Shown here: piece by piece, positions 1-40,438 of the stretch
Numbering within the stretch: the stretch's first letter is position 1
How the letters are laid out: each line of letters begins with the position of its first letter
Assembly (NCBI GenBank): GCA_964585325.1
Contig: CAZPCT010000005.1
Span: 1-40,438, forward strand
DNA length: 40,438 nucleotides
Direction of reading: 5' to 3'
DNA from: an uncultured Candidatus Saccharibacteria bacterium
GTDB taxonomy: Bacteria; Patescibacteriota; Minisyncoccia; JACQLN01; CAZPCT01
Translations under genes and position numbers: made by a program
The notes under the pieces: model-generated
What the model saw: the letters and a program-made list of their open reading frames with translations, nothing else
Database searches by the model: none
Told to the model about the DNA's origin: nothing

Positions 1-18
1 AGCATGCTAGGTAACAAA

Positions 19-42
19 AAAGAGCGGCCGGAGCCGCTTTTT
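19..42 (-). terminator. Rho-independent terminator hairpin downstream of the LysM/M23 gene (A/T-tract flanked, possibly bidirectional)
   Basis: Stem 19-28 pairs with 33-42 (core GCGGC-CGGA-GCCGC). Read on the minus strand, the hairpin is followed by TCTTTTTTGTT. It lies about 20 nt past the stop at 64. Confidence 0.6.
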
Positions 43-63
43 CTGTTTTCTGACCCCGTGGTT

Positions 64-1188
64 TTAACGGGACGGATTGGAGCCCCCACGCACAGCAAAG
101 TGTACGTGGCACCCTGTTGAGTTCCCTGTAGAGCCCATGTATCCAATAACCTCGCCCTGAGCCACCTGCTGGCCTCGTGAGACAATGTTACGTGCGTTAT
201 GCGCGTAGATAGTCTCGGTTCCGTTCGGATGGGAAATCTTGACGTAGTTGCCGTATCCGCCGTTCCACCCTGCATTGGTAACCGTAAGTATGGTACCGCC
301 GGCAGCGGCCTTCACCGGCGTTCCACAATATGCCGAACCCCCCATATCAACCGCGTTCAAAAAGTGGAGTCCTTGGGTGACACGCCCCGTAACCGGGAAG
401 ATGAAGTATCCGGACATATCCACCTGAGGTGCTGGAGCGGGCGCGTTCTTAATAGGCGTTGCTGATACTGCGGGTTGGGACTGCTGTGTTGTTGCTAATG
501 AGGCAGTAGTTCCGCCAGATGCCCCGGCACCAGGAACAATAATCTTCTGCCCAGGCTGAATGAGCCCTTCGCTGTGAATGTTGTTAAATGTGATGATCTC
601 ATCCACGTCTGTATCATACCAGTGGGCAATGTGACTCACCGTCTCCCCTCTGCGTACTGTGTGCTGCACGCCGTCAACAGGAAGGATGGTGAGTTCCTGG
701 CCCGGCCGCAACACAGAGCGGGACGTGAGCGCGTTGGAGGTCATCAGTGTGGCGACGGAAATATCAAAATCCTGAGCTATGCGGGAGAGTGTGTCTCCCT
801 CTTCCACTACGTAGCGCACCACCTCTGTACGAGAGTCTGCCGCCTGCGCCTGGGGCACTAATTGTGTTGCAGACAGGTCTGTCTCTTTATCCTTCTCGCT
901 CCGTGTGGCCATAAGAACCTCGCGGGCCCCCACCTCTTTCTTTCCCTGTGCCCGCGCAAGTGTGGAGTTTGGTGATTCAAAACTGCTTAGATGCGCACCA
1001 AATGCGTCCAAAAAGAAAACGGCTTTCCCAAACGGGGAGGCCGCGTATGTCGCCGGTGTAAGGGCGAGGACCGTCATAAGTAAAACAAACGCAACAACTG
1101 TTTCTGATGTACGGCGTCTCAAGCGAGAGAGTGTCTCGCTTGATATGCGTTGAGTCCTTTCTGTGAGCCGACGTGCGGCTCGTATCAT
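64..1188 (-). CDS. Secreted/membrane-anchored peptidoglycan endopeptidase with two LysM repeats and a C-terminal M23 (LytM) domain
   Basis: N-terminal hydrophobic anchor (VVAFVLLMTVLALTPATYA). LysM-like repeats: YVVEEGDTLSRIAQDF...LRPGQELTILP and HTVRRGETVSHIAHWY...IQPGQKIIVP. M23 motifs: GYGNYVKISHPNG..YAH and GYMGSTGNSTGCHVHF. Confidence 0.9.
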   Translation of the reverse strand: MIRAARRLTERTQRISSETLSRLRRRTSETVVAFVLLMTVLALTPATYAASPFGKAVFFLDAFGAHLSSFESPNSTLARAQGKKEVGAREVLMATRSEKDKETDLSATQLVPQAQAADSRTEVVRYVVEEGDTLSRIAQDFDISVATLMTSNALTSRSVLRPGQELTILPVDGVQHTVRRGETVSHIAHWYDTDVDEIITFNNIHSEGLIQPGQKIIVPGAGASGGTTASLATTQQSQPAVSATPIKNAPAPAPQVDMSGYFIFPVTGRVTQGLHFLNAVDMGGSAYCGTPVKAAAGGTILTVTNAGWNGGYGNYVKISHPNGTETIYAHNARNIVSRGQQVAQGEVIGYMGSTGNSTGCHVHFAVRGGSNPSR

Positions 1189-1466
1189 CTTCGTGCTACT
1201 AATCTGTGGGTCTCCTTGTAGAGAGTTTCAACCGTTTTTCCTGTCATGCTTGCCTGCCAGTTGGCTGGCTTCCTTCACGTGTAAAACCCTGGCTCACAGG
1301 GTTCGTGTACGCAGTCTAAACTCCAGGCTTATAAAAGTCAACACCCCTATCCACAACACCCGTTTTTTGGCTTATTTAAGCCATTATTAGGCCATAAATG
1401 CTCCTGAATGCAACCGGCCGTTCTGTGGGCCAACGTCAAAAAAGATGGTATGCTGAGGAGGCAAAA

Positions 1467-3392
1467 ATGGGCGCCGATATACTCACGGGACTTAACCCAA
1501 AACAGCGCGAAGCGGCTCTGTGTACAGACGGGCCCGTTCTTGTTATTGCGGGCGCCGGATCGGGAAAGACGCGGGCGCTCACTCACCGCCTCGCGCACCT
1601 TATTCATACAGGAATCCGCTCCCGCAACATTGTTGCTCTTACGTTTACAAACAAGGCAGCCGGGGAGATGAAAGAACGTGTGTTAGACCTGTTGTCCCGC
1701 GGAACACGCCTTCCTTTTATAGGAACATTCCACGCTTTTGGGGCACGCATCCTACGGGAAGACGGATTTGGGGTTGGTGTGGGCACAGATTTTGTCATTT
1801 ACGACACGCGGGACCAGCGCGCGCTCATAAAGGAACTTATGGCAAACCATAACGTGCCTAATGATAGGTGGTCTCCGGGTGCCGTGCACGCCACTATTTC
1901 TCGCGCCAAGAACGAACTTGTCACCCCTGCCGCGTTTGCCACAGGCGCAACTACGTATTATGAGAAGGTGGTGGCTCCGCTCTATGAAGCATATGAGAAC
2001 GCCCTGCGCGAGGCGAACGCGGTTGATTTTGACGACCTGCTGGTCCTTCCTGTTCGCCTGCTAAGAGAGAAGGCAGACGTGCTTGAGAAGTACCAGCGCC
2101 GGTACACCCATTTTCTGGTAGACGAATATCAGGACACCAACCACGCCCAGTATGCTCTATTGCATCTTCTGGCCGCTAAACACCGGAATCTTTGTGTGGT
2201 AGGCGACGACTGGCAATCAATCTACCGGTTCAGGGGTGCGGACTTCAGAAACATCCTTCATTTTGAGCGAGACTGGCCGGAGGCCACGGTGGTGTTCCTG
2301 GAAGAAAATTATCGCTCTAGCCAGCCAATCCTTGACGCAGCGCAGTCTGTCATTGAACAAAATCAGTTCCGCACGCACAAAAAACTCTGGACCGCGCGGG
2401 GCGGGTCAGTCAAGCCCCGTATTGTCCAGTTGGACGACGAACTAACAGAGGGGATATGGGTGCTTGATGAAGTTGAGCGACTCGTGAGCGCTTCCAACGG
2501 CCTGCCTGCGCAGGCAGGCCCCCGCACCCTTGAAGACGTGGTGGTGCTGTACCGTACAAACGCTCAGTCGCGCATTTTTGAAGAGCTTTTGGTGGGGCGC
2601 GGTATTCCGTATGCCATCATTGGATCTGTGAGATTCTATGAGCGCAAAGAAATAAAGGACATTGTGGCGTATTTACGACTTTTGCATAACCCACGGGATC
2701 TGGTCTCGTTGCGGCGCGTTGCCAACACCCCGCCACGCGGTATAGGTGCAAAAACACTTGAAAAATTGTTAGACCGCAGTTTTGACAACATGGAACACGT
2801 TAAAATACGCGCATTTGAAGACCTTCTGGAGTCGCTCCGGACATACGCAGGAACAGCATCCTTGGAGGATGTGGTAAAGAAGCTTCTTGCCCGCATCAAC
2901 TATCGCGCGTACCTTGGTGGGGACTCGGGTGAGGGCGAGGAACGCTGGGAGAACGTGCAGGAACTTGTGAGCGTTACCGCCGCGTATGGTTCTGCGTCCG
3001 CAAAAGACGCCTTGCCGACGTTCTTGGAAGAAGTTGCGCTCCTTTCTCCCACCGACGAAGTGGGCGACAGACCGGGCGCCCTCAACCTTATGACCCTGCA
3101 CGCGGTAAAAGGTCTGGAGTTCAACACCGTCTTTATTGTGGGGTGTGAGGACGGTCTTCTGCCGCACGAAAAAAGCGTTCTCAGTCAGGAGGAGATGGAA
3201 GAGGAGCGGCGCCTTCTATACGTGGGCATGACCCGCGCAAAGGAGCGACTCATTATGACGTTCGCGCGGCGACGTACGCTCTTTGGCTCTTCCAGCTCTA
3301 CCCTTCCTTCGCGGTTCTTGTCTGACATTCCAGAAGAACTTGTTGAATTTTCAGCTTCGGGAGAAGAAGCTATAGAAACCATTGAATTGTGA
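1467..3392 (+). CDS. pcrA: ATP-dependent DNA helicase, UvrD/PcrA (SF1) family
   Basis: Motifs: LNPKQREA, Walker A AGAGSGKT, LTFTNKAA, VDEYQDTN, NYRS, VLYRTN, LMTLHAVKGLEF, YVGMTRAKE. I chose the ATG at 1467 (MGADILTGLNPKQ), which is preceded by GAGGAGG, over the track start at 1398. Confidence 0.92.
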   Translation: MGADILTGLNPKQREAALCTDGPVLVIAGAGSGKTRALTHRLAHLIHTGIRSRNIVALTFTNKAAGEMKERVLDLLSRGTRLPFIGTFHAFGARILREDGFGVGVGTDFVIYDTRDQRALIKELMANHNVPNDRWSPGAVHATISRAKNELVTPAAFATGATTYYEKVVAPLYEAYENALREANAVDFDDLLVLPVRLLREKADVLEKYQRRYTHFLVDEYQDTNHAQYALLHLLAAKHRNLCVVGDDWQSIYRFRGADFRNILHFERDWPEATVVFLEENYRSSQPILDAAQSVIEQNQFRTHKKLWTARGGSVKPRIVQLDDELTEGIWVLDEVERLVSASNGLPAQAGPRTLEDVVVLYRTNAQSRIFEELLVGRGIPYAIIGSVRFYERKEIKDIVAYLRLLHNPRDLVSLRRVANTPPRGIGAKTLEKLLDRSFDNMEHVKIRAFEDLLESLRTYAGTASLEDVVKKLLARINYRAYLGGDSGEGEERWENVQELVSVTAAYGSASAKDALPTFLEEVALLSPTDEVGDRPGALNLMTLHAVKGLEFNTVFIVGCEDGLLPHEKSVLSQEEMEEERRLLYVGMTRAKERLIMTFARRRTLFGSSSSTLPSRFLSDIPEELVEFSASGEEAIETIEL

Positions 3393-4192
3393 CTACACAA
3401 GAAGAGGTCCAAAAACGTCTTTCGGCCGCAGGAACCACTCCCAACAAACTGCGGGGACAACATTTTTTGGTAGACAAAAGTATGTTGGAGAAGGTTGCGA
3501 ATGCGGCAGACATTACGGTAGGGGAGAGAGTATTGGAGATAGGGCCCGGCGTAGGAAATCTGACAGACGCTCTTCTTTCAAAGGGGGCAGTGGTGACCGC
3601 TATAGAAAGGGACACAGCGCTCGCCGCCTTTCTTGCCCGCCACTATGGAGACTCCGTGGAAGTTCACTCGCAAGACATTCTTTCTTTTGACACAACACCA
3701 CTACCTGCGCAATACAAAGTGGTGGGCAATGTGCCCTACTACATAACGGGTAAGATCATACGCAAGTTTATGGAGAGTTCACACCTCCCGCAACGCGTGG
3801 TGTTCACTGTTCAAAAAGAGGTTGGCGAGCGCACTGCCGCGCGCCCACCTCACGCCACATTCCTTTCTGTCCTAACCCAGCTTATGGCAGACGTTTCGTT
3901 GGGTCCCGTCATTCCGGCGGACAGTTTCTGGCCAGCACCAAGGGTTGATTCCATTATTCTTGTTATTGTTCCACATGGAACACAGCCAGACCCTTCGCTT
4001 GTTTTATTGGTTCGCCAAGGATTCCATCAGCCACGAAAGACGCTCATCAACAACCTGGCGCAGCTTCCAGCATATGAACGGGACACAGTTCTGGGTGCGC
4101 TGAGACAGATGGACAGAGACGAAAAAACGAGAGCTCATGAACTCTCGTTAGACGAGTGGCAAAAACTATTTCTGTCATTAAAAACCGGGTAA
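3389..4192 (+). CDS. rsmA: 16S rRNA (adenine1518/1519-N6)-dimethyltransferase RsmA/KsgA
   Basis: GQHFLVD and the SAM-binding VLEIGPGVGNLT motif, followed by VVGNVPYYIT. The GTG start overlaps the helicase stop (GTGA at 3389-3392). Confidence 0.9.
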   Translation: MTTQEEVQKRLSAAGTTPNKLRGQHFLVDKSMLEKVANAADITVGERVLEIGPGVGNLTDALLSKGAVVTAIERDTALAAFLARHYGDSVEVHSQDILSFDTTPLPAQYKVVGNVPYYITGKIIRKFMESSHLPQRVVFTVQKEVGERTAARPPHATFLSVLTQLMADVSLGPVIPADSFWPAPRVDSIILVIVPHGTQPDPSLVLLVRQGFHQPRKTLINNLAQLPAYERDTVLGALRQMDRDEKTRAHELSLDEWQKLFLSLKTG

Positions 4193-4813
4193 GCCGCTGC
4201 CCCTTATCTCTTTAGAGGTCCCAATAATTGAAATCCACGGCCCCTTTTCGTCACGCGGACAACATGTCCCGCAACAGCTGGAATTACATGTCACATGAGT
4301 GCACGCCAGGTCGGGTCCCTTTGCCAGACCAAGCACCCACCTGTCTTCCTTCACCTCGTCATACTCATACACTTGTGAAGAGACCACGCCCCCCAGTACG
4401 GGGACGAAGCGCGTGAGCCCGCCCACCAACAAGTACCACTCATCCTGCCCGGGCGCACTACTTATCGCACCACCCGGCCCACTTTCCCACGGGCGGTCTA
4501 TTTTGATGAGCCAACCGTAGACAAAAAAGTTGCAAGAACATGTTTTTTTGTCCACCACAATACCACCAAAATCGTGGTTGCCGAAAGGGTCGGAGGGAAT
4601 ATCTACGGCCTGGGTGGGCACAGGAAGCATGGGTAAAAAAAGAAGCCCCGTAAGTACCAGAAGACCAGAAAAAATGGTGAGAAAATCTTTCCACATATCA
4701 GTCTGTTCATTATACCATTTGGGCACTTTTTTGACGCGCATGTGGATAACCTTTTTTATTTCATCCCCTTTTCTCTTGCGACTTAACGCTTTTTTCCTTC
4801 GCGAAAAGTACAT
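4178..4813 (-). CDS. Hypothetical Cys-rich exported or membrane-anchored protein, divergent from the T4SS-like operon
   Basis: Very basic N-terminus, then a hydrophobic segment FLTIFSGLLVLTGLLFLPMLPVPTQA and a possible AxA-like cleavage site. Cys clusters: CSCNFF and CTHVTCNSSCCGTCC. Alternative starts exist at 4741 (MRVKK) or M40. I recognise no family. Confidence 0.55.
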   Translation of the reverse strand: MYFSRRKKALSRKRKGDEIKKVIHMRVKKVPKWYNEQTDMWKDFLTIFSGLLVLTGLLFLPMLPVPTQAVDIPSDPFGNHDFGGIVVDKKTCSCNFFVYGWLIKIDRPWESGPGGAISSAPGQDEWYLLVGGLTRFVPVLGGVVSSQVYEYDEVKEDRWVLGLAKGPDLACTHVTCNSSCCGTCCPRDEKGPWISIIGTSKEIRGSGLPGF

Positions 4814-5112
4814 CTTTTTACTACAATTTATTCGGGCATGAACGTTCTTGATAATTTCCTGTCTTTTTCTAAAACCTTCCTATATCTTGTTAATAGTTCA
4901 TAGGAAAAGTTTTTATCCTCCTTTTTATTTATAACCTCCCCATACCTTTACTAAGGTTGGTGGTGACGCCTCTTTTGAAGCGACGCGCTTGTGTCTGTTG
5001 TTAATTGCGCCGAAAAAGCTGGTCACATCCCTCTTGGTGGGCCGTCAAACAACAAGACTCCATAAACCTTCTTTTTGGAGCAAAGAAAACGCGCAAAACC
5101 TTACTAGCCAGG

Positions 5113-5121
5113 TGGTATAAT
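5113..5121 (+). promoter_or_regulatory. Extended -10 promoter element (TGgTATAAT) in front of the 12-ORF operon
   Basis: TG at 5113-5114 and TATAAT at 5116-5121, 10 nt upstream of the ATG at 5132. There is no good -35. An AAACCTT motif copy lies at 5096-5102. Confidence 0.45.
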
Positions 5122-5131
5122 TAGTGTATGA

Positions 5132-5881
5132 ATGGGAATCACGGAGGGCATGCGTACACACTCAACATCTAAAAAGACGTTGTGGGTAACCGTGGGCGGT
5201 ATCGCCGTCTTTGTTATTGGAGCCGTTCTGGGCTCCTTTTTGGTGCTTGGCGCCAAAAGTTCAGACGGTAAAAGTTTCTCGGTAAAAAATCTGGCCACAG
5301 TGGACCTCTCCCACCAAACGGTCTCCCCACGCAGTACGCCCCAGATTGAAAACTACACAAAAGAATTTTCTAAAACACTTCTTAACCCTTCAGGATGGGG
5401 CCAGCTTGGAGAAGACGCACAATTGTCAGATGCTCTGCTGACCCGGGACATGGGCCCGCTGGTGGAAGACTACATCAACAAAATCTCGCGCCTTCCTGAG
5501 AACACCTCGCTCAACATATCTCACTCAGTCCCACCCGAAACATATCTCAAAAATGTGAAGGCGTATCTGGTGGTTGCCACGGAAGTGTTTATTGAGATCT
5601 CCACCGAAGACATCCGTCTGTTGGAAAATGCGGAGGTACAACGCCACTACCAGAAAGACGCCTTGTTGGTGGAGGATATATTTGACGCTCTTCTGGAGCA
5701 GCCTGTTCCGCCGCAGTATGAGGCGTTGCACACCGAAACACTTATCTTTGTACATGGCCTTACAGCAACATTGGACACCGTGGGACAGCACAGCGCAGAC
5801 CCCGCCCGCACTCTTTTGCTGCCCGCCTCAACCAAACTGTTGACCGACCAACTAAACAGTGTCCTTGACCTCCTGCCATGA
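5132..5881 (+). CDS. Operon ORF1: hypothetical single-pass membrane protein with a predicted helical ectodomain
   Basis: One TM segment (TLWVTVGGIAVFVIGAVLGSFLVLGA) and a hydrophilic remainder. The stop overlaps the next start (ATGA at 5878). No recognisable motif. Confidence 0.6.
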   Translation: MGITEGMRTHSTSKKTLWVTVGGIAVFVIGAVLGSFLVLGAKSSDGKSFSVKNLATVDLSHQTVSPRSTPQIENYTKEFSKTLLNPSGWGQLGEDAQLSDALLTRDMGPLVEDYINKISRLPENTSLNISHSVPPETYLKNVKAYLVVATEVFIEISTEDIRLLENAEVQRHYQKDALLVEDIFDALLEQPVPPQYEALHTETLIFVHGLTATLDTVGQHSADPARTLLLPASTKLLTDQLNSVLDLLP

Positions 5882-7584
5882 AACATAGGCCCACCCTTTG
5901 GATAGCAAGCCTTGTTGTTACCGGCAGTATTGTCGGCCTGGCCGTTGTGTTTGCGCCTACGCCCATACACGAGCCTCCGTCGGTACAGGCCTCATTCATT
6001 GAAGATGCGTTGGGGGTTGGTTTTAATATTCTTGCGTGCAACGTCGCGAGCAGCTATGCAGATGAGCTGAAAGACCTTACCGACCGGGTCAAGGAGGAGT
6101 TGGGCGGCGCCTTGTGTGACGCAGGTGGTAATCTGCCCGTGGTTGGTCCGTTTGTACAAGACCAGTGCAATGAGGAAAGCGAGAGCGGGGATGGGCAGCC
6201 GGAGGAGAGCGACTTTGTTCCTGTTCACGTACAATTTGATAACCCGTTCTCTAAAGAAGTTGAGCGGCAGAAAATAGAACTAGTAAAAACACAGGATGCC
6301 AACTGTCTTAAGAAGGAGCTTTTGGAGTTTGTGAGTCAGAACATTATAAAGAACATTGTTGAAGACTCTGGTTTTATCACCAACTTTAGAGACCATCTGC
6401 TCACTGCGGGGGTGCAGGCTGAGTATGACTTTCTGGCGCAGCTTTCCCGGGCGGGTATCTGCCCACAAAACCGCAGTGTCATCTTCACGCTGATGGGCGG
6501 TGTGGACGCCGGTTGGGCGTCAAGCGACAACTCGCCCGAAAGTATTGTGCGTTGTTCACTGGCAGAAGTGCTTGATCTTGAAAATGGGGGGCTTGAGGCG
6601 TACTACGACGACTTTAGAACAGGAGGGTGGGACGCATGGCTCTCGCAGATAAACCCAAACAACACTCTTTTGGGACAGTACACCAGCGCAAAGGAAACGC
6701 GTGACGCTCTGATTGCCGCAAACGTGCGAGGACAAGAGGTAGAGGCCATTTCATCCGACGGGTTTAACCCAAAGAAAGAGCGGGTCTGTATTGAAGAGCA
6801 AACAATAGACTTGGGGCAAGGGTTAACGGAAACGTACTGCGTACGATATGAGGAGAATATTTTGACTCCCGGCTCTCTGCTTTCAGACCAGGTGGAGCGT
6901 GCGGCAGGTATTAAGTTAGACGATGTGCGTGGAGCGGACACGTACTACGAAATTCTCTATGAGGCCATCACCAGCGTTGGTGACTGGTTAGTTGGAAAAC
7001 TGATTGATGACGGACTCAGCTCATTCAACAGCACCCTTGCGCCACAACCCGCGCCGCCCGGTGGCGGGGGAGGAGGCACGCCTCCGCCAGGAAACACCCC
7101 ACCCCCTGCCGCGCCGCCTCCAACGAGCCCTCCTCCGGGAGGAGTGCCCCCGCCAGCTCCTGAGTCGCCCCCGCAACAGCCACCTGCGTCCCCACCACCA
7201 GGAGGAGGTTCCACGGATCCCATGCCGCCGCCTGTTATTCTGGGCCCCGCAGCCGCACCCACCTTCTTTTCTCAAAATTATTTGGTCAGTGTACAGGCAA
7301 ACCCCGGTGAGTTGGTGCAGTTTACCCTTTTGTTCCAGCCCCAGTCCTTCCTTTTTGGGTTCTCTGTTACTGATCCCTCGCTTGTACGGAACGTGAGGGC
7401 TGGAAACAACGGCGTTGCGGGATACCAGGCGCAGCAATCATACCGAGGGCAGTGCACGTCAAGCGGCACAGTAAATGTTGTAGCCACAGTAAACGCGGTG
7501 CGCGTCAACGAAATTTCGGGCCAGGTGAGCCCTGTGAGCACGGCGTCTCTGACCACCGCGGTTACACAGTCTCCATGCAACTAA
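5878..7584 (+). CDS. Operon ORF2: hypothetical membrane-anchored surface protein (globular region, ~65-aa Pro/Gly linker, C-terminal beta-rich domain)
   Basis: N-terminal anchor PTLWIASLVVTGSIVGLAVVFAP. Pro/Gly-rich tract PQPAPPGGGGGGTPPPGNTPPPAAPPPTSPPPGGVPPPAPESPPQQPPASPPPGG encoded at about 7040-7236. The C-terminal ~115 aa are rich in V/T/S/N. Confidence 0.65.
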   Translation: MKHRPTLWIASLVVTGSIVGLAVVFAPTPIHEPPSVQASFIEDALGVGFNILACNVASSYADELKDLTDRVKEELGGALCDAGGNLPVVGPFVQDQCNEESESGDGQPEESDFVPVHVQFDNPFSKEVERQKIELVKTQDANCLKKELLEFVSQNIIKNIVEDSGFITNFRDHLLTAGVQAEYDFLAQLSRAGICPQNRSVIFTLMGGVDAGWASSDNSPESIVRCSLAEVLDLENGGLEAYYDDFRTGGWDAWLSQINPNNTLLGQYTSAKETRDALIAANVRGQEVEAISSDGFNPKKERVCIEEQTIDLGQGLTETYCVRYEENILTPGSLLSDQVERAAGIKLDDVRGADTYYEILYEAITSVGDWLVGKLIDDGLSSFNSTLAPQPAPPGGGGGGTPPPGNTPPPAAPPPTSPPPGGVPPPAPESPPQQPPASPPPGGGSTDPMPPPVILGPAAAPTFFSQNYLVSVQANPGELVQFTLLFQPQSFLFGFSVTDPSLVRNVRAGNNGVAGYQAQQSYRGQCTSSGTVNVVATVNAVRVNEISGQVSPVSTASLTTAVTQSPCN

Positions 7585-7588
7585 CAGC

Positions 7589-9856
7589 ATGAATATTTCC
7601 TCCCGCACAATTAGGACGATGTCTCTTGCTCTTTTGACTGTGGTGGTAGTAGGTATTTTTGCCGTCCCTCAGCTTGCGGTGGCTCAGTCTGGTAGCTTTG
7701 GTGGCTCGGATATAGACGGTGATGGGATAACTGACAGCCGTGATAACTGCCCTTTTCAGAGCAATGGGCTTCAACAAGACAGTGACGAAGACGGGATAGG
7801 GGACGTATGTGACGAAGACCAAGGAGGCGATCCGGATGGGTCCACATTACTTACAGTTGACCGTGCTGCCGATGCAGTAAAAAACCTCCCGGCTCAGGTG
7901 ACGAACCTTGTTGCAGGCGCTTTGGCAAACGGCCCCATCGCAGATGCGGTTTTCAATGGCCTTGCGGCAATGATCTCGCTTCTTACTGCGTTTTTTGGCG
8001 TGTGGATTTTTGTGGGAGCCGTGCTACTCAACTGGGCGTTCTCGCTAGGGAGTCTCACTGGTTCCACGTTTGTGTTAACCGGGTGGTCTATTGCACGGGA
8101 CCTGGTAAATATGCTCTTTATTCTTATTTTGCTCCTTATTGCGTTTGCCACTATTCTCCGCTACCAAACGTATGGTATTAGGAACGTTCTTCCCCGCCTT
8201 ATTATTGTGGCGCTTCTTATAAACTTCTCTCTTTTGGGTGCGGGTATCATTATAGACATCGGGACCACACTTGGGCAGTACTTCACTACCGGCGGGGACC
8301 CAGCCATTGATGTGGGAATCAACATGATGGGTGCATTAGGAATTCAGCGAACATTCATACCGGAATGGTTTAAAGGAGAAAATGTTCCCGAATTTTTCCA
8401 AGGAGGGAAGGGGGGGTCCTTTCACGGGTGGGAGCTTTTTGCCTACGCGCTTTCTAATCTCTTCTTCGTTCTCATAACCACGTTCATCTTTCTTGCTATA
8501 GCCATTATTATGGTGGTGCGGGTGGTCTACCTTTGGATCCTTTTGGTATTTATGCCGTTCGCGCTTGCCGCGTGGATAGTGCCGGATCTGCGAAATTACT
8601 GGAAAAAGTGGTGGAGTCAGTTTGTGCAGTGGGCGTTTATCCCTGCGGCGCTCGGCTTTTTCATATATTTTGCGCTCTTGGTTGCGACCGGCTTTAATGA
8701 GTTCTTTCTAGCCAACGAACTTCGGTCTACCCCCAGTGCTGAGTTGGATCGTATTACTAACTTCTTTGGCTACGCCCCTCAGGTCCTCCTGCAATTTATG
8801 GCCGTTATTATCATTCTGCTTATGGGTCTCACACAATCAAAGAAAGCGGTGTTCGGCAGTGTAAAGTTCCTAGAAACGGCATCAAATGCAGCCACAAAAG
8901 CAGCAAAAGGATATGCTGGGAAGAAGGGGCGGCAAGCATGGGAGACGGGTGCCGACCGAGCCGTACACGATAAAGAAGGAAACAAGCGGGATTGGGCCGT
9001 TAAGCTTTCTAATGTTGCGGGCGCGCGTCACTTACTGCGTCCTGTGGTGGGGGCCGCAGAATCACATAGGGCAAATATTAAAAAACGTTCAAAGGAGCTG
9101 GGAAAGATGAGTCTCAGTTCTCGCTCTCTTTTGTATAAAACACAGGACGCTGAAGGAAAGGCGGCCACAGTTCATAGTTTTGGAGGTAAAGTTCCTACAT
9201 ATACCGAGGCTGATGATGAGGCTGGAAAAATTCCGACTGGAAAGAAGATTGGAGACTTTAACACTGAAAAGGTTCCAGGCATGACGGAGAAGGACTTTGA
9301 AGAACAGTTGGGCGCGCTCAAGGAGATTAACCTGGCAGATGACCTGCTTGAAGCTGCTCCTCAGTTTGCCAAACTTGTGGGGAAGAAGACGGCAGATGAG
9401 ATTGGTAAGGTTTTGGGCAAGATGGACATCAAGAAAGCGGGGGGCATTATCTCTTCCGCCTTCTACAATCCCGATGTCCAAGATCAGCTTTTTCGGCAGT
9501 TCCAGTCCACTGGTTCTTTAGACAAAGCGCACATGGCCGCTATGATGTCTAAAAACCCCAAGGCCATGCTTCACTTCTTAGAAACCAAGGGCCTTGTTTA
9601 TAAAAATACAGCAGATAATTTTGTACCGGCGGAGGAAGAAGTCTTTAACAACGAGCACATAAAGGCCTCTATCACCGAGTATGTGCACAGTTATATGGGA
9701 AAGAAGGTTCCTGGTGCGGGCTCTGGAGCCACGCGCACAGACGGCACTACATATGTTGGTGTTGAGCCTGAAGAAGGCGATGGAGACCGAGAGCCGCCCG
9801 AAGCGCCGGAGAAGTATGGTGAGCCTGTAGACGCCGAAGAAAGTGGGGACGAATAA
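7589..9856 (+). CDS. Operon ORF3: polytopic VirB6/TrbL-like channel protein with N-terminal thrombospondin type-3 Ca-binding repeats and a ~325-aa hydrophilic C-terminal tail
   Basis: Signal peptide ending AVAQ. DIDGDGITDSRDNCPFQSNGLQQDSDEDGIGDVCDED matches the TSP3 consensus DxDxDGxxDxxDNCPxxxNxxQxDxDxDGxGDxCD. About 7-8 hydrophobic helices between aa 110 and 430. The VirB6 assignment rests on topology and gene context only. Confidence 0.6.
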   Translation: MNISSRTIRTMSLALLTVVVVGIFAVPQLAVAQSGSFGGSDIDGDGITDSRDNCPFQSNGLQQDSDEDGIGDVCDEDQGGDPDGSTLLTVDRAADAVKNLPAQVTNLVAGALANGPIADAVFNGLAAMISLLTAFFGVWIFVGAVLLNWAFSLGSLTGSTFVLTGWSIARDLVNMLFILILLLIAFATILRYQTYGIRNVLPRLIIVALLINFSLLGAGIIIDIGTTLGQYFTTGGDPAIDVGINMMGALGIQRTFIPEWFKGENVPEFFQGGKGGSFHGWELFAYALSNLFFVLITTFIFLAIAIIMVVRVVYLWILLVFMPFALAAWIVPDLRNYWKKWWSQFVQWAFIPAALGFFIYFALLVATGFNEFFLANELRSTPSAELDRITNFFGYAPQVLLQFMAVIIILLMGLTQSKKAVFGSVKFLETASNAATKAAKGYAGKKGRQAWETGADRAVHDKEGNKRDWAVKLSNVAGARHLLRPVVGAAESHRANIKKRSKELGKMSLSSRSLLYKTQDAEGKAATVHSFGGKVPTYTEADDEAGKIPTGKKIGDFNTEKVPGMTEKDFEEQLGALKEINLADDLLEAAPQFAKLVGKKTADEIGKVLGKMDIKKAGGIISSAFYNPDVQDQLFRQFQSTGSLDKAHMAAMMSKNPKAMLHFLETKGLVYKNTADNFVPAEEEVFNNEHIKASITEYVHSYMGKKVPGAGSGATRTDGTTYVGVEPEEGDGDREPPEAPEKYGEPVDAEESGDE

Positions 9857-9876
9857 AACGTAAATCGTAACACATC

Positions 9877-10677
9877 GTGGTGAACACACAACTTCCATCC
9901 TGGGTCCAAGAAATGCCTGCCTCCGTAGAAAAGGAGGGGTGGGTGCGTTTTTATGCTCTTCCTGAGAGGTTGCGTGAGATGCTCTTTGATGTAGATATTG
10001 CCAACACAATGTGGCGGATAGGCCATCATACGTACGGGCTTCCGGCAAAAACAGTGAGTGCTGTGTCTGGAATAGCCGGGCTGGTAGTCCAGGGACAACT
10101 TCCGTTACAACAATTCGTTCCTCGTCTTATAGAAGAAGCGGGGCTTGACAGGAAAACTGCTCTGAGCGTGGCGCGGGACATTAATGAACAGATATTCCAG
10201 CCGGTGCGTGAGGAGCTGATGACCGTCCATGGGATTTCCCCGCAGGGAGAGGCGCGGGACCAGTCCGCTGAACCAGCAAACAGCCGGGCGGGGCAGATAG
10301 AAGCGAGGGAGCAGAACGCCCAACAAAAAGGTGGGGAGGAGGGGGCACAAAGAAAGCGGGATGAGTTGCTTGAGCGGTTGAAACAATCCCAAGAGGAACG
10401 GGGAGTAGATATATCCCCAGGGCCAGAGAATAAAAGCGAAGAGAGCAACTCTGGGGGGCAGAAAGGGGGTGGGGCGGCCGAGCCTAAAGCAACAACGGCG
10501 GCGTGGAACGGAAAGAAGATAGATCTCACCAAAATTCCTCCCCGCAGAGAGATGAATGGGAATGGGGACGGGAACCCCCTTGTTGCCGGGTCAAACGGCG
10601 AGATAAACGGTAGTGGCGAGAAAGAAAAGACTGTCCGTCTTAAAAAAGGTCCCGACGGTTATTGGTACGAGGTATAA
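9877..10677 (+). CDS. Operon ORF4: hypothetical soluble protein (helical N-terminal half, Gly/Glu/Lys/Asn-rich disordered C-terminal half)
   Basis: GTG start 20 nt after ORF3. It is the only operon ORF without a TM segment or signal peptide. Low-complexity tail: QQKGGEEGAQRKRDE...GGQKGGGAAEPK...NGNGDGNP. Confidence 0.55.
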   Translation: MVNTQLPSWVQEMPASVEKEGWVRFYALPERLREMLFDVDIANTMWRIGHHTYGLPAKTVSAVSGIAGLVVQGQLPLQQFVPRLIEEAGLDRKTALSVARDINEQIFQPVREELMTVHGISPQGEARDQSAEPANSRAGQIEAREQNAQQKGGEEGAQRKRDELLERLKQSQEERGVDISPGPENKSEESNSGGQKGGGAAEPKATTAAWNGKKIDLTKIPPRREMNGNGDGNPLVAGSNGEINGSGEKEKTVRLKKGPDGYWYEV

Positions 10678-10686
10678 TTAAAGTCC

Positions 10687-10968
10687 ATGCAGAATCAGTA
10701 TCAGGTGCCACAATTTATTGACATAGAGGACAAAGTGGTAGGCCCGCTCACCATTAAGCAATTCTTTATTATTGCCGCAGGCGTAGGCATTGCGGGCCTG
10801 TTGTTTATGGTGCTCCGCCTGGCGTTTGCCATAGTGCTTGGAGTTCCTCTCATTGCGTTTACCACATCACTCGCGCTGGTCAAGATGCATGGTATGCCGC
10901 TGTGGCGGTACATTGCCGCCGCTTTGAGCTTCTCTATTAGACCGCAGGAATATTTCTGGAAAAAATGA
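10687..10968 (+). CDS. Operon ORF5: PrgI-family (VirB3-like) small membrane protein
   Basis: 93 aa. N-terminal QVPQFIDIEDKVVGPLTIKQFF followed by two hydrophobic helices, the pattern I recall for the PrgI family. It sits directly upstream of VirB4, as in monoderm T4SSs. Confidence 0.7.
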   Translation: MQNQYQVPQFIDIEDKVVGPLTIKQFFIIAAGVGIAGLLFMVLRLAFAIVLGVPLIAFTTSLALVKMHGMPLWRYIAAALSFSIRPQEYFWKK

Positions 10969-11636
10969 TGCCACAGTCAACATCCACCCATCAATTCATA
11001 GATATTGAAGAGATCCGCGACGGGATCATAGTGACCAAGGAGAAAAACCTGCGGGCCGTGCTTATGGTCTCTTCCATTAACTTTGACCTTAAGTCTTCCG
11101 ACGAGCGGGAAGCACTCATCTACAACTTCCAGCGCCTGCTCAACTCTTTGCGGGATTACCCTATACAGATAGTGGTGCAGTCACGCCCTTTGGACTTGGC
11201 AGAATACTTTGTCTATCTACGGGAGTCCTTGGGCCAACAAGAGAACGAGCTGCTCAAAATACAGACCACCGAATACATACACTTTATTGAGGAGATGGTT
11301 GAGCTCTCAAATATTATGAATAAAATGTTCTATGTAGTAGTCCCATACAACTTAACGGTGGCGGAGAAGAAGGGGGTGTTGGGTAGATTTTTCAAAAAGA
11401 AAGGGGACGAGAAAGAGCAGCTTGAGATACACTTTGAAGAGGCGCGGAATGAGCTCATGCTACGCGTCACCCAAGTGGCCAGCCTGCTGGGCGAACTAGA
11501 CCTGCGGTCCATCCTTTTGGGCAATCGCGAGCTTATTGAGCTTTTTCATGGCTTGTACAACCCCGGCACAGCCTTGTCACAGGAAAATCTGGAACTTCTA
11601 ATTGCTACCGGAGACGAAGCAAAACAACCCGAATAA
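10965..11636 (+). CDS. Operon ORF6: VirB4 N-terminal-domain-like protein (N-terminal piece of a split VirB4)
   Basis: FIDIEEIRDGIIVTKEKNLRAVLMVSSINFDLKSSDEREALIYNFQRLLNSL..PIQIVVQS resembles the first ~100 aa of monoderm VirB4/TrsE/ConE-type ATPases. It ends at a TAA in the same reading frame as the next ORF. Confidence 0.6.
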   Translation: MMPQSTSTHQFIDIEEIRDGIIVTKEKNLRAVLMVSSINFDLKSSDEREALIYNFQRLLNSLRDYPIQIVVQSRPLDLAEYFVYLRESLGQQENELLKIQTTEYIHFIEEMVELSNIMNKMFYVVVPYNLTVAEKKGVLGRFFKKKGDEKEQLEIHFEEARNELMLRVTQVASLLGELDLRSILLGNRELIELFHGLYNPGTALSQENLELLIATGDEAKQPE

Positions 11637-11642
11637 ACACAC

Positions 11643-13409
11643 ATGAAACTTCCTTTTATAGACAAATCAAGTGACGAGGCGCCGGTGGAGAACGCACCGC
11701 TGATAGATCTTTTAGCTCCCCCCGCTCTCAAGCTTGACCCTTCATACGTACAGTTGGGAAACAAGCATCTACGCACACTCTTTGTGGCCGTCTACCCTCG
11801 CTACCTATCCGTCTCGTGGTTGGGGCCTGTGGTGAACCTGGACCGGCCCTTAGACATCTCACTACACATCACACCTATAGATACCGGGAAGATGCTTAAG
11901 AAATTTGAGAAAAAGGTGGCGCAGGTGGGAGCACAAATAAGTGAGAAGGCAGAGAAGGGATATGTTCGCGACCCGCTTTTAGAGACAGCTTATCAAGACG
12001 TTGAGGAGTTGCGGAACAGCCTCCAGCAAGGAACAGAGCACTTCTTTGAGGTGGGGCTCTACATCACGATCTACGCGGACAGTGCTAAGCAACTGGAAGA
12101 GGCGGAAAACGAGGTGACCACGCTTTTGGAGTCAAAACTGGTCTACGGAAAAACAGCGGTGTTCCAGCAAGAGCAGGGGTTCCGCTCAAGTCTCCCGTTG
12201 GGAGAAGACTTTTTAGATATTCGGTCCGGGCTCAACTCAGGGCCACTGTCTACACTCTTCCCGTTCGTGTCTGCCGATCTTACCTCAAACCGCGGCGTGC
12301 TGTACGGCATCAACAGGCACAACAACTCTCTTATTCTTTTTGACCGCTTCTCTTTGGAGAACGCCAATGCGGTCATTTTCGCAAAGTCTGGTGCGGGAAA
12401 AAGTTACAGTGTGAAACTTGAAGTGCTCCGCTCGCTTATGTTGGGGACGGATGTCATCATTGTTGACCCAGAAAACGAGTATAAGTACCTGACAGACGTG
12501 GTGGGGGGCTCATACATCAACATCTCTCTTTCTTCTTCGCACCACATTAACCCCTTTGATCTTCCTGACATAAGCGAGGAGGAGAGTGCGGAAGAAGCGC
12601 TCCGCTCGCACATCATACAGCTCACCGGTCTCATTAAGGTGATGTTGGGGAACCTCTCACCAGAAGAACAGTCCATCATAGACCGTGCACTCATAGAGAC
12701 ATACGCGCTCAGAGATATCACGCTTGAGTCTGGCTGGGAGGGAAAAGAACCGCCCCTCATGTCAGACCTGGCAGCGGTCCTTAAAAATATGGAAGGGGGC
12801 GAATCTCTTTCCACCCGCATTGAGCGCTTTGTAACAGGTTCGTTTGCGGGGTTCCTGAATAACCCCACGAACGTGGCGCTAGGAAACCAGCTGGTGACCT
12901 TTTCTATTAGGGACCTTGAGCCAGAACTTCGCCCAGTGGGCATGTTCCTTATGTTGCATTATGTATGGAACAGGATCAGGCGGGAGCTTAAGAAACGAAT
13001 ACTGGTAGTGGACGAAGCGTGGTGGATGATGCGTCATCCGGACGCTGCGGAATTCCTTTTTTCAATGGCAAAACGGGGGCGCAAGTACTACCTTGGACTC
13101 ACCACCATCACCCAAGATGTGGAGGACTTTATGAACAGCGAGTACGGGAGGCCAATTGTGACAAACTCCTCCTTGCAGCTGTTGCTACGGCAGTCCCCAG
13201 CGGCGATAGATGTGGTGCAGAAGACGTTCAACCTGACGGAGGAAGAGCGGTTCCTGCTTTTGGAGTCTAATGTGGGGGAGGGTATCTTCTTTGCGGGGCT
13301 CAAACGCGCCGCTATTAAGATTGTTGCCTCATACACGGAAGACCAGGTTATCACTTCTGACCCCGCGGAACTGTTGGAAATAGAGAAGGCTAAAAAAGAG
13401 ATTGTATAA
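11643..13409 (+). CDS. virB4: Operon ORF7: VirB4-family T4SS ATPase (C-terminal ATPase piece)
   Basis: LRTLFVAVYPRYLSVSWL segment, Walker A FAKSGAGKSYS, Walker B RILVVDEAWWMM, and LGLTTITQD (sensor-like). Length and gene order fit VirB4/TraE/PrgJ. Confidence 0.85.
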   Translation: MKLPFIDKSSDEAPVENAPLIDLLAPPALKLDPSYVQLGNKHLRTLFVAVYPRYLSVSWLGPVVNLDRPLDISLHITPIDTGKMLKKFEKKVAQVGAQISEKAEKGYVRDPLLETAYQDVEELRNSLQQGTEHFFEVGLYITIYADSAKQLEEAENEVTTLLESKLVYGKTAVFQQEQGFRSSLPLGEDFLDIRSGLNSGPLSTLFPFVSADLTSNRGVLYGINRHNNSLILFDRFSLENANAVIFAKSGAGKSYSVKLEVLRSLMLGTDVIIVDPENEYKYLTDVVGGSYINISLSSSHHINPFDLPDISEEESAEEALRSHIIQLTGLIKVMLGNLSPEEQSIIDRALIETYALRDITLESGWEGKEPPLMSDLAAVLKNMEGGESLSTRIERFVTGSFAGFLNNPTNVALGNQLVTFSIRDLEPELRPVGMFLMLHYVWNRIRRELKKRILVVDEAWWMMRHPDAAEFLFSMAKRGRKYYLGLTTITQDVEDFMNSEYGRPIVTNSSLQLLLRQSPAAIDVVQKTFNLTEEERFLLLESNVGEGIFFAGLKRAAIKIVASYTEDQVITSDPAELLEIEKAKKEIV

Positions 13410-13411
13410 AT

Positions 13412-14389
13412 ATGTCTGTGGCAACTGCATCAACCAGAACGCTTCCAAACCGCCCACCCGTGGTGCGTGAAACACATATGCCCGGCGAGGTTCCGCCCGT
13501 GGTGTCTGAGACGGGAAGAGACGCGGGGAAGAAAGAGGGTCATATAACGATGGTGGAGTTTGTGATAACACTATCACTTGCGCTCACCTTTGATTTAATA
13601 AGTTTTTTTGGCGGCCTTCTTGCAATTGCGTTTCTTGGCATTGATACTCACGCGCTCTCTTCAGTGGTTGAATTTTTCACGGGCGTGAATGTGGGCGCAG
13701 CTTTGGGGGCTTCTACTATTATTTTTCTTGGGAGTCTGAATATACTGGTCGCGCTAGGCTTCTTTACGTGGTACGCCATGAAAGGTTTGGGAGAAGAGGC
13801 CGCTATGTGGACAGGTGCATCTGCTCTTATTGAGTTCGTACCCGCTGTTCAAGCCCTGTTGTTCCAGAACGCTATTATGGTTTTCTTTATGCACAGACGA
13901 CATAGGGCGACTTTAGTGGAGGAGGTAATCAGTGCCGCAAGTGCCGCAGCAATTCTTGCCTCGGGCGGGGAGGCTGCTCCTGTTGTAGCGGGGGTAAGAG
14001 TCGTGGGGACAAAAGCCGCAAGCGCTGTTACCGTCAAAGGGGCAAGTGTGGTAGCGGGCAAGAAAGCCGCCGCAAGCGCTGCTGAAAAAACCGCGGTGCG
14101 TGGTGCCGCCACAGGCATTGCAGAAAAAGAAGCGGCGAGTAGTGCGGCAACACTGGGAACACCCGAAATGGTCGCGGGCCCCAGTCGCGCCCGCGCGTAC
14201 ACACAGAGCGCCAAGGACTACGCGACAGAAAATCTAAGTTCGGAGGCTCTGAAGAAGCGAGCTAAAGAAGAGATTAGGGAGCGGGTAAAACAAAAAAGTG
14301 TGGATGCGGTGGTGGACATCGGCTCTCATCTGCGTCGAGCTCCGCAAAATGAAGTGTATAATGAAGAGGAATCAGACGAGGCCGCATAA
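13412..14389 (+). CDS. Operon ORF8: hypothetical polytopic membrane protein with an Ala-rich C-terminal tail
   Basis: Three to four hydrophobic helices (VITLSLALTFDLISFFGGLLAIAFLGI; STIIFLGSLNILVALGFFTWYAM; ALIEFVPAVQALLFQNAIMVFFM), then an A/V/K/G-rich segment and an acidic end. Starts 2 nt after VirB4. Confidence 0.6.
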   Translation: MSVATASTRTLPNRPPVVRETHMPGEVPPVVSETGRDAGKKEGHITMVEFVITLSLALTFDLISFFGGLLAIAFLGIDTHALSSVVEFFTGVNVGAALGASTIIFLGSLNILVALGFFTWYAMKGLGEEAAMWTGASALIEFVPAVQALLFQNAIMVFFMHRRHRATLVEEVISAASAAAILASGGEAAPVVAGVRVVGTKAASAVTVKGASVVAGKKAAASAAEKTAVRGAATGIAEKEAASSAATLGTPEMVAGPSRARAYTQSAKDYATENLSSEALKKRAKEEIRERVKQKSVDAVVDIGSHLRRAPQNEVYNEEESDEAA

Positions 14390-14392
14390 AAC

Positions 14393-15142
14393 ATGAAACA
14401 CTTTGTATACATTTTAGTAGCCACCCTTGTTGCCTGGCCCATTGTCTCGCACGCTCAACTTGATGTCTTTACGCCTCTCTTCCAACAAAACACGTCCACT
14501 ACACGAAACGACTTTCCTCTTGACCTGGTGTGGAAAGCGCACACCAACACACCCGCGTTCTATGAAGGAAAGCCGCTTCCTACTAACGGCAGCCTGGTAA
14601 GCGTGGTGGCGCTGACCCCCACACAGAACACTGGCACGCTCACGTTCTTCTGGGAGACAGACGGTGTTTCGCTTGGCAGCCAGGGGACGGAGCTTGAAGG
14701 AAGAGGTGAAGATGTGTTTACGTTCATCACAAACCCTGTCATTCTCCGTCCACGACACACAGTGAGTGTCACGGCACAAAACCTTGCAACCGGCCACGTT
14801 TCCTCCGCAACGGTGGTGATTCCCGTACAAGACACGGAGGTAAAGGCCTATCTTATGAGTAGAGATACAGGTATTTTTTCTCAACATATTGACCGGTTGA
14901 ACGTGGCGCCCGGAAGCACACTTACGCTCCTTGCCGCACCATTTTATTTTGCAGAGCCCACGAGCGAGTTGGTGTTTTCCTGGACGTTCGGTAGAAAGCC
15001 CGTCTTTAACACTGGGAGCCCCGCGCTTCTAGATGTCTTTATCAACCCTGCAAGTGGCCGTGGCAGCCAAGACGCTCGGGTGGACGTGCGCGGTTCCCGT
15101 TCCCAGGCAAGTACTCATACCACCATCACCGTCTCACCATGA
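14393..15142 (+). CDS. Operon ORF9: hypothetical secreted protein, apparently two tandem beta-sandwich-like modules
   Basis: Signal peptide MKHFVYILVATLVAWPIVSHA. Two ~100-aa segments with similar patterns (GTLTFFWETDGVSLG.. and SELVFSWTFGRKPVF..). No known motif. Confidence 0.6.
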   Translation: MKHFVYILVATLVAWPIVSHAQLDVFTPLFQQNTSTTRNDFPLDLVWKAHTNTPAFYEGKPLPTNGSLVSVVALTPTQNTGTLTFFWETDGVSLGSQGTELEGRGEDVFTFITNPVILRPRHTVSVTAQNLATGHVSSATVVIPVQDTEVKAYLMSRDTGIFSQHIDRLNVAPGSTLTLLAAPFYFAEPTSELVFSWTFGRKPVFNTGSPALLDVFINPASGRGSQDARVDVRGSRSQASTHTTITVSP

Positions 15143-15867
15143 AAGCAGTATACCCGGTCATTATTATCATCCTATCATTGCCGGCCTGGCACGTCCGGGC
15201 GCAGGCCGATCCCACTGAAAGCACGCGTGTCCTTGAGGTAAACTATCCCGGAGGAAAACTTAACGAGCTGGGAGAGGCTGGAAAGCTGGGGCCGCTTCAA
15301 TGGGTTGAGACTATCTACGACTTTGCGTTTGTCATAGTAGGGGCGGTGGCGTTCATTTCTTTGGTCTATGCGGGCATCAGGTGGATGACCTCACGGCAGG
15401 ACGAGGGTATTAGGGACGCCAGAGACCGCATGCAGGGAGTTGTTTACGGCCTTCTTTTGCTGGGTGTCTCTGTTCTCCTTCTTAATCTTATTAATCCGGA
15501 TCTCACAAAACTACGAGAACCGCTTGTTAAGCCGCCCAAATCCACACTCCCAGAAAGTCCTGGTGGGGGAAGTACAAACGACCCTCGGCCCGGGCCCGAA
15601 GCAGGTTATGGGACCGCTTGCACCTTGGCAGGGGGCGGCACGGGGCCGGAGTGTTTACAGTACCAAAACCTAGAATGTAAACACACGGGTTATATTGGAG
15701 GAGGACAAAGTGGTCTCAGGTCTGGGACATGCGCTCTTCCTGACCAACTGGAGTTGGGGGAAAGTTGTTTGTTAAATGTGATTGACGTCTGCGCACCTCC
15801 ATTGCGATGTGTACGCGCTGAAAATTCAAACGCGCCCGCGAGTGTCGGCACATGCACTGCACAATGA
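15139..15867 (+). CDS. Operon ORF10: VirB2/TrbC-topology T4SS pilin-like protein with a C-terminal Cys-rich extension
   Basis: Signal peptide ending VRAQA. Two hydrophobic helices (IYDFAFVIVGAVAFISLVYAGI / VVYGLLLLGVSVLLLNLI) are split by the charged loop RWMTSRQDEGIRDARDRMQ. A Pro/Gly linker and an ~85-aa tail with 10 Cys follow. Confidence 0.65.
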   Translation: MKAVYPVIIIILSLPAWHVRAQADPTESTRVLEVNYPGGKLNELGEAGKLGPLQWVETIYDFAFVIVGAVAFISLVYAGIRWMTSRQDEGIRDARDRMQGVVYGLLLLGVSVLLLNLINPDLTKLREPLVKPPKSTLPESPGGGSTNDPRPGPEAGYGTACTLAGGGTGPECLQYQNLECKHTGYIGGGQSGLRSGTCALPDQLELGESCLLNVIDVCAPPLRCVRAENSNAPASVGTCTAQ

Positions 15868-16982
15868 CCATGAAAAAAAATCTCCTACTCATAACTATTG
15901 CCATCTTGGCTCTCGTTTTCGCTGGTCTTTCTGTATACGTTTTTGTGTTGCGGGAAGAGCCGAAGCCACCCCTATTTAGTGACACCCTTCCGTCCCCAGA
16001 AGAGCTTTTGGTCTCTGAGAGTACCGCCGACCCAGACGCCCCCCTGGCGCAACTCTCTGCCCGCCCCATCGCCGGATTTACTGCCACTGATGCGGGAGAG
16101 ATTGTGGTAGTGACTGGTGGAGGTGTGGTGCAGGTTTTGGACGGGACCGGTGTGGTGCTGGAAGAGCGGCCCTTGAGCCTGTCGCCTGTTGTTTCCGCGC
16201 GCGTCTCTCCAGACGGCCAACAGGTGGCGTTTGAGGTCATAAACACCAACACGTTGGAGGGTAGGTGGTACATATGGGACAGGGATGAGCCGACCGCTGC
16301 GCCCCGCGCCTTGCCCGCCACCGCCAGGGACATACGGTTCGCTCCCGCGGGCTCGCTCTTGAGAATTGAAGACGTAGATGACAGAATATCCACCCGCCTT
16401 GTATTGGACGCTGGTGGAAGAGAGACGGTTCTTGCAACCTCTGCTATTCCGGACCTGCAAGCCCGGTGGATAGACGACGAACGCCTTCTTATCACGAACG
16501 CCCCGTCCGGCATAGCCCCTGGGACAGCATATACACTCAACACACGCACACGCGCTTTCAGCCGCCTTATGGAAGGGCGCGCCGGCCTCAGTGCTTATTA
16601 TTTTGACAACACCCTTCTTTTTACAGAGACCCTCAGCACGAGCCGCCTGCGCACCGGGGTGCTTGTGGGAGAAGATGAGCGCTATCTTCCTGTAACAACA
16701 CTGCCCGAGCGGTGCACCCCACTTACAGAAAACGAACTTTTGTGCAGCACTCTTTACTCGCAAACGGGCGCGCGCCTTATGCCAGACGACTACTACAAGG
16801 GAGTGGTGACAAACCAGAGAAGTGACTTGGTGCGCATCTCTTCTACAGCAACAGCCGTTTCACTTGCGCGTGTTCCAATTGACGGCATTCATCCACAATT
16901 CTCCCACGACGGTAGGTATGTGTTTCTTATAAACAAAAACGACGGCGCCCTCTGGAGGGTCCGCCTGGGATCTGGCTTATAG
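15864..16982 (+). CDS. Operon ORF11: membrane-anchored protein with PD40/TolB-like beta-propeller repeats
   Basis: Anchor KKNLLLITIAILALVFAGLSVYVFVL. PD40-like motifs: VSPDGQQVAFEV and PQFSHDGRYVFLINKNDGALW. I chose the ATG at 15864 (ATGA overlap with the pilin stop); the track start is 15852. Confidence 0.6.
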   Translation: MTMKKNLLLITIAILALVFAGLSVYVFVLREEPKPPLFSDTLPSPEELLVSESTADPDAPLAQLSARPIAGFTATDAGEIVVVTGGGVVQVLDGTGVVLEERPLSLSPVVSARVSPDGQQVAFEVINTNTLEGRWYIWDRDEPTAAPRALPATARDIRFAPAGSLLRIEDVDDRISTRLVLDAGGRETVLATSAIPDLQARWIDDERLLITNAPSGIAPGTAYTLNTRTRAFSRLMEGRAGLSAYYFDNTLLFTETLSTSRLRTGVLVGEDERYLPVTTLPERCTPLTENELLCSTLYSQTGARLMPDDYYKGVVTNQRSDLVRISSTATAVSLARVPIDGIHPQFSHDGRYVFLINKNDGALWRVRLGSGL

Positions 16983-17007
16983 GTTACGGCCTTTCACCTA
17001 GAGTGGC

Positions 17008-17035
17008 GCCGCACGTTGTGCGGCTTCTTTGTTTT
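17008..17035 (+). terminator. Rho-independent terminator closing the 12-ORF operon
   Basis: GCCGCAC-GTT-GTGCGGC hairpin (17008-17024) followed by TTCTTTGTTTT, 26 nt after the stop at 16982. Confidence 0.7.
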
Positions 17036-17054
17036 AAACTATAGCGAATCGTAC

Positions 17055-17528
17055 CTAGAGCGGCTTTACCACAACACACCGTTCTCCTTTTTTGCCCACA
17101 CTTTCCGTCTGTACACCCTGCTCTTCAGAAAGTGTGACGTGAATGATGCGACGCTCAGATGCCGGCATCACCATGAGCTCTTTAGGGAGGTGTGATTGGC
17201 GCACCTCATCTGCGGTGGCCTTGGCAAGTGATACTAGGTACTGCTCCCTGTCTTTAAGATAATCATTAACATCAAACACAAACCCGCCAGGCTTAAAGTG
17301 TGTGTCCGTTTGTTTAGATACTATGAGCAACAGAAGGTGCTGCAGCGCACGAACCGTTTCGCCACCTTTTCCAATAAGCATTCCTACCTCTTCTTTAATA
17401 CGCACCCGCACCTGAAGACGTTCTGTGTCGTCAACAAAGACCTCAACCAAAGCGCCGGAGTATCCCATGCGCTCCAACACACTTTTTGTGATATCAACCA
17501 CTTGTTGTTCGTTCACACCCTCGGCCAT
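17055..17528 (-). CDS. jag: Jag/KhpB-type RNA-binding protein (KH + R3H domains)
   Basis: KH-like IGKGGETVRALQHLL and a C-terminal R3H-type ERRIIHVTL. Canonical position downstream of yidC. Confidence 0.85.
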   Translation of the reverse strand: MAEGVNEQQVVDITKSVLERMGYSGALVEVFVDDTERLQVRVRIKEEVGMLIGKGGETVRALQHLLLLIVSKQTDTHFKPGGFVFDVNDYLKDREQYLVSLAKATADEVRQSHLPKELMVMPASERRIIHVTLSEEQGVQTESVGKKGERCVVVKPL

Positions 17529-17566
17529 GACATGTTTGAATTCTTATCCTCACCCTGGTATCTGCA

Positions 17567-18301
17567 TCATTTGGTGAGGGGTTTGGTTCCGGCCCTCATT
17601 GTCACAAACTGCTGAGCTATTGTAAAGAGTGTTGTAATGGCCCAGTAAAGCGGGAGTGCGGCGGGGAGAGAGAGTGAAATAAGGGTGGTGATGACAGGGA
17701 GAAAGTATACTATTTGCCTACTCATCATGTTTGCTGCCGCGGCTGCGGGGTTGTCACTGTCTGATGTGGGCATGGTGGGGGCCATCATGCGGGATTGAAT
17801 AAATTGAAGCCCTCCCGCAATAAGCGCGAGGATGAGACTTCGTTCTGACAAATCCACCAACCCCAGTAGTGTAGTATGCAGCAGACCGGGGTTGCTCACA
17901 AATGGGTAGAGATTCTCTAAAAACTCTGGCTTTACACCACCCAAGAAGACGTGATAAAGCGCGAACAGGATGGGTAGCTGCACAAGCATGGGAAGGCACC
18001 CCCCCATTGGGTTGGCTCCTCGCTCTTTATAGAGGGCCATGAGTTCCCGCGCCTGCGCCTCTTGGTCGTTCTTGTGCTTTTTTTGGATTTCTTTTATCTG
18101 TGGCTGAAGCTCTTTGAGGCTATGTTGAGACTTTAGCGCCTTGTGGGAGAGCGGCCAGAGAATAAGCCGGATGACAACAGTGAGATAAATGACCGCAAGC
18201 CCAAAATCCTCTAGTGCAACGGTGTTATATAAAAAAACAAGCGCGTTAAAAAGAGGTTGGGTAAACACGGTGGTGAAAAGAGCGCTTAGTGTAGAGAACA
18301 T
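17567..18301 (-). CDS. yidC: Membrane protein insertase YidC (short monoderm type)
   Basis: LTVVIRLILWPL, KELQPQIKEIQKKHKND.., LYKERGANPMGGCLPMLVQLPILFALY, and five hydrophobic segments. Confidence 0.92.
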   Translation of the reverse strand: MFSTLSALFTTVFTQPLFNALVFLYNTVALEDFGLAVIYLTVVIRLILWPLSHKALKSQHSLKELQPQIKEIQKKHKNDQEAQARELMALYKERGANPMGGCLPMLVQLPILFALYHVFLGGVKPEFLENLYPFVSNPGLLHTTLLGLVDLSERSLILALIAGGLQFIQSRMMAPTMPTSDSDNPAAAAANMMSRQIVYFLPVITTLISLSLPAALPLYWAITTLFTIAQQFVTMRAGTKPLTK

Positions 18302-18302
18302 A

Positions 18303-18536
18303 TTAGTTGTGACATTGTATTATTCGGGCGTATGTCGCGCGTGTGGCCGCCATTAGTGGACGGGTCTCAAACTGCTCAAGAGCAAACGATGAGCACGTCT
18401 GATTAAACCTACACCCCGTCTGTCCAGGGTGTAGTGTAATGAGGGGAGAAAAGTATACGAAACGGAGAATCCCTGTTTGAGGAGAAAGTGTTTTTTTATA
18501 CACGTGAATGAGAAAGAGAATGACTGGGCGGATCAT
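18303..18536 (-). CDS. yidD: Membrane protein insertion efficiency factor YidD
   Basis: LIHVYKKTLSP...CRFNQTCSSFALEQ...RIIQCH matches the YidD pattern (Y..isp..CRf.PtCS.Ya...Ri.rCh). Overlaps the rnpA stop by 4 nt. Confidence 0.85.
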   Translation of the reverse strand: MIRPVILFLIHVYKKTLSPQTGILRFVYFSPLITLHPGQTGCRFNQTCSSFALEQFETRPLMAATRATYARIIQCHN

Positions 18537-18853
18537 GCTATGCGGAGTGTTTCTAATATATCCTCTTGAAGAGCGCGCCCTGCAACACCTCGTGCGTTTT
18601 TGGTAGCTTGTACGTATATACTCCGGGGTGGGGTCCCCGGTTCGGCGCGCAGTAGCGCCGCCGCGGCCGCTCTACGAACACGGTTCCGTTCTGTGGCCTT
18701 TTTTGAAACCGCGCTTGTTACGTTAATGCCGTAGCGTCGTACTGGAGAGGATGCAAGATAGAGAACAAAAAAGCGCGTGTGTTTTTGTTTCCCTTGGGCC
18801 TTGAGTTGCGCGCGCTCGTCCTGTTTTACGATGCGTTTTTCCGAGGGTATCAT
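18533..18853 (-). CDS. rnpA: Ribonuclease P protein component
   Basis: Basic 106-aa protein with an RNR-type motif (SKKATERNRVRRAA), located between rpmH and yidD. Confidence 0.85.
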   Translation of the reverse strand: MIPSEKRIVKQDERAQLKAQGKQKHTRFFVLYLASSPVRRYGINVTSAVSKKATERNRVRRAAAAALLRAEPGTPPRSIYVQATKNARGVAGRALQEDILETLRIA

Positions 18854-18858
18854 GTGGT

Positions 18859-19005
18859 TTACACACTCAACCTTTTCCTGTTCTTGGCCCTACGGCGCTT
18901 AAGAACACGGCGTCCTGTTTTGGTTTTTGTGCGCACAAGAAAACCGTGCGTTTTTTTACGCTTTTTCTTTTTAGGTTTAAATGTGAGCGCTTGTGAGCGT
19001 GGCAT
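18859..19005 (-). CDS. rpmH: 50S ribosomal protein L34 (not in the supplied ORF track; 48 aa)
   Basis: My manual translation of the minus strand gives [48 protein letters not shown]. This has the L34 signature K.THGF..R..T..GR.VL.RRR.KGRK.L. CAT at 19003-19005, TTA at 18859-18861. Confidence 0.9.
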
Positions 19006-19211
19006 GTATTCAGTAGTTTAGCAAAGGGTAATTATTATGACTATAGCACCGCCTCTATGTTCTTCATTCATTGACGGGGAAGTATATTAACACGTCTTCA
19101 ACAATGTTTCCACATCAGATAGTTTCTGCCTCACTCTTTACGCTGGGGTGTGGATATGTGATATACTACCTCCTGCATTATAGTTTCGTGTTTCTCACAA
19201 ATCCTACCGAC
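19006..19211. other. rpmH-dnaA intergenic region: putative oriC/dnaA-promoter segment with DnaA-box-like 9-mers
   Basis: TGTGGATAT at 19149-19157 (rc ATATCCACA, 8/9 to TTATCCACA). GTTTCCACA at 19107-19115 (7/9). AT-rich stretch at 19027-19046. The rpmH extended -10 TGcTATAGT lies on the minus strand at 19040-19048. Confidence 0.45.
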
Positions 19212-20588
19212 ATGCCCACCCCCACAACCACCGAAGAGCTCTGGCAAACAGCCCTTGCCGAAATAGAGGTGTCTATTTCAAAGGCAAACTTTCTCACGTG
19301 GTTTAAAAACACCTCCATTGTAAACAAAAAGGAGGGGGTGGTGGTTCTGGCGGTTCCCAATGCCTTCACTAAAGAGTGGTTGGAGAACAAATATCATCAG
19401 TTGGTCCTCCGCTCACTCAGGAACACCGCAAATGATATTAAGGAGGTTAAGTTTATGATAGACGCCCGCGCGGCAGAAAGGGGCGTGCCCGGGCACAAGG
19501 CGCGCGGTTCCTCAGAGGACGCAATGGACGCACAACTTAATTTTGGAGACACAACCATAGACAAGGAGACGAACCTCAATCAAAAGTATACATTTGAGAC
19601 CTTTATTGTGGGCTCCTCTAATGAACTGGCGCACGCCGCCGCGCGGGCGGTTAGCGAGAATTTGGGGAGTGTGTACAACCCCTTGTTTGTGTACGGTGGT
19701 GTCGGCCTTGGAAAAACACACCTTCTCCAATCTATTGGTAATACTGTGCTGGCGCAGGACTCCCGTAAAAGGGTCCGATACGTCACCTCTGAACAGTTTA
19801 CGGGGGAGATTTTGGGCGCCATTAGAAGTGGCCGGGGTATTGAGGAGGTAAAAGAGGAATACCGGTGGGTTGATTTACTTATTATTGATGATATTCAGTT
19901 TCTGTCTGGAAAGGAGAAGACGCAGGAAGAGTTTTTTCACACATTTAACGCCCTTTATGAAAAGAATAAGCAAATAGTCCTCTCCTCAGACCGTCCACCA
20001 AGTGCTATTCCTACACTAGAAGAACGGCTGAGCTCTCGCTTTGAGGGTGGTATGATCGCCGACATATCCGCTCCTGATTACGAAACCCGTCTTGCAATTC
20101 TAAAATCAAAAGCGGGTGAGAAGAATCTAGACCTGGATGATAATATTTTTGAATATATTGCAGACACTATTACCTCTAATATTAGGGAGTTGGAGGGAGC
20201 GCTTAATAGAGTGATTGCCACCATGCGCCTTACCGGCAAACAACCTTCTTTAGATAAGGTAAAATCCCTCATCACCTCAAACAAACAACACGCGCGGAGT
20301 AAGTTGACCCCTAAAACTATTATTAAAATTGTTTCAGAGTTTTATGATGTAAAAGAGGAGCAGTTAATGAATCAGTCGCGCAAACGGGAGATTGTGAAAC
20401 CTCGGCAGGTGTGTATGTATCTTATTAGGGAGGAGCTTAAAAATTCCTACCCATACATTGGTGATAAGTTTGGGGGCCGCGATCACACCACTGTTATGCA
20501 TGCGGTTAATAAAATAAGTAAGGAGTTGGAGAAGGATAGTGTGTTGGTTGAAGAAATTAATCTTATCAAAGGTCGTCTTTTGAATTAG
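19212..20588 (+). CDS. dnaA: Chromosomal replication initiator protein DnaA
   Basis: ELWQTALAEIE.. N-terminal domain, YTFETFIVGSSNELAHAAA, Walker A GGVGLGKTHLL, LLIIDDIQF, SDRPP, and a C-terminal DNA-binding helix (RQVCMYLIRE...IGDKFGGRDHTTVMHA). I chose the ATG at 19212; the track ORF begins at a TTG at 19071. Confidence 0.93.
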   Translation: MPTPTTTEELWQTALAEIEVSISKANFLTWFKNTSIVNKKEGVVVLAVPNAFTKEWLENKYHQLVLRSLRNTANDIKEVKFMIDARAAERGVPGHKARGSSEDAMDAQLNFGDTTIDKETNLNQKYTFETFIVGSSNELAHAAARAVSENLGSVYNPLFVYGGVGLGKTHLLQSIGNTVLAQDSRKRVRYVTSEQFTGEILGAIRSGRGIEEVKEEYRWVDLLIIDDIQFLSGKEKTQEEFFHTFNALYEKNKQIVLSSDRPPSAIPTLEERLSSRFEGGMIADISAPDYETRLAILKSKAGEKNLDLDDNIFEYIADTITSNIRELEGALNRVIATMRLTGKQPSLDKVKSLITSNKQHARSKLTPKTIIKIVSEFYDVKEEQLMNQSRKREIVKPRQVCMYLIREELKNSYPYIGDKFGGRDHTTVMHAVNKISKELEKDSVLVEEINLIKGRLLN

Positions 20589-20825
20589 TGTGCATATCTT
20601 TGGGAAAGTGTGGTGGTAGGAGTGGTATAACTCCCGCACAACACTCGGAGTTAAAAAGATCACTTTCTTCTTCCCGTTTATTTCCGTGTGTTATACACAC
20701 GCTTTCCTGTTTAAGAAAGAGAAAATTATTTGTTTGGTTGTGTGACAGACTCAATAATCGTTTCTTTTCTACAGTTTTCCCATTACCCACACCGCTAATA
20801 GTAATAAGTTTTAAATAAAGACTTT
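20589..20825. other. dnaA-dnaN intergenic region: putative oriC segment (DnaA boxes plus an AT-rich stretch)
   Basis: TTATACACA at 20691-20699 and TTACCCACA at 20783-20791 (each 8/9 to TTATCCACA). AT-rich run CTAATAGTAATAAGTTTTAAATAAAG at 20795-20820. The 237-nt gap has no ORF I consider real (the 76-aa track ORF at 20588-20818 has no motif). Confidence 0.5.
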
Positions 20826-21929
20826 ATGAATATAACCTGCTCACACTCACGTCTTCGTTCCGCCCTTGAGGTTTGTGAGCGGGTCATTACGCGGCACCTG
20901 ACGCTTCCCATACTCAACAATGTTCTTCTTCGTGCTGAAAACAACCAGCTCACTATTTCTGCTACAAATCTTGAGGTGGGGATGGTGGCAACAATCCCTT
21001 GTAAAACCACAACCAAGGGGGAGCTTACAGTTCCTGCCAAGGTGTTCTATGGAATAATCGCCAACCTTACGGGTGACACCGTCACACTTTTTTCAGAAAA
21101 GAAGCACGTCCTCGCCATTGAAGCAGGGGGGTATTCTGGGACGGTTAAGGGAGAGGGGGGTGATGAGTTTCCTATTATCCCAACACTTACCAAAACACCC
21201 CTTTTCACAATACAGGGAGAGGTTTTTTCAGGGGCACTAGCAAACGTGGTCCCATTTACTGCGGTCTCAGATACCCGGCCCGAGCTCACAGGAGTGTTGT
21301 TTTATAAAGAAAAAAAAGAAGAGATTGATTTTGTGGCGGCCGACGGTTTTCGGCTTGCCCAACGGAAGGTAAAAGATTTTAAAACACTTACTACACCTCC
21401 TTTTTCCCTTATTGTGCCCCAAAGAACGGTGGCAGAAATTATCCGCATCACAAAAGAAGAAGACGAAGTGGAGGTGCGCTGCGACGAAAAACAGCTGGAA
21501 GTCAAAACAGGCACCTATCGGCTTATTTCACGAACTATTGAGGGAACATATCCAAACCACACCACACTCATTCCCACCACCTTCAACACCTCAGCAATTA
21601 TTGATACTGAAAACGCAGTAAAAAACATCCGCCTTGTTAGTCTCCTCTCTAGTCGCATCAACGACATCCGCCTCCATATTGAACCTGGAGAGGGTGTTAC
21701 GTTCAAAACACAAGATCCTGATATGGGAGAGAGTGTTTCGGTGGTGACAGCGGATATAGAGGGAGAGGTGTTGGAAATAAGTTTTAATTGGCGGTACTTA
21801 CTTGAAGGGTTGCAGAATATAGGAGACAAAAAAGCGCTTATGCGGTTTATTGATGGTGAAAAGGCGGCTCTTATCCAACCCACAAAAAACAAAGATTATC
21901 TATATGTGGTTATGCCGCTCAGAACGTAA
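20826..21929 (+). CDS. dnaN: DNA polymerase III beta sliding clamp
   Basis: 367 aa, directly after dnaA. Typical start (L..AL..v.rvi....tlPIL.nvLl.a....l.isATdLE) and end (..yLyVvMPlR). Confidence 0.9.
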   Translation: MNITCSHSRLRSALEVCERVITRHLTLPILNNVLLRAENNQLTISATNLEVGMVATIPCKTTTKGELTVPAKVFYGIIANLTGDTVTLFSEKKHVLAIEAGGYSGTVKGEGGDEFPIIPTLTKTPLFTIQGEVFSGALANVVPFTAVSDTRPELTGVLFYKEKKEEIDFVAADGFRLAQRKVKDFKTLTTPPFSLIVPQRTVAEIIRITKEEDEVEVRCDEKQLEVKTGTYRLISRTIEGTYPNHTTLIPTTFNTSAIIDTENAVKNIRLVSLLSSRINDIRLHIEPGEGVTFKTQDPDMGESVSVVTADIEGEVLEISFNWRYLLEGLQNIGDKKALMRFIDGEKAALIQPTKNKDYLYVVMPLRT

Positions 21930-22231
21930 TGCTTTCTTCTTTTGACCAACTTCTTAAAAGGTACGCACAAAAACTAACAAGCGGGTCACACAGCGCATAT
22001 TTAGCCATACAAGACGAATGGGAGCCGGTTTTGAAAGAGGTTGGGGTTGGAGTCATTCTTACGCCAGTGGCGTACAAAGAAAAAACTCTCCACGTCCACT
22101 GTTCGTCCTCTGAGGAAGCTGCTTTAGGGCGGCTCTATAAAAGAGCGCTCATGCAGTGTCTCAATGCCCGACTTCAACGAAGTCATGTAACAGATATTGT
22201 TTTTACCCCATCACATGAGCGGACACAATAA
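21929..22231 (+). CDS. DUF721/DciA-like small protein
   Basis: 100 aa immediately after dnaN, the usual DUF721 position. Pattern W..v......a..t.pv.~~~~~L.V.~~ss~~a~.L. Assigned mostly by context. Confidence 0.5.
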   Translation: MLSSFDQLLKRYAQKLTSGSHSAYLAIQDEWEPVLKEVGVGVILTPVAYKEKTLHVHCSSSEEAALGRLYKRALMQCLNARLQRSHVTDIVFTPSHERTQ

Positions 22232-22745
22232 ATGGTCCCAAATTAAGAGAAAAAAAGGAGTTGCCGACCAACAGCGCGGCAAGGAGTTTTCGCACTTAGT
22301 TAGAGAGATCAAACACGCGGTGCGTGAGGGTGGAGAGGATCCTGCGACCAACACGGCTCTTAAAAATGCCCTTGAGCGGGCGCGGAGCGCAAACATGCCC
22401 AAGGTAAATATTGAACGCGCGCTCGCCCGCGGCGCAGGCAAGGGTGATGTGGGAGAACTTACCCCCGCAGTGTATGAGGGGTATGGGCCGGGTGGTGCAG
22501 CGCTTCTTATTGAAACACTTACTGACAACCGCAACAGAACAGTGGCGGAAATTAAACACCTTCTTCAAAAAAACAACAGCTCTCTTGCGGATGCAGGGAG
22601 TGTGGTTTGGATGTTTAAAGAGGGCTCTATCATTGCTCCCCTAGAACTCCCCAGCAACGAACTGGAGGCCCTTCAGGGCATCATTAGGGCGCTTGAGGAG
22701 CATGAGGATGTTGAGCGGGTAACAACAAACGTCATTAATTTATGA
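22215..22745 (+). CDS. yebC: YebC/PmpR-family protein (short form, 176 aa)
   Basis: MSGHNKWSQIKRKKG..D..RGK.F..L.REI..AVR.GG.DP..N..L..A.E.A....MPK..IERA, then YEGYGPGGAALLIE.LTDNRNRTVAE. I chose the ATG at 22215. The C-terminal domain is shorter than in the ~240-aa forms. Confidence 0.88.
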   Translation: MSGHNKWSQIKRKKGVADQQRGKEFSHLVREIKHAVREGGEDPATNTALKNALERARSANMPKVNIERALARGAGKGDVGELTPAVYEGYGPGGAALLIETLTDNRNRTVAEIKHLLQKNNSSLADAGSVVWMFKEGSIIAPLELPSNELEALQGIIRALEEHEDVERVTTNVINL

Positions 22746-23221
22746 AAGTGTTGGGTATAGACCCGGGGACGACCCGTATAGGATATGGTGTGGTTATTAA
22801 AGATGGTGGGCAGTATCACGCGGGGGTCTATGGGTGCTTAGAGTTTGGCTCTGTTCCTGTGGGCGAGCGCTTAGCTGCGCTGGGTCAGGAGATGGCAACA
22901 CTCCTTGAGGCAGAAAAGCCCGACGTTGTTGCTCTTGAGAAAGTGTTTTTTTCTAAAAACAAAAAAACTGCTATGGAGGTAAGTGAGGCGCGGGGGGTGA
23001 TAAGGTTTATATGTGCTCAAGCGGGCGTGGTTGTTCAAGAATATGCTCCTAATGAGGTGAAACAAGCGGTGAGCACGTACGGGGCGGCGTCAAAGAAAGA
23101 GGTGCAGAAAATGGTCACGCTTCTCCTTAAACTTGATAGCATTCCTACACCCGATGATACGGCTGACGCTCTTGCAATAGCTCTTTGTGCGGGGGCGCGG
23201 GGGTGGCACCAGGGTGTGTAG
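22742..23221 (+). CDS. ruvC: Crossover junction endodeoxyribonuclease RuvC
   Basis: VLGIDPGTTRIGYGVV, LALEKVFF, EYAPNEVKQAV.. and PTPDDTADALAIALC (catalytic acidic residues). ATGA overlap with the yebC stop. Confidence 0.9.
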   Translation: MKVLGIDPGTTRIGYGVVIKDGGQYHAGVYGCLEFGSVPVGERLAALGQEMATLLEAEKPDVVALEKVFFSKNKKTAMEVSEARGVIRFICAQAGVVVQEYAPNEVKQAVSTYGAASKKEVQKMVTLLLKLDSIPTPDDTADALAIALCAGARGWHQGV

Positions 23222-23243
23222 ATAATCCACGGGAGCGCGGGGG

Positions 23244-23272
23244 TTGACCCTTAAAACCGCCCACAGTATACT
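23244..23272 (+). promoter_or_regulatory. Sigma70-like promoter TTGACC-17 nt-TATACT upstream of the acidic mini-ORF
   Basis: TTGACC at 23244-23249, a 17-nt spacer, and TATACT at 23267-23272, in the gap after ruvC. Confidence 0.5.
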
Positions 23273-23302
23273 CACAGAGAATCTTAATAAAGGTCGCCCA
23301 TA

Positions 23303-23530
23303 TTGAGCGCCGCGCTTGCGGCAGACACATATATGACACACCTTACGTACAACAATACCCTTTTGAACCAAGAGGAGGGATGGGATGAAGAAGAGGTGGA
23401 CACAACAGAAACGGATGATGAGGATGAGGACGTGGAGATAGATGGGGATGATGAGGACGAGGACAAAGAGGGTGAGGACGAAGACGACGAAGAGTGGGAC
23501 GACGCTGGTGACGATGAGGACGACCTCTAA
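23303..23530 (+). CDS. Hypothetical extremely acidic small protein (Asp/Glu-rich, 65-75 aa)
   Basis: C-terminal 50 aa are almost entirely D/E (DEEEVDTTETDDEDEDVEIDGDDEDEDKEGEDEDDEEWDDAGDDEDDL). TTG start at 23303 or ATG at 23333. The ORF has its own promoter-like element upstream and a terminator hairpin downstream. Confidence 0.45.
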   Translation: MSAALAADTYMTHLTYNNTLLNQEEGWDEEEVDTTETDDEDEDVEIDGDDEDEDKEGEDEDDEEWDDAGDDEDDL

Positions 23531-23544
23531 ACTACTGACACATT

Positions 23545-23576
23545 AAAAGAACAGCGCCGTTACGGCGCTGTTCTTT
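23545..23576. terminator. Bidirectional terminator hairpin between the acidic ORF (+) and tyrS (-)
   Basis: AAAAGAACAGCGCCG-TTA-CGGCGCTGTTCTTT with A- and T-tracts on either side. Overlaps the tyrS stop codon by 2 nt. Confidence 0.7.
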
Positions 23577-24795
23577 ATTTCTTTGTCTGTATACGGATAA
23601 AGCGATGCTTCCCCACACGAATGACGACGCCGTTTTTCAGGTTTATTTCCTGGTGAGGGTCGGTGATGGTGTTGCCATCAACCTCAACCGCGCCATCTTC
23701 TATAAGACGGCGCGCCTCAGAGTTAGAGGAGACAAGGTTGGTATCTGAAAGGATTATATAGAGCCGCTCTTGAGGATATGCCGCGGTTACTTCGGAAACG
23801 TCTGAGGGAACCCCACCTTTTGCGAATACGCGCCCAAACTCCTCCCAAGATTTTTGTGCTTCTTCTTCAGAGTGGTACATCTGCACAATTTCTTTTCCTA
23901 GACGTTCCTTAACCTCTTTTGGTTTGCTTTTTTGTTTTTTCTTCAAGGTTTCAATTTCTTGAGCAGGGAGGGTGGTGCAGTCAACAAAACACTGAATAAC
24001 GCTCTCGTCGGGGAGGGCCATAACTTTCCCAAACATAGTTTGTGGGTCTTCATTAAGTCCTACGCCCGTGCCCTCGCTCTTACTCATTAGCTTCTCTCCG
24101 GTCTTAGGGTTTTCAAGGAGTGTGGTGGTGAGAACATTTTTTTCTTTGCCCAAATATCTCTTTACAAGCGTTCTGCCCGCAAGCATGTTGAACGTCTGGT
24201 CCGTGCCGCCCACCTCAACATCTGCTTCAAGTGCAACAGAGTCGTATCCCTGCATAAGTGGGTAGAAGAACTCGTGCACATAGAGAGGTTTCTTTTCTGT
24301 AAGGCGCCGCTCAAAAACATCCCGTTCTAACATTTGTTGGACAGTGAAATGTGAGGCGAGGTCAGCAAGCTCTTCAAGAGTAAGTTTGCTCAACCACTCA
24401 GCATTAAAGCGAAACTCTATGGGGTTTTCTGTGTTGCCAAAATCAAGTATCTTGCCTATTTGCTCTTTGTACGTTTCCACATTCTTTATAACCTCGTCAC
24501 GCGAGAGTCGGACCCGGGTTGCTGTCTTATCACTCGGATCTCCTATCATGGCGGTGAAGTCGCCAATAAGAACAATAACTTTGTGGCCAAGCTCATGAAA
24601 GCGGCGCAGAACAATGTAGTTGGTTGAGTGGCCCAGGTGCACATATGTGCTGGTGGGATCAATGCCCATATATACCCGCAACTGTTCACCACGCAGCAGT
24701 TTTTTTCTCAAGTCATCACGCGTTGGGTAGACGGAATCCACAGAACGCGAGAGGAGCTCGTCTATTTTTTGTGTGTCCGTGTCAATGTGTGGCAT
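23575..24795 (-). CDS. tyrS: Tyrosine--tRNA ligase (with C-terminal S4-like domain)
   Basis: HIGH motif HLGH (TSTYVHLGHSTNY), KMSKS-type KLMSKSEG, and a C-terminal S4 motif SNSEARRLIEDGAVEVDG. I chose the ATG at 24795 (MPHIDTDT..); the longer track ORF would overlap the PBP gene start. Confidence 0.9.
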   Translation of the reverse strand: MPHIDTDTQKIDELLSRSVDSVYPTRDDLRKKLLRGEQLRVYMGIDPTSTYVHLGHSTNYIVLRRFHELGHKVIVLIGDFTAMIGDPSDKTATRVRLSRDEVIKNVETYKEQIGKILDFGNTENPIEFRFNAEWLSKLTLEELADLASHFTVQQMLERDVFERRLTEKKPLYVHEFFYPLMQGYDSVALEADVEVGGTDQTFNMLAGRTLVKRYLGKEKNVLTTTLLENPKTGEKLMSKSEGTGVGLNEDPQTMFGKVMALPDESVIQCFVDCTTLPAQEIETLKKKQKSKPKEVKERLGKEIVQMYHSEEEAQKSWEEFGRVFAKGGVPSDVSEVTAAYPQERLYIILSDTNLVSSNSEARRLIEDGAVEVDGNTITDPHQEINLKNGVVIRVGKHRFIRIQTKK

Positions 24796-24872
24796 ATAGT
24801 TTACAATACCAGATAGTGGTCCGTTTGACACCTTTTGTTTTACGTAAAAATGCGCTAGAGTAAGGACGCAAA

Positions 24873-27332
24873 ATGAGCGAACAGAAACATCCACAGAAAT
24901 TGCGCATCCTACGGCTTTTGGCCGTAGGTATTATTGTACTAGTGGCCCTGGGTTTGGCTACGTTCTTGGTGTTTGCTGTTACTCTGCCGGAGCCTGCGGA
25001 CATTGAAGCACGGTTTGTGCTTGAGTCAACAAAAATCTATGACCGCACGGGCGAGGTGGTGCTCTACGACATTTACGAGGAAGAGCGACGCACAGTCATT
25101 GCGTTTGAAGAAATACCTACACACGTCAAACAGGCGACCATCGCCATTGAAGACCAAAACTTTTACGAACATGTTGGTATTGACCTCAAGGCCATTGTCC
25201 GTGCGTTTTTGAGCAACCTGCGCTCTGAACGGACACAGGGAGGCTCCACTATCACACAGCAATTCATAAAGAACTCTATCCTCTCTCCCGAACGCACCCT
25301 TATCAGGAAGGTTAAGGAGGCCATTCTGGCGCTTGAGCTTGAGCGTAGGTATGAAAAAGACGAAATCCTTGGGTTTTATCTCAACCAGATCGCGTACGGG
25401 TCCAACGCATATGGCGTGGAGTCTGCATCCCAGACCTTTTTTGAGAAGCCAGCGCGAGAACTTACATTACCTGAGGCGGCGCTCTTGGCCGCTCTTCCTA
25501 AGGCACCCACATACTACTCGCCGTACGGTTCCCACGTAGACGAGCTTGTGGGACGCAAGAACTTAGTGCTTGACCGCATGTCAGAGCTAGGTTTCATCAC
25601 CCCCGAACAGGCAGTGGAAGCTAAGGAAGTGGAGCTGGAGTTTTCTCAGGCGCGCACAGGCATCAAAGCCCCACACTTTGTTTTTTATATTCAGGAGCTC
25701 CTTGAAGAGAAGTATGGTCCCGACTTTCTTGCGCAACAGGGCCTTAAGATTATCACAACCGTAGATTGGGACCTTCAAGAAAAAGCTGAGACGATTGTAC
25801 GAGAGCAAGCGGCGATAAACCAACCAAGAGGAGCGTTTAACGCTGCCCTTGTCGCGGTTGACCCCAAGACGGGCCAGATCCTCTCCATGGTGGGCTCCAG
25901 AGACTTTTTTGAGGAGTCGCTCCCGGCTGGCTGCACGCCAGGCGTTAACTGCAGGTTTGAGCCACACGTGAACGTAGCTGTGCGAGAGAGGCAGCCGGGG
26001 TCCGCATTCAAGCCGTTCGTGTACGCGACAGCCTTTGAGAAAGGATACACGGACAACACCATTCTATTTGACCTGTTTACCGAATTTAATGCTTCGTGCA
26101 GTCCTGGGGGAACGCCGAGCCGGTCTGGTGTACAGTGTTATCATCCACGGAACTTTGACGGGACGTTCAGGGGGCCCATCAACATACGGACCGCGCTCGC
26201 GAATTCTATAAACGTACCTGCGGTCAAAGCACTTTATTTGGCCGGTATAGATAACGTTATTCGCACAGCACAGGATGTTGGCATCTCAACCTTTCGCGAC
26301 AGAGACCGCTATGGTTTGTCACTTGTTTTGGGGGGCGCAGAGGTGCAGCTTGTGGAGCTTACGGGTGCGTACGGCGTTCTTGCCAATGACGGCACAAGAA
26401 ATCCCGTGGTGGGGATATTACGTATTGAGGACAAGGAGGGTAATGTTCTGGAAGAATTCAAAGAGCAACCCGTGCGCGTGATGGACTCCCAGGTGACACG
26501 CATGGTCACAGACATCCTTAGCGACAATCAAGCCCGCTCTCTTGTTTTTGGAATAAATAACAGACTGAACTTTGCCAATAGACAAGTGGCGGCGAAAACA
26601 GGAACAACAAACGACTTTAGGGACGGGTGGACGTTTGGCTATACACCCAATATTGCCGTGGGTGTGTGGGCAGGAAACAACGACAATAGGCCGGTGACGG
26701 GTGCAGAGCCGGGCATCTCTCTTGCCGGCCCCATCTGGAGATCTTTTTTGGAAGAGGCTTTTGAACAAGAGGACAAAGACGGGAATAAGAAATTTCCCGC
26801 AGAGGGGTTTTCCTCACCAGATCCTCGGCCGCGTAATAAAGCGATACTGAACGGGGAGTACGTGGTGGATGGAGAGGTGCACACTATTTTACACTATGTA
26901 GCCAAAGACGATCCTCTTGGGCCCGTACCCTCAAACAAAGACCCTCTTTACACAAACTGGGAGGCGCCCGTAAGAGGATGGTTTGGTGGGGCGGTGGAAG
27001 GCGAGGGGCAGGGTGGACCAGTGGTCATTACCTCACCGTCGTCAGGCGCTATTTTAGGCGGGGGTCCGTTCGTTGTGCGTGCACAAAATAACGCTCCTAA
27101 CGAAGTGGAGCGCGTTGAGTTTTATCTTAATAGCAACCTCATTCAAACCTTTTCGGGAGGAAGTGAGGTATATGAGCTTCAATTTCCACCTCTTCCGGAG
27201 CCCGGATCCTATCAAATAACCGCCCGGTCTTATTTTACGGACACGGAGCGGGGGGCTACCGACTCTTCGGTTACCGTGCAGGTGGTTGGCGCAGAAGGGA
27301 TCCTCCCCCAGACCCTAGGTGTTCGTAGGTGA
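24873..27332 (+). CDS. Class A penicillin-binding protein (GT51 transglycosylase + transpeptidase, PBP1A family) with a C-terminal Ig-like extension
   Basis: N-terminal anchor. GT51 motifs: [28 protein letters not shown]. Transpeptidase motifs: SAFKPF (SxxK), SIN (SxN), KTGTT. Confidence 0.92.
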
Positions 27333-28299
27333 GTGGAGTAGCGGCCCGTCCTTTTGGTGTGCGGGTGATAAACCCTGCTTGCAGCAGATATGGTTCGTAC
27401 ACATCGGCAATAGTGTCTTGCTCCTCCCCTATTGAGGCGGCCAGGGCGTGAAGTCCCACAGGCCCCCCATTAAAAGTGGTGACAATGGCTGTTAATATTT
27501 TGCGGTCCATCTGTTCAAGGCCATGTGCGTCAACCTCCAACATCTCAAGCGCTGCGCGCGCCGAGTCAAGGGTAATGCGCCCATCTCCCTTTACCTGGCT
27601 ATAATCCCGCACCCGCTTTAATAGGCGGTTTGCCACACGGGGGGTGCGGCGCGCTCGTTCAGCAATAGCGGCCAGGGCGCTTGCGTCTGCCTCTACGTTG
27701 AGGATGCGTGCGGAACGAACAAGTATGGTGCCAACTTCCCCTGTGCTATAAAAATCAAGATGATAATTTGCCCCAAACCGTGATCTGAAAGGGGCAGAGA
27801 GGAGCCCCGATCGGGTGGTGGCCCCCACGAGCGTAAAGTGTGGGAGCTGTAGTTGTACAGTGCGTGCGGACGGACCTTTTCCCACCACAATATCAAACGT
27901 AAAGTCTTCCATGGCGGGATACAAAACTTCCTCCACCGCGCGGTTGAGACGATGTATTTCATCAATAAAAAGAACACTTCGCTCTTCAAGATTCGTCAAT
28001 ATTGCTGCAAGGTCTCCCACACGCTCTATTGCTGGGCCCGAGGTGACGCGGATAGGAGCGCTCGTTTCTTGAGCAATAATGTGTGCCAGTGTCGTTTTTC
28101 CCAGCCCCGCGGGTCCTGAGAGAAGGACATGATCAAGCGCCTCGCCCCGCTTTTGGGCGGCCTGTAGGAAAATGCGCAATAGGTCCTTTATGCGGTCTTG
28201 TCCCACATATTCTTTCAGGGTGTGGGGCCGTAATGTCGCATCAAGGCGCTCATCTTCACTGGTGTGCTGAGGTGTTGTCTCTGTGCCTTTCTTGATCAT
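27271..28299 (-). CDS. ruvB: Holliday junction branch migration ATPase RuvB
   Basis: [12 protein letters not shown], Walker [12 protein letters not shown], Walker [28 protein letters not shown] chose the ATG at 28299. Its 3' end overlaps the convergent PBP gene by 62 nt. Confidence 0.92.
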
Positions 28300-28331
28300 T
28301 GTTTCTATTCTAGCACATTTAGGTGTAGGGG

Positions 28332-28360
28332 TTGACAGCTTAGTAGGCATCAGTTACAAT
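28332..28360 (+). promoter_or_regulatory. Near-consensus sigma70 promoter TTGACA-17 nt-TACAAT pointing into the ruvB-pilB gap
   Basis: TTGACA at 28332-28337, a 17-nt spacer, and TACAAT at 28355-28360. It lies inside the spurious 5' extension of the ruvB track ORF. Confidence 0.6.
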
Positions 28361-28366
28361 GGGACT

Positions 28367-28612
28367 ATTGGAGGAGATTCTATATCTCTCCATTTTTGTA
28401 CTCTTTGCTTGTGGGTCTGTGCTAAATGAGGATTGTCCTCAGAACTAGGACGGAATGGATGATGCGTCTAACGCATTGTCTGCACCGCTCCTCGGGACCT
28501 TTCTCACTCCGTGATTCCCAATGTTTCGGTGGCTGTTCCCAAGAGCAGCTTTAGCACAGGCCCATCGGCAAAGACACAGAAAAAGACGCCTTAAGGCGTC
28601 TTTTTCTGTTGG
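28367..28612 (+). ncRNA. Candidate structured small RNA (~245 nt) of unknown class
   Basis: Bounded by the promoter above and the hairpin terminator at 28577-28608. A 24-position closing helix pairs 28403-28426 with 28550-28573 (1 mismatch, 3 G-U). Internal hairpins at 28428-28440, 28457-28481 and 28532-28549. There is no ORF of 60 aa or more, only a 42-codon ATG ORF without an SD sequence. Confidence 0.5.
28577..28608. terminator. Perfect 14-bp hairpin terminator (bidirectional: end of pilB on the minus strand, end of the candidate sRNA on the plus strand)
   Basis: CAGAAAAAGACGCC-TTAA-GGCGTCTTTTTCTG. It begins 22 nt beyond the pilB stop (28630). Confidence 0.75.
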
Positions 28613-28629
28613 ACGCACCTCCGTGTACG

Positions 28630-30291
28630 CTAGGTTCCTGGTGTGGTCACACGGTGCACCTCGTCTAGGGTAGTGGAGCCTTGCACCACTTTACGGAGCC
28701 CGTTGATATACATACTTTGGAATCCGCGCTCATCTGCGTATGTCTGAACCTCGTGGTGGGTGGGCGAACGAGAAAGAAGTTCTTCAAACGCCGCATCTGC
28801 TACAAGAAGCTCAAACACTCCTGCCCGGCCCTGGTATCCGGTCTCTGAGCAGACTATGCACCCTTTTGCGGCAAAGATCGGCGGGCGTTTTTCAAGCGAA
28901 GGGAGGAGCTGCGGATGTTTTTGAAACGCGCCCTCTATTTCGGTAAACACTTTTTGATACTCACCTTCTTCTAGTGGTTTTTTACATGCGTCGCATAGAC
29001 GACGCACAAGTCGCTGGGCGATTACTGCCCGCAACGCCGAGGCGAGGATGGGTGGTTTTGCGTTAAGATCTAAAAACCGGGGTACGGCGCCGGCCGCATC
29101 ATTGGTGTGGAGCGTAGAGAGCACGAGGTGGCCCGTCAGCGCGGCATGCAGGGCTGTCTCTGCCGTCTCACCATCCCGTATCTCCCCAACTAAAATAATG
29201 TCTGGGTCGTGACGAAGAGTGGCCCTAATACCCTCGGCAAAGCCGTATCCCTTTTTGTCCTCAATTTGCGTTTGGGATATACCATCAAGATGATACTCTA
29301 TAGGGTTTTCCAGCGTCACTATCTTCACTTCAGGCTTTTTTAAATACGCAAGAAAGGCGTAGAGCGTGGTGGTCTTACCCGATCCGGTGGGTCCCGTGGT
29401 CAGAACAATACCATTAGGAAGCTCTAGTTGAGGGCGCAAGGCGTCCCACAAATCTTGTTCTAATCCCAGCTCACTTACACTAAGAGCAACAGCGTCTGGA
29501 TTCAGAAGACGCAGTACCAGATACTCACCCTCAGGGCTGGGAAGAATGGAGACGCGAACTTCTGCCTCTCGTGTGTTGCGGGCTACCGTGAAGCGGCCAT
29601 CATGGGCGGTTGAGGTTATGTTGAGAGGGATGTGCGCAACAACTTTGATGCGGGAGAGAAGGCGCCGGTAGACATCGGGAGTGATGGTGGCCACATCCTG
29701 GAGTATGCCGTCCAGACGCAGACGCAGACGCGCGCCGCTGTCTGTTGGCTCAATATGAAGGTCTGAAGCCCCCAGCTCAAGCCCAGAAGCAAGCAGCAGT
29801 TCAAAGAGGGCGCTGGTGCTTTCCTCGGCTGCCTTTGGGGCGGCCTCTTTTAAGGAAACGAGTGTTGATGTGGAAGGGGTTGTGGTGCCTATGTGTACCG
29901 TATCGCCAATGTCGTCTCGCGTGCGGGGAATCTGTTTGTACTCTTCTAGGGCGCGGGAAAAGGATGGGGGAGAGATGAGCACAGGTGTGGCAACGAACCC
30001 CTGTTCGCTTAAACGACGCATAACCTGGAGAGTCTCTGTGTTGTCTGGGTCTACCACCCCCACTCGTAGGTTGTTTTGTTGTTTTTCAAGTGCAACAATG
30101 CGCCCCCGCTCCGCGTCGTCTTGCGGGATGAGCGCAATGACGTCACGCTTGAGCTGCCGAGGGTCGCCACTAATGTTGGTGTACGGCATGCCTCTTTGCT
30201 TCGCTTCTCGCTCAAGAGAAGACTCCGCCCCAGAACGGTGAAGCTCCCTTAGTTTTTGTTCGCGCTCCTGCGCCAACGAACGTTCGTCCAT
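28630..30291 (-). CDS. pilB: GspE/PilB-family secretion ATPase (type IV pilus assembly ATPase-like)
   Basis: N-terminal T2SSE_N-like region. Walker A GPTGSGKTTT, Asp box, Walker B IILVGEIRD, His box LSTLHTN, and a tetracysteine motif CDACKKP....CIVCSETGYQGR. Confidence 0.88.
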   Translation of the reverse strand: MDERSLAQEREQKLRELHRSGAESSLEREAKQRGMPYTNISGDPRQLKRDVIALIPQDDAERGRIVALEKQQNNLRVGVVDPDNTETLQVMRRLSEQGFVATPVLISPPSFSRALEEYKQIPRTRDDIGDTVHIGTTTPSTSTLVSLKEAAPKAAEESTSALFELLLASGLELGASDLHIEPTDSGARLRLRLDGILQDVATITPDVYRRLLSRIKVVAHIPLNITSTAHDGRFTVARNTREAEVRVSILPSPEGEYLVLRLLNPDAVALSVSELGLEQDLWDALRPQLELPNGIVLTTGPTGSGKTTTLYAFLAYLKKPEVKIVTLENPIEYHLDGISQTQIEDKKGYGFAEGIRATLRHDPDIILVGEIRDGETAETALHAALTGHLVLSTLHTNDAAGAVPRFLDLNAKPPILASALRAVIAQRLVRRLCDACKKPLEEGEYQKVFTEIEGAFQKHPQLLPSLEKRPPIFAAKGCIVCSETGYQGRAGVFELLVADAAFEELLSRSPTHHEVQTYADERGFQSMYINGLRKVVQGSTTLDEVHRVTTPGT

Positions 30292-30365
30292 GGTTTCATT
30301 GTAGCGTGAGAGAGGTAAAAATACGAACCTTTCCTTCGGGGGGTGCGTCTGTTAGGATACAGCAC

Positions 30366-30821
30366 ATGACTCACACTGTGCGGGGCCCGCACGATCTTGA
30401 TGAGGTTGTGCGGCTGGAAATGAAGAAGCGTCTTGAACGTGCCGCAGGCCAGCCGCTGGTGTGTGCCTTGATTGGTGAGTTGGGTGCTGGAAAATCAACT
30501 TTTACGCGGCGGTTTGCTACTTTTTTAGGCATAGGCGAGGCTGTTATAAGCCCCACTTTTCTATTGATAAAATCCTACCCAATCCCCGTGCCCGTGTGCG
30601 GCAAGAGCGCTCTTGTGCACGTTGATGCATATCGCGTGGCGTCTTCGGAAGAGTTTGCGGCACTCCAGTTGCCTCAACTAATGAGCGCTCCGGACACCAT
30701 CACCGTGGTTGAGTGGGCAGACCGCATACGAGACATCATTCCTCAAGGCGCCCTTTGGATGTCATTTGGTATTGTTGACGAGCATACCCGAACTATTGAG
30801 ATCAATGACAACAACTCCTAA
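30366..30821 (+). CDS. tsaE: tRNA t6A37 threonylcarbamoyladenosine biosynthesis ATPase TsaE
   Basis: LIGELGAGKSTFTRRF, ISPTFLLIKSY, HVDAYRV, VVEWAD. I chose the ATG at 30366. Confidence 0.85.
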   Translation: MTHTVRGPHDLDEVVRLEMKKRLERAAGQPLVCALIGELGAGKSTFTRRFATFLGIGEAVISPTFLLIKSYPIPVPVCGKSALVHVDAYRVASSEEFAALQLPQLMSAPDTITVVEWADRIRDIIPQGALWMSFGIVDEHTRTIEINDNNS

Positions 30822-33012
30822 GACACTTGTCATTATTGACGCGCACGCACTGATTCACCGTGCGTATCATGCGCTTCCTGCTTCGCTTACCTCTCCCCGC
30901 GGTGAGCCGCTGAATGCGGTCTATGGATTTACCAGCGTACTTATAAAAGTGCTCAAAGAGCTGAGCCCCACCCACGTGGTTGCTGCCTTTGACGTGGCCC
31001 GCCCCACCTTCAGGCACAAGGAGTTTGCCGAATACAAAGCAACACGCAAGGAGGCGGACACAGAGTTGCGGGCCCAGATTCCCGTAGTTAAAAACGTGCT
31101 TGAGAGTTTTGGTATTCCCGTGCTGGAAAAGGAGGGGTTTGAGGCGGACGATGTTATTGGCACAGTGGTTGAACAGGTGAAGGGCACAAAGGATCTGCGA
31201 GTTGTTGTTGTTACCGGGGACTTGGACACCCTACAACTGGTGGATGGGGACCGGGTGCAGGTGTACACACTGCGTCGGGGCGTAACCGATACGTCGCTTT
31301 ACAACGAAAAAGCCGTGCGGGAGCGGTTTGGCGATCTTTCTCCAACACAGCTGACGGATTATAAAGGCCTCAAAGGAGATCCTTCTGACAACATACCCGG
31401 CGTGCCGGGCGTAGGGGAGAAGACTGCGATAGCGCTTCTATCTGAACATGAAACGGTTGAAAATCTTTATGCCCACCTGGATGAGAGCCCGGTAGTCGCA
31501 GGAAAACTGAAGGAAAAACTAGAAACGCACCGGGATCAAGCGTTTTTTTCAAAACAGCTCGCCACTATCAGGAAGGATGTACCCATCTCATTTTCGTTGG
31601 AGGAAGCAGGGTTTGTTTTTGCTGTGCGCCAAGAGACACAAAAACTTTTTGCGGCACTTGGATTTAAAAGCCTGCTCCGGCGTCTGGAAAATGATACGCA
31701 GTTTGAGACGGGCCAAAAGAGCGCCCCCCTTGAAGAAACCGACGCGGAGAGATTTTTTAGGGAAGGAGTGCTTTCTGAAAAAGTGTACCAACTTGAGAAG
31801 AAGCTGGAGCCTGTATTAAGACACATAGAGAAGACAGGGTTCCGGATAGACGTACGAGTGCTCACCACGCTCAGTGCCCAGTTTGATAAAGAGCTTACAC
31901 ACATAGAGAAGAAGGCTGTGTCGTTGGCGGGAGAGGAGTTTAATCTTAACTCTCCACAAGAGGTGGGCAGGATACTGTTTGACGTACTTGAGTTGGGTGG
32001 ATCAAAAGTAAAAAAAACAAAGACGGGGCAGTATTCAACTGCTGCCGCGGAGCTTGAAAAAGTTCAGGAAGAACACCCTATTGTGGGGCTCATGCTTAAG
32101 TGGCGGGAGCTTTCCAAACTCAAGTCAACATACTTGGATACCCTACCTGAATTGGTAGACGCAAAAGACGGCCGGATTCATACTACGTTCAAGCAGTTTG
32201 GCGCAGCAACAGGGCGCCTCTCGTCTGAAAATCCCAACCTACAAAACATTCCTATTCGTGGGACGTTTGGTAAAGACATACGCAAGGCGTTCGTGGCTCG
32301 GGACGGCTACTGCATTTTGGCGGCCGACTATTCCCAGCTGGAGTTGCGCATAGCAGCTGCCCTTTCAAAAGACAAAATAATGATGAAGGCATTTGCGGAG
32401 GGTGAGGATATTCACACTCGTACGGCCGCGGAGGTGTTTGGGGTCCCGCCTACGGGAGTGACAAGAGATATGCGCAGACAGGCCAAGGTGCTTAATTTTG
32501 GTGTGCTCTATGGTATGGGCCCGCGGGCCTTCTCTCAGGCGGCAGACATTCCGTTTGAACAAGCTAAAAAGTTTATCACCGCCTATAAAAGTGAGTTTGA
32601 GGGTCTCTGGACGTTCCTGGAAGAAACGAAGGCGCGCGCGTATACCCAAGGGTATGTGGAGACGGTGTGGGGTCGCAAACGGTTTCTTCCAGAGCTTTCG
32701 TCTAACAATCCTGGTATACAGGCGGCGGGGGAGCGCATTGCCATGAATATGCCTATCCAGGGCACGGGAGCGGATATTATTAAAGCTGCCATGGTTGAGA
32801 TAGACGGGCACATACGCGACAATGCGGACGTCTATATGATCCTACAGGTGCACGACGAGCTGGTGTTTGAGGTGAAGCGCGGGGTGGTGGACGCATACGC
32901 ACCCCGTATTGCTGAACGGATGACAGGAGTCATTACGCTGGACGTGCCATTAGTGGTTGATGTGGAGGTGGGCCCCAGCTGGGGAGAGATGAAACGGATT
33001 GCAGGTGCATGA
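30805..33012 (+). CDS. polA: DNA polymerase I (5' nuclease domain fused almost directly to the family A polymerase domain; no 3'-5' exonuclease domain)
   Basis: 5' nuclease: LVIIDAHALIHRAYHAL, FEADDVIGT, GDLDTLQLV, GVPGVGEKTA. Polymerase: motif A ILAADYSQLELRI, motif B RRQAKVLNFGVLYGM, motif C QVHDELVFE. I chose the ATG at 30805, which overlaps tsaE by 17 nt. Confidence 0.92.
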   Translation: MTTTPKTLVIIDAHALIHRAYHALPASLTSPRGEPLNAVYGFTSVLIKVLKELSPTHVVAAFDVARPTFRHKEFAEYKATRKEADTELRAQIPVVKNVLESFGIPVLEKEGFEADDVIGTVVEQVKGTKDLRVVVVTGDLDTLQLVDGDRVQVYTLRRGVTDTSLYNEKAVRERFGDLSPTQLTDYKGLKGDPSDNIPGVPGVGEKTAIALLSEHETVENLYAHLDESPVVAGKLKEKLETHRDQAFFSKQLATIRKDVPISFSLEEAGFVFAVRQETQKLFAALGFKSLLRRLENDTQFETGQKSAPLEETDAERFFREGVLSEKVYQLEKKLEPVLRHIEKTGFRIDVRVLTTLSAQFDKELTHIEKKAVSLAGEEFNLNSPQEVGRILFDVLELGGSKVKKTKTGQYSTAAAELEKVQEEHPIVGLMLKWRELSKLKSTYLDTLPELVDAKDGRIHTTFKQFGAATGRLSSENPNLQNIPIRGTFGKDIRKAFVARDGYCILAADYSQLELRIAAALSKDKIMMKAFAEGEDIHTRTAAEVFGVPPTGVTRDMRRQAKVLNFGVLYGMGPRAFSQAADIPFEQAKKFITAYKSEFEGLWTFLEETKARAYTQGYVETVWGRKRFLPELSSNNPGIQAAGERIAMNMPIQGTGADIIKAAMVEIDGHIRDNADVYMILQVHDELVFEVKRGVVDAYAPRIAERMTGVITLDVPLVVDVEVGPSWGEMKRIAGA

Positions 33013-33068
33013 TCGCAGATTGATGATTTAAAATCTGCAATCTGAAGTCGTAAATCATATATCAGAAA

Positions 33069-34040
33069 ATGTTGTATTTCTACTACGGAGAGAACGCGTA
33101 TCTGCTTGAAGACAAGCTTCGGGTCTTTATCGCACGCTACCTCGCCAAGTACCCGGACGGCCTTGGACTGCATAAAATTGATGTTACCGAGAGCGAGCTT
33201 GCGGCACTGAGGGACGTTCTTGAGACGCAATCTCTGTTTACCACCATGCGATTGGTATACGTTACGGGTCTTACCGCTCTTTCCCCAGAGGAACAAGAAG
33301 AACTGGTGAGACTTTTTCAAAAAAGCGACATTTCTACACAAAAGGATATTGTGGTGGTGTGCTATGAGAAGGGGTGGCGTATGGAAAAAGAAAAGAAAAA
33401 CTCTTTGGGCGCGTATTTTACAAAAAACGCCACTGTTCAGGAGTTTTCTCCCTATTCTGGTTCACAACTGCGGCGCTGGATTGAATCATACGTGGCGCGG
33501 AGGGAGGGACAGAGTGACCCAGACGCAATTTCTGTGCTGGTTCACCGGCGGGGTGAGGACATGCTCGCGCTGTCGCGAGAACTTGATAAGCTCCTATCCT
33601 ACGCGAACGGCGAAAAAATCACCTCCAGTATGGTTTCCACGCTCGTGCCTGCGCGAGCGGAGGCGGACGTGTTTCACACCATAGACGCGCTCGGCAAAAA
33701 AGACGCCGCGGGGGCACTACTCCTCCTCAAGAAGCACCAGGAGGCGGGGGACGACCCGTTCCAGATCTTTTCCATGTTTGCCTACGAGTTGCGTACGCTT
33801 CTTACTATTAAAGAAGCACAAGAGCTGGGACACGAGGAGCGCCTTACCACAACCCACAAACTGCACCCCTTCGTGGTGCGCAAAAATAGCGCGTTAGCAC
33901 GCGCCTTTTCGCTTTCAACACTTGTTCATCTCCACAGCACACTCGCTATGGCAGACCATATGGTCAAGACGGGACTCAAGGAGCCGTACGAGGCTCTAGA
34001 GGATGTTATTTTTGCTGTGACGGCACAAGAAGTCGCTTGA
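33069..34040 (+). CDS. holA: DNA polymerase III delta subunit
   Basis: 323 aa. Start LYFYYGENAYLLEDKL.. and C-terminal HPFVVRKNSALARAFS...L...DHMVKTG fit the HolA pattern. Confidence 0.7.
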   Translation: MLYFYYGENAYLLEDKLRVFIARYLAKYPDGLGLHKIDVTESELAALRDVLETQSLFTTMRLVYVTGLTALSPEEQEELVRLFQKSDISTQKDIVVVCYEKGWRMEKEKKNSLGAYFTKNATVQEFSPYSGSQLRRWIESYVARREGQSDPDAISVLVHRRGEDMLALSRELDKLLSYANGEKITSSMVSTLVPARAEADVFHTIDALGKKDAAGALLLLKKHQEAGDDPFQIFSMFAYELRTLLTIKEAQELGHEERLTTTHKLHPFVVRKNSALARAFSLSTLVHLHSTLAMADHMVKTGLKEPYEALEDVIFAVTAQEVA

Positions 34041-34287
34041 CCGCGCGATACAGCCGGGACTTCTTTCGTGACGCAGTGTTGTGATGGATGACGCCCTTTT
34101 TGGCCGCCTTATCTAGTTTTTTGTATGCAACGGAAAGCAGGCGGGCTGCCTCATCCGTACTGCGTGCGTCAATAGCTTTTTCCAACGAGCGCACCGTCTC
34201 TCTCATCTCTTTCTTGACGCGCTTGTTTGCCACTTCATGTGTTGCTGCCTGACGCTGGGCCTTCTGTGCTGATTTTGTGATTGGCAT
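34006..34287 (-). CDS. rpsT: 30S ribosomal protein S20
   Basis: MPITKSAQKAQRQAATHEVANKRVKKEMRETV...KKLDKAAKKGVIHHNTASRKKSRL matches S20. It is only the last 93 codons of the 205-aa track ORF. CAT at 34285-34287. Overlaps the holA 3' end by 35 nt. Confidence 0.88.
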   Translation of the reverse strand: MPITKSAQKAQRQAATHEVANKRVKKEMRETVRSLEKAIDARSTDEAARLLSVAYKKLDKAAKKGVIHHNTASRKKSRLYRAVKRLLVPSQQK

Positions 34288-34345
34288 AGCGGGGCAATAG
34301 TACCAAATATGGCCCAAAAGGGCAAACGTCCCCGCCCCTCGTAAT

Positions 34346-34843
34346 TTACAGAGAGGAGCGGGGACGAAAGAGGGACGCCCAGCGGGCGCGGGCGCGCTTC
34401 CAGGCGTGAGTAGGGAGCCAGAGGACGAAGAGCGCGAGGAACGCCTTGGCTGGCCACCCGAGCGTCCAGAAGAGCGCATACCGGTGGCGAAAGACGAGCG
34501 CCGCCTCGTCTGGGCGACCGAGCGCGCGCAGGCCGTGGGAAAACACGTTGAGGATGACGGGCAGGAAGAAAAGGATGGTGAACGCTGCGGCGCATGCTGC
34601 CCATATAGTTGCCCGGACATCATGTCGCCGGTGATAGGCGTAGTACCAGAGTGCGGGCACTGCCAGTGCTGCCGGGATCACGTTCCAGGCGAGCTCAAGA
34701 AATTCAAAGCTCCAGAACGGGGGTGTTCCCCCGGCGAGCGCACCATAGTGGCGGGCTGCACCCACTGACGCCACCACCATACCTGCCAATAGAGCAGGGG
34801 GGTGGAGCACGTACCCCACAAAAGACCATTTAGGGCTCCACAC
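34346..34843 (-). CDS. Hypothetical ~4-TM membrane protein encoded in a locally GC-rich segment
   Basis: It is the only frame among several overlapping ORFs with protein-like hydrophobic helices (PALLAGMVVASVGA; WNVIPAALAVPALWYYAY; IWAACAAAFTILFFLPVILNVF; ALFWTLGWPAKAFLALFVLWL). No family recognised. Confidence 0.5.
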   Translation of the reverse strand: MWSPKWSFVGYVLHPPALLAGMVVASVGAARHYGALAGGTPPFWSFEFLELAWNVIPAALAVPALWYYAYHRRHDVRATIWAACAAAFTILFFLPVILNVFSHGLRALGRPDEAALVFRHRYALFWTLGWPAKAFLALFVLWLPTHAWKRARARWASLFRPRSSL

Positions 34844-34885
34844 GGCGACCTCCGGGCTAAAGAAGGAAGGAGCTCAAGGGGACTG

Positions 34886-36811
34886 TTAATTCTCTCCCAG
34901 TATATCACGGGCGATAATAGCTTTTTCAAAATCCCATTCATCCACCGCTTTTTTCAGCTCTTTTTTAAGTTCCGCCTTAGAAAGCGTTCGGAGCCATTTT
35001 TCTTCAGGGCGCTCCTCACCCACTTTCTTTTTGGGTTCAACCTTCTTTTGGATGGGCAGAGGGACGTGACCGTGTATTTTGTTGTACTCTCGTTGATGCT
35101 CCCGGCGTCGTCCTGTTTCCTCAATAGCCGCGCGCATCGCGCCTGTCACTTTGTCCGCATACATAATGACGTGCCCCTCGGGGTGCCGTGCGGCACGCCC
35201 CATGGTCTGCACCAGCGTGGTCTCATTGCGTAAAAATCCCTCCTTGTCTGCGTCCAGAATGGCCACCAGAGAGACTTCCGGCAGGTCCAACCCTTCCCGC
35301 AGCAGATTGATGCCCACAAGCACATCAACTTCTCCCCGGCGAAGTGAAGCAAGGACTTCCGGACGGTCCAATGTATGGATATCTGAATGCAGGTAAGCGG
35401 CAGAGATGGAAAGGTCGTCAAGATGTTGCGCCAAGTCTTCTGCCAGCCGCTTTGTGATGACGGTTACCAGAGCGCGCTGACCGACCTTAATGCGTTTTCG
35501 TATTTCTACCACCAAGTCATCAACCTGGCTGGTGGTTGGACGCACCTCAATGGTGGGGTCAAGAATGTGTGTGGGCCGGATAAGTTGTTCGGCTACGTAG
35601 CGCATGCGTCCCTTTTGAGAGTGTTCGTATTCAAATTGCCCAGGTGTTGCGGAAACAAAGACACCTTGTGGCACACGCTCTGTCCACTCAGTAAACGTTA
35701 AGGGGCGATTGTCCAGGGCCGAGGGAAGGCGAAAGCCGTGGTCTACCAGCACCTGTTTGCGCGCCTGGTCCCCGTTATACATGCCCCTAATCTGGGGGAG
35801 GGTCATATGAGACTCGTCAACAAACACAAGGAAGTCTTTGTGTTCAAGGGCAAAGTAATCAAGGAGTGTGTCTGGAGCCGCCCCAGCTGGGCGGCTAGAG
35901 AGGTGGCGGGAATAGTTTTCAATACCGCTCACGTAGCCGGTCTCACGTAGCATCTCAATATCGTACCCCGTGCGCTGTTCCAGGCGTGCCGCCTCCAAAA
36001 TCTTCCCTTCTTTCTCCAGCTCCTTTAACCGTCCCGCGAGCTCTGTCTGAATAGCGCCGACGGGACCCGAGAGGTCTTCGTTAGGGGAGACGAAGTGCTT
36101 TGCGGGAAAGAGGAGGTACGAGGCGAGCGTTCCTTGCGTGGAATGTTCCATTGCCTCAACCTCGTCACCAAAAAAGCGCACAGTAAGTGCCTCTTCCCCG
36201 GTTGGCATGTAAATAACAACTACCTCTCCTTTCACCTCAAATGTTCCCGGCTCCCGGGCGTAGTCGTTGCGTTCGTACCGTAGCCGCACAAGGTCGCGCA
36301 AAAACTGTTGGCGAGGGCGTGTGTCCCCTTTTGCTATTTTTAGTGAGACCTCTTTGTACGAGACGGGGTCACCAATGTTGTAGATACATGACACTGACGC
36401 AACTACCAGCACGTCGTTCCGGGTGAGGACCGCTTGCGTGGCGGCGTGACGCAAGCGGTCAATAGTCTCGTTTATTTTTGCGTCCTTTTCAATGTACGTG
36501 TCTGTGGACGGAAGATAGGCTTCGGGCTGGTAGTAGTCGTAGTAGCTGACAAAATAATGGACCTCGTTGTGCGGAAAAAATTCCCTAAACTCCTGGTATA
36601 GCTGCCAGGCCAGCGTTTTGTTGTGGGAAATGACAAGTGTGGGCCGCTGCACCGCCTCTGTGACGGCGGCCATGGTAAACGTCTTACCAGATCCGGTTAC
36701 TCCCAAGAGCGTCTGGAACTGCTGGTTGTCAGACAGGCCAGACACCAGCTTTTTGGTGGCGTGACGCTGGGCGTCAGTGAGAGTGTAATGTGAGGAAAGT
36801 GTGAATTTCAT
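34886..36811 (-). CDS. uvrB: Excinuclease ABC subunit B
   Basis: Walker A GVTGSGKTFT, YFVSYYDYYQPEAY, DESH, the beta-hairpin region, helicase motifs (LVTVITKRLAEDL, GINLLREGLDLPEV, GRAARH), and a C-terminal UVR motif (LKKAVDEWDFEKAIIARD). Confidence 0.95.
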   Translation of the reverse strand: MKFTLSSHYTLTDAQRHATKKLVSGLSDNQQFQTLLGVTGSGKTFTMAAVTEAVQRPTLVISHNKTLAWQLYQEFREFFPHNEVHYFVSYYDYYQPEAYLPSTDTYIEKDAKINETIDRLRHAATQAVLTRNDVLVVASVSCIYNIGDPVSYKEVSLKIAKGDTRPRQQFLRDLVRLRYERNDYAREPGTFEVKGEVVVIYMPTGEEALTVRFFGDEVEAMEHSTQGTLASYLLFPAKHFVSPNEDLSGPVGAIQTELAGRLKELEKEGKILEAARLEQRTGYDIEMLRETGYVSGIENYSRHLSSRPAGAAPDTLLDYFALEHKDFLVFVDESHMTLPQIRGMYNGDQARKQVLVDHGFRLPSALDNRPLTFTEWTERVPQGVFVSATPGQFEYEHSQKGRMRYVAEQLIRPTHILDPTIEVRPTTSQVDDLVVEIRKRIKVGQRALVTVITKRLAEDLAQHLDDLSISAAYLHSDIHTLDRPEVLASLRRGEVDVLVGINLLREGLDLPEVSLVAILDADKEGFLRNETTLVQTMGRAARHPEGHVIMYADKVTGAMRAAIEETGRRREHQREYNKIHGHVPLPIQKKVEPKKKVGEERPEEKWLRTLSKAELKKELKKAVDEWDFEKAIIARDILGEN

Positions 36812-36928
36812 TGTGTTGCTGGGTATATGTACATGATGCTACGCTACTGTTGTCTCAGGAGTGCGCTCGCACAGACGCTCCGCTTGTTCACGGAGTAAGC
36901 ATTCACTGCGCTTCGCGTCTGTCCTCGC

Positions 36929-36956
36929 TTAATACGTGATACTTAATACATGATAC
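36929..36956. repeat. Tandem 14-nt direct repeat immediately upstream of ruvA (TTAATACGTGATAC / TTAATACATGATAC)
   Basis: Two adjacent copies differing at one position, ending 6 nt before the ruvA ATG (36963), in the uvrB-ruvA divergent region. Confidence 0.6.
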
Positions 36957-36962
36957 GAAACA

Positions 36963-37547
36963 ATGATCGGGTATCTTGAAGGAGCCATTATCGCATCTGA
37001 CGACAAGTCTGTCATTGTGCATGCCGGTGGGGTGGGGTGGCGCGTCTTTTGTGGCCCGCTCACTCTCCAAGAGTGGCAGGAAAACGGAGGCGCGGTCAAG
37101 ACGTTTACCTATCTGTATGTACGGGAGGGTGTGCAGGACCTGTTTGGATTCCGTTCCCATGAAGAACTACGTTTTTTTGAGTTACTTATAGGGGTTTCGG
37201 GAGTGGGGCCACGGAGCGCGCAGCATATTATAGACACCCTCTCGCTTAACGTTGTTGTGGGGGCTGTTCAGAGCAAAAAACCCGACGTGTTCACCCGTGT
37301 TTCTGGGGTGGGATCAAAGATTGCTCAACGTATCGTTATAGACCTTGAGCCCAAGTTGAAGTCCCACGGCTTTGCCTCTGACGCAGACCTTGTCACACTT
37401 GCGGAGGAGGACGAGGCCGTGTCCGCACTTGTCTCTTTAGGATACAAGCGGCGCGAGGCGCGCGAAGCGTTAGAGCACGTGGAGCCAGACGTCCAAGGGC
37501 CAGAAGAGCGGGTGAGGGCCGCCCTAAAACACTTAGGGAGAGCCTGA
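36963..37547 (+). CDS. ruvA: Holliday junction DNA helicase subunit RuvA
   Basis: MIGYLEGAII...VIVHAGGVGWRVF, HhH region LIGVSGVGPRSA...VSGVGSKIAQRI, and C-terminal domain III (ALVSLGYKRREA). Confidence 0.9.
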   Translation: MIGYLEGAIIASDDKSVIVHAGGVGWRVFCGPLTLQEWQENGGAVKTFTYLYVREGVQDLFGFRSHEELRFFELLIGVSGVGPRSAQHIIDTLSLNVVVGAVQSKKPDVFTRVSGVGSKIAQRIVIDLEPKLKSHGFASDADLVTLAEEDEAVSALVSLGYKRREAREALEHVEPDVQGPEERVRAALKHLGRA

Positions 37548-37549
37548 GT

Positions 37550-38485
37550 ATGGAAAAGGTAACGTGGAACGGGCGAGTAAAAGCTGCGGGGGGTGACTTT
37601 ATGCAAAGCACGGAGTGGGGTGCCTTTCATACGGCGCTGGGGTGGCGCGTAGAGCAGGTTGACGCGGGTGGCCTGTTCGCGCACGTTGTCTTCAGGCCAC
37701 TCCCGCTGGGGGCCAACCAAGGGTACGTGCCCATGGGCCCGTTACTGGAAGGTCACCAGGCTCGGGGTTTCGCACGTGGTCTGGTGGATGCTTCCGCGTT
37801 TTCTTTGGCTCTGCGCAACGCGGCAGACCGTCGGACGCTTTTTTTAGAATATGACCTGCTAGAACCGGTCCCCGCTTTGGGAACGGTCACTCCTCATACC
37901 CGGCAACCGCTCAGGACGCACCTTGTGGACATAGCGGGTAAAAACGCGGACACGCTCTACGCCGCTTTTCACCCCACACTTCAACAGAATCTCTCCCGCG
38001 CGGAGCGACACTCCCTTGTGGTGCGCAAAGAAGAGGGGTGGCGGCCGTTCTATAAACTGTATACACACACCACAGAGCGTCACGACATACGCGCCTGGCA
38101 CGAAGGGTATATACGCACTCTCTGGGAGACGCTTGCGCCACAGGGTATGGTGGAGATCTGGGGCGTGTATCATGAAGGAGAGCTTCTTTCCAGTAACATG
38201 TACGTGATATGGGAAGGGCGCGCCACACACTTGTTTGCGGGTTCGTCTGAAAGGAAGCGGGAAATGATGGCGCCCCATCTTCTGCATTGGCGCATGATGA
38301 GCCACTATGCGGAGCGGGGCATTCACCACTATGACCTGGGAAAGGTGGACAGACAAAAGCTTCCAGGGCTGACCACGTTCAAAACACGGTTTGGAGGGAC
38401 CACTCACGTGTATCCGGGTAATGTGAAAAACATTCTCCACCCGCTGTGCTATCGTCTGTATACAACACTTAAATCTCTTAGGTAA
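37550..38485 (+). CDS. FemAB-family peptidoglycan interpeptide-bridge aminoacyltransferase (FemX-like)
   Basis: FMQSTEWGAF at the N-terminus. C-terminal HLFAGSSERKREMMAPHLLHWRMMSHYAERGIHHYDLGKV...LPGLTTFKTRFGG matches the FemAB pattern (a.yll.w..i..A...G...yDfgG.....gl..FK..fgg). Confidence 0.75.
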   Translation: MEKVTWNGRVKAAGGDFMQSTEWGAFHTALGWRVEQVDAGGLFAHVVFRPLPLGANQGYVPMGPLLEGHQARGFARGLVDASAFSLALRNAADRRTLFLEYDLLEPVPALGTVTPHTRQPLRTHLVDIAGKNADTLYAAFHPTLQQNLSRAERHSLVVRKEEGWRPFYKLYTHTTERHDIRAWHEGYIRTLWETLAPQGMVEIWGVYHEGELLSSNMYVIWEGRATHLFAGSSERKREMMAPHLLHWRMMSHYAERGIHHYDLGKVDRQKLPGLTTFKTRFGGTTHVYPGNVKNILHPLCYRLYTTLKSLR

Positions 38486-38487
38486 CC

Positions 38488-39801
38488 ATGGAGGCACTTA
38501 TCCGATTTATCAAACTATTCCGGCCCCTTGTTCCTGAACACATACGGCCTGTGGGTCATTTTGTAGTTGCAGAGGCGGGTGCGCTACTCTACGGCCTCCC
38601 ATCCCGCGGCATGTTGGTGGTGGGCGTTACCGGCACAAACGGCAAGTCAACGGTTGTCGCTCTGTTACATCACGTGTTTAACAAGACGGGACTGCGCGTG
38701 GCCTCACTGTCTTCGTTGCGGGAGAATATTAACGGAACGGAACGCGCACGCGGAGAGGCGGGTTCGGCAAAGAACACTATGCCGGGGTGGTTTGATCTCC
38801 AACGATTTTTCAGGCGCGCCAAGAAGGCGGGCTGTCAGGTGGTAATTGTTGAGGTGACATCTGAAGGCATCAAGCAGTACCGGCACCGCGGCATCTTTTT
38901 TGACCGAGCTGTCATTACCAACCTTCAACCTGAGCACATTGAATCACACGGCTCATTTGAGGCCTACCGGGACACAAAAGGAAAGTTATTCACATCACTT
39001 CACCGTTGGAAGCCGGGAGTCTCCACGGCTAGCATTGTCAATCTTGACGATCCTTCGGCGTACTACTACATCCACTTTGAGGCGGACGAGAAGTGGGGAT
39101 TTGGTGTGGAGGCAGAGAACGGAAGAGGGGGGGTGAAAGCGGTCATTCCTTCGCGCGTGAACGTGAGTACTCAGGGCATTTCTTTTGACTACGGCGGGCT
39201 CACCTTTACAAGTGAGCTGGTGGGGGACTTTAATGTATCAAACATGCTCTGTGCCCTTGCAGTGGCTCTGAGCTTCCGGCTTCCCCTTGCGGACATACGT
39301 GACGCGCTCTCCACTGCTCCCGCTGTTCCCGGGCGGCTGGAGGTCATTGCCGAAAAACCCCGCGTCATTATTGACTATGCGCACACTCCCGACGCGCTTG
39401 AGGGAGTCTACCGCAACGTTCGTGAACTGTGGCTCCCCACCAAAGGCCGCCTTATTGCAGTGTTGGGGGCCGCCGGTGGGGGAAGAGACAAGTGGAAGCG
39501 GCCCGAATTTGGGCGTATAGCGAGCCGGCAGGCAGATCTTGTGGTGCTGACAAACGAAGACCCGTATGACGAAGACCCCGAGGCTATAGTGGCTGAAATT
39601 GCGCACGGTATAGAAAAGACGCCGTTTGAGATAATTATTGACCGCAGGGACGCAATAGCGCACGCACTTGCGCAAGCAGGGCCGGGAGACGTGGTGGTCA
39701 TTACAGGGAAGGGAGCCGAGCAGGCAATGCAGACAGGGGCGGGTGCGGTCTCCTGGGATGACCGGGAAGTAGTCAAAGATATTCTTAACAACCGTTCCTG
39801 A
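38488..39801 (+). CDS. murE: Mur ligase, MurE-type (UDP-MurNAc-L-Ala-D-Glu : diamino acid ligase) with a short N-terminal domain
   Basis: VVGVTGTNGKSTV (P-loop), EVTSEGI, TNLQPEHIESHG, DYAHTPDALEGV, and a C-terminal LTNEDPYDEDPEAI. 437 aa. Confidence 0.8.
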   Translation: MEALIRFIKLFRPLVPEHIRPVGHFVVAEAGALLYGLPSRGMLVVGVTGTNGKSTVVALLHHVFNKTGLRVASLSSLRENINGTERARGEAGSAKNTMPGWFDLQRFFRRAKKAGCQVVIVEVTSEGIKQYRHRGIFFDRAVITNLQPEHIESHGSFEAYRDTKGKLFTSLHRWKPGVSTASIVNLDDPSAYYYIHFEADEKWGFGVEAENGRGGVKAVIPSRVNVSTQGISFDYGGLTFTSELVGDFNVSNMLCALAVALSFRLPLADIRDALSTAPAVPGRLEVIAEKPRVIIDYAHTPDALEGVYRNVRELWLPTKGRLIAVLGAAGGGRDKWKRPEFGRIASRQADLVVLTNEDPYDEDPEAIVAEIAHGIEKTPFEIIIDRRDAIAHALAQAGPGDVVVITGKGAEQAMQTGAGAVSWDDREVVKDILNNRS

Positions 39802-39806
39802 GGCAC

Positions 39807-40238
39807 ATGAAGTCCCCGTCTACAGCCCGCGACACCTTTTTAACACTTGAGAGCACGAATGAGGTGCGCCTGCGTCTGCGGGCGGGCACGGTTGAAGATC
39901 TTTTTCACTTATCACTGGAGGGCATGGCGTCTGTTGTCTACGGCCCGTATCGCGCCTCCCACCCGCAACTGACTGTTCCTATACGAGTGAGCTCTATAGA
40001 CGTAAACGCCCTTATGGTAGATTTTTTAAGTGAGACCCTGTGGCAAGGAGAGGTTCACCAGGCCGTATTTCCTGAAATGCGTGTCAAGCGCTTTACTAAT
40101 TCAGAAATTGAAGCGGATCTGATGGGTATACCCATCAACAGGTTGGATAAAAACATACACACAGTTGCCTACACGGGCATGCGTGTGTGCCGCAATAATG
40201 ATGGTTTGTGGCAGACAGAGGTCTCACTCCAGGTGTGA
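39807..40238 (+). CDS. Archease-like protein
   Basis: 143 aa. Pattern ...L.AGTVEDLF..SLEGM..VV... , IDVNALMVDFLSETL , ..HTVAYTGMRV....GLWQTEVSL.V resembles archease (tleelF..aa.al ; LLv.wL.ell ; KAvTYh.l.v...g.w.a.vv.Dv). Confidence 0.5.
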   Translation: MKSPSTARDTFLTLESTNEVRLRLRAGTVEDLFHLSLEGMASVVYGPYRASHPQLTVPIRVSSIDVNALMVDFLSETLWQGEVHQAVFPEMRVKRFTNSEIEADLMGIPINRLDKNIHTVAYTGMRVCRNNDGLWQTEVSLQV

Positions 40239-40292
40239 GGGTAGAAGCTGTGTCTTGCCAAGTGGGGCGTATAACTATGCTAAGGTGTTTTC

Positions 40293-40438
40293 ATGCAAAA
40301 GTTACTCGTTATAGATGTTGAGGTACAAAAAGACTTCCACGAAGTGGGGGGCCGGAGTCATTTTGATAAACTAGGCATCTCTGTGGCAGGCGTGTATGAC
40401 TACGTTACGGACACATACCGGTGCTTTGAAGAGGGAGA
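40293..40438 (+). CDS. 5' fragment of a CDS running off the window; possibly an RNase H-fold/DEDD-type 3'-5' exonuclease
   Basis: ATG at 40293. Translation: MQKLLVIDVEVQKDFHEVGGRSHFDKLGISVAGVYDYVTDTYRCFEEG. VIDVE resembles an ExoI DxE motif. Truncated by the window edge. Confidence 0.3.
   Translation, partial: MQKLLVIDVEVQKDFHEVGGRSHFDKLGISVAGVYDYVTDTYRCFEEG

Follow-up and report, generated by a model that had tools for sequence, protein, structure and literature searches.

A relaxase-free type IV secretion locus adjoining dnaA in a Patescibacteria genome carries a largely unannotated accessory gene set

Type IV secretion systems (T4SS) of the Patescibacteria were surveyed phylum-wide by Quinonero-Coronel et al. 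in 2025, who described a VirB4 clade derived from MPF_FATA together with TrsD, PrgI, VirB6 and VirB2-like pilins, and without a relaxase (PMC12102498). T4CP genes are rarely near virB4, VirD4-like genes being present in most genomes and usually distant from it; among 3,035 genomes only 109 relaxases were found, 15 of them near virB4 (PMC12102498). The system lies near dnaA with ksgA (= rsmA), rnpA, rpmH, dnaA and dnaN as neighbours, an arrangement reported explicitly for Paceibacteria and Microgenomatia; essential peptidase and lysozyme homologues are described immediately downstream of virB4, VirB1-type matches with M23/LysM domains are reported, and in Paceibacteria virB4 is accompanied by VirB1 homologues (PMC12102498). 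Patescibacteria are believed to have no outer membrane (PMC12102498). In the Saccharibacterium Ca. Southlakia epibionticum, epibiotic growth requires the T4SS with its pilin array, whereas comEC is dispensable (PMC10633639, PMC12857230). The role of the system has been called 'completely unknown' (PMC11665869), and a preprint on the cultivated Minisyncoccota strain OT8 reports host RNA uptake and tubular structures, possibly T4SS pili (bioRxiv 10.64898/2026.06.21.733656).

The window analysed here is a whole contig of 40.4 kb, reaching 5 kb beyond an operon at 5132-16982 on the upstream side and 23 kb on the downstream side. This operon is the chromosomal, relaxase-free T4SS cluster that adjoins dnaA in most Patescibacteria (CPR). 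It shares with the published clade (PMC12102498), whose prototype is SEML1_0006-0019 of Ca. Southlakia epibionticum (PMC10633639), a VirB4 with a separate TrsD-like gene, PrgI/VirB3, a VirB6-like protein and a PF18895 pilin, as well as the absence of a relaxase or T4CP from the cluster and a chromosomal position near the genome start (dnaA). Very probably it is a chromosomally fixed T4SS typical of Patescibacteria, derived from monoderm MPF_FATA conjugation machinery, in the Paceibacteria/Parcubacteria arrangement rsmA / jag-yidC-rnpA-rpmH-dnaA. Its features are:

64..1188, - strand: M23 peptidase with two LysM domains (Pfam Peptidase_M23 2.4e-27, LysM 4.8e-26)
5113..5121, + strand: presumed promoter, extended -10 element TGgTATAAT, 10 nt before the first ATG (sequence read)
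5132..5881, + strand: ORF A, 249 aa, N-terminal TM anchor and extracytoplasmic domain (hydrophobic segment at residues 15-44)
5878..7584, + strand: ORF B, 568 aa, TM anchor and Cys-containing extracytoplasmic domain (family conservation)
7589..9856, + strand: putative VirB6/TrbL-like polytopic membrane protein, 755 aa (TSP_3, below-cut-off membrane families, hydrophobic segments)
9877..10677, + strand: ORF D, 266 aa, without a hydrophobic segment (family alignment)
10687..10968, + strand: PrgI/VirB3-like small membrane protein, 93 aa (PF12666, E=1.2e-12)
10965..11636, + strand: TrsD-like protein, 223 aa, the VirB4 N-terminal domain as a separate gene (NCBIfam profiles)
11643..13409, + strand: VirB4 ATPase, 588 aa, middle and C-terminal P-loop domains (conju_CD1110; Walker A/B)
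13412..14389, + strand: ORF H, 325 aa, multi-pass membrane core and Ala/Lys-rich tail (hydrophobic segments, alignment)
14393..15142, + strand: ORF I, 249 aa, signal peptide and putative tandem beta-rich repeats (alignment)
15139..15867, + strand: VirB2-like pilin-domain protein, 242 aa (PF18895, E=2.7e-6)
15864..16982, + strand: ORF K, 372 aa, TM anchor and predicted beta-propeller, last operon gene (PDB profile, AF2, Foldseek)
17008..17035, + strand: intrinsic terminator-like hairpin, 7-bp stem with 6 GC pairs, and T-tract (terminator scan)

The array consists of 11 tightly packed, intact ORFs on one strand, with junctions of -4 to +20 nt and exact ATGA start/stop overlaps at 5878, 10965, 15139 and 15864. 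A first-pass annotation of this DNA had the strand, junctions and overlaps right and counted twelve ORFs; the number is 11, since the gaps are too small for another and that annotation's own list sums to 11. The extended -10 element that it placed at 5113-5121 is present, and we infer its promoter function, because a strict two-hexamer promoter scan did not list the site. The first gene is either near-leaderless or truly starts at the ATG at 5150, behind GGAGG. The proposed terminator was likewise recovered: the hairpin GCCGCACGTTGTGCGGC followed by a T-tract, between the operon end and the convergent jag gene, is the top-ranked terminator-like site of the scanned region.

Profile searches against Pfam and NCBIfam, a follow-up that the annotation had suggested, assigned the PrgI, TrsD-like, VirB4 and T4SS_pilin proteins, whereas most accessory ORFs had no Pfam, NCBIfam or PDB match. 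For comparison we used 80 related species-level loci, many of which end at contig boundaries; virB4 is present in all 80. ORF 11643 carries the Walker A (KSGAGKS) and Walker B (VVDEAWW) motifs already noted in it, and matches conju_CD1110 over profile positions 188-728 (NCBIfam, E=4e-112, 375.9 bits, cut-off 325), a family of VirB4-like conjugal transfer ATPases which we take to be named for a Clostridioides difficile locus. It also matches P-loop_TraG, AAA_10 and CagE_TrbE_VirB in Pfam, and its closest solved relative is PDB 4AG5 (E=2.9e-45), named by the depositor as a type IV secretory pathway VirB4 components-like protein. At least 8000 homologues were found at 60-85% identity, those with names coming from Patescibacteria/Parcubacteria; judging from these best hits, the protein probably belongs to the Patescibacteria clade. 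The preceding ORF 10965, which had been left unassigned, matches VirB4_plasma (E=1e-9, profile positions 101-233), TrsD/TraD (E=4.6e-6) and positions 3-152 of conju_CD1110 in NCBIfam, and an orthologue has a precomputed Pfam TraC-like match; these matches overturn its status as unassignable and make it a TrsD-like protein, found in 77 of the 80 loci. By its profile matches, VirB4 is split over two genes, a TrsD-like N-domain (10965) and a CD1110-family ATPase body (11643).

Directly upstream of TrsD-VirB4, in 73 of the 80 loci, lies PrgI, to which the 93-aa ORF 10687 was correctly attributed, scoring 48.7 bits against a cut-off of 27; the two Pfam accessions given in the annotation, PF12666 for PrgI and PF18895 for T4SS_pilin, are both right. 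The protein encoded at 7589 has a signal/TM segment, thrombospondin type-3 Ca-binding repeats (TSP_3, Pfam, E=3e-8) and ~7 TM helices and ends in a long hydrophilic tail, an architecture of the 'extended VirB6' type. It reaches the CD3337/EF1877 mobilome membrane protein at E=7.7e-5, under the family cut-off (NCBIfam); 24 orthologues gave 10 family matches to the ICE membrane-protein families MMCAP2_0566, Mbov_0396 and CD3337_EF1877, and the orthologue in L082 has a precomputed TrbL_3 match. Of the earlier description as a 7-8-TM VirB6/TrbL-like protein, the topology holds; the VirB6 identity is suggested by these below-cut-off matches. A VirB6-like gene was seen in 59 of the 80 loci.

The ORFs at 5132, 5878, 9877 and 13412, which the first reading could not name, still have no family match, and B and D represent conserved unannotated families. 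ORF B has a conserved domain of ~260 aa (motifs DF..GGW.AW, P.NN and TPG) followed by a Pro-rich linker and a C-terminal region. Its family occupies the same position just upstream of VirB6 in 36 of the 80 loci and comprises 341 cluster representatives (E<=1e-3). Searches of Pfam and the PDB, family profiles included, gave no match; one orthologue carries PG_binding_1. In ORF D, between VirB6 and PrgI, a long low-complexity linker joins a conserved N-terminal domain (~90 aa) to a short aromatic motif at the C-terminus; as it has no hydrophobic segment, the protein is presumably cytoplasmic. Its family gave 76 matches across the 80 loci, sometimes as tandem paralogues; Pfam yielded no consistent family for it and the PDB no match. 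ORFs A and H (5132, 13412) are confined to close relatives. Of the 80 loci, only L002-L004, the three closest in GTDB, gave homologues of ORF A, which has no significant Pfam or NCBIfam match; a 253-aa gene occupies its position in L082. ORF H has a small multi-pass core of ~100-130 aa, with hydrophobic segments between residues 45 and 160, and a lineage-specific tail; the core is conserved in genes 3' of virB4 (256 aa in L081, 98 aa in L082), and a 133-aa ORF at this position in L002 resembles it as judged by eye. It has no Pfam match and is absent from the more distant of the 80 loci.

The VirB2-topology pilin that had been proposed at 15139 proved to be a T4SS_pilin (PF18895) at 27.8 bits against a Pfam cut-off of 26.6. 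It comprises a signal peptide, a two-helix pilin domain (~residues 55-120), a Pro-rich linker and a C-terminal region with all 8 Cys. All six orthologues tested match T4SS_pilin, four of them over the cut-off, and two also match TrbC/VirB2 weakly; their C-terminal modules differ. The orthologues as a whole are 156 to 906 aa long. ORF I, present downstream of virB4 in 37 of the 80 loci, looks like a secreted all-beta protein with two tandem repeats, as its alignment suggests repeated W/Y-containing beta-type modules, with an extra N-terminal repeat in relatives. Its profile gave no significant PDB match, only marginal ones, some to Ig-like proteins; we infer the fold because the AF2 model has a pLDDT of 30.

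ORF K (15864), which had matched nothing nameable, can now be described as a predicted extracytoplasmic beta-propeller of TolB/PD40-like type behind an N-terminal TM helix and a disordered linker. Its family profile matches the TolB propeller in the PDB (E=2.6e-7) and three orthologues match PD40; structure prediction with Foldseek, another suggested follow-up, gave a model that is all-beta beyond the TM helix (pLDDT 84.2, pTM 0.77) and matches prolyl oligopeptidase, tricorn, WD40 and TolB propellers at E ~1e-8 to 1e-9. The likeness to TolB of Tol-Pal lies in the PD40-type blades; generic propellers score as well, and TolB has a signal peptide and an N-terminal alpha/beta domain where ORF K has a TM anchor. 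No Tol-Pal genes were found on the contig in Pfam/NCBIfam scans of its ORFs. ORF K is present in 53 of the 80 loci.

The Saccharibacterial cluster carries a lysozyme gene (SEML1_0006) beside virB4 (PMC10633639), six short pilins in an array and, near VirB6, a protein containing an NTF2-like domain (PMC12102498, PMC10633639). In the present locus the pilin is single and long, with Cys in its C-terminal region; family B precedes VirB6, family D lies between the latter and PrgI, and a putative secreted beta-rich protein and a predicted membrane-anchored beta-propeller are also encoded. The best family matches for VirB4, TrsD, PrgI and the VirB6-like protein are to monoderm MPF_FATA systems (the pGO1/pSK41 Trs proteins TrsC-TrsD-TrsE, CD1110, pCF10 Prg/Pcf and the Mycoplasma ICE Mbov_0396/0397), with CD1110 over the cut-off and VirB4_plasma matched in the case of VirB4. 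As in those systems, no outer-membrane core component is among the Pfam/NCBIfam matches of the operon. Unlike them, the locus includes a VirB2-like pilin, a component missing from Gram-positive systems (PMC12102498, PMC12857230), and lies off mobile elements in fixed synteny; Pfam/NCBIfam profiles of the contig ORFs detected no relaxase, T4CP, VirB8-like component (PrgL/TcpC/TraM) or in-operon VirB1-like hydrolase. Helicobacter pylori ComB and archaeal Ced, an analogy drawn in the literature (PMC11665869, PMC12102498), are functional analogues only: they are powered by VirB4-family ATPases, lack a relaxase and move nucleic acid inward. The present VirB4 matches CedB (E=3.4e-7) and CedD (E=1.7e-4) weakly and far under the NCBIfam cut-offs, with no specific homology past the shared ATPase fold, and import is here a hypothesis.

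The core-gene flanks given earlier were confirmed and extended by yidD and dnaN: rsmA precedes the operon and jag-yidC-yidD-rnpA-rpmH-dnaA-dnaN follow it. The contig also encodes an ATPase of type IV pili. The recurrence of the gene order beside dnaA, which the annotation had proposed to check, was found: dozens of Paceibacteria/Parcubacteria species share uvrD-rsmA-[T4SS]-jag-yidC-rnpA-rpmH-dnaA-dnaN, the two closest contigs repeat the order gene by gene, and of the 80 loci, many of them contig-clipped, 45 have dnaA and 52 have yidC downstream, while 37 have rsmA upstream. The M23/LysM gene at 64-1188 lies outside the operon and has the same place upstream of uvrD-rsmA-T4SS in L082, L035, L060 and L061; it may possibly stand in for the missing VirB1-type wall hydrolase, its association being uncertain.

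The same order in dozens of species means that the locus is chromosomally fixed and not an ICE, and the constancy of its flanks, while VirB4 is only 60-72% identical, shows that it has long been inherited vertically at a single chromosomal position. A conventional conjugative element or a decayed ICE relic near dnaA, with its relaxase, T4CP and integrase just off the contig, could be imagined from the homology of VirB4, TrsD, PrgI and VirB6 to Firmicutes/Mollicutes conjugation parts and from the nearness of the contig ends. Against this stand the intact, tightly coupled ORFs, the unremarkable GC content, the scarcity of relaxases in the survey (PMC12102498) and the contig itself: a Pfam scan of every sizeable ORF showed no domain of a relaxase, T4CP, integrase or transposase anywhere in the 40.4 kb, and no tRNA gene, flanking direct repeat or att-like repeat was found on it. 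The fixed synteny and the lack of mobility genes on the contig bring this explanation close to refutation, and we regard it as extremely improbable. The earlier statement that VirD4, a relaxase, a VirB8-like protein, a hydrolase, an integrase, a transposase and flanking repeats are missing from the window holds for all but the hydrolase, given the gene at 64-1188.

In this chromosomally fixed T4SS, the 11-gene operon encodes a cytoplasmic-membrane core made up of PrgI/VirB3, a split VirB4 and a channel protein of the extended VirB6-like type, together with the VirB2-like pilin and the envelope proteins B, H, I and K. We propose a mechanism in which VirB4 docked on PrgI and VirB6 would power pilin extraction and polymerisation into a wall-crossing tube that bridges to a host cell, with the variable C-terminal pilin module displayed on the filament exterior; B, I and K may scaffold or anchor the tube in the envelope, or touch the host. 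The machine would then serve contact-dependent macromolecule traffic that aids epibiotic growth, not conjugation. As to direction, uptake of host nucleic acid or other macromolecules is our best guess, tentatively held, and the OT8 preprint points to host RNA uptake (bioRxiv 10.64898/2026.06.21.733656). Export of effector proteins, perhaps operon-encoded, into or onto the host is possible and rather unlikely; their recognition would need no VirD4-type coupling protein, Bordetella Ptl and Brucella VirB being precedents. The contig has no T4CP or relaxase, protein-secreting T4SSs without T4CP are known (PMC12102498, PMC12857230), the Saccharibacterial system 'may instead export proteins' (Wang et al., PMC10633639), and family D, with its disordered linker, conserved C-terminal peptide and lack of a hydrophobic segment, could therefore be a substrate or adaptor; however, neither the operon nor the adjoining DNA encodes an effector candidate in which a toxin or enzyme domain can be recognised, and the present data fit export and import alike. 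That the VirB4/VirB6/PrgI core only builds a VirB2-type filament, decorated by the pilin C-terminal module, which fixes the episymbiont to its host and moves no cargo, seems improbable to us. The retained pilin gene with its variable module, the resemblance of the extracytoplasmic beta-rich and propeller proteins to binding modules, and the mainly attachment role of conjugative pili (PMC12857230) would agree with it, but the contig also has the type IV pilus ATPase, type IV pili give Saccharibacteria adhesion and motility while the T4SS is separately essential there (PMC11665869, PMC12857230), and the large hydrophilic tail of VirB6 and family D seem more than pilus biogenesis requires.

The core proposal of the first-pass annotation, a chromosomally fixed, non-conjugative, T4SS-derived envelope machine of an episymbiont with a small genome and mostly unannotated accessory proteins, is supported by the VirB4 homologues, the synteny, the absence of mobility genes and the matchless ORFs. 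Its implied novelty does not survive: the finding is right and not new, since the same components, neighbours and relaxase absence were published phylum-wide between 2023 and 2025, with essentiality in a Saccharibacterium (PMC12102498, PMC10633639). What is still undescribed is the Paceibacteria-specific accessory set, as the long Cys pilin, B, D, the beta-rich protein and the propeller/TolB protein are not named in the published Patescibacteria T4SS accounts (PMC12102498, PMC10633639). The Patescibacteria T4SS to which this set belongs is a real and biologically important machine.

The operon at 5132-16982 encodes a set of type IV secretion system (T4SS) components in a gene order that is conserved among relatives, on a contig without mobility genes. 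It consists of eleven plus-strand ORFs; the first-pass annotation had counted twelve, yet its own list sums to eleven and the gaps leave no room for another. The junctions between the ORFs measure, in order, -4, +4, +20, +9, -4, +6, +2, +3, -4 and -4 nt. The ATGA overlaps that had been read at 5878, 10965, 15139 and 15864 are all present, as are an extended -10 element located 10 nt 5' of the first ATG and, behind the operon, a terminator-like 7-bp GC-rich hairpin with a T-tract, which ranked first among such sites in the region scanned and stands between the operon and the convergent jag.

Features of the operon and of the rest of the contig (operon ORFs without an end coordinate are listed by start)
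64-1188, minus strand: M23 peptidase with two LysM domains
4178-4813, minus strand: 211-aa ORF divergent from the operon
5113-5121: extended -10 element, TGgTATAAT
5132, plus strand: ORF A
5878, plus strand: ORF B
7589-9856, plus strand: probable VirB6-like membrane protein
9877, plus strand: ORF D
10687, plus strand: PrgI/VirB3
10965, plus strand: TrsD-like protein
11643, plus strand: VirB4 ATPase
13412, plus strand: ORF H
14393, plus strand: ORF I
15139-15867, plus strand: pilin-domain protein
15864, plus strand: ORF K, predicted propeller
17008-17035: hairpin and T-tract
19071-20588, plus strand: longest dnaA ORF
28630-30291, minus strand: PilB-type ATPase
34006-34623, minus strand: 205-aa ORF containing ribosomal protein S20

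Loci encoding a VirB4 relative were sought in one genome per GTDB species, and the best 80 of the more than 566 found were compared; all 80 come from CPR MAGs, of taxa including Paceibacterota, Parcubacteria, Nomura-, Kaiser-, Vogel-, Portnoy-, Azam- and Wolfebacteria. Searching them by tblastn with the proteins of the window revealed the recurring order uvrD-rsmA-[B]-VirB6-[D]-PrgI-TrsD-VirB4-[I]-pilin-[K]-jag-yidC-dnaA-dnaN. The two closest contigs (VirB4 84% and 75% identical) follow it at every gene, with the M23/LysM gene in place upstream as well, and the chromosomal site is kept in dozens of species. VirB4 identity over the related loci is only 59-72%, and the persistence of one order at such distances shows long-term vertical inheritance at a single chromosomal site, which excludes an ordinary ICE.

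The genes surrounding the operon point the same way: the rest of the contig's sizeable ORFs are housekeeping genes (M23/LysM peptidase, uvrD, rsmA, jag/khpB, yidC, yidD, rnpA, rpmH, dnaA, dnaN, dciA, yebC, ruvC, tyrS, PBP1, ruvB, a pilB-like ATPase, tsaE, polA, holA, rpsT, uvrB, ruvA, a femAB-like gene, a Mur ligase and archease), and the composition of the contig shows no anomaly. None of the marks of a conjugative T4SS or ICE was found on the contig: there is no relaxase (MOB) or coupling-protein (VirD4/TcpA) Pfam domain in any of its ORFs, no integrase, transposase or tRNA gene, and no att-like repeat around the operon. The window being the whole contig, the absence of mobility genes holds for the contig; together with the fixed position in dozens of species, it led us to reject an ordinary ICE.

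ORF 11643 is a VirB4 ATPase: it scored 375.9 bits (cut-off 325) over positions 188-728 of the NCBIfam profile conju_CD1110, the CD1110 family of VirB4-like conjugal transfer ATPases, contains the Pfam domains P-loop_TraG, AAA_10 and CagE_TrbE_VirB, and has as its nearest solved structure PDB 4AG5 (E=2.9e-45), which its depositors named a VirB4 components-like protein. Every named protein among its best 120 matches (61-85% identity) belonged to Patescibacteria, Parcubacteria or an unclassified 'bacterium', and judged by its best matches it is an MPF_FATA-type VirB4 with patescibacterial proteins as its closest relatives. ORF 10965 had been left unassigned, its TrsD domain having been missed; it matches VirB4_plasma (1e-9), TrsD/TraD (4.6e-6) and positions 3-152 of the NCBIfam CD1110 profile, and covers the N-terminal 150-230 positions of VirB4 profiles. 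Since 10965 supplies the N-terminal part and 11643 the rest, VirB4 is split here into a TrsD-like gene, found in 77 of the 80 related loci, and a catalytic gene, which is the arrangement of the pGO1 subclass of MPF_FATA systems (PMC12102498). PrgI/VirB3 is encoded by ORF 10687 (PF12666, 48.7 bits against a cut-off of 27).

The product of ORF 7589 displays a signal/TM segment, thrombospondin type-3 repeats, about seven more hydrophobic segments and a long hydrophilic tail, a topology that fits a VirB6-like polytopic membrane protein. Its sole direct match, to the CD3337/EF1877 mobilome membrane family (E=7.7e-5), reached 21.7 bits, below the cut-off of 120; 24 VirB6-like orthologues gave 10 matches to ICE membrane-protein families, and the orthologue in L082, one of the two closest contigs, has a precomputed TrbL_3 match. 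On these three lines of evidence ORF 7589 is probably, though not provenly, VirB6-like. A Pfam scan of the orthologue set gave no consistently recurring family, and the family profile found nothing significant among PDB sequences. The thrombospondin type-3 (Ca-binding) repeats, at residues ~40-80 after the signal/TM segment, occur in the window protein alone among the 24 orthologues scanned.

The pilin match of ORF 15139 lies just over the gathering score of T4SS_pilin (PF18895; 27.8 against 26.6 bits); six orthologues were tested and each matched the family, four with scores over its cut-off. Across the related loci the pilin-domain proteins in this position range from 156 to 906 aa and their C-terminal modules differ, with weak Cys-rich EB/Dickkopf-like matches in some, a weak PKD match in L081, the closest relative, and a Cys-containing tail in the window. 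These differing modules suggest, at the level of sequence, a VirB2-type filament decorated with variable modules. In VirB2/TraA filaments both pilin termini point outward, and a variable C-terminal module would thus decorate the filament surface.

The accessory ORFs were followed through the 80 related loci by tblastn and by iterative HMM searches run on domain fragments. By these comparisons families B and D, protein I, the pilin and protein K are conserved over the related loci, and A and H are lineage-specific. Family B lies directly 5' of VirB6 in at least 36 loci, counts 341 cluster representatives at E<=1e-3 and shares a conserved Cys-containing domain of ~260 residues; searches of Pfam and PDB, including two profiles against PDB, returned no match for the family, and one orthologue carries a PG_binding_1 domain. 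Family D gave 76 matches across the 80 loci, some as tandem paralogues; ORF 9877 itself is without a hydrophobic segment, and in the family a conserved N-terminal domain (~90 aa) is joined through a low-complexity linker to a short C-terminal motif, likewise conserved. The ~90-aa domain is sometimes doubled, within one protein or as tandem genes, and the C-terminal motif reads DPYRE in most relatives and is aromatic (GYWYEV, GFFSA) in the window's clade. No consistent Pfam family was obtained for D, and nothing significant in a profile search of PDB. In L081 (VirB4 84% identical) the D-family gene and prgI are separated by an inserted gene (2263-2559, plus strand) whose 98-aa product has a 23S_rRNA_IVP domain (PF05635).

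ORF I, present in 37 of the 80 loci, has a signal peptide and two repeats, with a third repeat in relatives; the repeats look beta-rich, a fold read from the alignment only, as the AF2 model from a 2-sequence alignment had a pLDDT of 30, and its profile found nothing significant among PDB sequences. ORF H, kept in close relatives only, encodes a small protein that passes the membrane several times and has an Ala-rich tail specific to the lineage; a Pfam scan of its orthologue set gave no consistent family, and a role as second pilin was rejected because three orthologues lacked any T4SS_pilin or TrbC match. ORF A, found in the closest relatives only, has a topology that fits a VirB8-like protein, but this assignment was rejected for want of a supporting match and on its narrow distribution.

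Family K occurs in 53 of the 80 loci. Its profile (30 members) matches the TolB beta-propeller at E=2.6e-7, and three members match PD40. The AF2 model of ORF K, from a 5-sequence alignment, reached pLDDT 84.2 and pTM 0.77 and displays an all-beta body joined through a disordered linker to an N-terminal TM helix; for the body Foldseek returned beta-propellers of many kinds; the alignments for K and I were shallow because word-indexed homologue searches gave five and two proteins, respectively. Taken together, the profile matches, the model and the Foldseek results predict that ORF K is a membrane-anchored extracytoplasmic propeller. It resembles TolB in fold but is not a member of the TolB family, as it shares the propeller only, its N-terminus being the TM helix and linker rather than the alpha/beta domain that precedes the six-bladed PD40 propeller in TolB; the contig yielded no Tol-Pal genes.

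No operon ORF gave a sequence or profile match to a VirB8-like NTF2-fold subunit (PrgL/TraM/TcpC), and in the structural comparison, made for ORF K, the protein came out as a propeller and not NTF2. Likewise, no VirB1-like cell-wall hydrolase was found within the operon. The first-pass annotation had called a wall hydrolase absent from the window altogether, overlooking the M23 + LysM peptidase 4 kb upstream on the opposite strand. A gene of this kind holds the same place upstream of uvrD-rsmA-T4SS in L082 and in three further related loci (L035, L060 and L061). This protein may be what the 2025 survey (PMC12102498) scores as a virB4-associated 'VirB1 homologue' in Paceibacteria.

Several other features of the contig were recorded. 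The PilB-type T2SSE/MshEN ATPase (Pfam T2SSE, E=5e-108) indicates that the organism has a type IV pilus motor besides the T4SS pilin; in Saccharibacteria the type IV pilus and the T4SS are each separately essential (PMC11665869, PMC12857230). The 211-aa ORF divergent from the operon has a TM segment and eight Cys (e.g. CNSSCCGTCC), and overlaps the end of rsmA with its own 3' end; with no Pfam match and no homologue in the 80 related loci, it may be either a surface protein confined to this lineage or spurious. The longest dnaA ORF begins at TTG and encodes 505 aa with a hydrophobic N-terminal extension; as DnaA has 451-453 aa in the two closest relatives, the true start probably lies ~45-50 codons downstream of the TTG. 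GC content dips to 0.43-0.44 over dnaA-dnaN. Searching for the DnaA box (TTATCCACA, at most one mismatch) gave 12 matches against 7.3 expected, a count that is not informative about an origin since 9 of 100 shuffles reached 12. Ribosomal protein S20 spans only residues 116-196 of its ORF, which has either a long N-terminal extension or an over-called start codon.

A system of this kind is already known. Surveying 3,035 Patescibacteria genomes, Quinonero-Coronel et al. (2025, PMC12102498) found a monophyletic VirB4 clade nested in MPF_FATA, with TrsD as the commonest associated component, PrgI/VirB3, VirB6 and VirB2-like pilins also near virB4, and very few matches to VirB8 and VirB1; relaxases occurred in 103 genomes only, T4CP homologues were seldom near virB4, and in Paceibacteria and Microgenomatia virB4 was often close to dnaA, dnaN, rnpA, ksgA and rpmH. 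The locus of the window has the same features, namely VirB4, a separate TrsD-like gene, PrgI/VirB3, a VirB2-like pilin and a chromosomal position near dnaA/dnaN/rnpA/rpmH/ksgA in a cluster without relaxase. In Ca. Southlakia epibionticum, whose T4SS lacks recognisable coupling and relaxase proteins, Tn-seq showed the T4SS and pilin genes to be essential for epibiotic growth (Wang et al. 2023, PMC10633639). The first-pass reading of a chromosomally fixed, non-conjugative, T4SS-derived machine is thus supported and in line with the published view (PMC12102498, PMC10633639). The gene content differs from this saccharibacterial prototype. The window has families B, D, I and K and a single, long pilin; the prototype has six short pilins, a lysozyme gene next to virB4 and, near VirB6, an NTF2-like-domain protein. 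Directly downstream of the prototype's virB4 lie homologues of a peptidase and of lysozyme that are essential (PMC12102498). We found no mention of families B, D, I and K in the papers cited here, and adding them to a system described in 2023-2025 is incremental.

From established T4SS biology and the cited papers a working scheme can be drawn, in which VirB4 and the TrsD-like N-domain would dock on PrgI/VirB3 and on the VirB6-like channel protein, and VirB4 would supply the power to pull the VirB2-like pilin out of the membrane and polymerise it into a tube. The extracytoplasmic proteins B, I and K would either hold this tube in the wall, as anchor or scaffold, or attach to the surface of the host; D may be an adaptor or a substrate.

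As for what such a tube would do, the import of host nucleic acid or other macromolecules is a tentative reading, to which we give somewhat less than an even chance. A 2024 perspective that called the role of the T4SS completely unknown proposed nucleotide acquisition (PMC11665869), and a 2026 preprint reports, for a strain in culture, tubular structures that may be T4SS pili as well as uptake of host RNA (bioRxiv 10.64898/2026.06.21.733656). The same components could serve the export of effectors, which we consider somewhat less likely. That the machine serves adhesion only is improbable in our estimate, and conjugation is very improbable; part of the probability we leave unassigned. A more specific form of the import reading is that the Paceibacteria-type locus carries a module of its own, made of B, D, H, I, K and the variable-module pilin, replacing the missing VirB1, VirB8, adhesin and coupling-protein functions, with D as a substrate adaptor on VirB4, and with B, I and K spanning the wall or binding the host as part of a conduit, formed by the pilus, that imports host RNA or DNA; we hold this to be unlikely as it stands. 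If true, a T4SS would here have arrived at a new structural solution, and the missing route by which CPR bacteria acquire nucleotides would be identified.

In its general conclusion the analysis of this window does not go beyond the 2023-2025 papers. What is added here is a gene-by-gene parts list of the Paceibacteria/Parcubacteria version, together with a confident beta-propeller model for its last gene and the variable C-terminal modules on the pilin-domain proteins, and these offer concrete targets for deep-alignment structure prediction, for cryo-ET and for genetics, using the few Paceibacteria in culture. Patescibacteria account for a large part of bacterial diversity; they live attached to host cells and lack the ability to synthesise nucleotides, amino acids or lipids for themselves. 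Their T4SS is among the few machines that all of them keep, and it is essential in the sole species tested, which makes it a leading candidate for the means by which these bacteria feed on their hosts.

Follow-up and report, generated by a model that had tools for sequence, protein, structure and literature searches.

The window, a stretch of 40,438 nucleotides from an uncultured Candidatus Saccharibacteria bacterium, carries a T4SS operon near the replication origin. Its VirB4-type ATPase gene (11643–13409; this and all further features of the operon given below lie on the + strand) matches PF19044 (3.4e-24) and CagE_TrbE_VirB (3.3e-5), and the pilin gene that is our subject lies 1.7 kb downstream, in the order VirB6-like, PrgI-like, split VirB4, membrane protein, secreted protein, pilin, anchored protein, jag-yidC...dnaA. 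The PrgI-like and VirB6-like genes, which have no Pfam match, were assigned from their position, their topology and their conservation among orthologs. This gene order is kept in 4/4 relatives examined (L021–L024, two families), and VirB4 itself is 71–75% identical in relatives. In those four and in L051, the pilin gene always directly follows the gene of a secreted 249-aa protein (14393–15142; no family match in Pfam or NCBIfam) and directly precedes that of a membrane-anchored 376-aa protein (15852–16982; a weak PQQ_2 hint only). The pilin gene is translationally coupled to both: the stop codon of the upstream gene overlaps its start (ATGA at 15139), and its own end overlaps the downstream gene (15852/15864). 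A Pfam scan of the 14 ORFs of 64–17528 recognised no relaxase or coupling-protein family and no VirB5-, VirB7-, VirB9- or VirB10-type family, and no protease gene was evident in the operon. VirB2-like pilins encoded near virB4 are known in Patescibacteria from a survey of 3,035 genomes (PMC12102498). In Southlakia epibionticum, the T4SS cluster SEML1_0006-0019 includes a series of essential pilins (PMC10633639), and the Saccharibacteria-type epibiont T4SS is described as essential for growth on the host, with a completely unknown function (PMC11665869).

The pilin gene (15139–15867) is one uninterrupted ORF of 242 aa. Residues 1–21 (15139–15201; MKAVYPVIIIILSLPAWHVRA, followed by QA) form a hydrophobic, signal-like segment ending in HVRA before QA (hydropathy window 1–21 above 1.5), which we predict to be a Sec signal peptide, a call made by eye and with the ortholog alignment; AF2 models place a helix at residues 4–22. 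In the 15-sequence alignment (A1), a conserved LEVxFP motif directly opens the mature N-terminus of the orthologs, after an AxA-like site. The window protein carries it as LEVNYP (residues 32–37, 15232–15249), predicted to be extracytoplasmic, with P37 invariant and L32 and E33 nearly invariant in A1. A pilin-type helix-loop-helix hairpin follows (15292–15492). AF2 with the 15-sequence alignment places its helices at residues 52–84 and 88–118 (pLDDT 76–88), hydropathy at about residues 55–84 and 97–123, and the charged loop RWMTSRQDEGIRDARDR (about residues 81–97) separates the two. The outer end of helix 2 bears the junction motif INPDL (15490–15504; I118, N119 and P120 invariant in A1), which leads into a Pro/Gly-rich linker (residues 123–156, 15505–15606; pLDDT 33–46). 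The initial annotation had proposed this same succession of signal peptide, helix-charged loop-helix and linker. AF2 was confident for the hairpin alone; the tail stayed at pLDDT 33–60, with no readable disulfide pattern, and the model from the single sequence was poor (pLDDT 52). The signal peptide and the two helices with their charged loop predict an N-out/C-out hairpin; thus, everything after residue ~120 should lie outside the cytoplasmic membrane, and this part consists of the linker and two four-Cys units. A frameshift or misassembly that joined two originally separate reading frames, a pilin gene and a Cys-rich ORF, the danger that the initial annotation saw for its own claim of a pilin–Cys fusion, can be practically dismissed: the ORF is continuous, the coupling extends to both sides of the gene, and orthologs with the same fused architecture occur in at least 12 independent genomes.

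Is the hairpin a pilin? The protein matches the T4SS_pilin family (PF18895) over residues 56–118 (profile positions 9–71 of 71) with 27.8 bits (E 2.7e-6), clearing the gathering cut-off of 26.6 bits by 1.2 bits, and the same core reaches 30.5 bits in a six-frame scan of the genome. PF18895 is also the top family in 9/9 orthologs tested, with scores of 17.6–33.6 bits. A pilin HMM search had been proposed from the start, against both pilin families: the T4SS_pilin half succeeded, whereas TrbC/VirB2 (PF04956) stayed at 12.5 bits (E 0.18) against a cut-off of 27.9 bits. When the PDB was searched with core profiles (A2, A4), A. tumefaciens VirB2 (8cue, 8exh) came first at non-significant E-values of 0.053–0.26; Foldseek against the PDB returned generic helical hairpins only and no pilin, all at E >= 1.5. 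The window protein has no NCBIfam match, and its orthologs match the Mycoplasma ICE 'Mbov_0395 pilin-like' family below threshold only. The genome also encodes fast-diverging paralogs, of which two short ones lie on contig C15 and a long one on C20. A short C15 paralog is linked to the window pilin at E 7e-5; it clears the cut-off of PF18895 (51 bits) and, as the only one to do so, that of PF04956 (32.9 vs 27.9 bits). Our best reading of these sequence comparisons is that the gene encodes an operon-resident VirB2-like (PF18895) pilin-type subunit of a chromosomal, origin-proximal T4SS typical of Patescibacteria. The pilin assignment of the initial annotation is thus borne out by the PF18895 score, by VirB2 as the top (non-significant) PDB match and by the VirB4 neighbour in conserved synteny.

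All Cys of the protein are found C-terminal to helix 2: residues 1–160 have none, and the tail has eight (positions 161, 172, 180, 198, 210, 218, 224 and 239). Given the 0.49% Cys background of the 28 other window ORFs, the probability of at least 8 Cys in 86 aa is ~1.3e-8. Ten Cys had been reported earlier, a miscount, as the strings quoted for them also contain only eight. The C-terminal unit, module 2 (residues 206–241, 15754–15861; LGESC-x7-C-x5-C-x14-GTCTA), scores 16.8 bits against an HMM (A3) built from ortholog modules only. None of 2000 shuffles reached this score (1000 full and 1000 Cys-fixed; maximum 14.4), the genome as a whole holds no other match to this profile, and L014, L016 and L019 show the same Cys spacing in their C-terminal modules. 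Module 1 (residues 157–200, 15607–15738; C161, C172, C180 and C198, C-x10-C-x7-C-x17-C) is Gly-rich and divergent, at 1.2 bits against the same HMM, which is shuffle level; we call it a putative module solely from its four Cys and its SGTC ending.

Among 1.84 billion representatives, phmmer found no true homolog of the 93-aa tail; two matches (E ~4e-4) were discarded as repeat-driven similarities to Cys-rich eukaryote-like proteins. The tail has no Pfam match even at E <= 10, the ortholog modules stay below the family thresholds of the knottin, EB and Dickkopf models, and the module profile (A3) had no significant match in the PDB (best E 0.25). The 'knotted' fold suggested in the initial annotation finds no support in these missed thresholds or in the low AF2 confidence of the tail. 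A reservoir of silent tail cassettes was also considered and rejected, as the genome contains the tail DNA only once.

The eight Cys would probably pair into four disulfides through the oxidases of VKOR/DsbA type that the genome encodes, namely two VKOR proteins (83.5 and 49.2 bits) and two Thioredoxin_4/DsbA-like proteins (98.6 and 55 bits). An even number of external Cys together with such oxidases is what we took as the mark of extracytoplasmic disulfides, and the window protein shows both. Three envelope proteins of the locus each have an even number of Cys, and the divergent ORF at 4178–4813, singled out earlier as Cys-rich, has eight. The shared extracellular redox or folding theme suggested on that basis is plausible, considering the two VKOR, the two DsbA-like proteins and the even counts.

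In the order, twelve positional orthologs have tails with 4, 8, 12 or 16 Cys on a mature core free of Cys; the 1–2 pre-tail Cys of L016 and L019 are located in the N-terminal leader. The ortholog tails consist of 1–4 copies of a four-Cys module, GxxC-x5-7-C-x4-6-C-xn-GxC, and matches to the module profile are confined to pilin tails in the window's own genome and, among the 15 genomes searched, in 13 genomes of the order. Judging from these sequences, a Cys-rich tail is the rule in the lineage and no oddity, so that an appendage first taken as exceptional turns out to be typical among its order-level orthologs. (Word-indexed homolog searches gave 1 and 6 relatives and are unsuitable as a census; a search for related loci with a narrow alignment yielded G001 only.)

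Comparison of the tails reveals two features: (i) tails diverge much faster than the core, with 73% identity in the core vs 32% in the tail within one genus, where Cys columns are identical in 16/16 cases and other columns in 76/144, and the window tail resembles other tails no more than it resembles shuffled ones; and (ii) tails can be replaced as a whole. The nearest relative, L051, has a 73% identical core and syntenic flanks of 52–57% identity, and its tail is unrelated and free of Cys. The blastn match to L051 covers 15232–15540, breaks inside the linker (~15540) and resumes in the downstream gene. On this evidence a Cys-free tail is swapped in at the linker of the nearest relative. More distant relatives, G020 and P0005, carry a robustly matched Peptidase_M23 tail on the same core; thus, the tail position hosts functional extracytoplasmic domains. 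Tails in G020 extend up to 550 aa, and the pilin subfamily also has tail-less members (L049, L050). SLT, SLT_3, M15_3 and Mx1 assignments of other tails were all sub-threshold and are not claimed, and a PKD-like tail in P0002 was unsupported by profile search. The initial annotation had expected the extension to be variable, which agrees with the range of one to four modules, the fast divergence and the replacement in L051.

Could this variability reflect nothing but relaxed constraint on a structural element, with the Cys modules stabilising the filament or the envelope by inter-subunit disulfides or protease shielding? Loops that drift around invariant Cys would fit, and neutral drift on a scaffold would also bring the window tail to shuffle level against other tails. 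However, module number varies from one to four, and where the window protein has its modules, the nearest relative has a Cys-free tail and other relatives an M23 peptidase. This wholesale replacement shows the Cys modules to be dispensable for the job of the core, and we consider a structural role very improbable.

Alternatively, the protein could be a pro-protein, cut near the INPxL...NP junction so that the hairpin polymerises and the freed disulfide-rich peptide acts on the host as a secreted signal, toxin or wall-binding factor. The C-terminus of RP4 TrbC is trimmed, the conserved junction motif sits beside a flexible Pro/Gly linker, and every sub-threshold likeness of the ortholog modules is to a small, secreted and disulfide-rich peptide (Toxin_12, Antifungal_pept, prokineticin). 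These likenesses are all non-significant, however, the operon is without an evident protease gene, and the tail-less L049, which has nothing to remove, also keeps the INPDL junction motif. We regard such processing as improbable.

What, then, does the hairpin do? It may be an anchor only, that is, a two-helix membrane anchor or a dock on the T4SS channel that displays the tail near the membrane or wall, with no filament. Enzyme tails, whether the robust M23 or the sub-threshold SLT, SLT_3 and M15_3, would function equally well when anchored, and tails as long as those of G020 are hard to place on each subunit of a filament. To our knowledge, pili have never been observed for these Patescibacterial T4SSs. 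Published work mentions only a 'potential to elaborate conjugative pili' (PMC12857230). Against this, the core is conserved beyond the need of a simple anchor, with LEVxFP, GP, AK and INP invariant or nearly so on its outer face, its synteny with VirB4 is strict, and tail-less members of the subfamily exist. We regard the anchor reading as rather unlikely.

We therefore favour, as probable, a VirB2-like pilin-type subunit that displays a variable, disulfide-stabilised and probably host-binding tail. The hairpin would be the constant 'handle' for the VirB4-driven machine; it may polymerise, or join the short pilins encoded elsewhere as a minor or tip subunit. If every subunit bore an appendage of ~120 residues, a VirB2-type helical filament might not be possible for steric reasons. 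In the orthologs the tail position is filled by one to four modules, which in those genomes are restricted to pilin tails, keep their Cys while the rest diverges far faster than the hairpin, and can be replaced as a whole at the linker. The tail would be a variable, protease-resistant surface module that touches the envelope of the host bacterium. The survey of Patescibacteria detected no PrgB or other adhesin in its dataset (PMC12102498). The tail would take the adhesin role in systems for which a VirB5 or PrgB homologue is not known.

A broader and rather doubtful proposal is that the hairpin is a general 'display handle' in the order, with interchangeable wall-targeting heads that are either host-glycan-binding, pilin-exclusive four-Cys repeats or wall-cutting enzymes (M23, possibly SLT or M15). 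If this were true, the essential T4SS would use its own pilins to reach the host envelope and to open it, host range would be set by the tail repertoire, and pilin-fused hydrolases would stand in for the missing VirB1 and VirB5. As to the favoured reading, a fast-evolving, exchangeable tail on a conserved pilin handle is a concrete candidate for the host-touching part of the T4SS; relatives bear a peptidoglycan hydrolase in that place, and tail type and module number provide a sequence marker that could be correlated with host range. Pilin counts based on PF18895 conceal a large diversity of domain architectures.

How does this protein compare with known systems? The only similarities of the ortholog modules are to disulfide-rich mini-domains, sub-threshold at E 0.01–0.9: EB (PF01683), Dickkopf_N (PF04706), knottin toxins (PF07740), the hevein-like antifungal peptide (PF11410) and the prokineticin/colipase fold (2kra) are likewise short, rich in Gly, Ser and Asp, and have closely spaced Cys. 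Unlike them, the unit here has 4 Cys rather than 6–10, and the window tail matches none. VirB2 and TraA are helix-loop-helix proteins with both ends outside. The window protein shares the signal peptide, the hairpin topology and the VirB4 ATPase locus with Agrobacterium VirB2, RP4 TrbC and F TraA (PF04956; 8cue, 8exh); unlike these, it stays below PF04956, its PDB match is non-significant, the organism is monoderm, and the C-terminus of the protein, rather than being trimmed or cyclised, runs on for another ~120 residues. FimH of chaperone-usher pili joins a pilin domain to a receptor-binding domain. The likeness to such two-domain tip adhesins is a functional analogy only, in that a linker connects a conserved docking or polymerisation domain with a variable binding domain; the two share neither fold nor assembly machine, their domains come in opposite order, and any tip location or binding of the tail here is putative. 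Closest are the Patescibacterial VirB2-like pilins, with which the protein shares a PF18895 score above cut-off, the signal peptide and two-helix hairpin, a place near virB4 in a chromosomal origin-proximal cluster, and fast-diverging paralogs in the same genome. Published accounts present those as small pilins and arrays, whereas here the operon's own pilin is tailed and the short pilins are encoded elsewhere. In the published descriptions of Patescibacterial pilins that we consulted, neither modular Cys-rich tails at the C-terminus nor enzyme tails are mentioned. The pilins themselves are already known; relative to these descriptions, their Cys-rich and enzyme tails are new.

The pilin gene (15139–15867, +) is a single ORF of 242 residues without interruption. 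Its hydrophobic N-terminus, by sequence and hydropathy, ends in ...HVRA/QA; two strongly hydrophobic stretches (residues ~55–84 and ~97–123) flank the charged loop RWMTSRQDEGIRDARDR, and a Pro/Gly-rich linker joins the second of them to a Cys-rich end. The layout proposed in the initial annotation (signal-like N-terminus, helix-charged loop-helix, linker, Cys-rich end) is thus present, but its count of ten cysteines was too high. There are eight (residues 161, 172, 180, 198, 210, 218, 224 and 239) and none in residues 1–160. Against a background of 0.49% Cys in 28 further ORFs of the window, finding eight within the last 86 residues has a binomial P of ~1.3e-8.

Is the hairpin a pilin core? 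A T4SS_pilin/TrbC assignment had been proposed, and a Pfam search bore it out in part: by profile the protein belongs to PF18895 (T4SS_pilin), by a narrow margin (residues 56–118, 27.8 bits; cut-off 26.6), but it falls far below the cut-off of PF04956 (TrbC/VirB2) at 12.5 bits. Its own genome (572 kb, 45 contigs, 98% complete) encodes three further PF18895 proteins, a tandem pair of short ones on contig C15 and a long one on contig C20. The 129-aa short paralog exceeds both cut-offs (PF18895, 51 bits; PF04956, 32.9 bits) and matches the window protein at E 7e-5, which ties the latter transitively to the VirB2/TrbC family. The short C15 pilins (129 and 123 aa; locus L001, 1348–1737 and 1830–2201, +) are candidate major subunits; they lie at the contig end, and the array may continue past it. 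AF2 with a 15-sequence alignment predicted a helical hairpin at residues 52–84 and 88–118 (pLDDT 76–88). Agrobacterium tumefaciens VirB2 ranked first in PDB sequence profile searches, at non-significant E values of 0.053 and 0.26, and Foldseek returned nothing informative on pilin likeness of the predicted structure. The main rival reading takes the hairpin purely as an anchor or dock, with no filament built. VirB2 and TraA have both ends outside; with a cleaved signal peptide and then two membrane helices, the window protein would likewise have both ends outside, and all of its cysteines in the outside part.

The pilin gene comes eleventh in a same-strand operon (5132–16982). Other members are a polytopic VirB6-like protein (7589–9856, +), a 93-aa PrgI/VirB3-like protein, VirB4 in two ORFs (10965–11636 and 11643–13409), then a membrane protein and a secreted protein of 249 aa, with a stop codon overlapping the start of the pilin; a membrane-anchored 376-aa protein follows the pilin, and jag-yidC and dnaA lie downstream of the operon. 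Gene order is kept in all four relatives with loci compared, which represent two families of the order; identity to these is 71–75% for VirB4, 62–67% for DnaA and 37–38% for the pilin, the last over the core only. VirB4 is split into an N-terminal and an ATPase ORF in all four relatives examined, which argues that the split is ancestral and the gene not a pseudogene. In the VirB6-like protein, the N-terminal end, which lies outside, has thrombospondin type-3 repeats (PF02412, E 3.3e-8). The second operon gene (5878–7584, +) encodes an anchored 568-aa protein without a family match that includes a long low-complexity stretch of Pro/Gly; an ortholog occurs in the related genome G001.

Matches to the pilin were found in 34 of 40 related genomes (35 of 41 including its own), almost always limited to residues ~30–131 and, in 30 genomes, inside open frames of 184–653 aa. 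That an assembly artefact joined core and tail is less likely, the same fusion being present in at least 12 other genomes. All 14 orthologs read begin with a signal peptide and a mature N-terminus of the form LEVxFP...GPAxW, followed by the hairpin and a variable tail; the INP motif where the hairpin ends on the outside is invariant, and tail-less members retain it too. Cys numbers in the tails of the twelve order-level orthologs (4, 8, 12 or 16) are all multiples of four, and their mature cores have none; the one or two pre-tail Cys at loci L016 and L019 lie within N-terminal leaders. The repeat unit spans ~23–41 residues, xGxxC-x5-7-C-x4-6-C-x(4-19)-GxC. With an HMM built from ortholog modules only, the second unit of the window protein (residues 206–241) scored 16.8 bits, above 1000 of 1000 full shuffles and 1000 of 1000 Cys-fixed shuffles (maximum 14.4); the first, Gly-rich unit (residues 157–200) scored at noise level (1.2 bits). 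In the genome of the window and in 13 of the 15 genomes searched, the module profile matched pilin tails and nothing else, apart from a single weak hit on a 31-aa frame. Since most matched tails had built the profile, the absence of the module elsewhere in the genomes is the informative part.

Even at E 10, the window's tail matched no Pfam or NCBIfam model, and no true homolog of it was found among 1.84 billion representatives. Ortholog modules showed only sub-threshold similarity to EB, Dickkopf_N, knottin toxins and a hevein-like antifungal peptide, and to prokineticin in a PDB profile search. The AF2 model of the tail is of low confidence, with short beta-hairpins only, and the earlier description of the module as knotted is unproven. 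We treat it as an unclassified 4-Cys mini-domain.

The expectation that the extension varies among relatives was confirmed: within one genus, mean identity is 73% for cores versus 32% for tails. In the closest trio, 16 of 16 Cys columns are invariant versus 76 of 144 other columns. The window's tail is 14–26% identical to any other tail, no closer than to shuffled tails (18.8 ± 3.1%). Among 5.8 billion proteins the window protein has a single close relative, P0002, which is 73% identical in the core but has an unrelated tail without Cys; its contig is syntenic, and the genes flanking it are 52% and 57% identical. DNA similarity to that contig runs from 15232 to 15540, ends in the linker and restarts in the downstream gene, a cassette-like replacement. 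A silent-cassette reservoir was ruled out, the tail DNA having no second copy in the genome. Given this replacement, a purely structural role for the Cys modules is less likely; so is a tail cleaved off as a pro-peptide, the INP motif being kept by members that have no tail.

Elsewhere in the class, the same core bears tails with 2–36 Cys and, in one case (genome G020), a robust Peptidase_M23 tail (E 1e-10); the database protein P0005 (PF01551 and PF18895) likewise carries Peptidase_M23 on a pilin core. SLT, SLT_3, M15_3 and Mx1 domains in other tails were sub-threshold only and are not claimed. One relative has four long pilin-core genes in array (G020:C25:15826-26640; 438–653 aa) with all tails different: one robust Peptidase_M23, one SLT-like stretch (sub-threshold) and two Cys-rich with beta-rich regions. 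The long C20 paralog (locus L002, 1039/1204–2277, +; PF18895, 31.4 bits) has a Cys-containing tail of ~200 aa whose SGHYQGYKID stretch, without a Pfam match, is similar to the zinc motif SxHxxGxAxD found in M15-type peptidases.

The genome encodes two VKOR and two DsbA-like oxidases, and disulfides probably form in the tail. One DsbA-like gene (CPFC motif) lies directly upstream of the C20 pilin, together with a small GIY-YIG-like ORF. The VKOR homologs are ~2 kb apart on contig C23 (loci L025 and L026), one within a 352-aa open frame and possibly fused to another domain. The suggested extracellular redox theme gains some support from the even, high Cys content of two further envelope proteins encoded in the locus (8 in 4178–4813, 10 in 5878–7584). 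The former (−) is an anchored 211-aa protein (CSC ... CTHVTCNSSCCGTCC) that by eye resembles a 167-aa ORF with only 2 Cys at the 3' end of the T4SS operon in G001 (L021, 6458–6961, −); BLASTP at E 1e-4 gave no link between them.

What, then, is the protein for? Most likely, it is the T4SS's own pilin-type subunit, with a tail contacting the host envelope. The constant hairpin would be handled by the VirB4 machine, and the disulfide-stabilised, fast-changing tail, presumably exposed on a filament or stalk, would touch and may bind the host.

Published Patescibacterial T4SSs are related to the monoderm MPF-FATA class, often adjoin dnaA, mostly lack a relaxase and have VirB2-like pilins near virB4 (PMC12102498); the T4SS, including its pilins, is essential in Southlakia epibionticum (PMC10633639; review PMC12857230). 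The window operon matches this picture. The literature searched on Patescibacteria describes small VirB2-like pilins and pilin arrays, and no C-terminal Cys-rich modular or enzyme tails on them. Three points are new here: across an order, the pilin at this position in the operon is the tailed one; its tail consists of a pilin-exclusive 4-Cys repeat, with one to four copies in the order and five in one class-level relative; and in the nearest relative a tail exchange at the linker is documented.

Follow-up and report, generated by a model that had tools for sequence, protein, structure and literature searches.

A covarying small RNA family at the ruvB-pilB locus of Parcubacteria-type Patescibacteria, with a predicted target in the leader of a T4SS-like operon

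What is encoded in the gap between ruvB and pilB, in a group of bacteria that have almost no intergenic DNA to spare? Most bacteria of the candidate phyla radiation (CPR) have never been cultivated. Their genomes measure about 1 Mb, and their epibiotic lifestyle relies on type IV pili, T4SS-like systems and other surface machines. In the window, by which we mean the whole 40,438-nt stretch of DNA that was analysed, both genes lie on the minus strand and the segment between them has, as the original prediction had noted, no open reading frame (ORF) of 60 aa or more. It was proposed there that the gap holds a lineage-specific, structured, non-coding small RNA, and this proposal is now borne out by heavy covariation, the lack of any conserved ORF, and the lack of any match in Rfam. 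We describe here the RNA gene, the conserved fold of its product, and the complementarity of that product to an mRNA. The gene represents a strongly covarying sRNA family of a Parcubacteria-type lineage; the family is new, it is not 6S RNA, and it comes with a concrete and testable target prediction.

The transcription unit between ruvB and pilB

The features of the locus are as follows.

ATG at 28299, minus strand: start of ruvB (Pfam domains RuvB_N, AAA_lid_4 and RuvB_C)
28300-28629: gap between ruvB and pilB, containing the RNA gene
28307-28315, minus strand: extended -10 of ruvB, TGCTAGAAT, 7 nt upstream of the ATG
28332 (promoter) to 28612 (terminator), plus strand: the RNA gene, about 245 nt, with its own promoter and intrinsic terminator
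28332-28360, plus strand: sigma-70-type promoter (TTGACA at 28332-28337, a 17-nt spacer, TACAAT at 28355-28360)
28367-28397, plus strand: 5' leader, with the SD-like UUGGAGGAG (28368-28376) in a hairpin (28369-28392), followed by U5 (28393-28397)
28577-28612, both strands: intrinsic terminator, a perfect 14-bp hairpin (28577-28608) with U-runs on both strands
28630-30291, minus strand: pilB, a PilB-type T2SSE ATPase, with its stop codon at 28630

The RNA gene is divergent from ruvB and convergent with pilB. Its promoter, placed by the original prediction exactly where we find it, matches the consensus at 11 of 12 positions and is the top promoter-like site within 3.5 kb; transcription is predicted to start at about 28366-28368. 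A TTGAC(A/T) box, a 16-17 nt spacer and a -10-like hexamer precede the RNA in 14 of the 15 homologue loci scanned, the exception being the distant homologue L108, where the search expression missed a TTGACA that is visible by eye. The perfect terminator hairpin had also been recognized correctly. It carries U-tails on both strands and is bidirectional, ending the RNA on the plus strand and pilB on the minus strand; most homologues have an equivalent terminator, or a U-run directly after the closing helix of the RNA (P1, below). The conservation of both elements among homologues upholds the earlier view of an independently transcribed unit. On the other side, the -10 stretch of ruvB, ATTCTAGCACA, is conserved in an alignment of the closer homologues (A2: the window, L082 and L083, and partly L084). 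Since this extended -10 stands back to back with the promoter of the RNA, the RNA lies outside the ruvB mRNA.

The 5' leader is a more local feature of the transcript. Its hairpin has a folding energy of -9.6 kcal/mol, and the SD-like UUGGAGGAG is kept in the window, L082, L083 and L084, with UUGGAGGGG in L086. The SD-like hairpin and the U5 run are confined to the closer relatives of the window and are absent in L089 and the L092 group.

Homologues, fold and covariation

An exact-match search with the RuvB protein read from the ATG at 28299 returned nothing, and the sole match of the 359-aa RuvB call was an identical 2-kb contig. The closest named RuvB proteins are 63-66% identical and are labelled 'Candidatus Portnoybacteria' and 'Patescibacteria group'; the closest named UvrB proteins, 61-62% identical, are labelled 'Candidatus Sungbacteria', 'Minisyncoccia' and 'Parcubacteria group'. 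Homologous loci were collected from two sources, the contigs encoding the closest RuvB proteins, and a single scan of metagenomes for a pattern based on the best-conserved stretch of the RNA. Of the 11 matches in that scan nine proved to be true, with 0.1-µm groundwater filtrates as the source of several; the matches L100 and L102 were chance hits in GC-rich coding DNA. The two sources together yielded some 11 distinct homologues that are close and two that are distant, L103, whose RuvB is named Portnoybacteria, and L108, on a 654-kb contig. All homologues sit in the gap that separates the pilB 3' end from the ruvB 5' end and run antisense to the two genes, in the conserved gene order polA-tsaE-pilB-RNA-ruvB-PBP-tyrS, and the RuvB proteins of these loci are 64-80% identical to that of the window.

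Scanned with a covariance model of the family, the 40-kb window contains a single copy, and so does each homologous locus. The same model found the RNA in none of 80 RuvB loci of other phyla (one genome per species, best RuvB identity 60%), which were mostly from Acidobacteria with a few from Saccharibacteria and Doudnabacteria; the Saccharibacteria and Doudnabacteria loci scanned do not have the pilB-gap-ruvB arrangement. The RNA founds a family that is absent from Rfam and has so far been seen only in one Parcubacteria-type lineage of the Patescibacteria, always at the ruvB-pilB locus.

The plus-strand RNA (28362-28612) folds at -118.3 kcal/mol, as compared to -69.8 ± 4.6 kcal/mol for its shuffled versions (z = -10.6; none of 200 shuffles was as good). 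Six homologues, folded independently, give one common architecture: a four-way junction made by a closing helix P1, a long arm P2-P3-P4, and two hairpins, P5 and P6, on the 3' side. The conserved core takes up about 170 nt of the transcript. Its parts, in the numbering of the window, are given below; those of the long arm come from the homologue folds, RNAalifold and pair counts.

28403-28426, plus strand: 5' strand of P1, the closing helix, paired with 28550-28573
28427-28506, plus strand: long arm, P2 to P4
28427-32 with 28501-06, plus strand: P2a
28435-39 with 28494-98, plus strand: P2b
28440-46, plus strand: 5' bulge of the arm, 7 nt in the window; conserved at 7-8 nt, YAGAUUU
28447-53 (AGGACGG) with 28485-92 (CCG(C)UCCU), plus strand: P3, the AGGA/UCCU helix
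28456-67 with 28471-82, plus strand: P4, with an invariant base (U·G, G·U, G-C) and a variable apex
28507-28531, plus strand: hairpin P5, the most conserved sequence of the family, C.C.GUG.UUCCCAA
28532-28549, plus strand: hairpin P6, GCUGUUC-CCAA-GAGCAGC
28550-28573, plus strand: 3' strand of P1, paired with 28403-28426

The covariation test that had been suggested for the orthologous ruvB-pilB intergenic regions gave a clear answer. On the alignment of 14 sequences (A5), RNAalifold returned 57 pairs, 30 of which show compensatory double changes. In this structure 93.7% of the cells are paired, as compared to 82.8% in shuffles and 38-59% in slid controls, and all five pairing measures beat 500 of 500 shuffles. 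P1, which is 24-30 bp long across the family, has double-sided changes in 13 of its 19 aligned pairs and 96% of its cells paired; its top is also conserved in sequence, CUGU(A)GSYAA (as pairs CUGUAGGYAA/UURCCURCAG). Pairs that change on both sides number 15 of 26 in the long arm (helices 2 and 3), and seven of ten in P2a and P2b. The apex of P4 differs by 3 to 50 nt across the family, and the tandem U·G/G·U at its base is invariant in all 14 sequences. P6 ranges from 18 to about 70 nt and keeps its pairing as its sequence and length change (GUUGUUC/GAGCAAC in L082; a 70-nt hairpin in L084). P5 (helix 4) is the sole helix without double-sided covariation, with none of its nine pairs changing on both sides, so that the sequence itself must be constrained. 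The two distant homologues keep the promoter, P1 and the P3/P4 module, and have a different 5' hairpin in place of P5; L108 also shows 17 nt of complementarity to the 3' region of rpsT.

Several elements of this fold had been foreseen from the single sequence. The 24-position closing helix is exactly as described, with one mismatch (T28410-C28566) and three G·U pairs, and the hairpin at 28532-28549 is P6. The apical hairpin placed at 28457-28481 exists, though as a 12-bp helix (28456-28467 with 28471-28482) with the loop CUA. Two others have to be given up: the bases of the proposed local hairpin GAGGA-UUG-UCCUC (28428-28440) pair in the homologues with 28494-28506 as the covarying P2a and P2b, and the tentative GGAAU/AUUCC helix (28452-28456 with 28514-28518) is unsupported, as 28447-28453 pairs with 28485-28492 in P3 and 28514-28518 lies within the loop of P5. 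That first reading had also missed the P5 hairpin and the fact that it is complementary to the leader of an mRNA encoded elsewhere in the window.

The position of the RNA, exactly between pilB and ruvB in all genomes, brings up the question of whether it might be a cis-acting element, such as a 5' leader of ruvB, a minus-strand structure between the cistrons of pilB and ruvB, or a cis-antisense RNA. The minus strand does fold well (-99.1 kcal/mol, z = -7.3), and the terminator, being bidirectional, would serve either strand. The invariant and frequent G·U pairs, however, become A·C mismatches on the minus strand, and the covariance model gives the sense strand 109-167 bits and the antisense strand 17-33 bits, a four- to eightfold difference. 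These two observations, with the direction of the promoter and terminator, assign the RNA to the plus strand. The ruvB mRNA, moreover, starts clear of the RNA from its own extended -10, and pilB ends at the terminator. We therefore regard a cis-acting element as very improbable.

The same alignment bears on two further readings. Short ORFs are present in the window, one of 42 codons on the plus strand (28426-28554), which the original prediction had named as the alternative to a non-coding RNA, and one of 57 codons on the opposite strand, and either could in principle be a small-protein gene. The ATG at 28426, however, is absent from most homologues, the longest ORFs begin at different places and in different frames from one homologue to another, the core lengths differ by +26, +58, +5, -1 and -2 nt, which are not multiples of three, and the substitutions track base-pairing and not codons. 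With the 42-codon ORF not conserved, the chance that a protein is the product is minimal, and the non-coding reading stands. P1, on the other hand, is a long and nearly perfect inverted repeat whose inner ends are conserved in sequence, as might be expected of a MITE or REP-like mobile repeat with terminal inverted repeats. Such a repeat should be multi-copy; this RNA occurs once in 40 kb and once per locus elsewhere, in a syntenic position across genomes whose RuvB proteins are only 64-80% identical. It has its own promoter and terminator, its compensatory changes and strand-specific G·U pairs are marks of selection on an RNA, and it was found neither in viral contigs (pattern scan) nor in phage and plasmid records (blastn). 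Being single-copy, syntenic and unmatched in these collections, it can be excluded as a mobile repeat with hardly any doubt left.

Known RNA families

If the locus encodes an RNA, does it belong to a family already described? At the gathering threshold, Rfam 15 has no match in the whole window. At E <= 10, only the terminator in 28250-28700 draws models, those of unrelated sRNAs, and nine homologue loci have no family in common. The Rfam search, which had been recommended as the first check, left 6S, SRP, RNase P, tmRNA and Y RNA all unmatched, and the reported lack of SRP, RNase P and tmRNA signatures is confirmed by it, together with ARAGORN, which found neither a tRNA nor a tmRNA in the window. 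These negatives speak against a tmRNA, with its tRNA-like domain and tag reading frame. Bacterial SRP RNA (4.5S or large, with helix 8, its GNAR tetraloop and its conserved symmetric and asymmetric loops) is rejected as well, the apex of the arm being variable in both sequence and length, and the similarity to the SRP Alu domain comes down to a common 'CUGUA'. RNase P RNA (the P4 pseudoknot, CR-I to CR-V) has no match at E <= 10 and is about twice as large in its minimal form as the present RNA; a reduced RNase P RNA was considered and rejected. GAGGAUUGUCC in the window partly resembles CR-I, but this stretch is not conserved in homologues. The bacterial Y RNA (YrlA) is linked to rsr and combines a Ro-binding helix with a tRNA-like module that has a T-loop; in the present RNA the P5 loop UGUUUCCCAAGAU is not a T-loop and there is no Ro/Rsr among the conserved neighbours. 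A retron ncRNA was rejected for want of a reverse transcriptase, a guide or omega RNA for want of a nuclease or transposase nearby, a riboswitch for want of a downstream gene, as the RNA and pilB converge, and a k-turn, considered for the P3/P4 loop, for want of tandem G·A.

The comparison with 6S RNA (RF00013 and relatives) deserves a closer look, as a 6S-like RNA had been suggested at the outset. The likeness is in the strong promoter, the core of about 170-190 nt, and the long, mostly double-stranded rod that is closed by the 5' and 3' ends and interrupted mid-molecule. 6S RNA, which binds the sigma-70 holoenzyme and templates product RNAs, requires a single-stranded template strand, mimicking an open promoter. 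In a central bubble of the 6S type the 5' strand would be single-stranded over about 10 nt or more; in alignment A5 there are 0-2 unpaired nt on the 5' side of the junction, where P1 abuts the covarying P2a. The interruption is thus a four-way junction with two hairpins on the 3' side, in contrast to the open bubble of 6S, and the 6S models of Rfam have no match at E <= 10 in either 28250-28700 or the nine homologue loci. The suggestion of a 6S-like RNA is not sustained.

What the RNA does share are two attributes of trans-acting, base-pairing sRNAs. It is a stand-alone transcription unit without a conserved ORF, and it has a conserved, accessible seed with predicted pairing to a conserved site in a translation-initiation region.

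Hairpin P5 and the leader of a T4SS-like operon

The proposed seed and its site are listed with the promoter of the target operon.

28507-28520, plus strand: proposed seed CUCCGUGAUUCCCA, the C-rich loop and 5' stem strand of P5
5114-5122, plus strand: extended -10 of the T4SS-like operon, TGGTATAAT
5133-5146, plus strand: UGGGAAUCACGGAG, the candidate target site, in the 5'-terminal stretch of the T4SS-like operon's mRNA

The seed is perfectly complementary to the candidate site over 14 nt, and this is the sole such site in the window; when both window strands are compared with the whole RNA, about 0.05 such matches would be expected by chance. Counted from the extended -10, the site begins 10 nt downstream, or some 2-4 nt into the predicted transcript, and it stops 3 nt short of the ATG at 5150. 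This ATG opens the gene for a 243-aa membrane protein, the first of an operon that is adjacent to ksgA, reaches to about 16982 and includes a VirB4/TraG-type ATPase and a T4SS pilin. Among 32 translation-initiation regions the leader ranks first in its duplex energy with P5 (-28.3 kcal/mol; the next is at -21.8 kcal/mol), a raw value that arbitrary 50-nt segments of the window equal or nearly equal at a few places, the candidate site being within their top ~0.1%. Five P5 nucleotides of the proposed duplex sit in the stem, and opening the seed region costs 4.75 kcal/mol. With the opening energies of both partners added to the hybrid energy, the predicted interaction still amounts to -18.8 kcal/mol. 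The -1.5 kcal/mol given by RNAcofold is meaningless here, as the program cannot represent intermolecular pairing inside a loop.

Only two orthologues of the 243-aa protein are present in the protein collection, and their leaders (L110:704, GCGGGAAACAUGGAG, and L111:3146, UUGGGAAGCACGGAA) both keep GGGAAnCAYGGA, 8-10 nt after a TGnTATAAT box, in flanks that have diverged. The distance of the motif is fixed from the promoter and not from the start codon. On the side of the RNA, the P5 consensus is CCCUG-U-GUUUCCCAAGAU-U-CGGGG, and its invariant positions (C.C.GUG.UUCCCA) each face a conserved position of the mRNA (UGGGAA.CAY.G.G). The variable central position changes on both partners, from sRNA A and mRNA U in the window to U in the family consensus of the sRNA and A in the mRNA of L110, though the window is the one place where the sRNA and mRNA are certain to be a cognate pair, L110 coming from the same sample as the sRNA locus L090.

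We propose a trans-acting, antisense regulatory function for the RNA, in which P5, with its C-rich loop and the 5' strand of its stem (5'-CUCCGUGAUUCCCA-3'), would pair with the G-rich motif UGGGAAnCAYGGAR. This motif is predicted to begin 2-4 nt from the start of the short leader that precedes the first gene in the T4SS-like operon, and the duplex at the very 5' end of the mRNA may block ribosome loading or alter the stability and decay of the message. Either outcome is plausible in a genome that is mostly without SD sequences and whose mRNAs are leaderless or have very short leaders: about 27 of the 30 gene starts in the window have no SD, and at many the ATG follows a -10 box at a distance of 6-11 nt. 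The lack of double-sided covariation in P5 is what would be expected of a seed. The covarying scaffold could provide stability and the correct display of P5, and perhaps a platform for protein binding. Taken as a whole, a lineage-specific, trans-acting antisense sRNA carried on a large conserved scaffold is our best explanation, and we put its chances at about even; it is from complementarity and conservation that we infer the pairing in vivo and its regulatory outcome.

The scaffold, however, calls for more than pairing. At about 170 nt, with helices that are conserved in sequence (the top of P1, AGGA/UCCU and UGG/CUG), it exceeds the need of a simple antisense RNA, which suggests a protein or other partner. 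As the distant homologues L103 and L108 have no P5, the ancestral function of the scaffold cannot be P5 pairing; the scaffold thus has a function that predates the pairing. It may then be asked if the conserved rod and its four-way junction primarily serve to bind some cellular protein, for example RNA polymerase (sequestered as by 6S RNA), a factor of the ribosome or of translation, or an RNase, with the complementarity of P5 secondary or coincidental. Conservation beyond what pairing demands, including the invariant tandem U·G/G·U, speaks for this, as do the persistence of P1 and the P3/P4 module where P5 is missing, the retention of the gene with a consensus promoter in very small, gene-dense genomes, and an overall length and rod shape reminiscent of 6S RNA. 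Across ten loci, however, there is no Rfam match at E <= 10 to 6S, SRP, RNase P, tmRNA or Y RNA; the open bubble of 6S is replaced by the tight junction with its covarying P2a; and the conserved linkage offers no candidate partner other than housekeeping genes. We consider this reading rather unlikely, though it is the chief alternative.

A still more speculative version, which we think improbable but worth stating, is that the core shared even with P5-less relatives (the P1 helix, the arm with its bulge and AGGA/UCCU pairing, and the tandem G·U) would be the RNA subunit of a new ribonucleoprotein (RNP) specific to Parcubacteria-type Patescibacteria, onto which P5 would have been grafted later as an antisense module. 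Such an RNP could be, for example, a substitute for 6S, or a translation or ribosome-associated factor suited to leaderless, SD-poor mRNAs. If true, this would make the molecule a dual-function housekeeping and regulatory RNA, with P5 controlling the T4SS-like operon in one sublineage. The roles of antisense regulator and of protein-binding or housekeeping RNA are not mutually exclusive. In terms of kind, the RNA is best placed among the bacterial structured regulatory sRNAs, with an outside chance that its scaffold is the RNA part of a ribonucleoprotein.

The wider interest is in where the family was found. It is a new RNA family in a region of the tree where almost none has been described, and it supplies a ready covariance model for annotating Patescibacteria genomes. 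Full-text literature searches returned no paper describing small-RNA regulation in the CPR, and searches combining CPR or Patescibacteria with 6S or noncoding RNA did not return a description of this RNA; only diverged RNase P RNAs have been reported in CPR (Lui et al. 2021, PMC8172020). If real, the pairing would, to judge from these searches, give the CPR bacteria their first proposed sRNA-target pair. It would also tie RNA regulation to a secretion or conjugation-like apparatus, and show antisense control on near-leaderless mRNAs.

Two known antisense systems are good points of reference. The first, from F-like plasmids, is the FinP antisense RNA with the traJ leader as its target. FinP, an RNA of about 79 nt, depends on FinO, is encoded in cis and is fully complementary to its target. 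The present RNA is encoded 23 kb from the operon, has 11-14 nt of complementarity and is much larger; both, however, are structured small RNAs, and in both the loops pair, by prediction in the present case, with a 5' leader, that of the regulatory or structural gene which heads a type IV secretion (conjugation) operon. The second is the group of C-rich-loop antisense sRNAs of Gram-positive bacteria, represented by hairpins H7, H13 and H14 of S. aureus RNAIII and by RsaE/RoxS. With these the present RNA has no similarity in sequence or by covariance model. It differs from them in its scaffold, where a closing helix of 24-30 bp leads into a covarying four-way junction; in its target motif, which occupies the very 5' end of a short leader in a mostly SD-less genome; and in its host, a Patescibacterium. 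What they have in common is a stable RNA of several hairpins that has a promoter and an intrinsic terminator of its own, and a conserved loop motif of the UCCC type that pairs, or in the present case is predicted to pair, with a G-rich stretch of the initiation region with no evident need for Hfq.

The T4SS-like operon and the dnaA–dnaN region

The window carries a long operon of ten genes, whose products are mostly unannotatable, together with the dnaA and dnaN genes downstream of it:

5150-16982, + strand: ten-gene operon
11643-13409, + strand: VirB4/TraG-like ATPase, a member of this operon
15139-15867, + strand: T4SS pilin, a member of this operon
19071-21929: dnaA and dnaN

The operon looks like a chromosomal T4SS-like apparatus that is conserved in the lineage. 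It also encodes a 755-aa protein bearing a thrombospondin type 3 repeat, and it is adjoined by ksgA (3389-4192), as is the case in L111, a locus with an orthologue of the 243-aa protein encoded by the first gene of the operon. The stretch at 19071-21929 is probably the replication origin region, because it holds dnaA and dnaN and the G+C content of the window reaches its minimum there (0.43 at 20001-22000). The sRNA gene is located about 7 kb from this region, and a similar closeness is seen in L108, the 654-kb contig carrying a distant homologue of the RNA.

Gene starts and overlapping genes

Most gene starts throughout the window lack a Shine-Dalgarno (SD) sequence, and at many genes a -10-like box (TATAAT, TACAAT or TAGAAT, frequently with TGn upstream) lies just 6-11 nt upstream of the ATG. 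Examples of this pattern are:

5114-5150
28297-28315
30291-30310

This pattern implies leaderless or very short-leader mRNAs; ruvB, pilB and the gene at 36963 are cases in point. Among such mostly SD-free starts, the sRNA is conspicuous for carrying the SD-like UUGGAGGAG at its 5' end.

Two overlaps were also seen. The convergent PBP1-type gene (24873-27332, + strand) and ruvB (27271-28299, - strand) share 62 nt at their 3' ends (27271-27332). There is also an overlap between the tsaE-like ORF (30306-30821) and polA, whose TTG start is annotated at 30709, and therefore one of these two genes probably has a miscalled start.

The RNA leader and the L108 homologue

Directly after the predicted start site, the sRNA leader (28367-28397) forms a hairpin followed by a run of five to six U, with equivalents in six homologous loci (L082, L083, L084, L086, L088 and L099). 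This terminator-like element may act as an attenuator or a 5' stabiliser; alternatively, the GAGGAG of the leader could pair with the invariant CUCCUC in the 3' strand of P3 (28488-28493), a helix of the long arm.

In the L108 homologue (L108:9773-9931, - strand), the long arm contains a 17-nt segment (UGGUGGGGUUUUGUUUA) that, although base-paired within the predicted fold, is perfectly complementary to L108:686-702 (+ strand), directly past the rpsT stop codon and directly ahead of the rpsT terminator. The estimated chance expectation of this match, for that locus, is about 5e-4.
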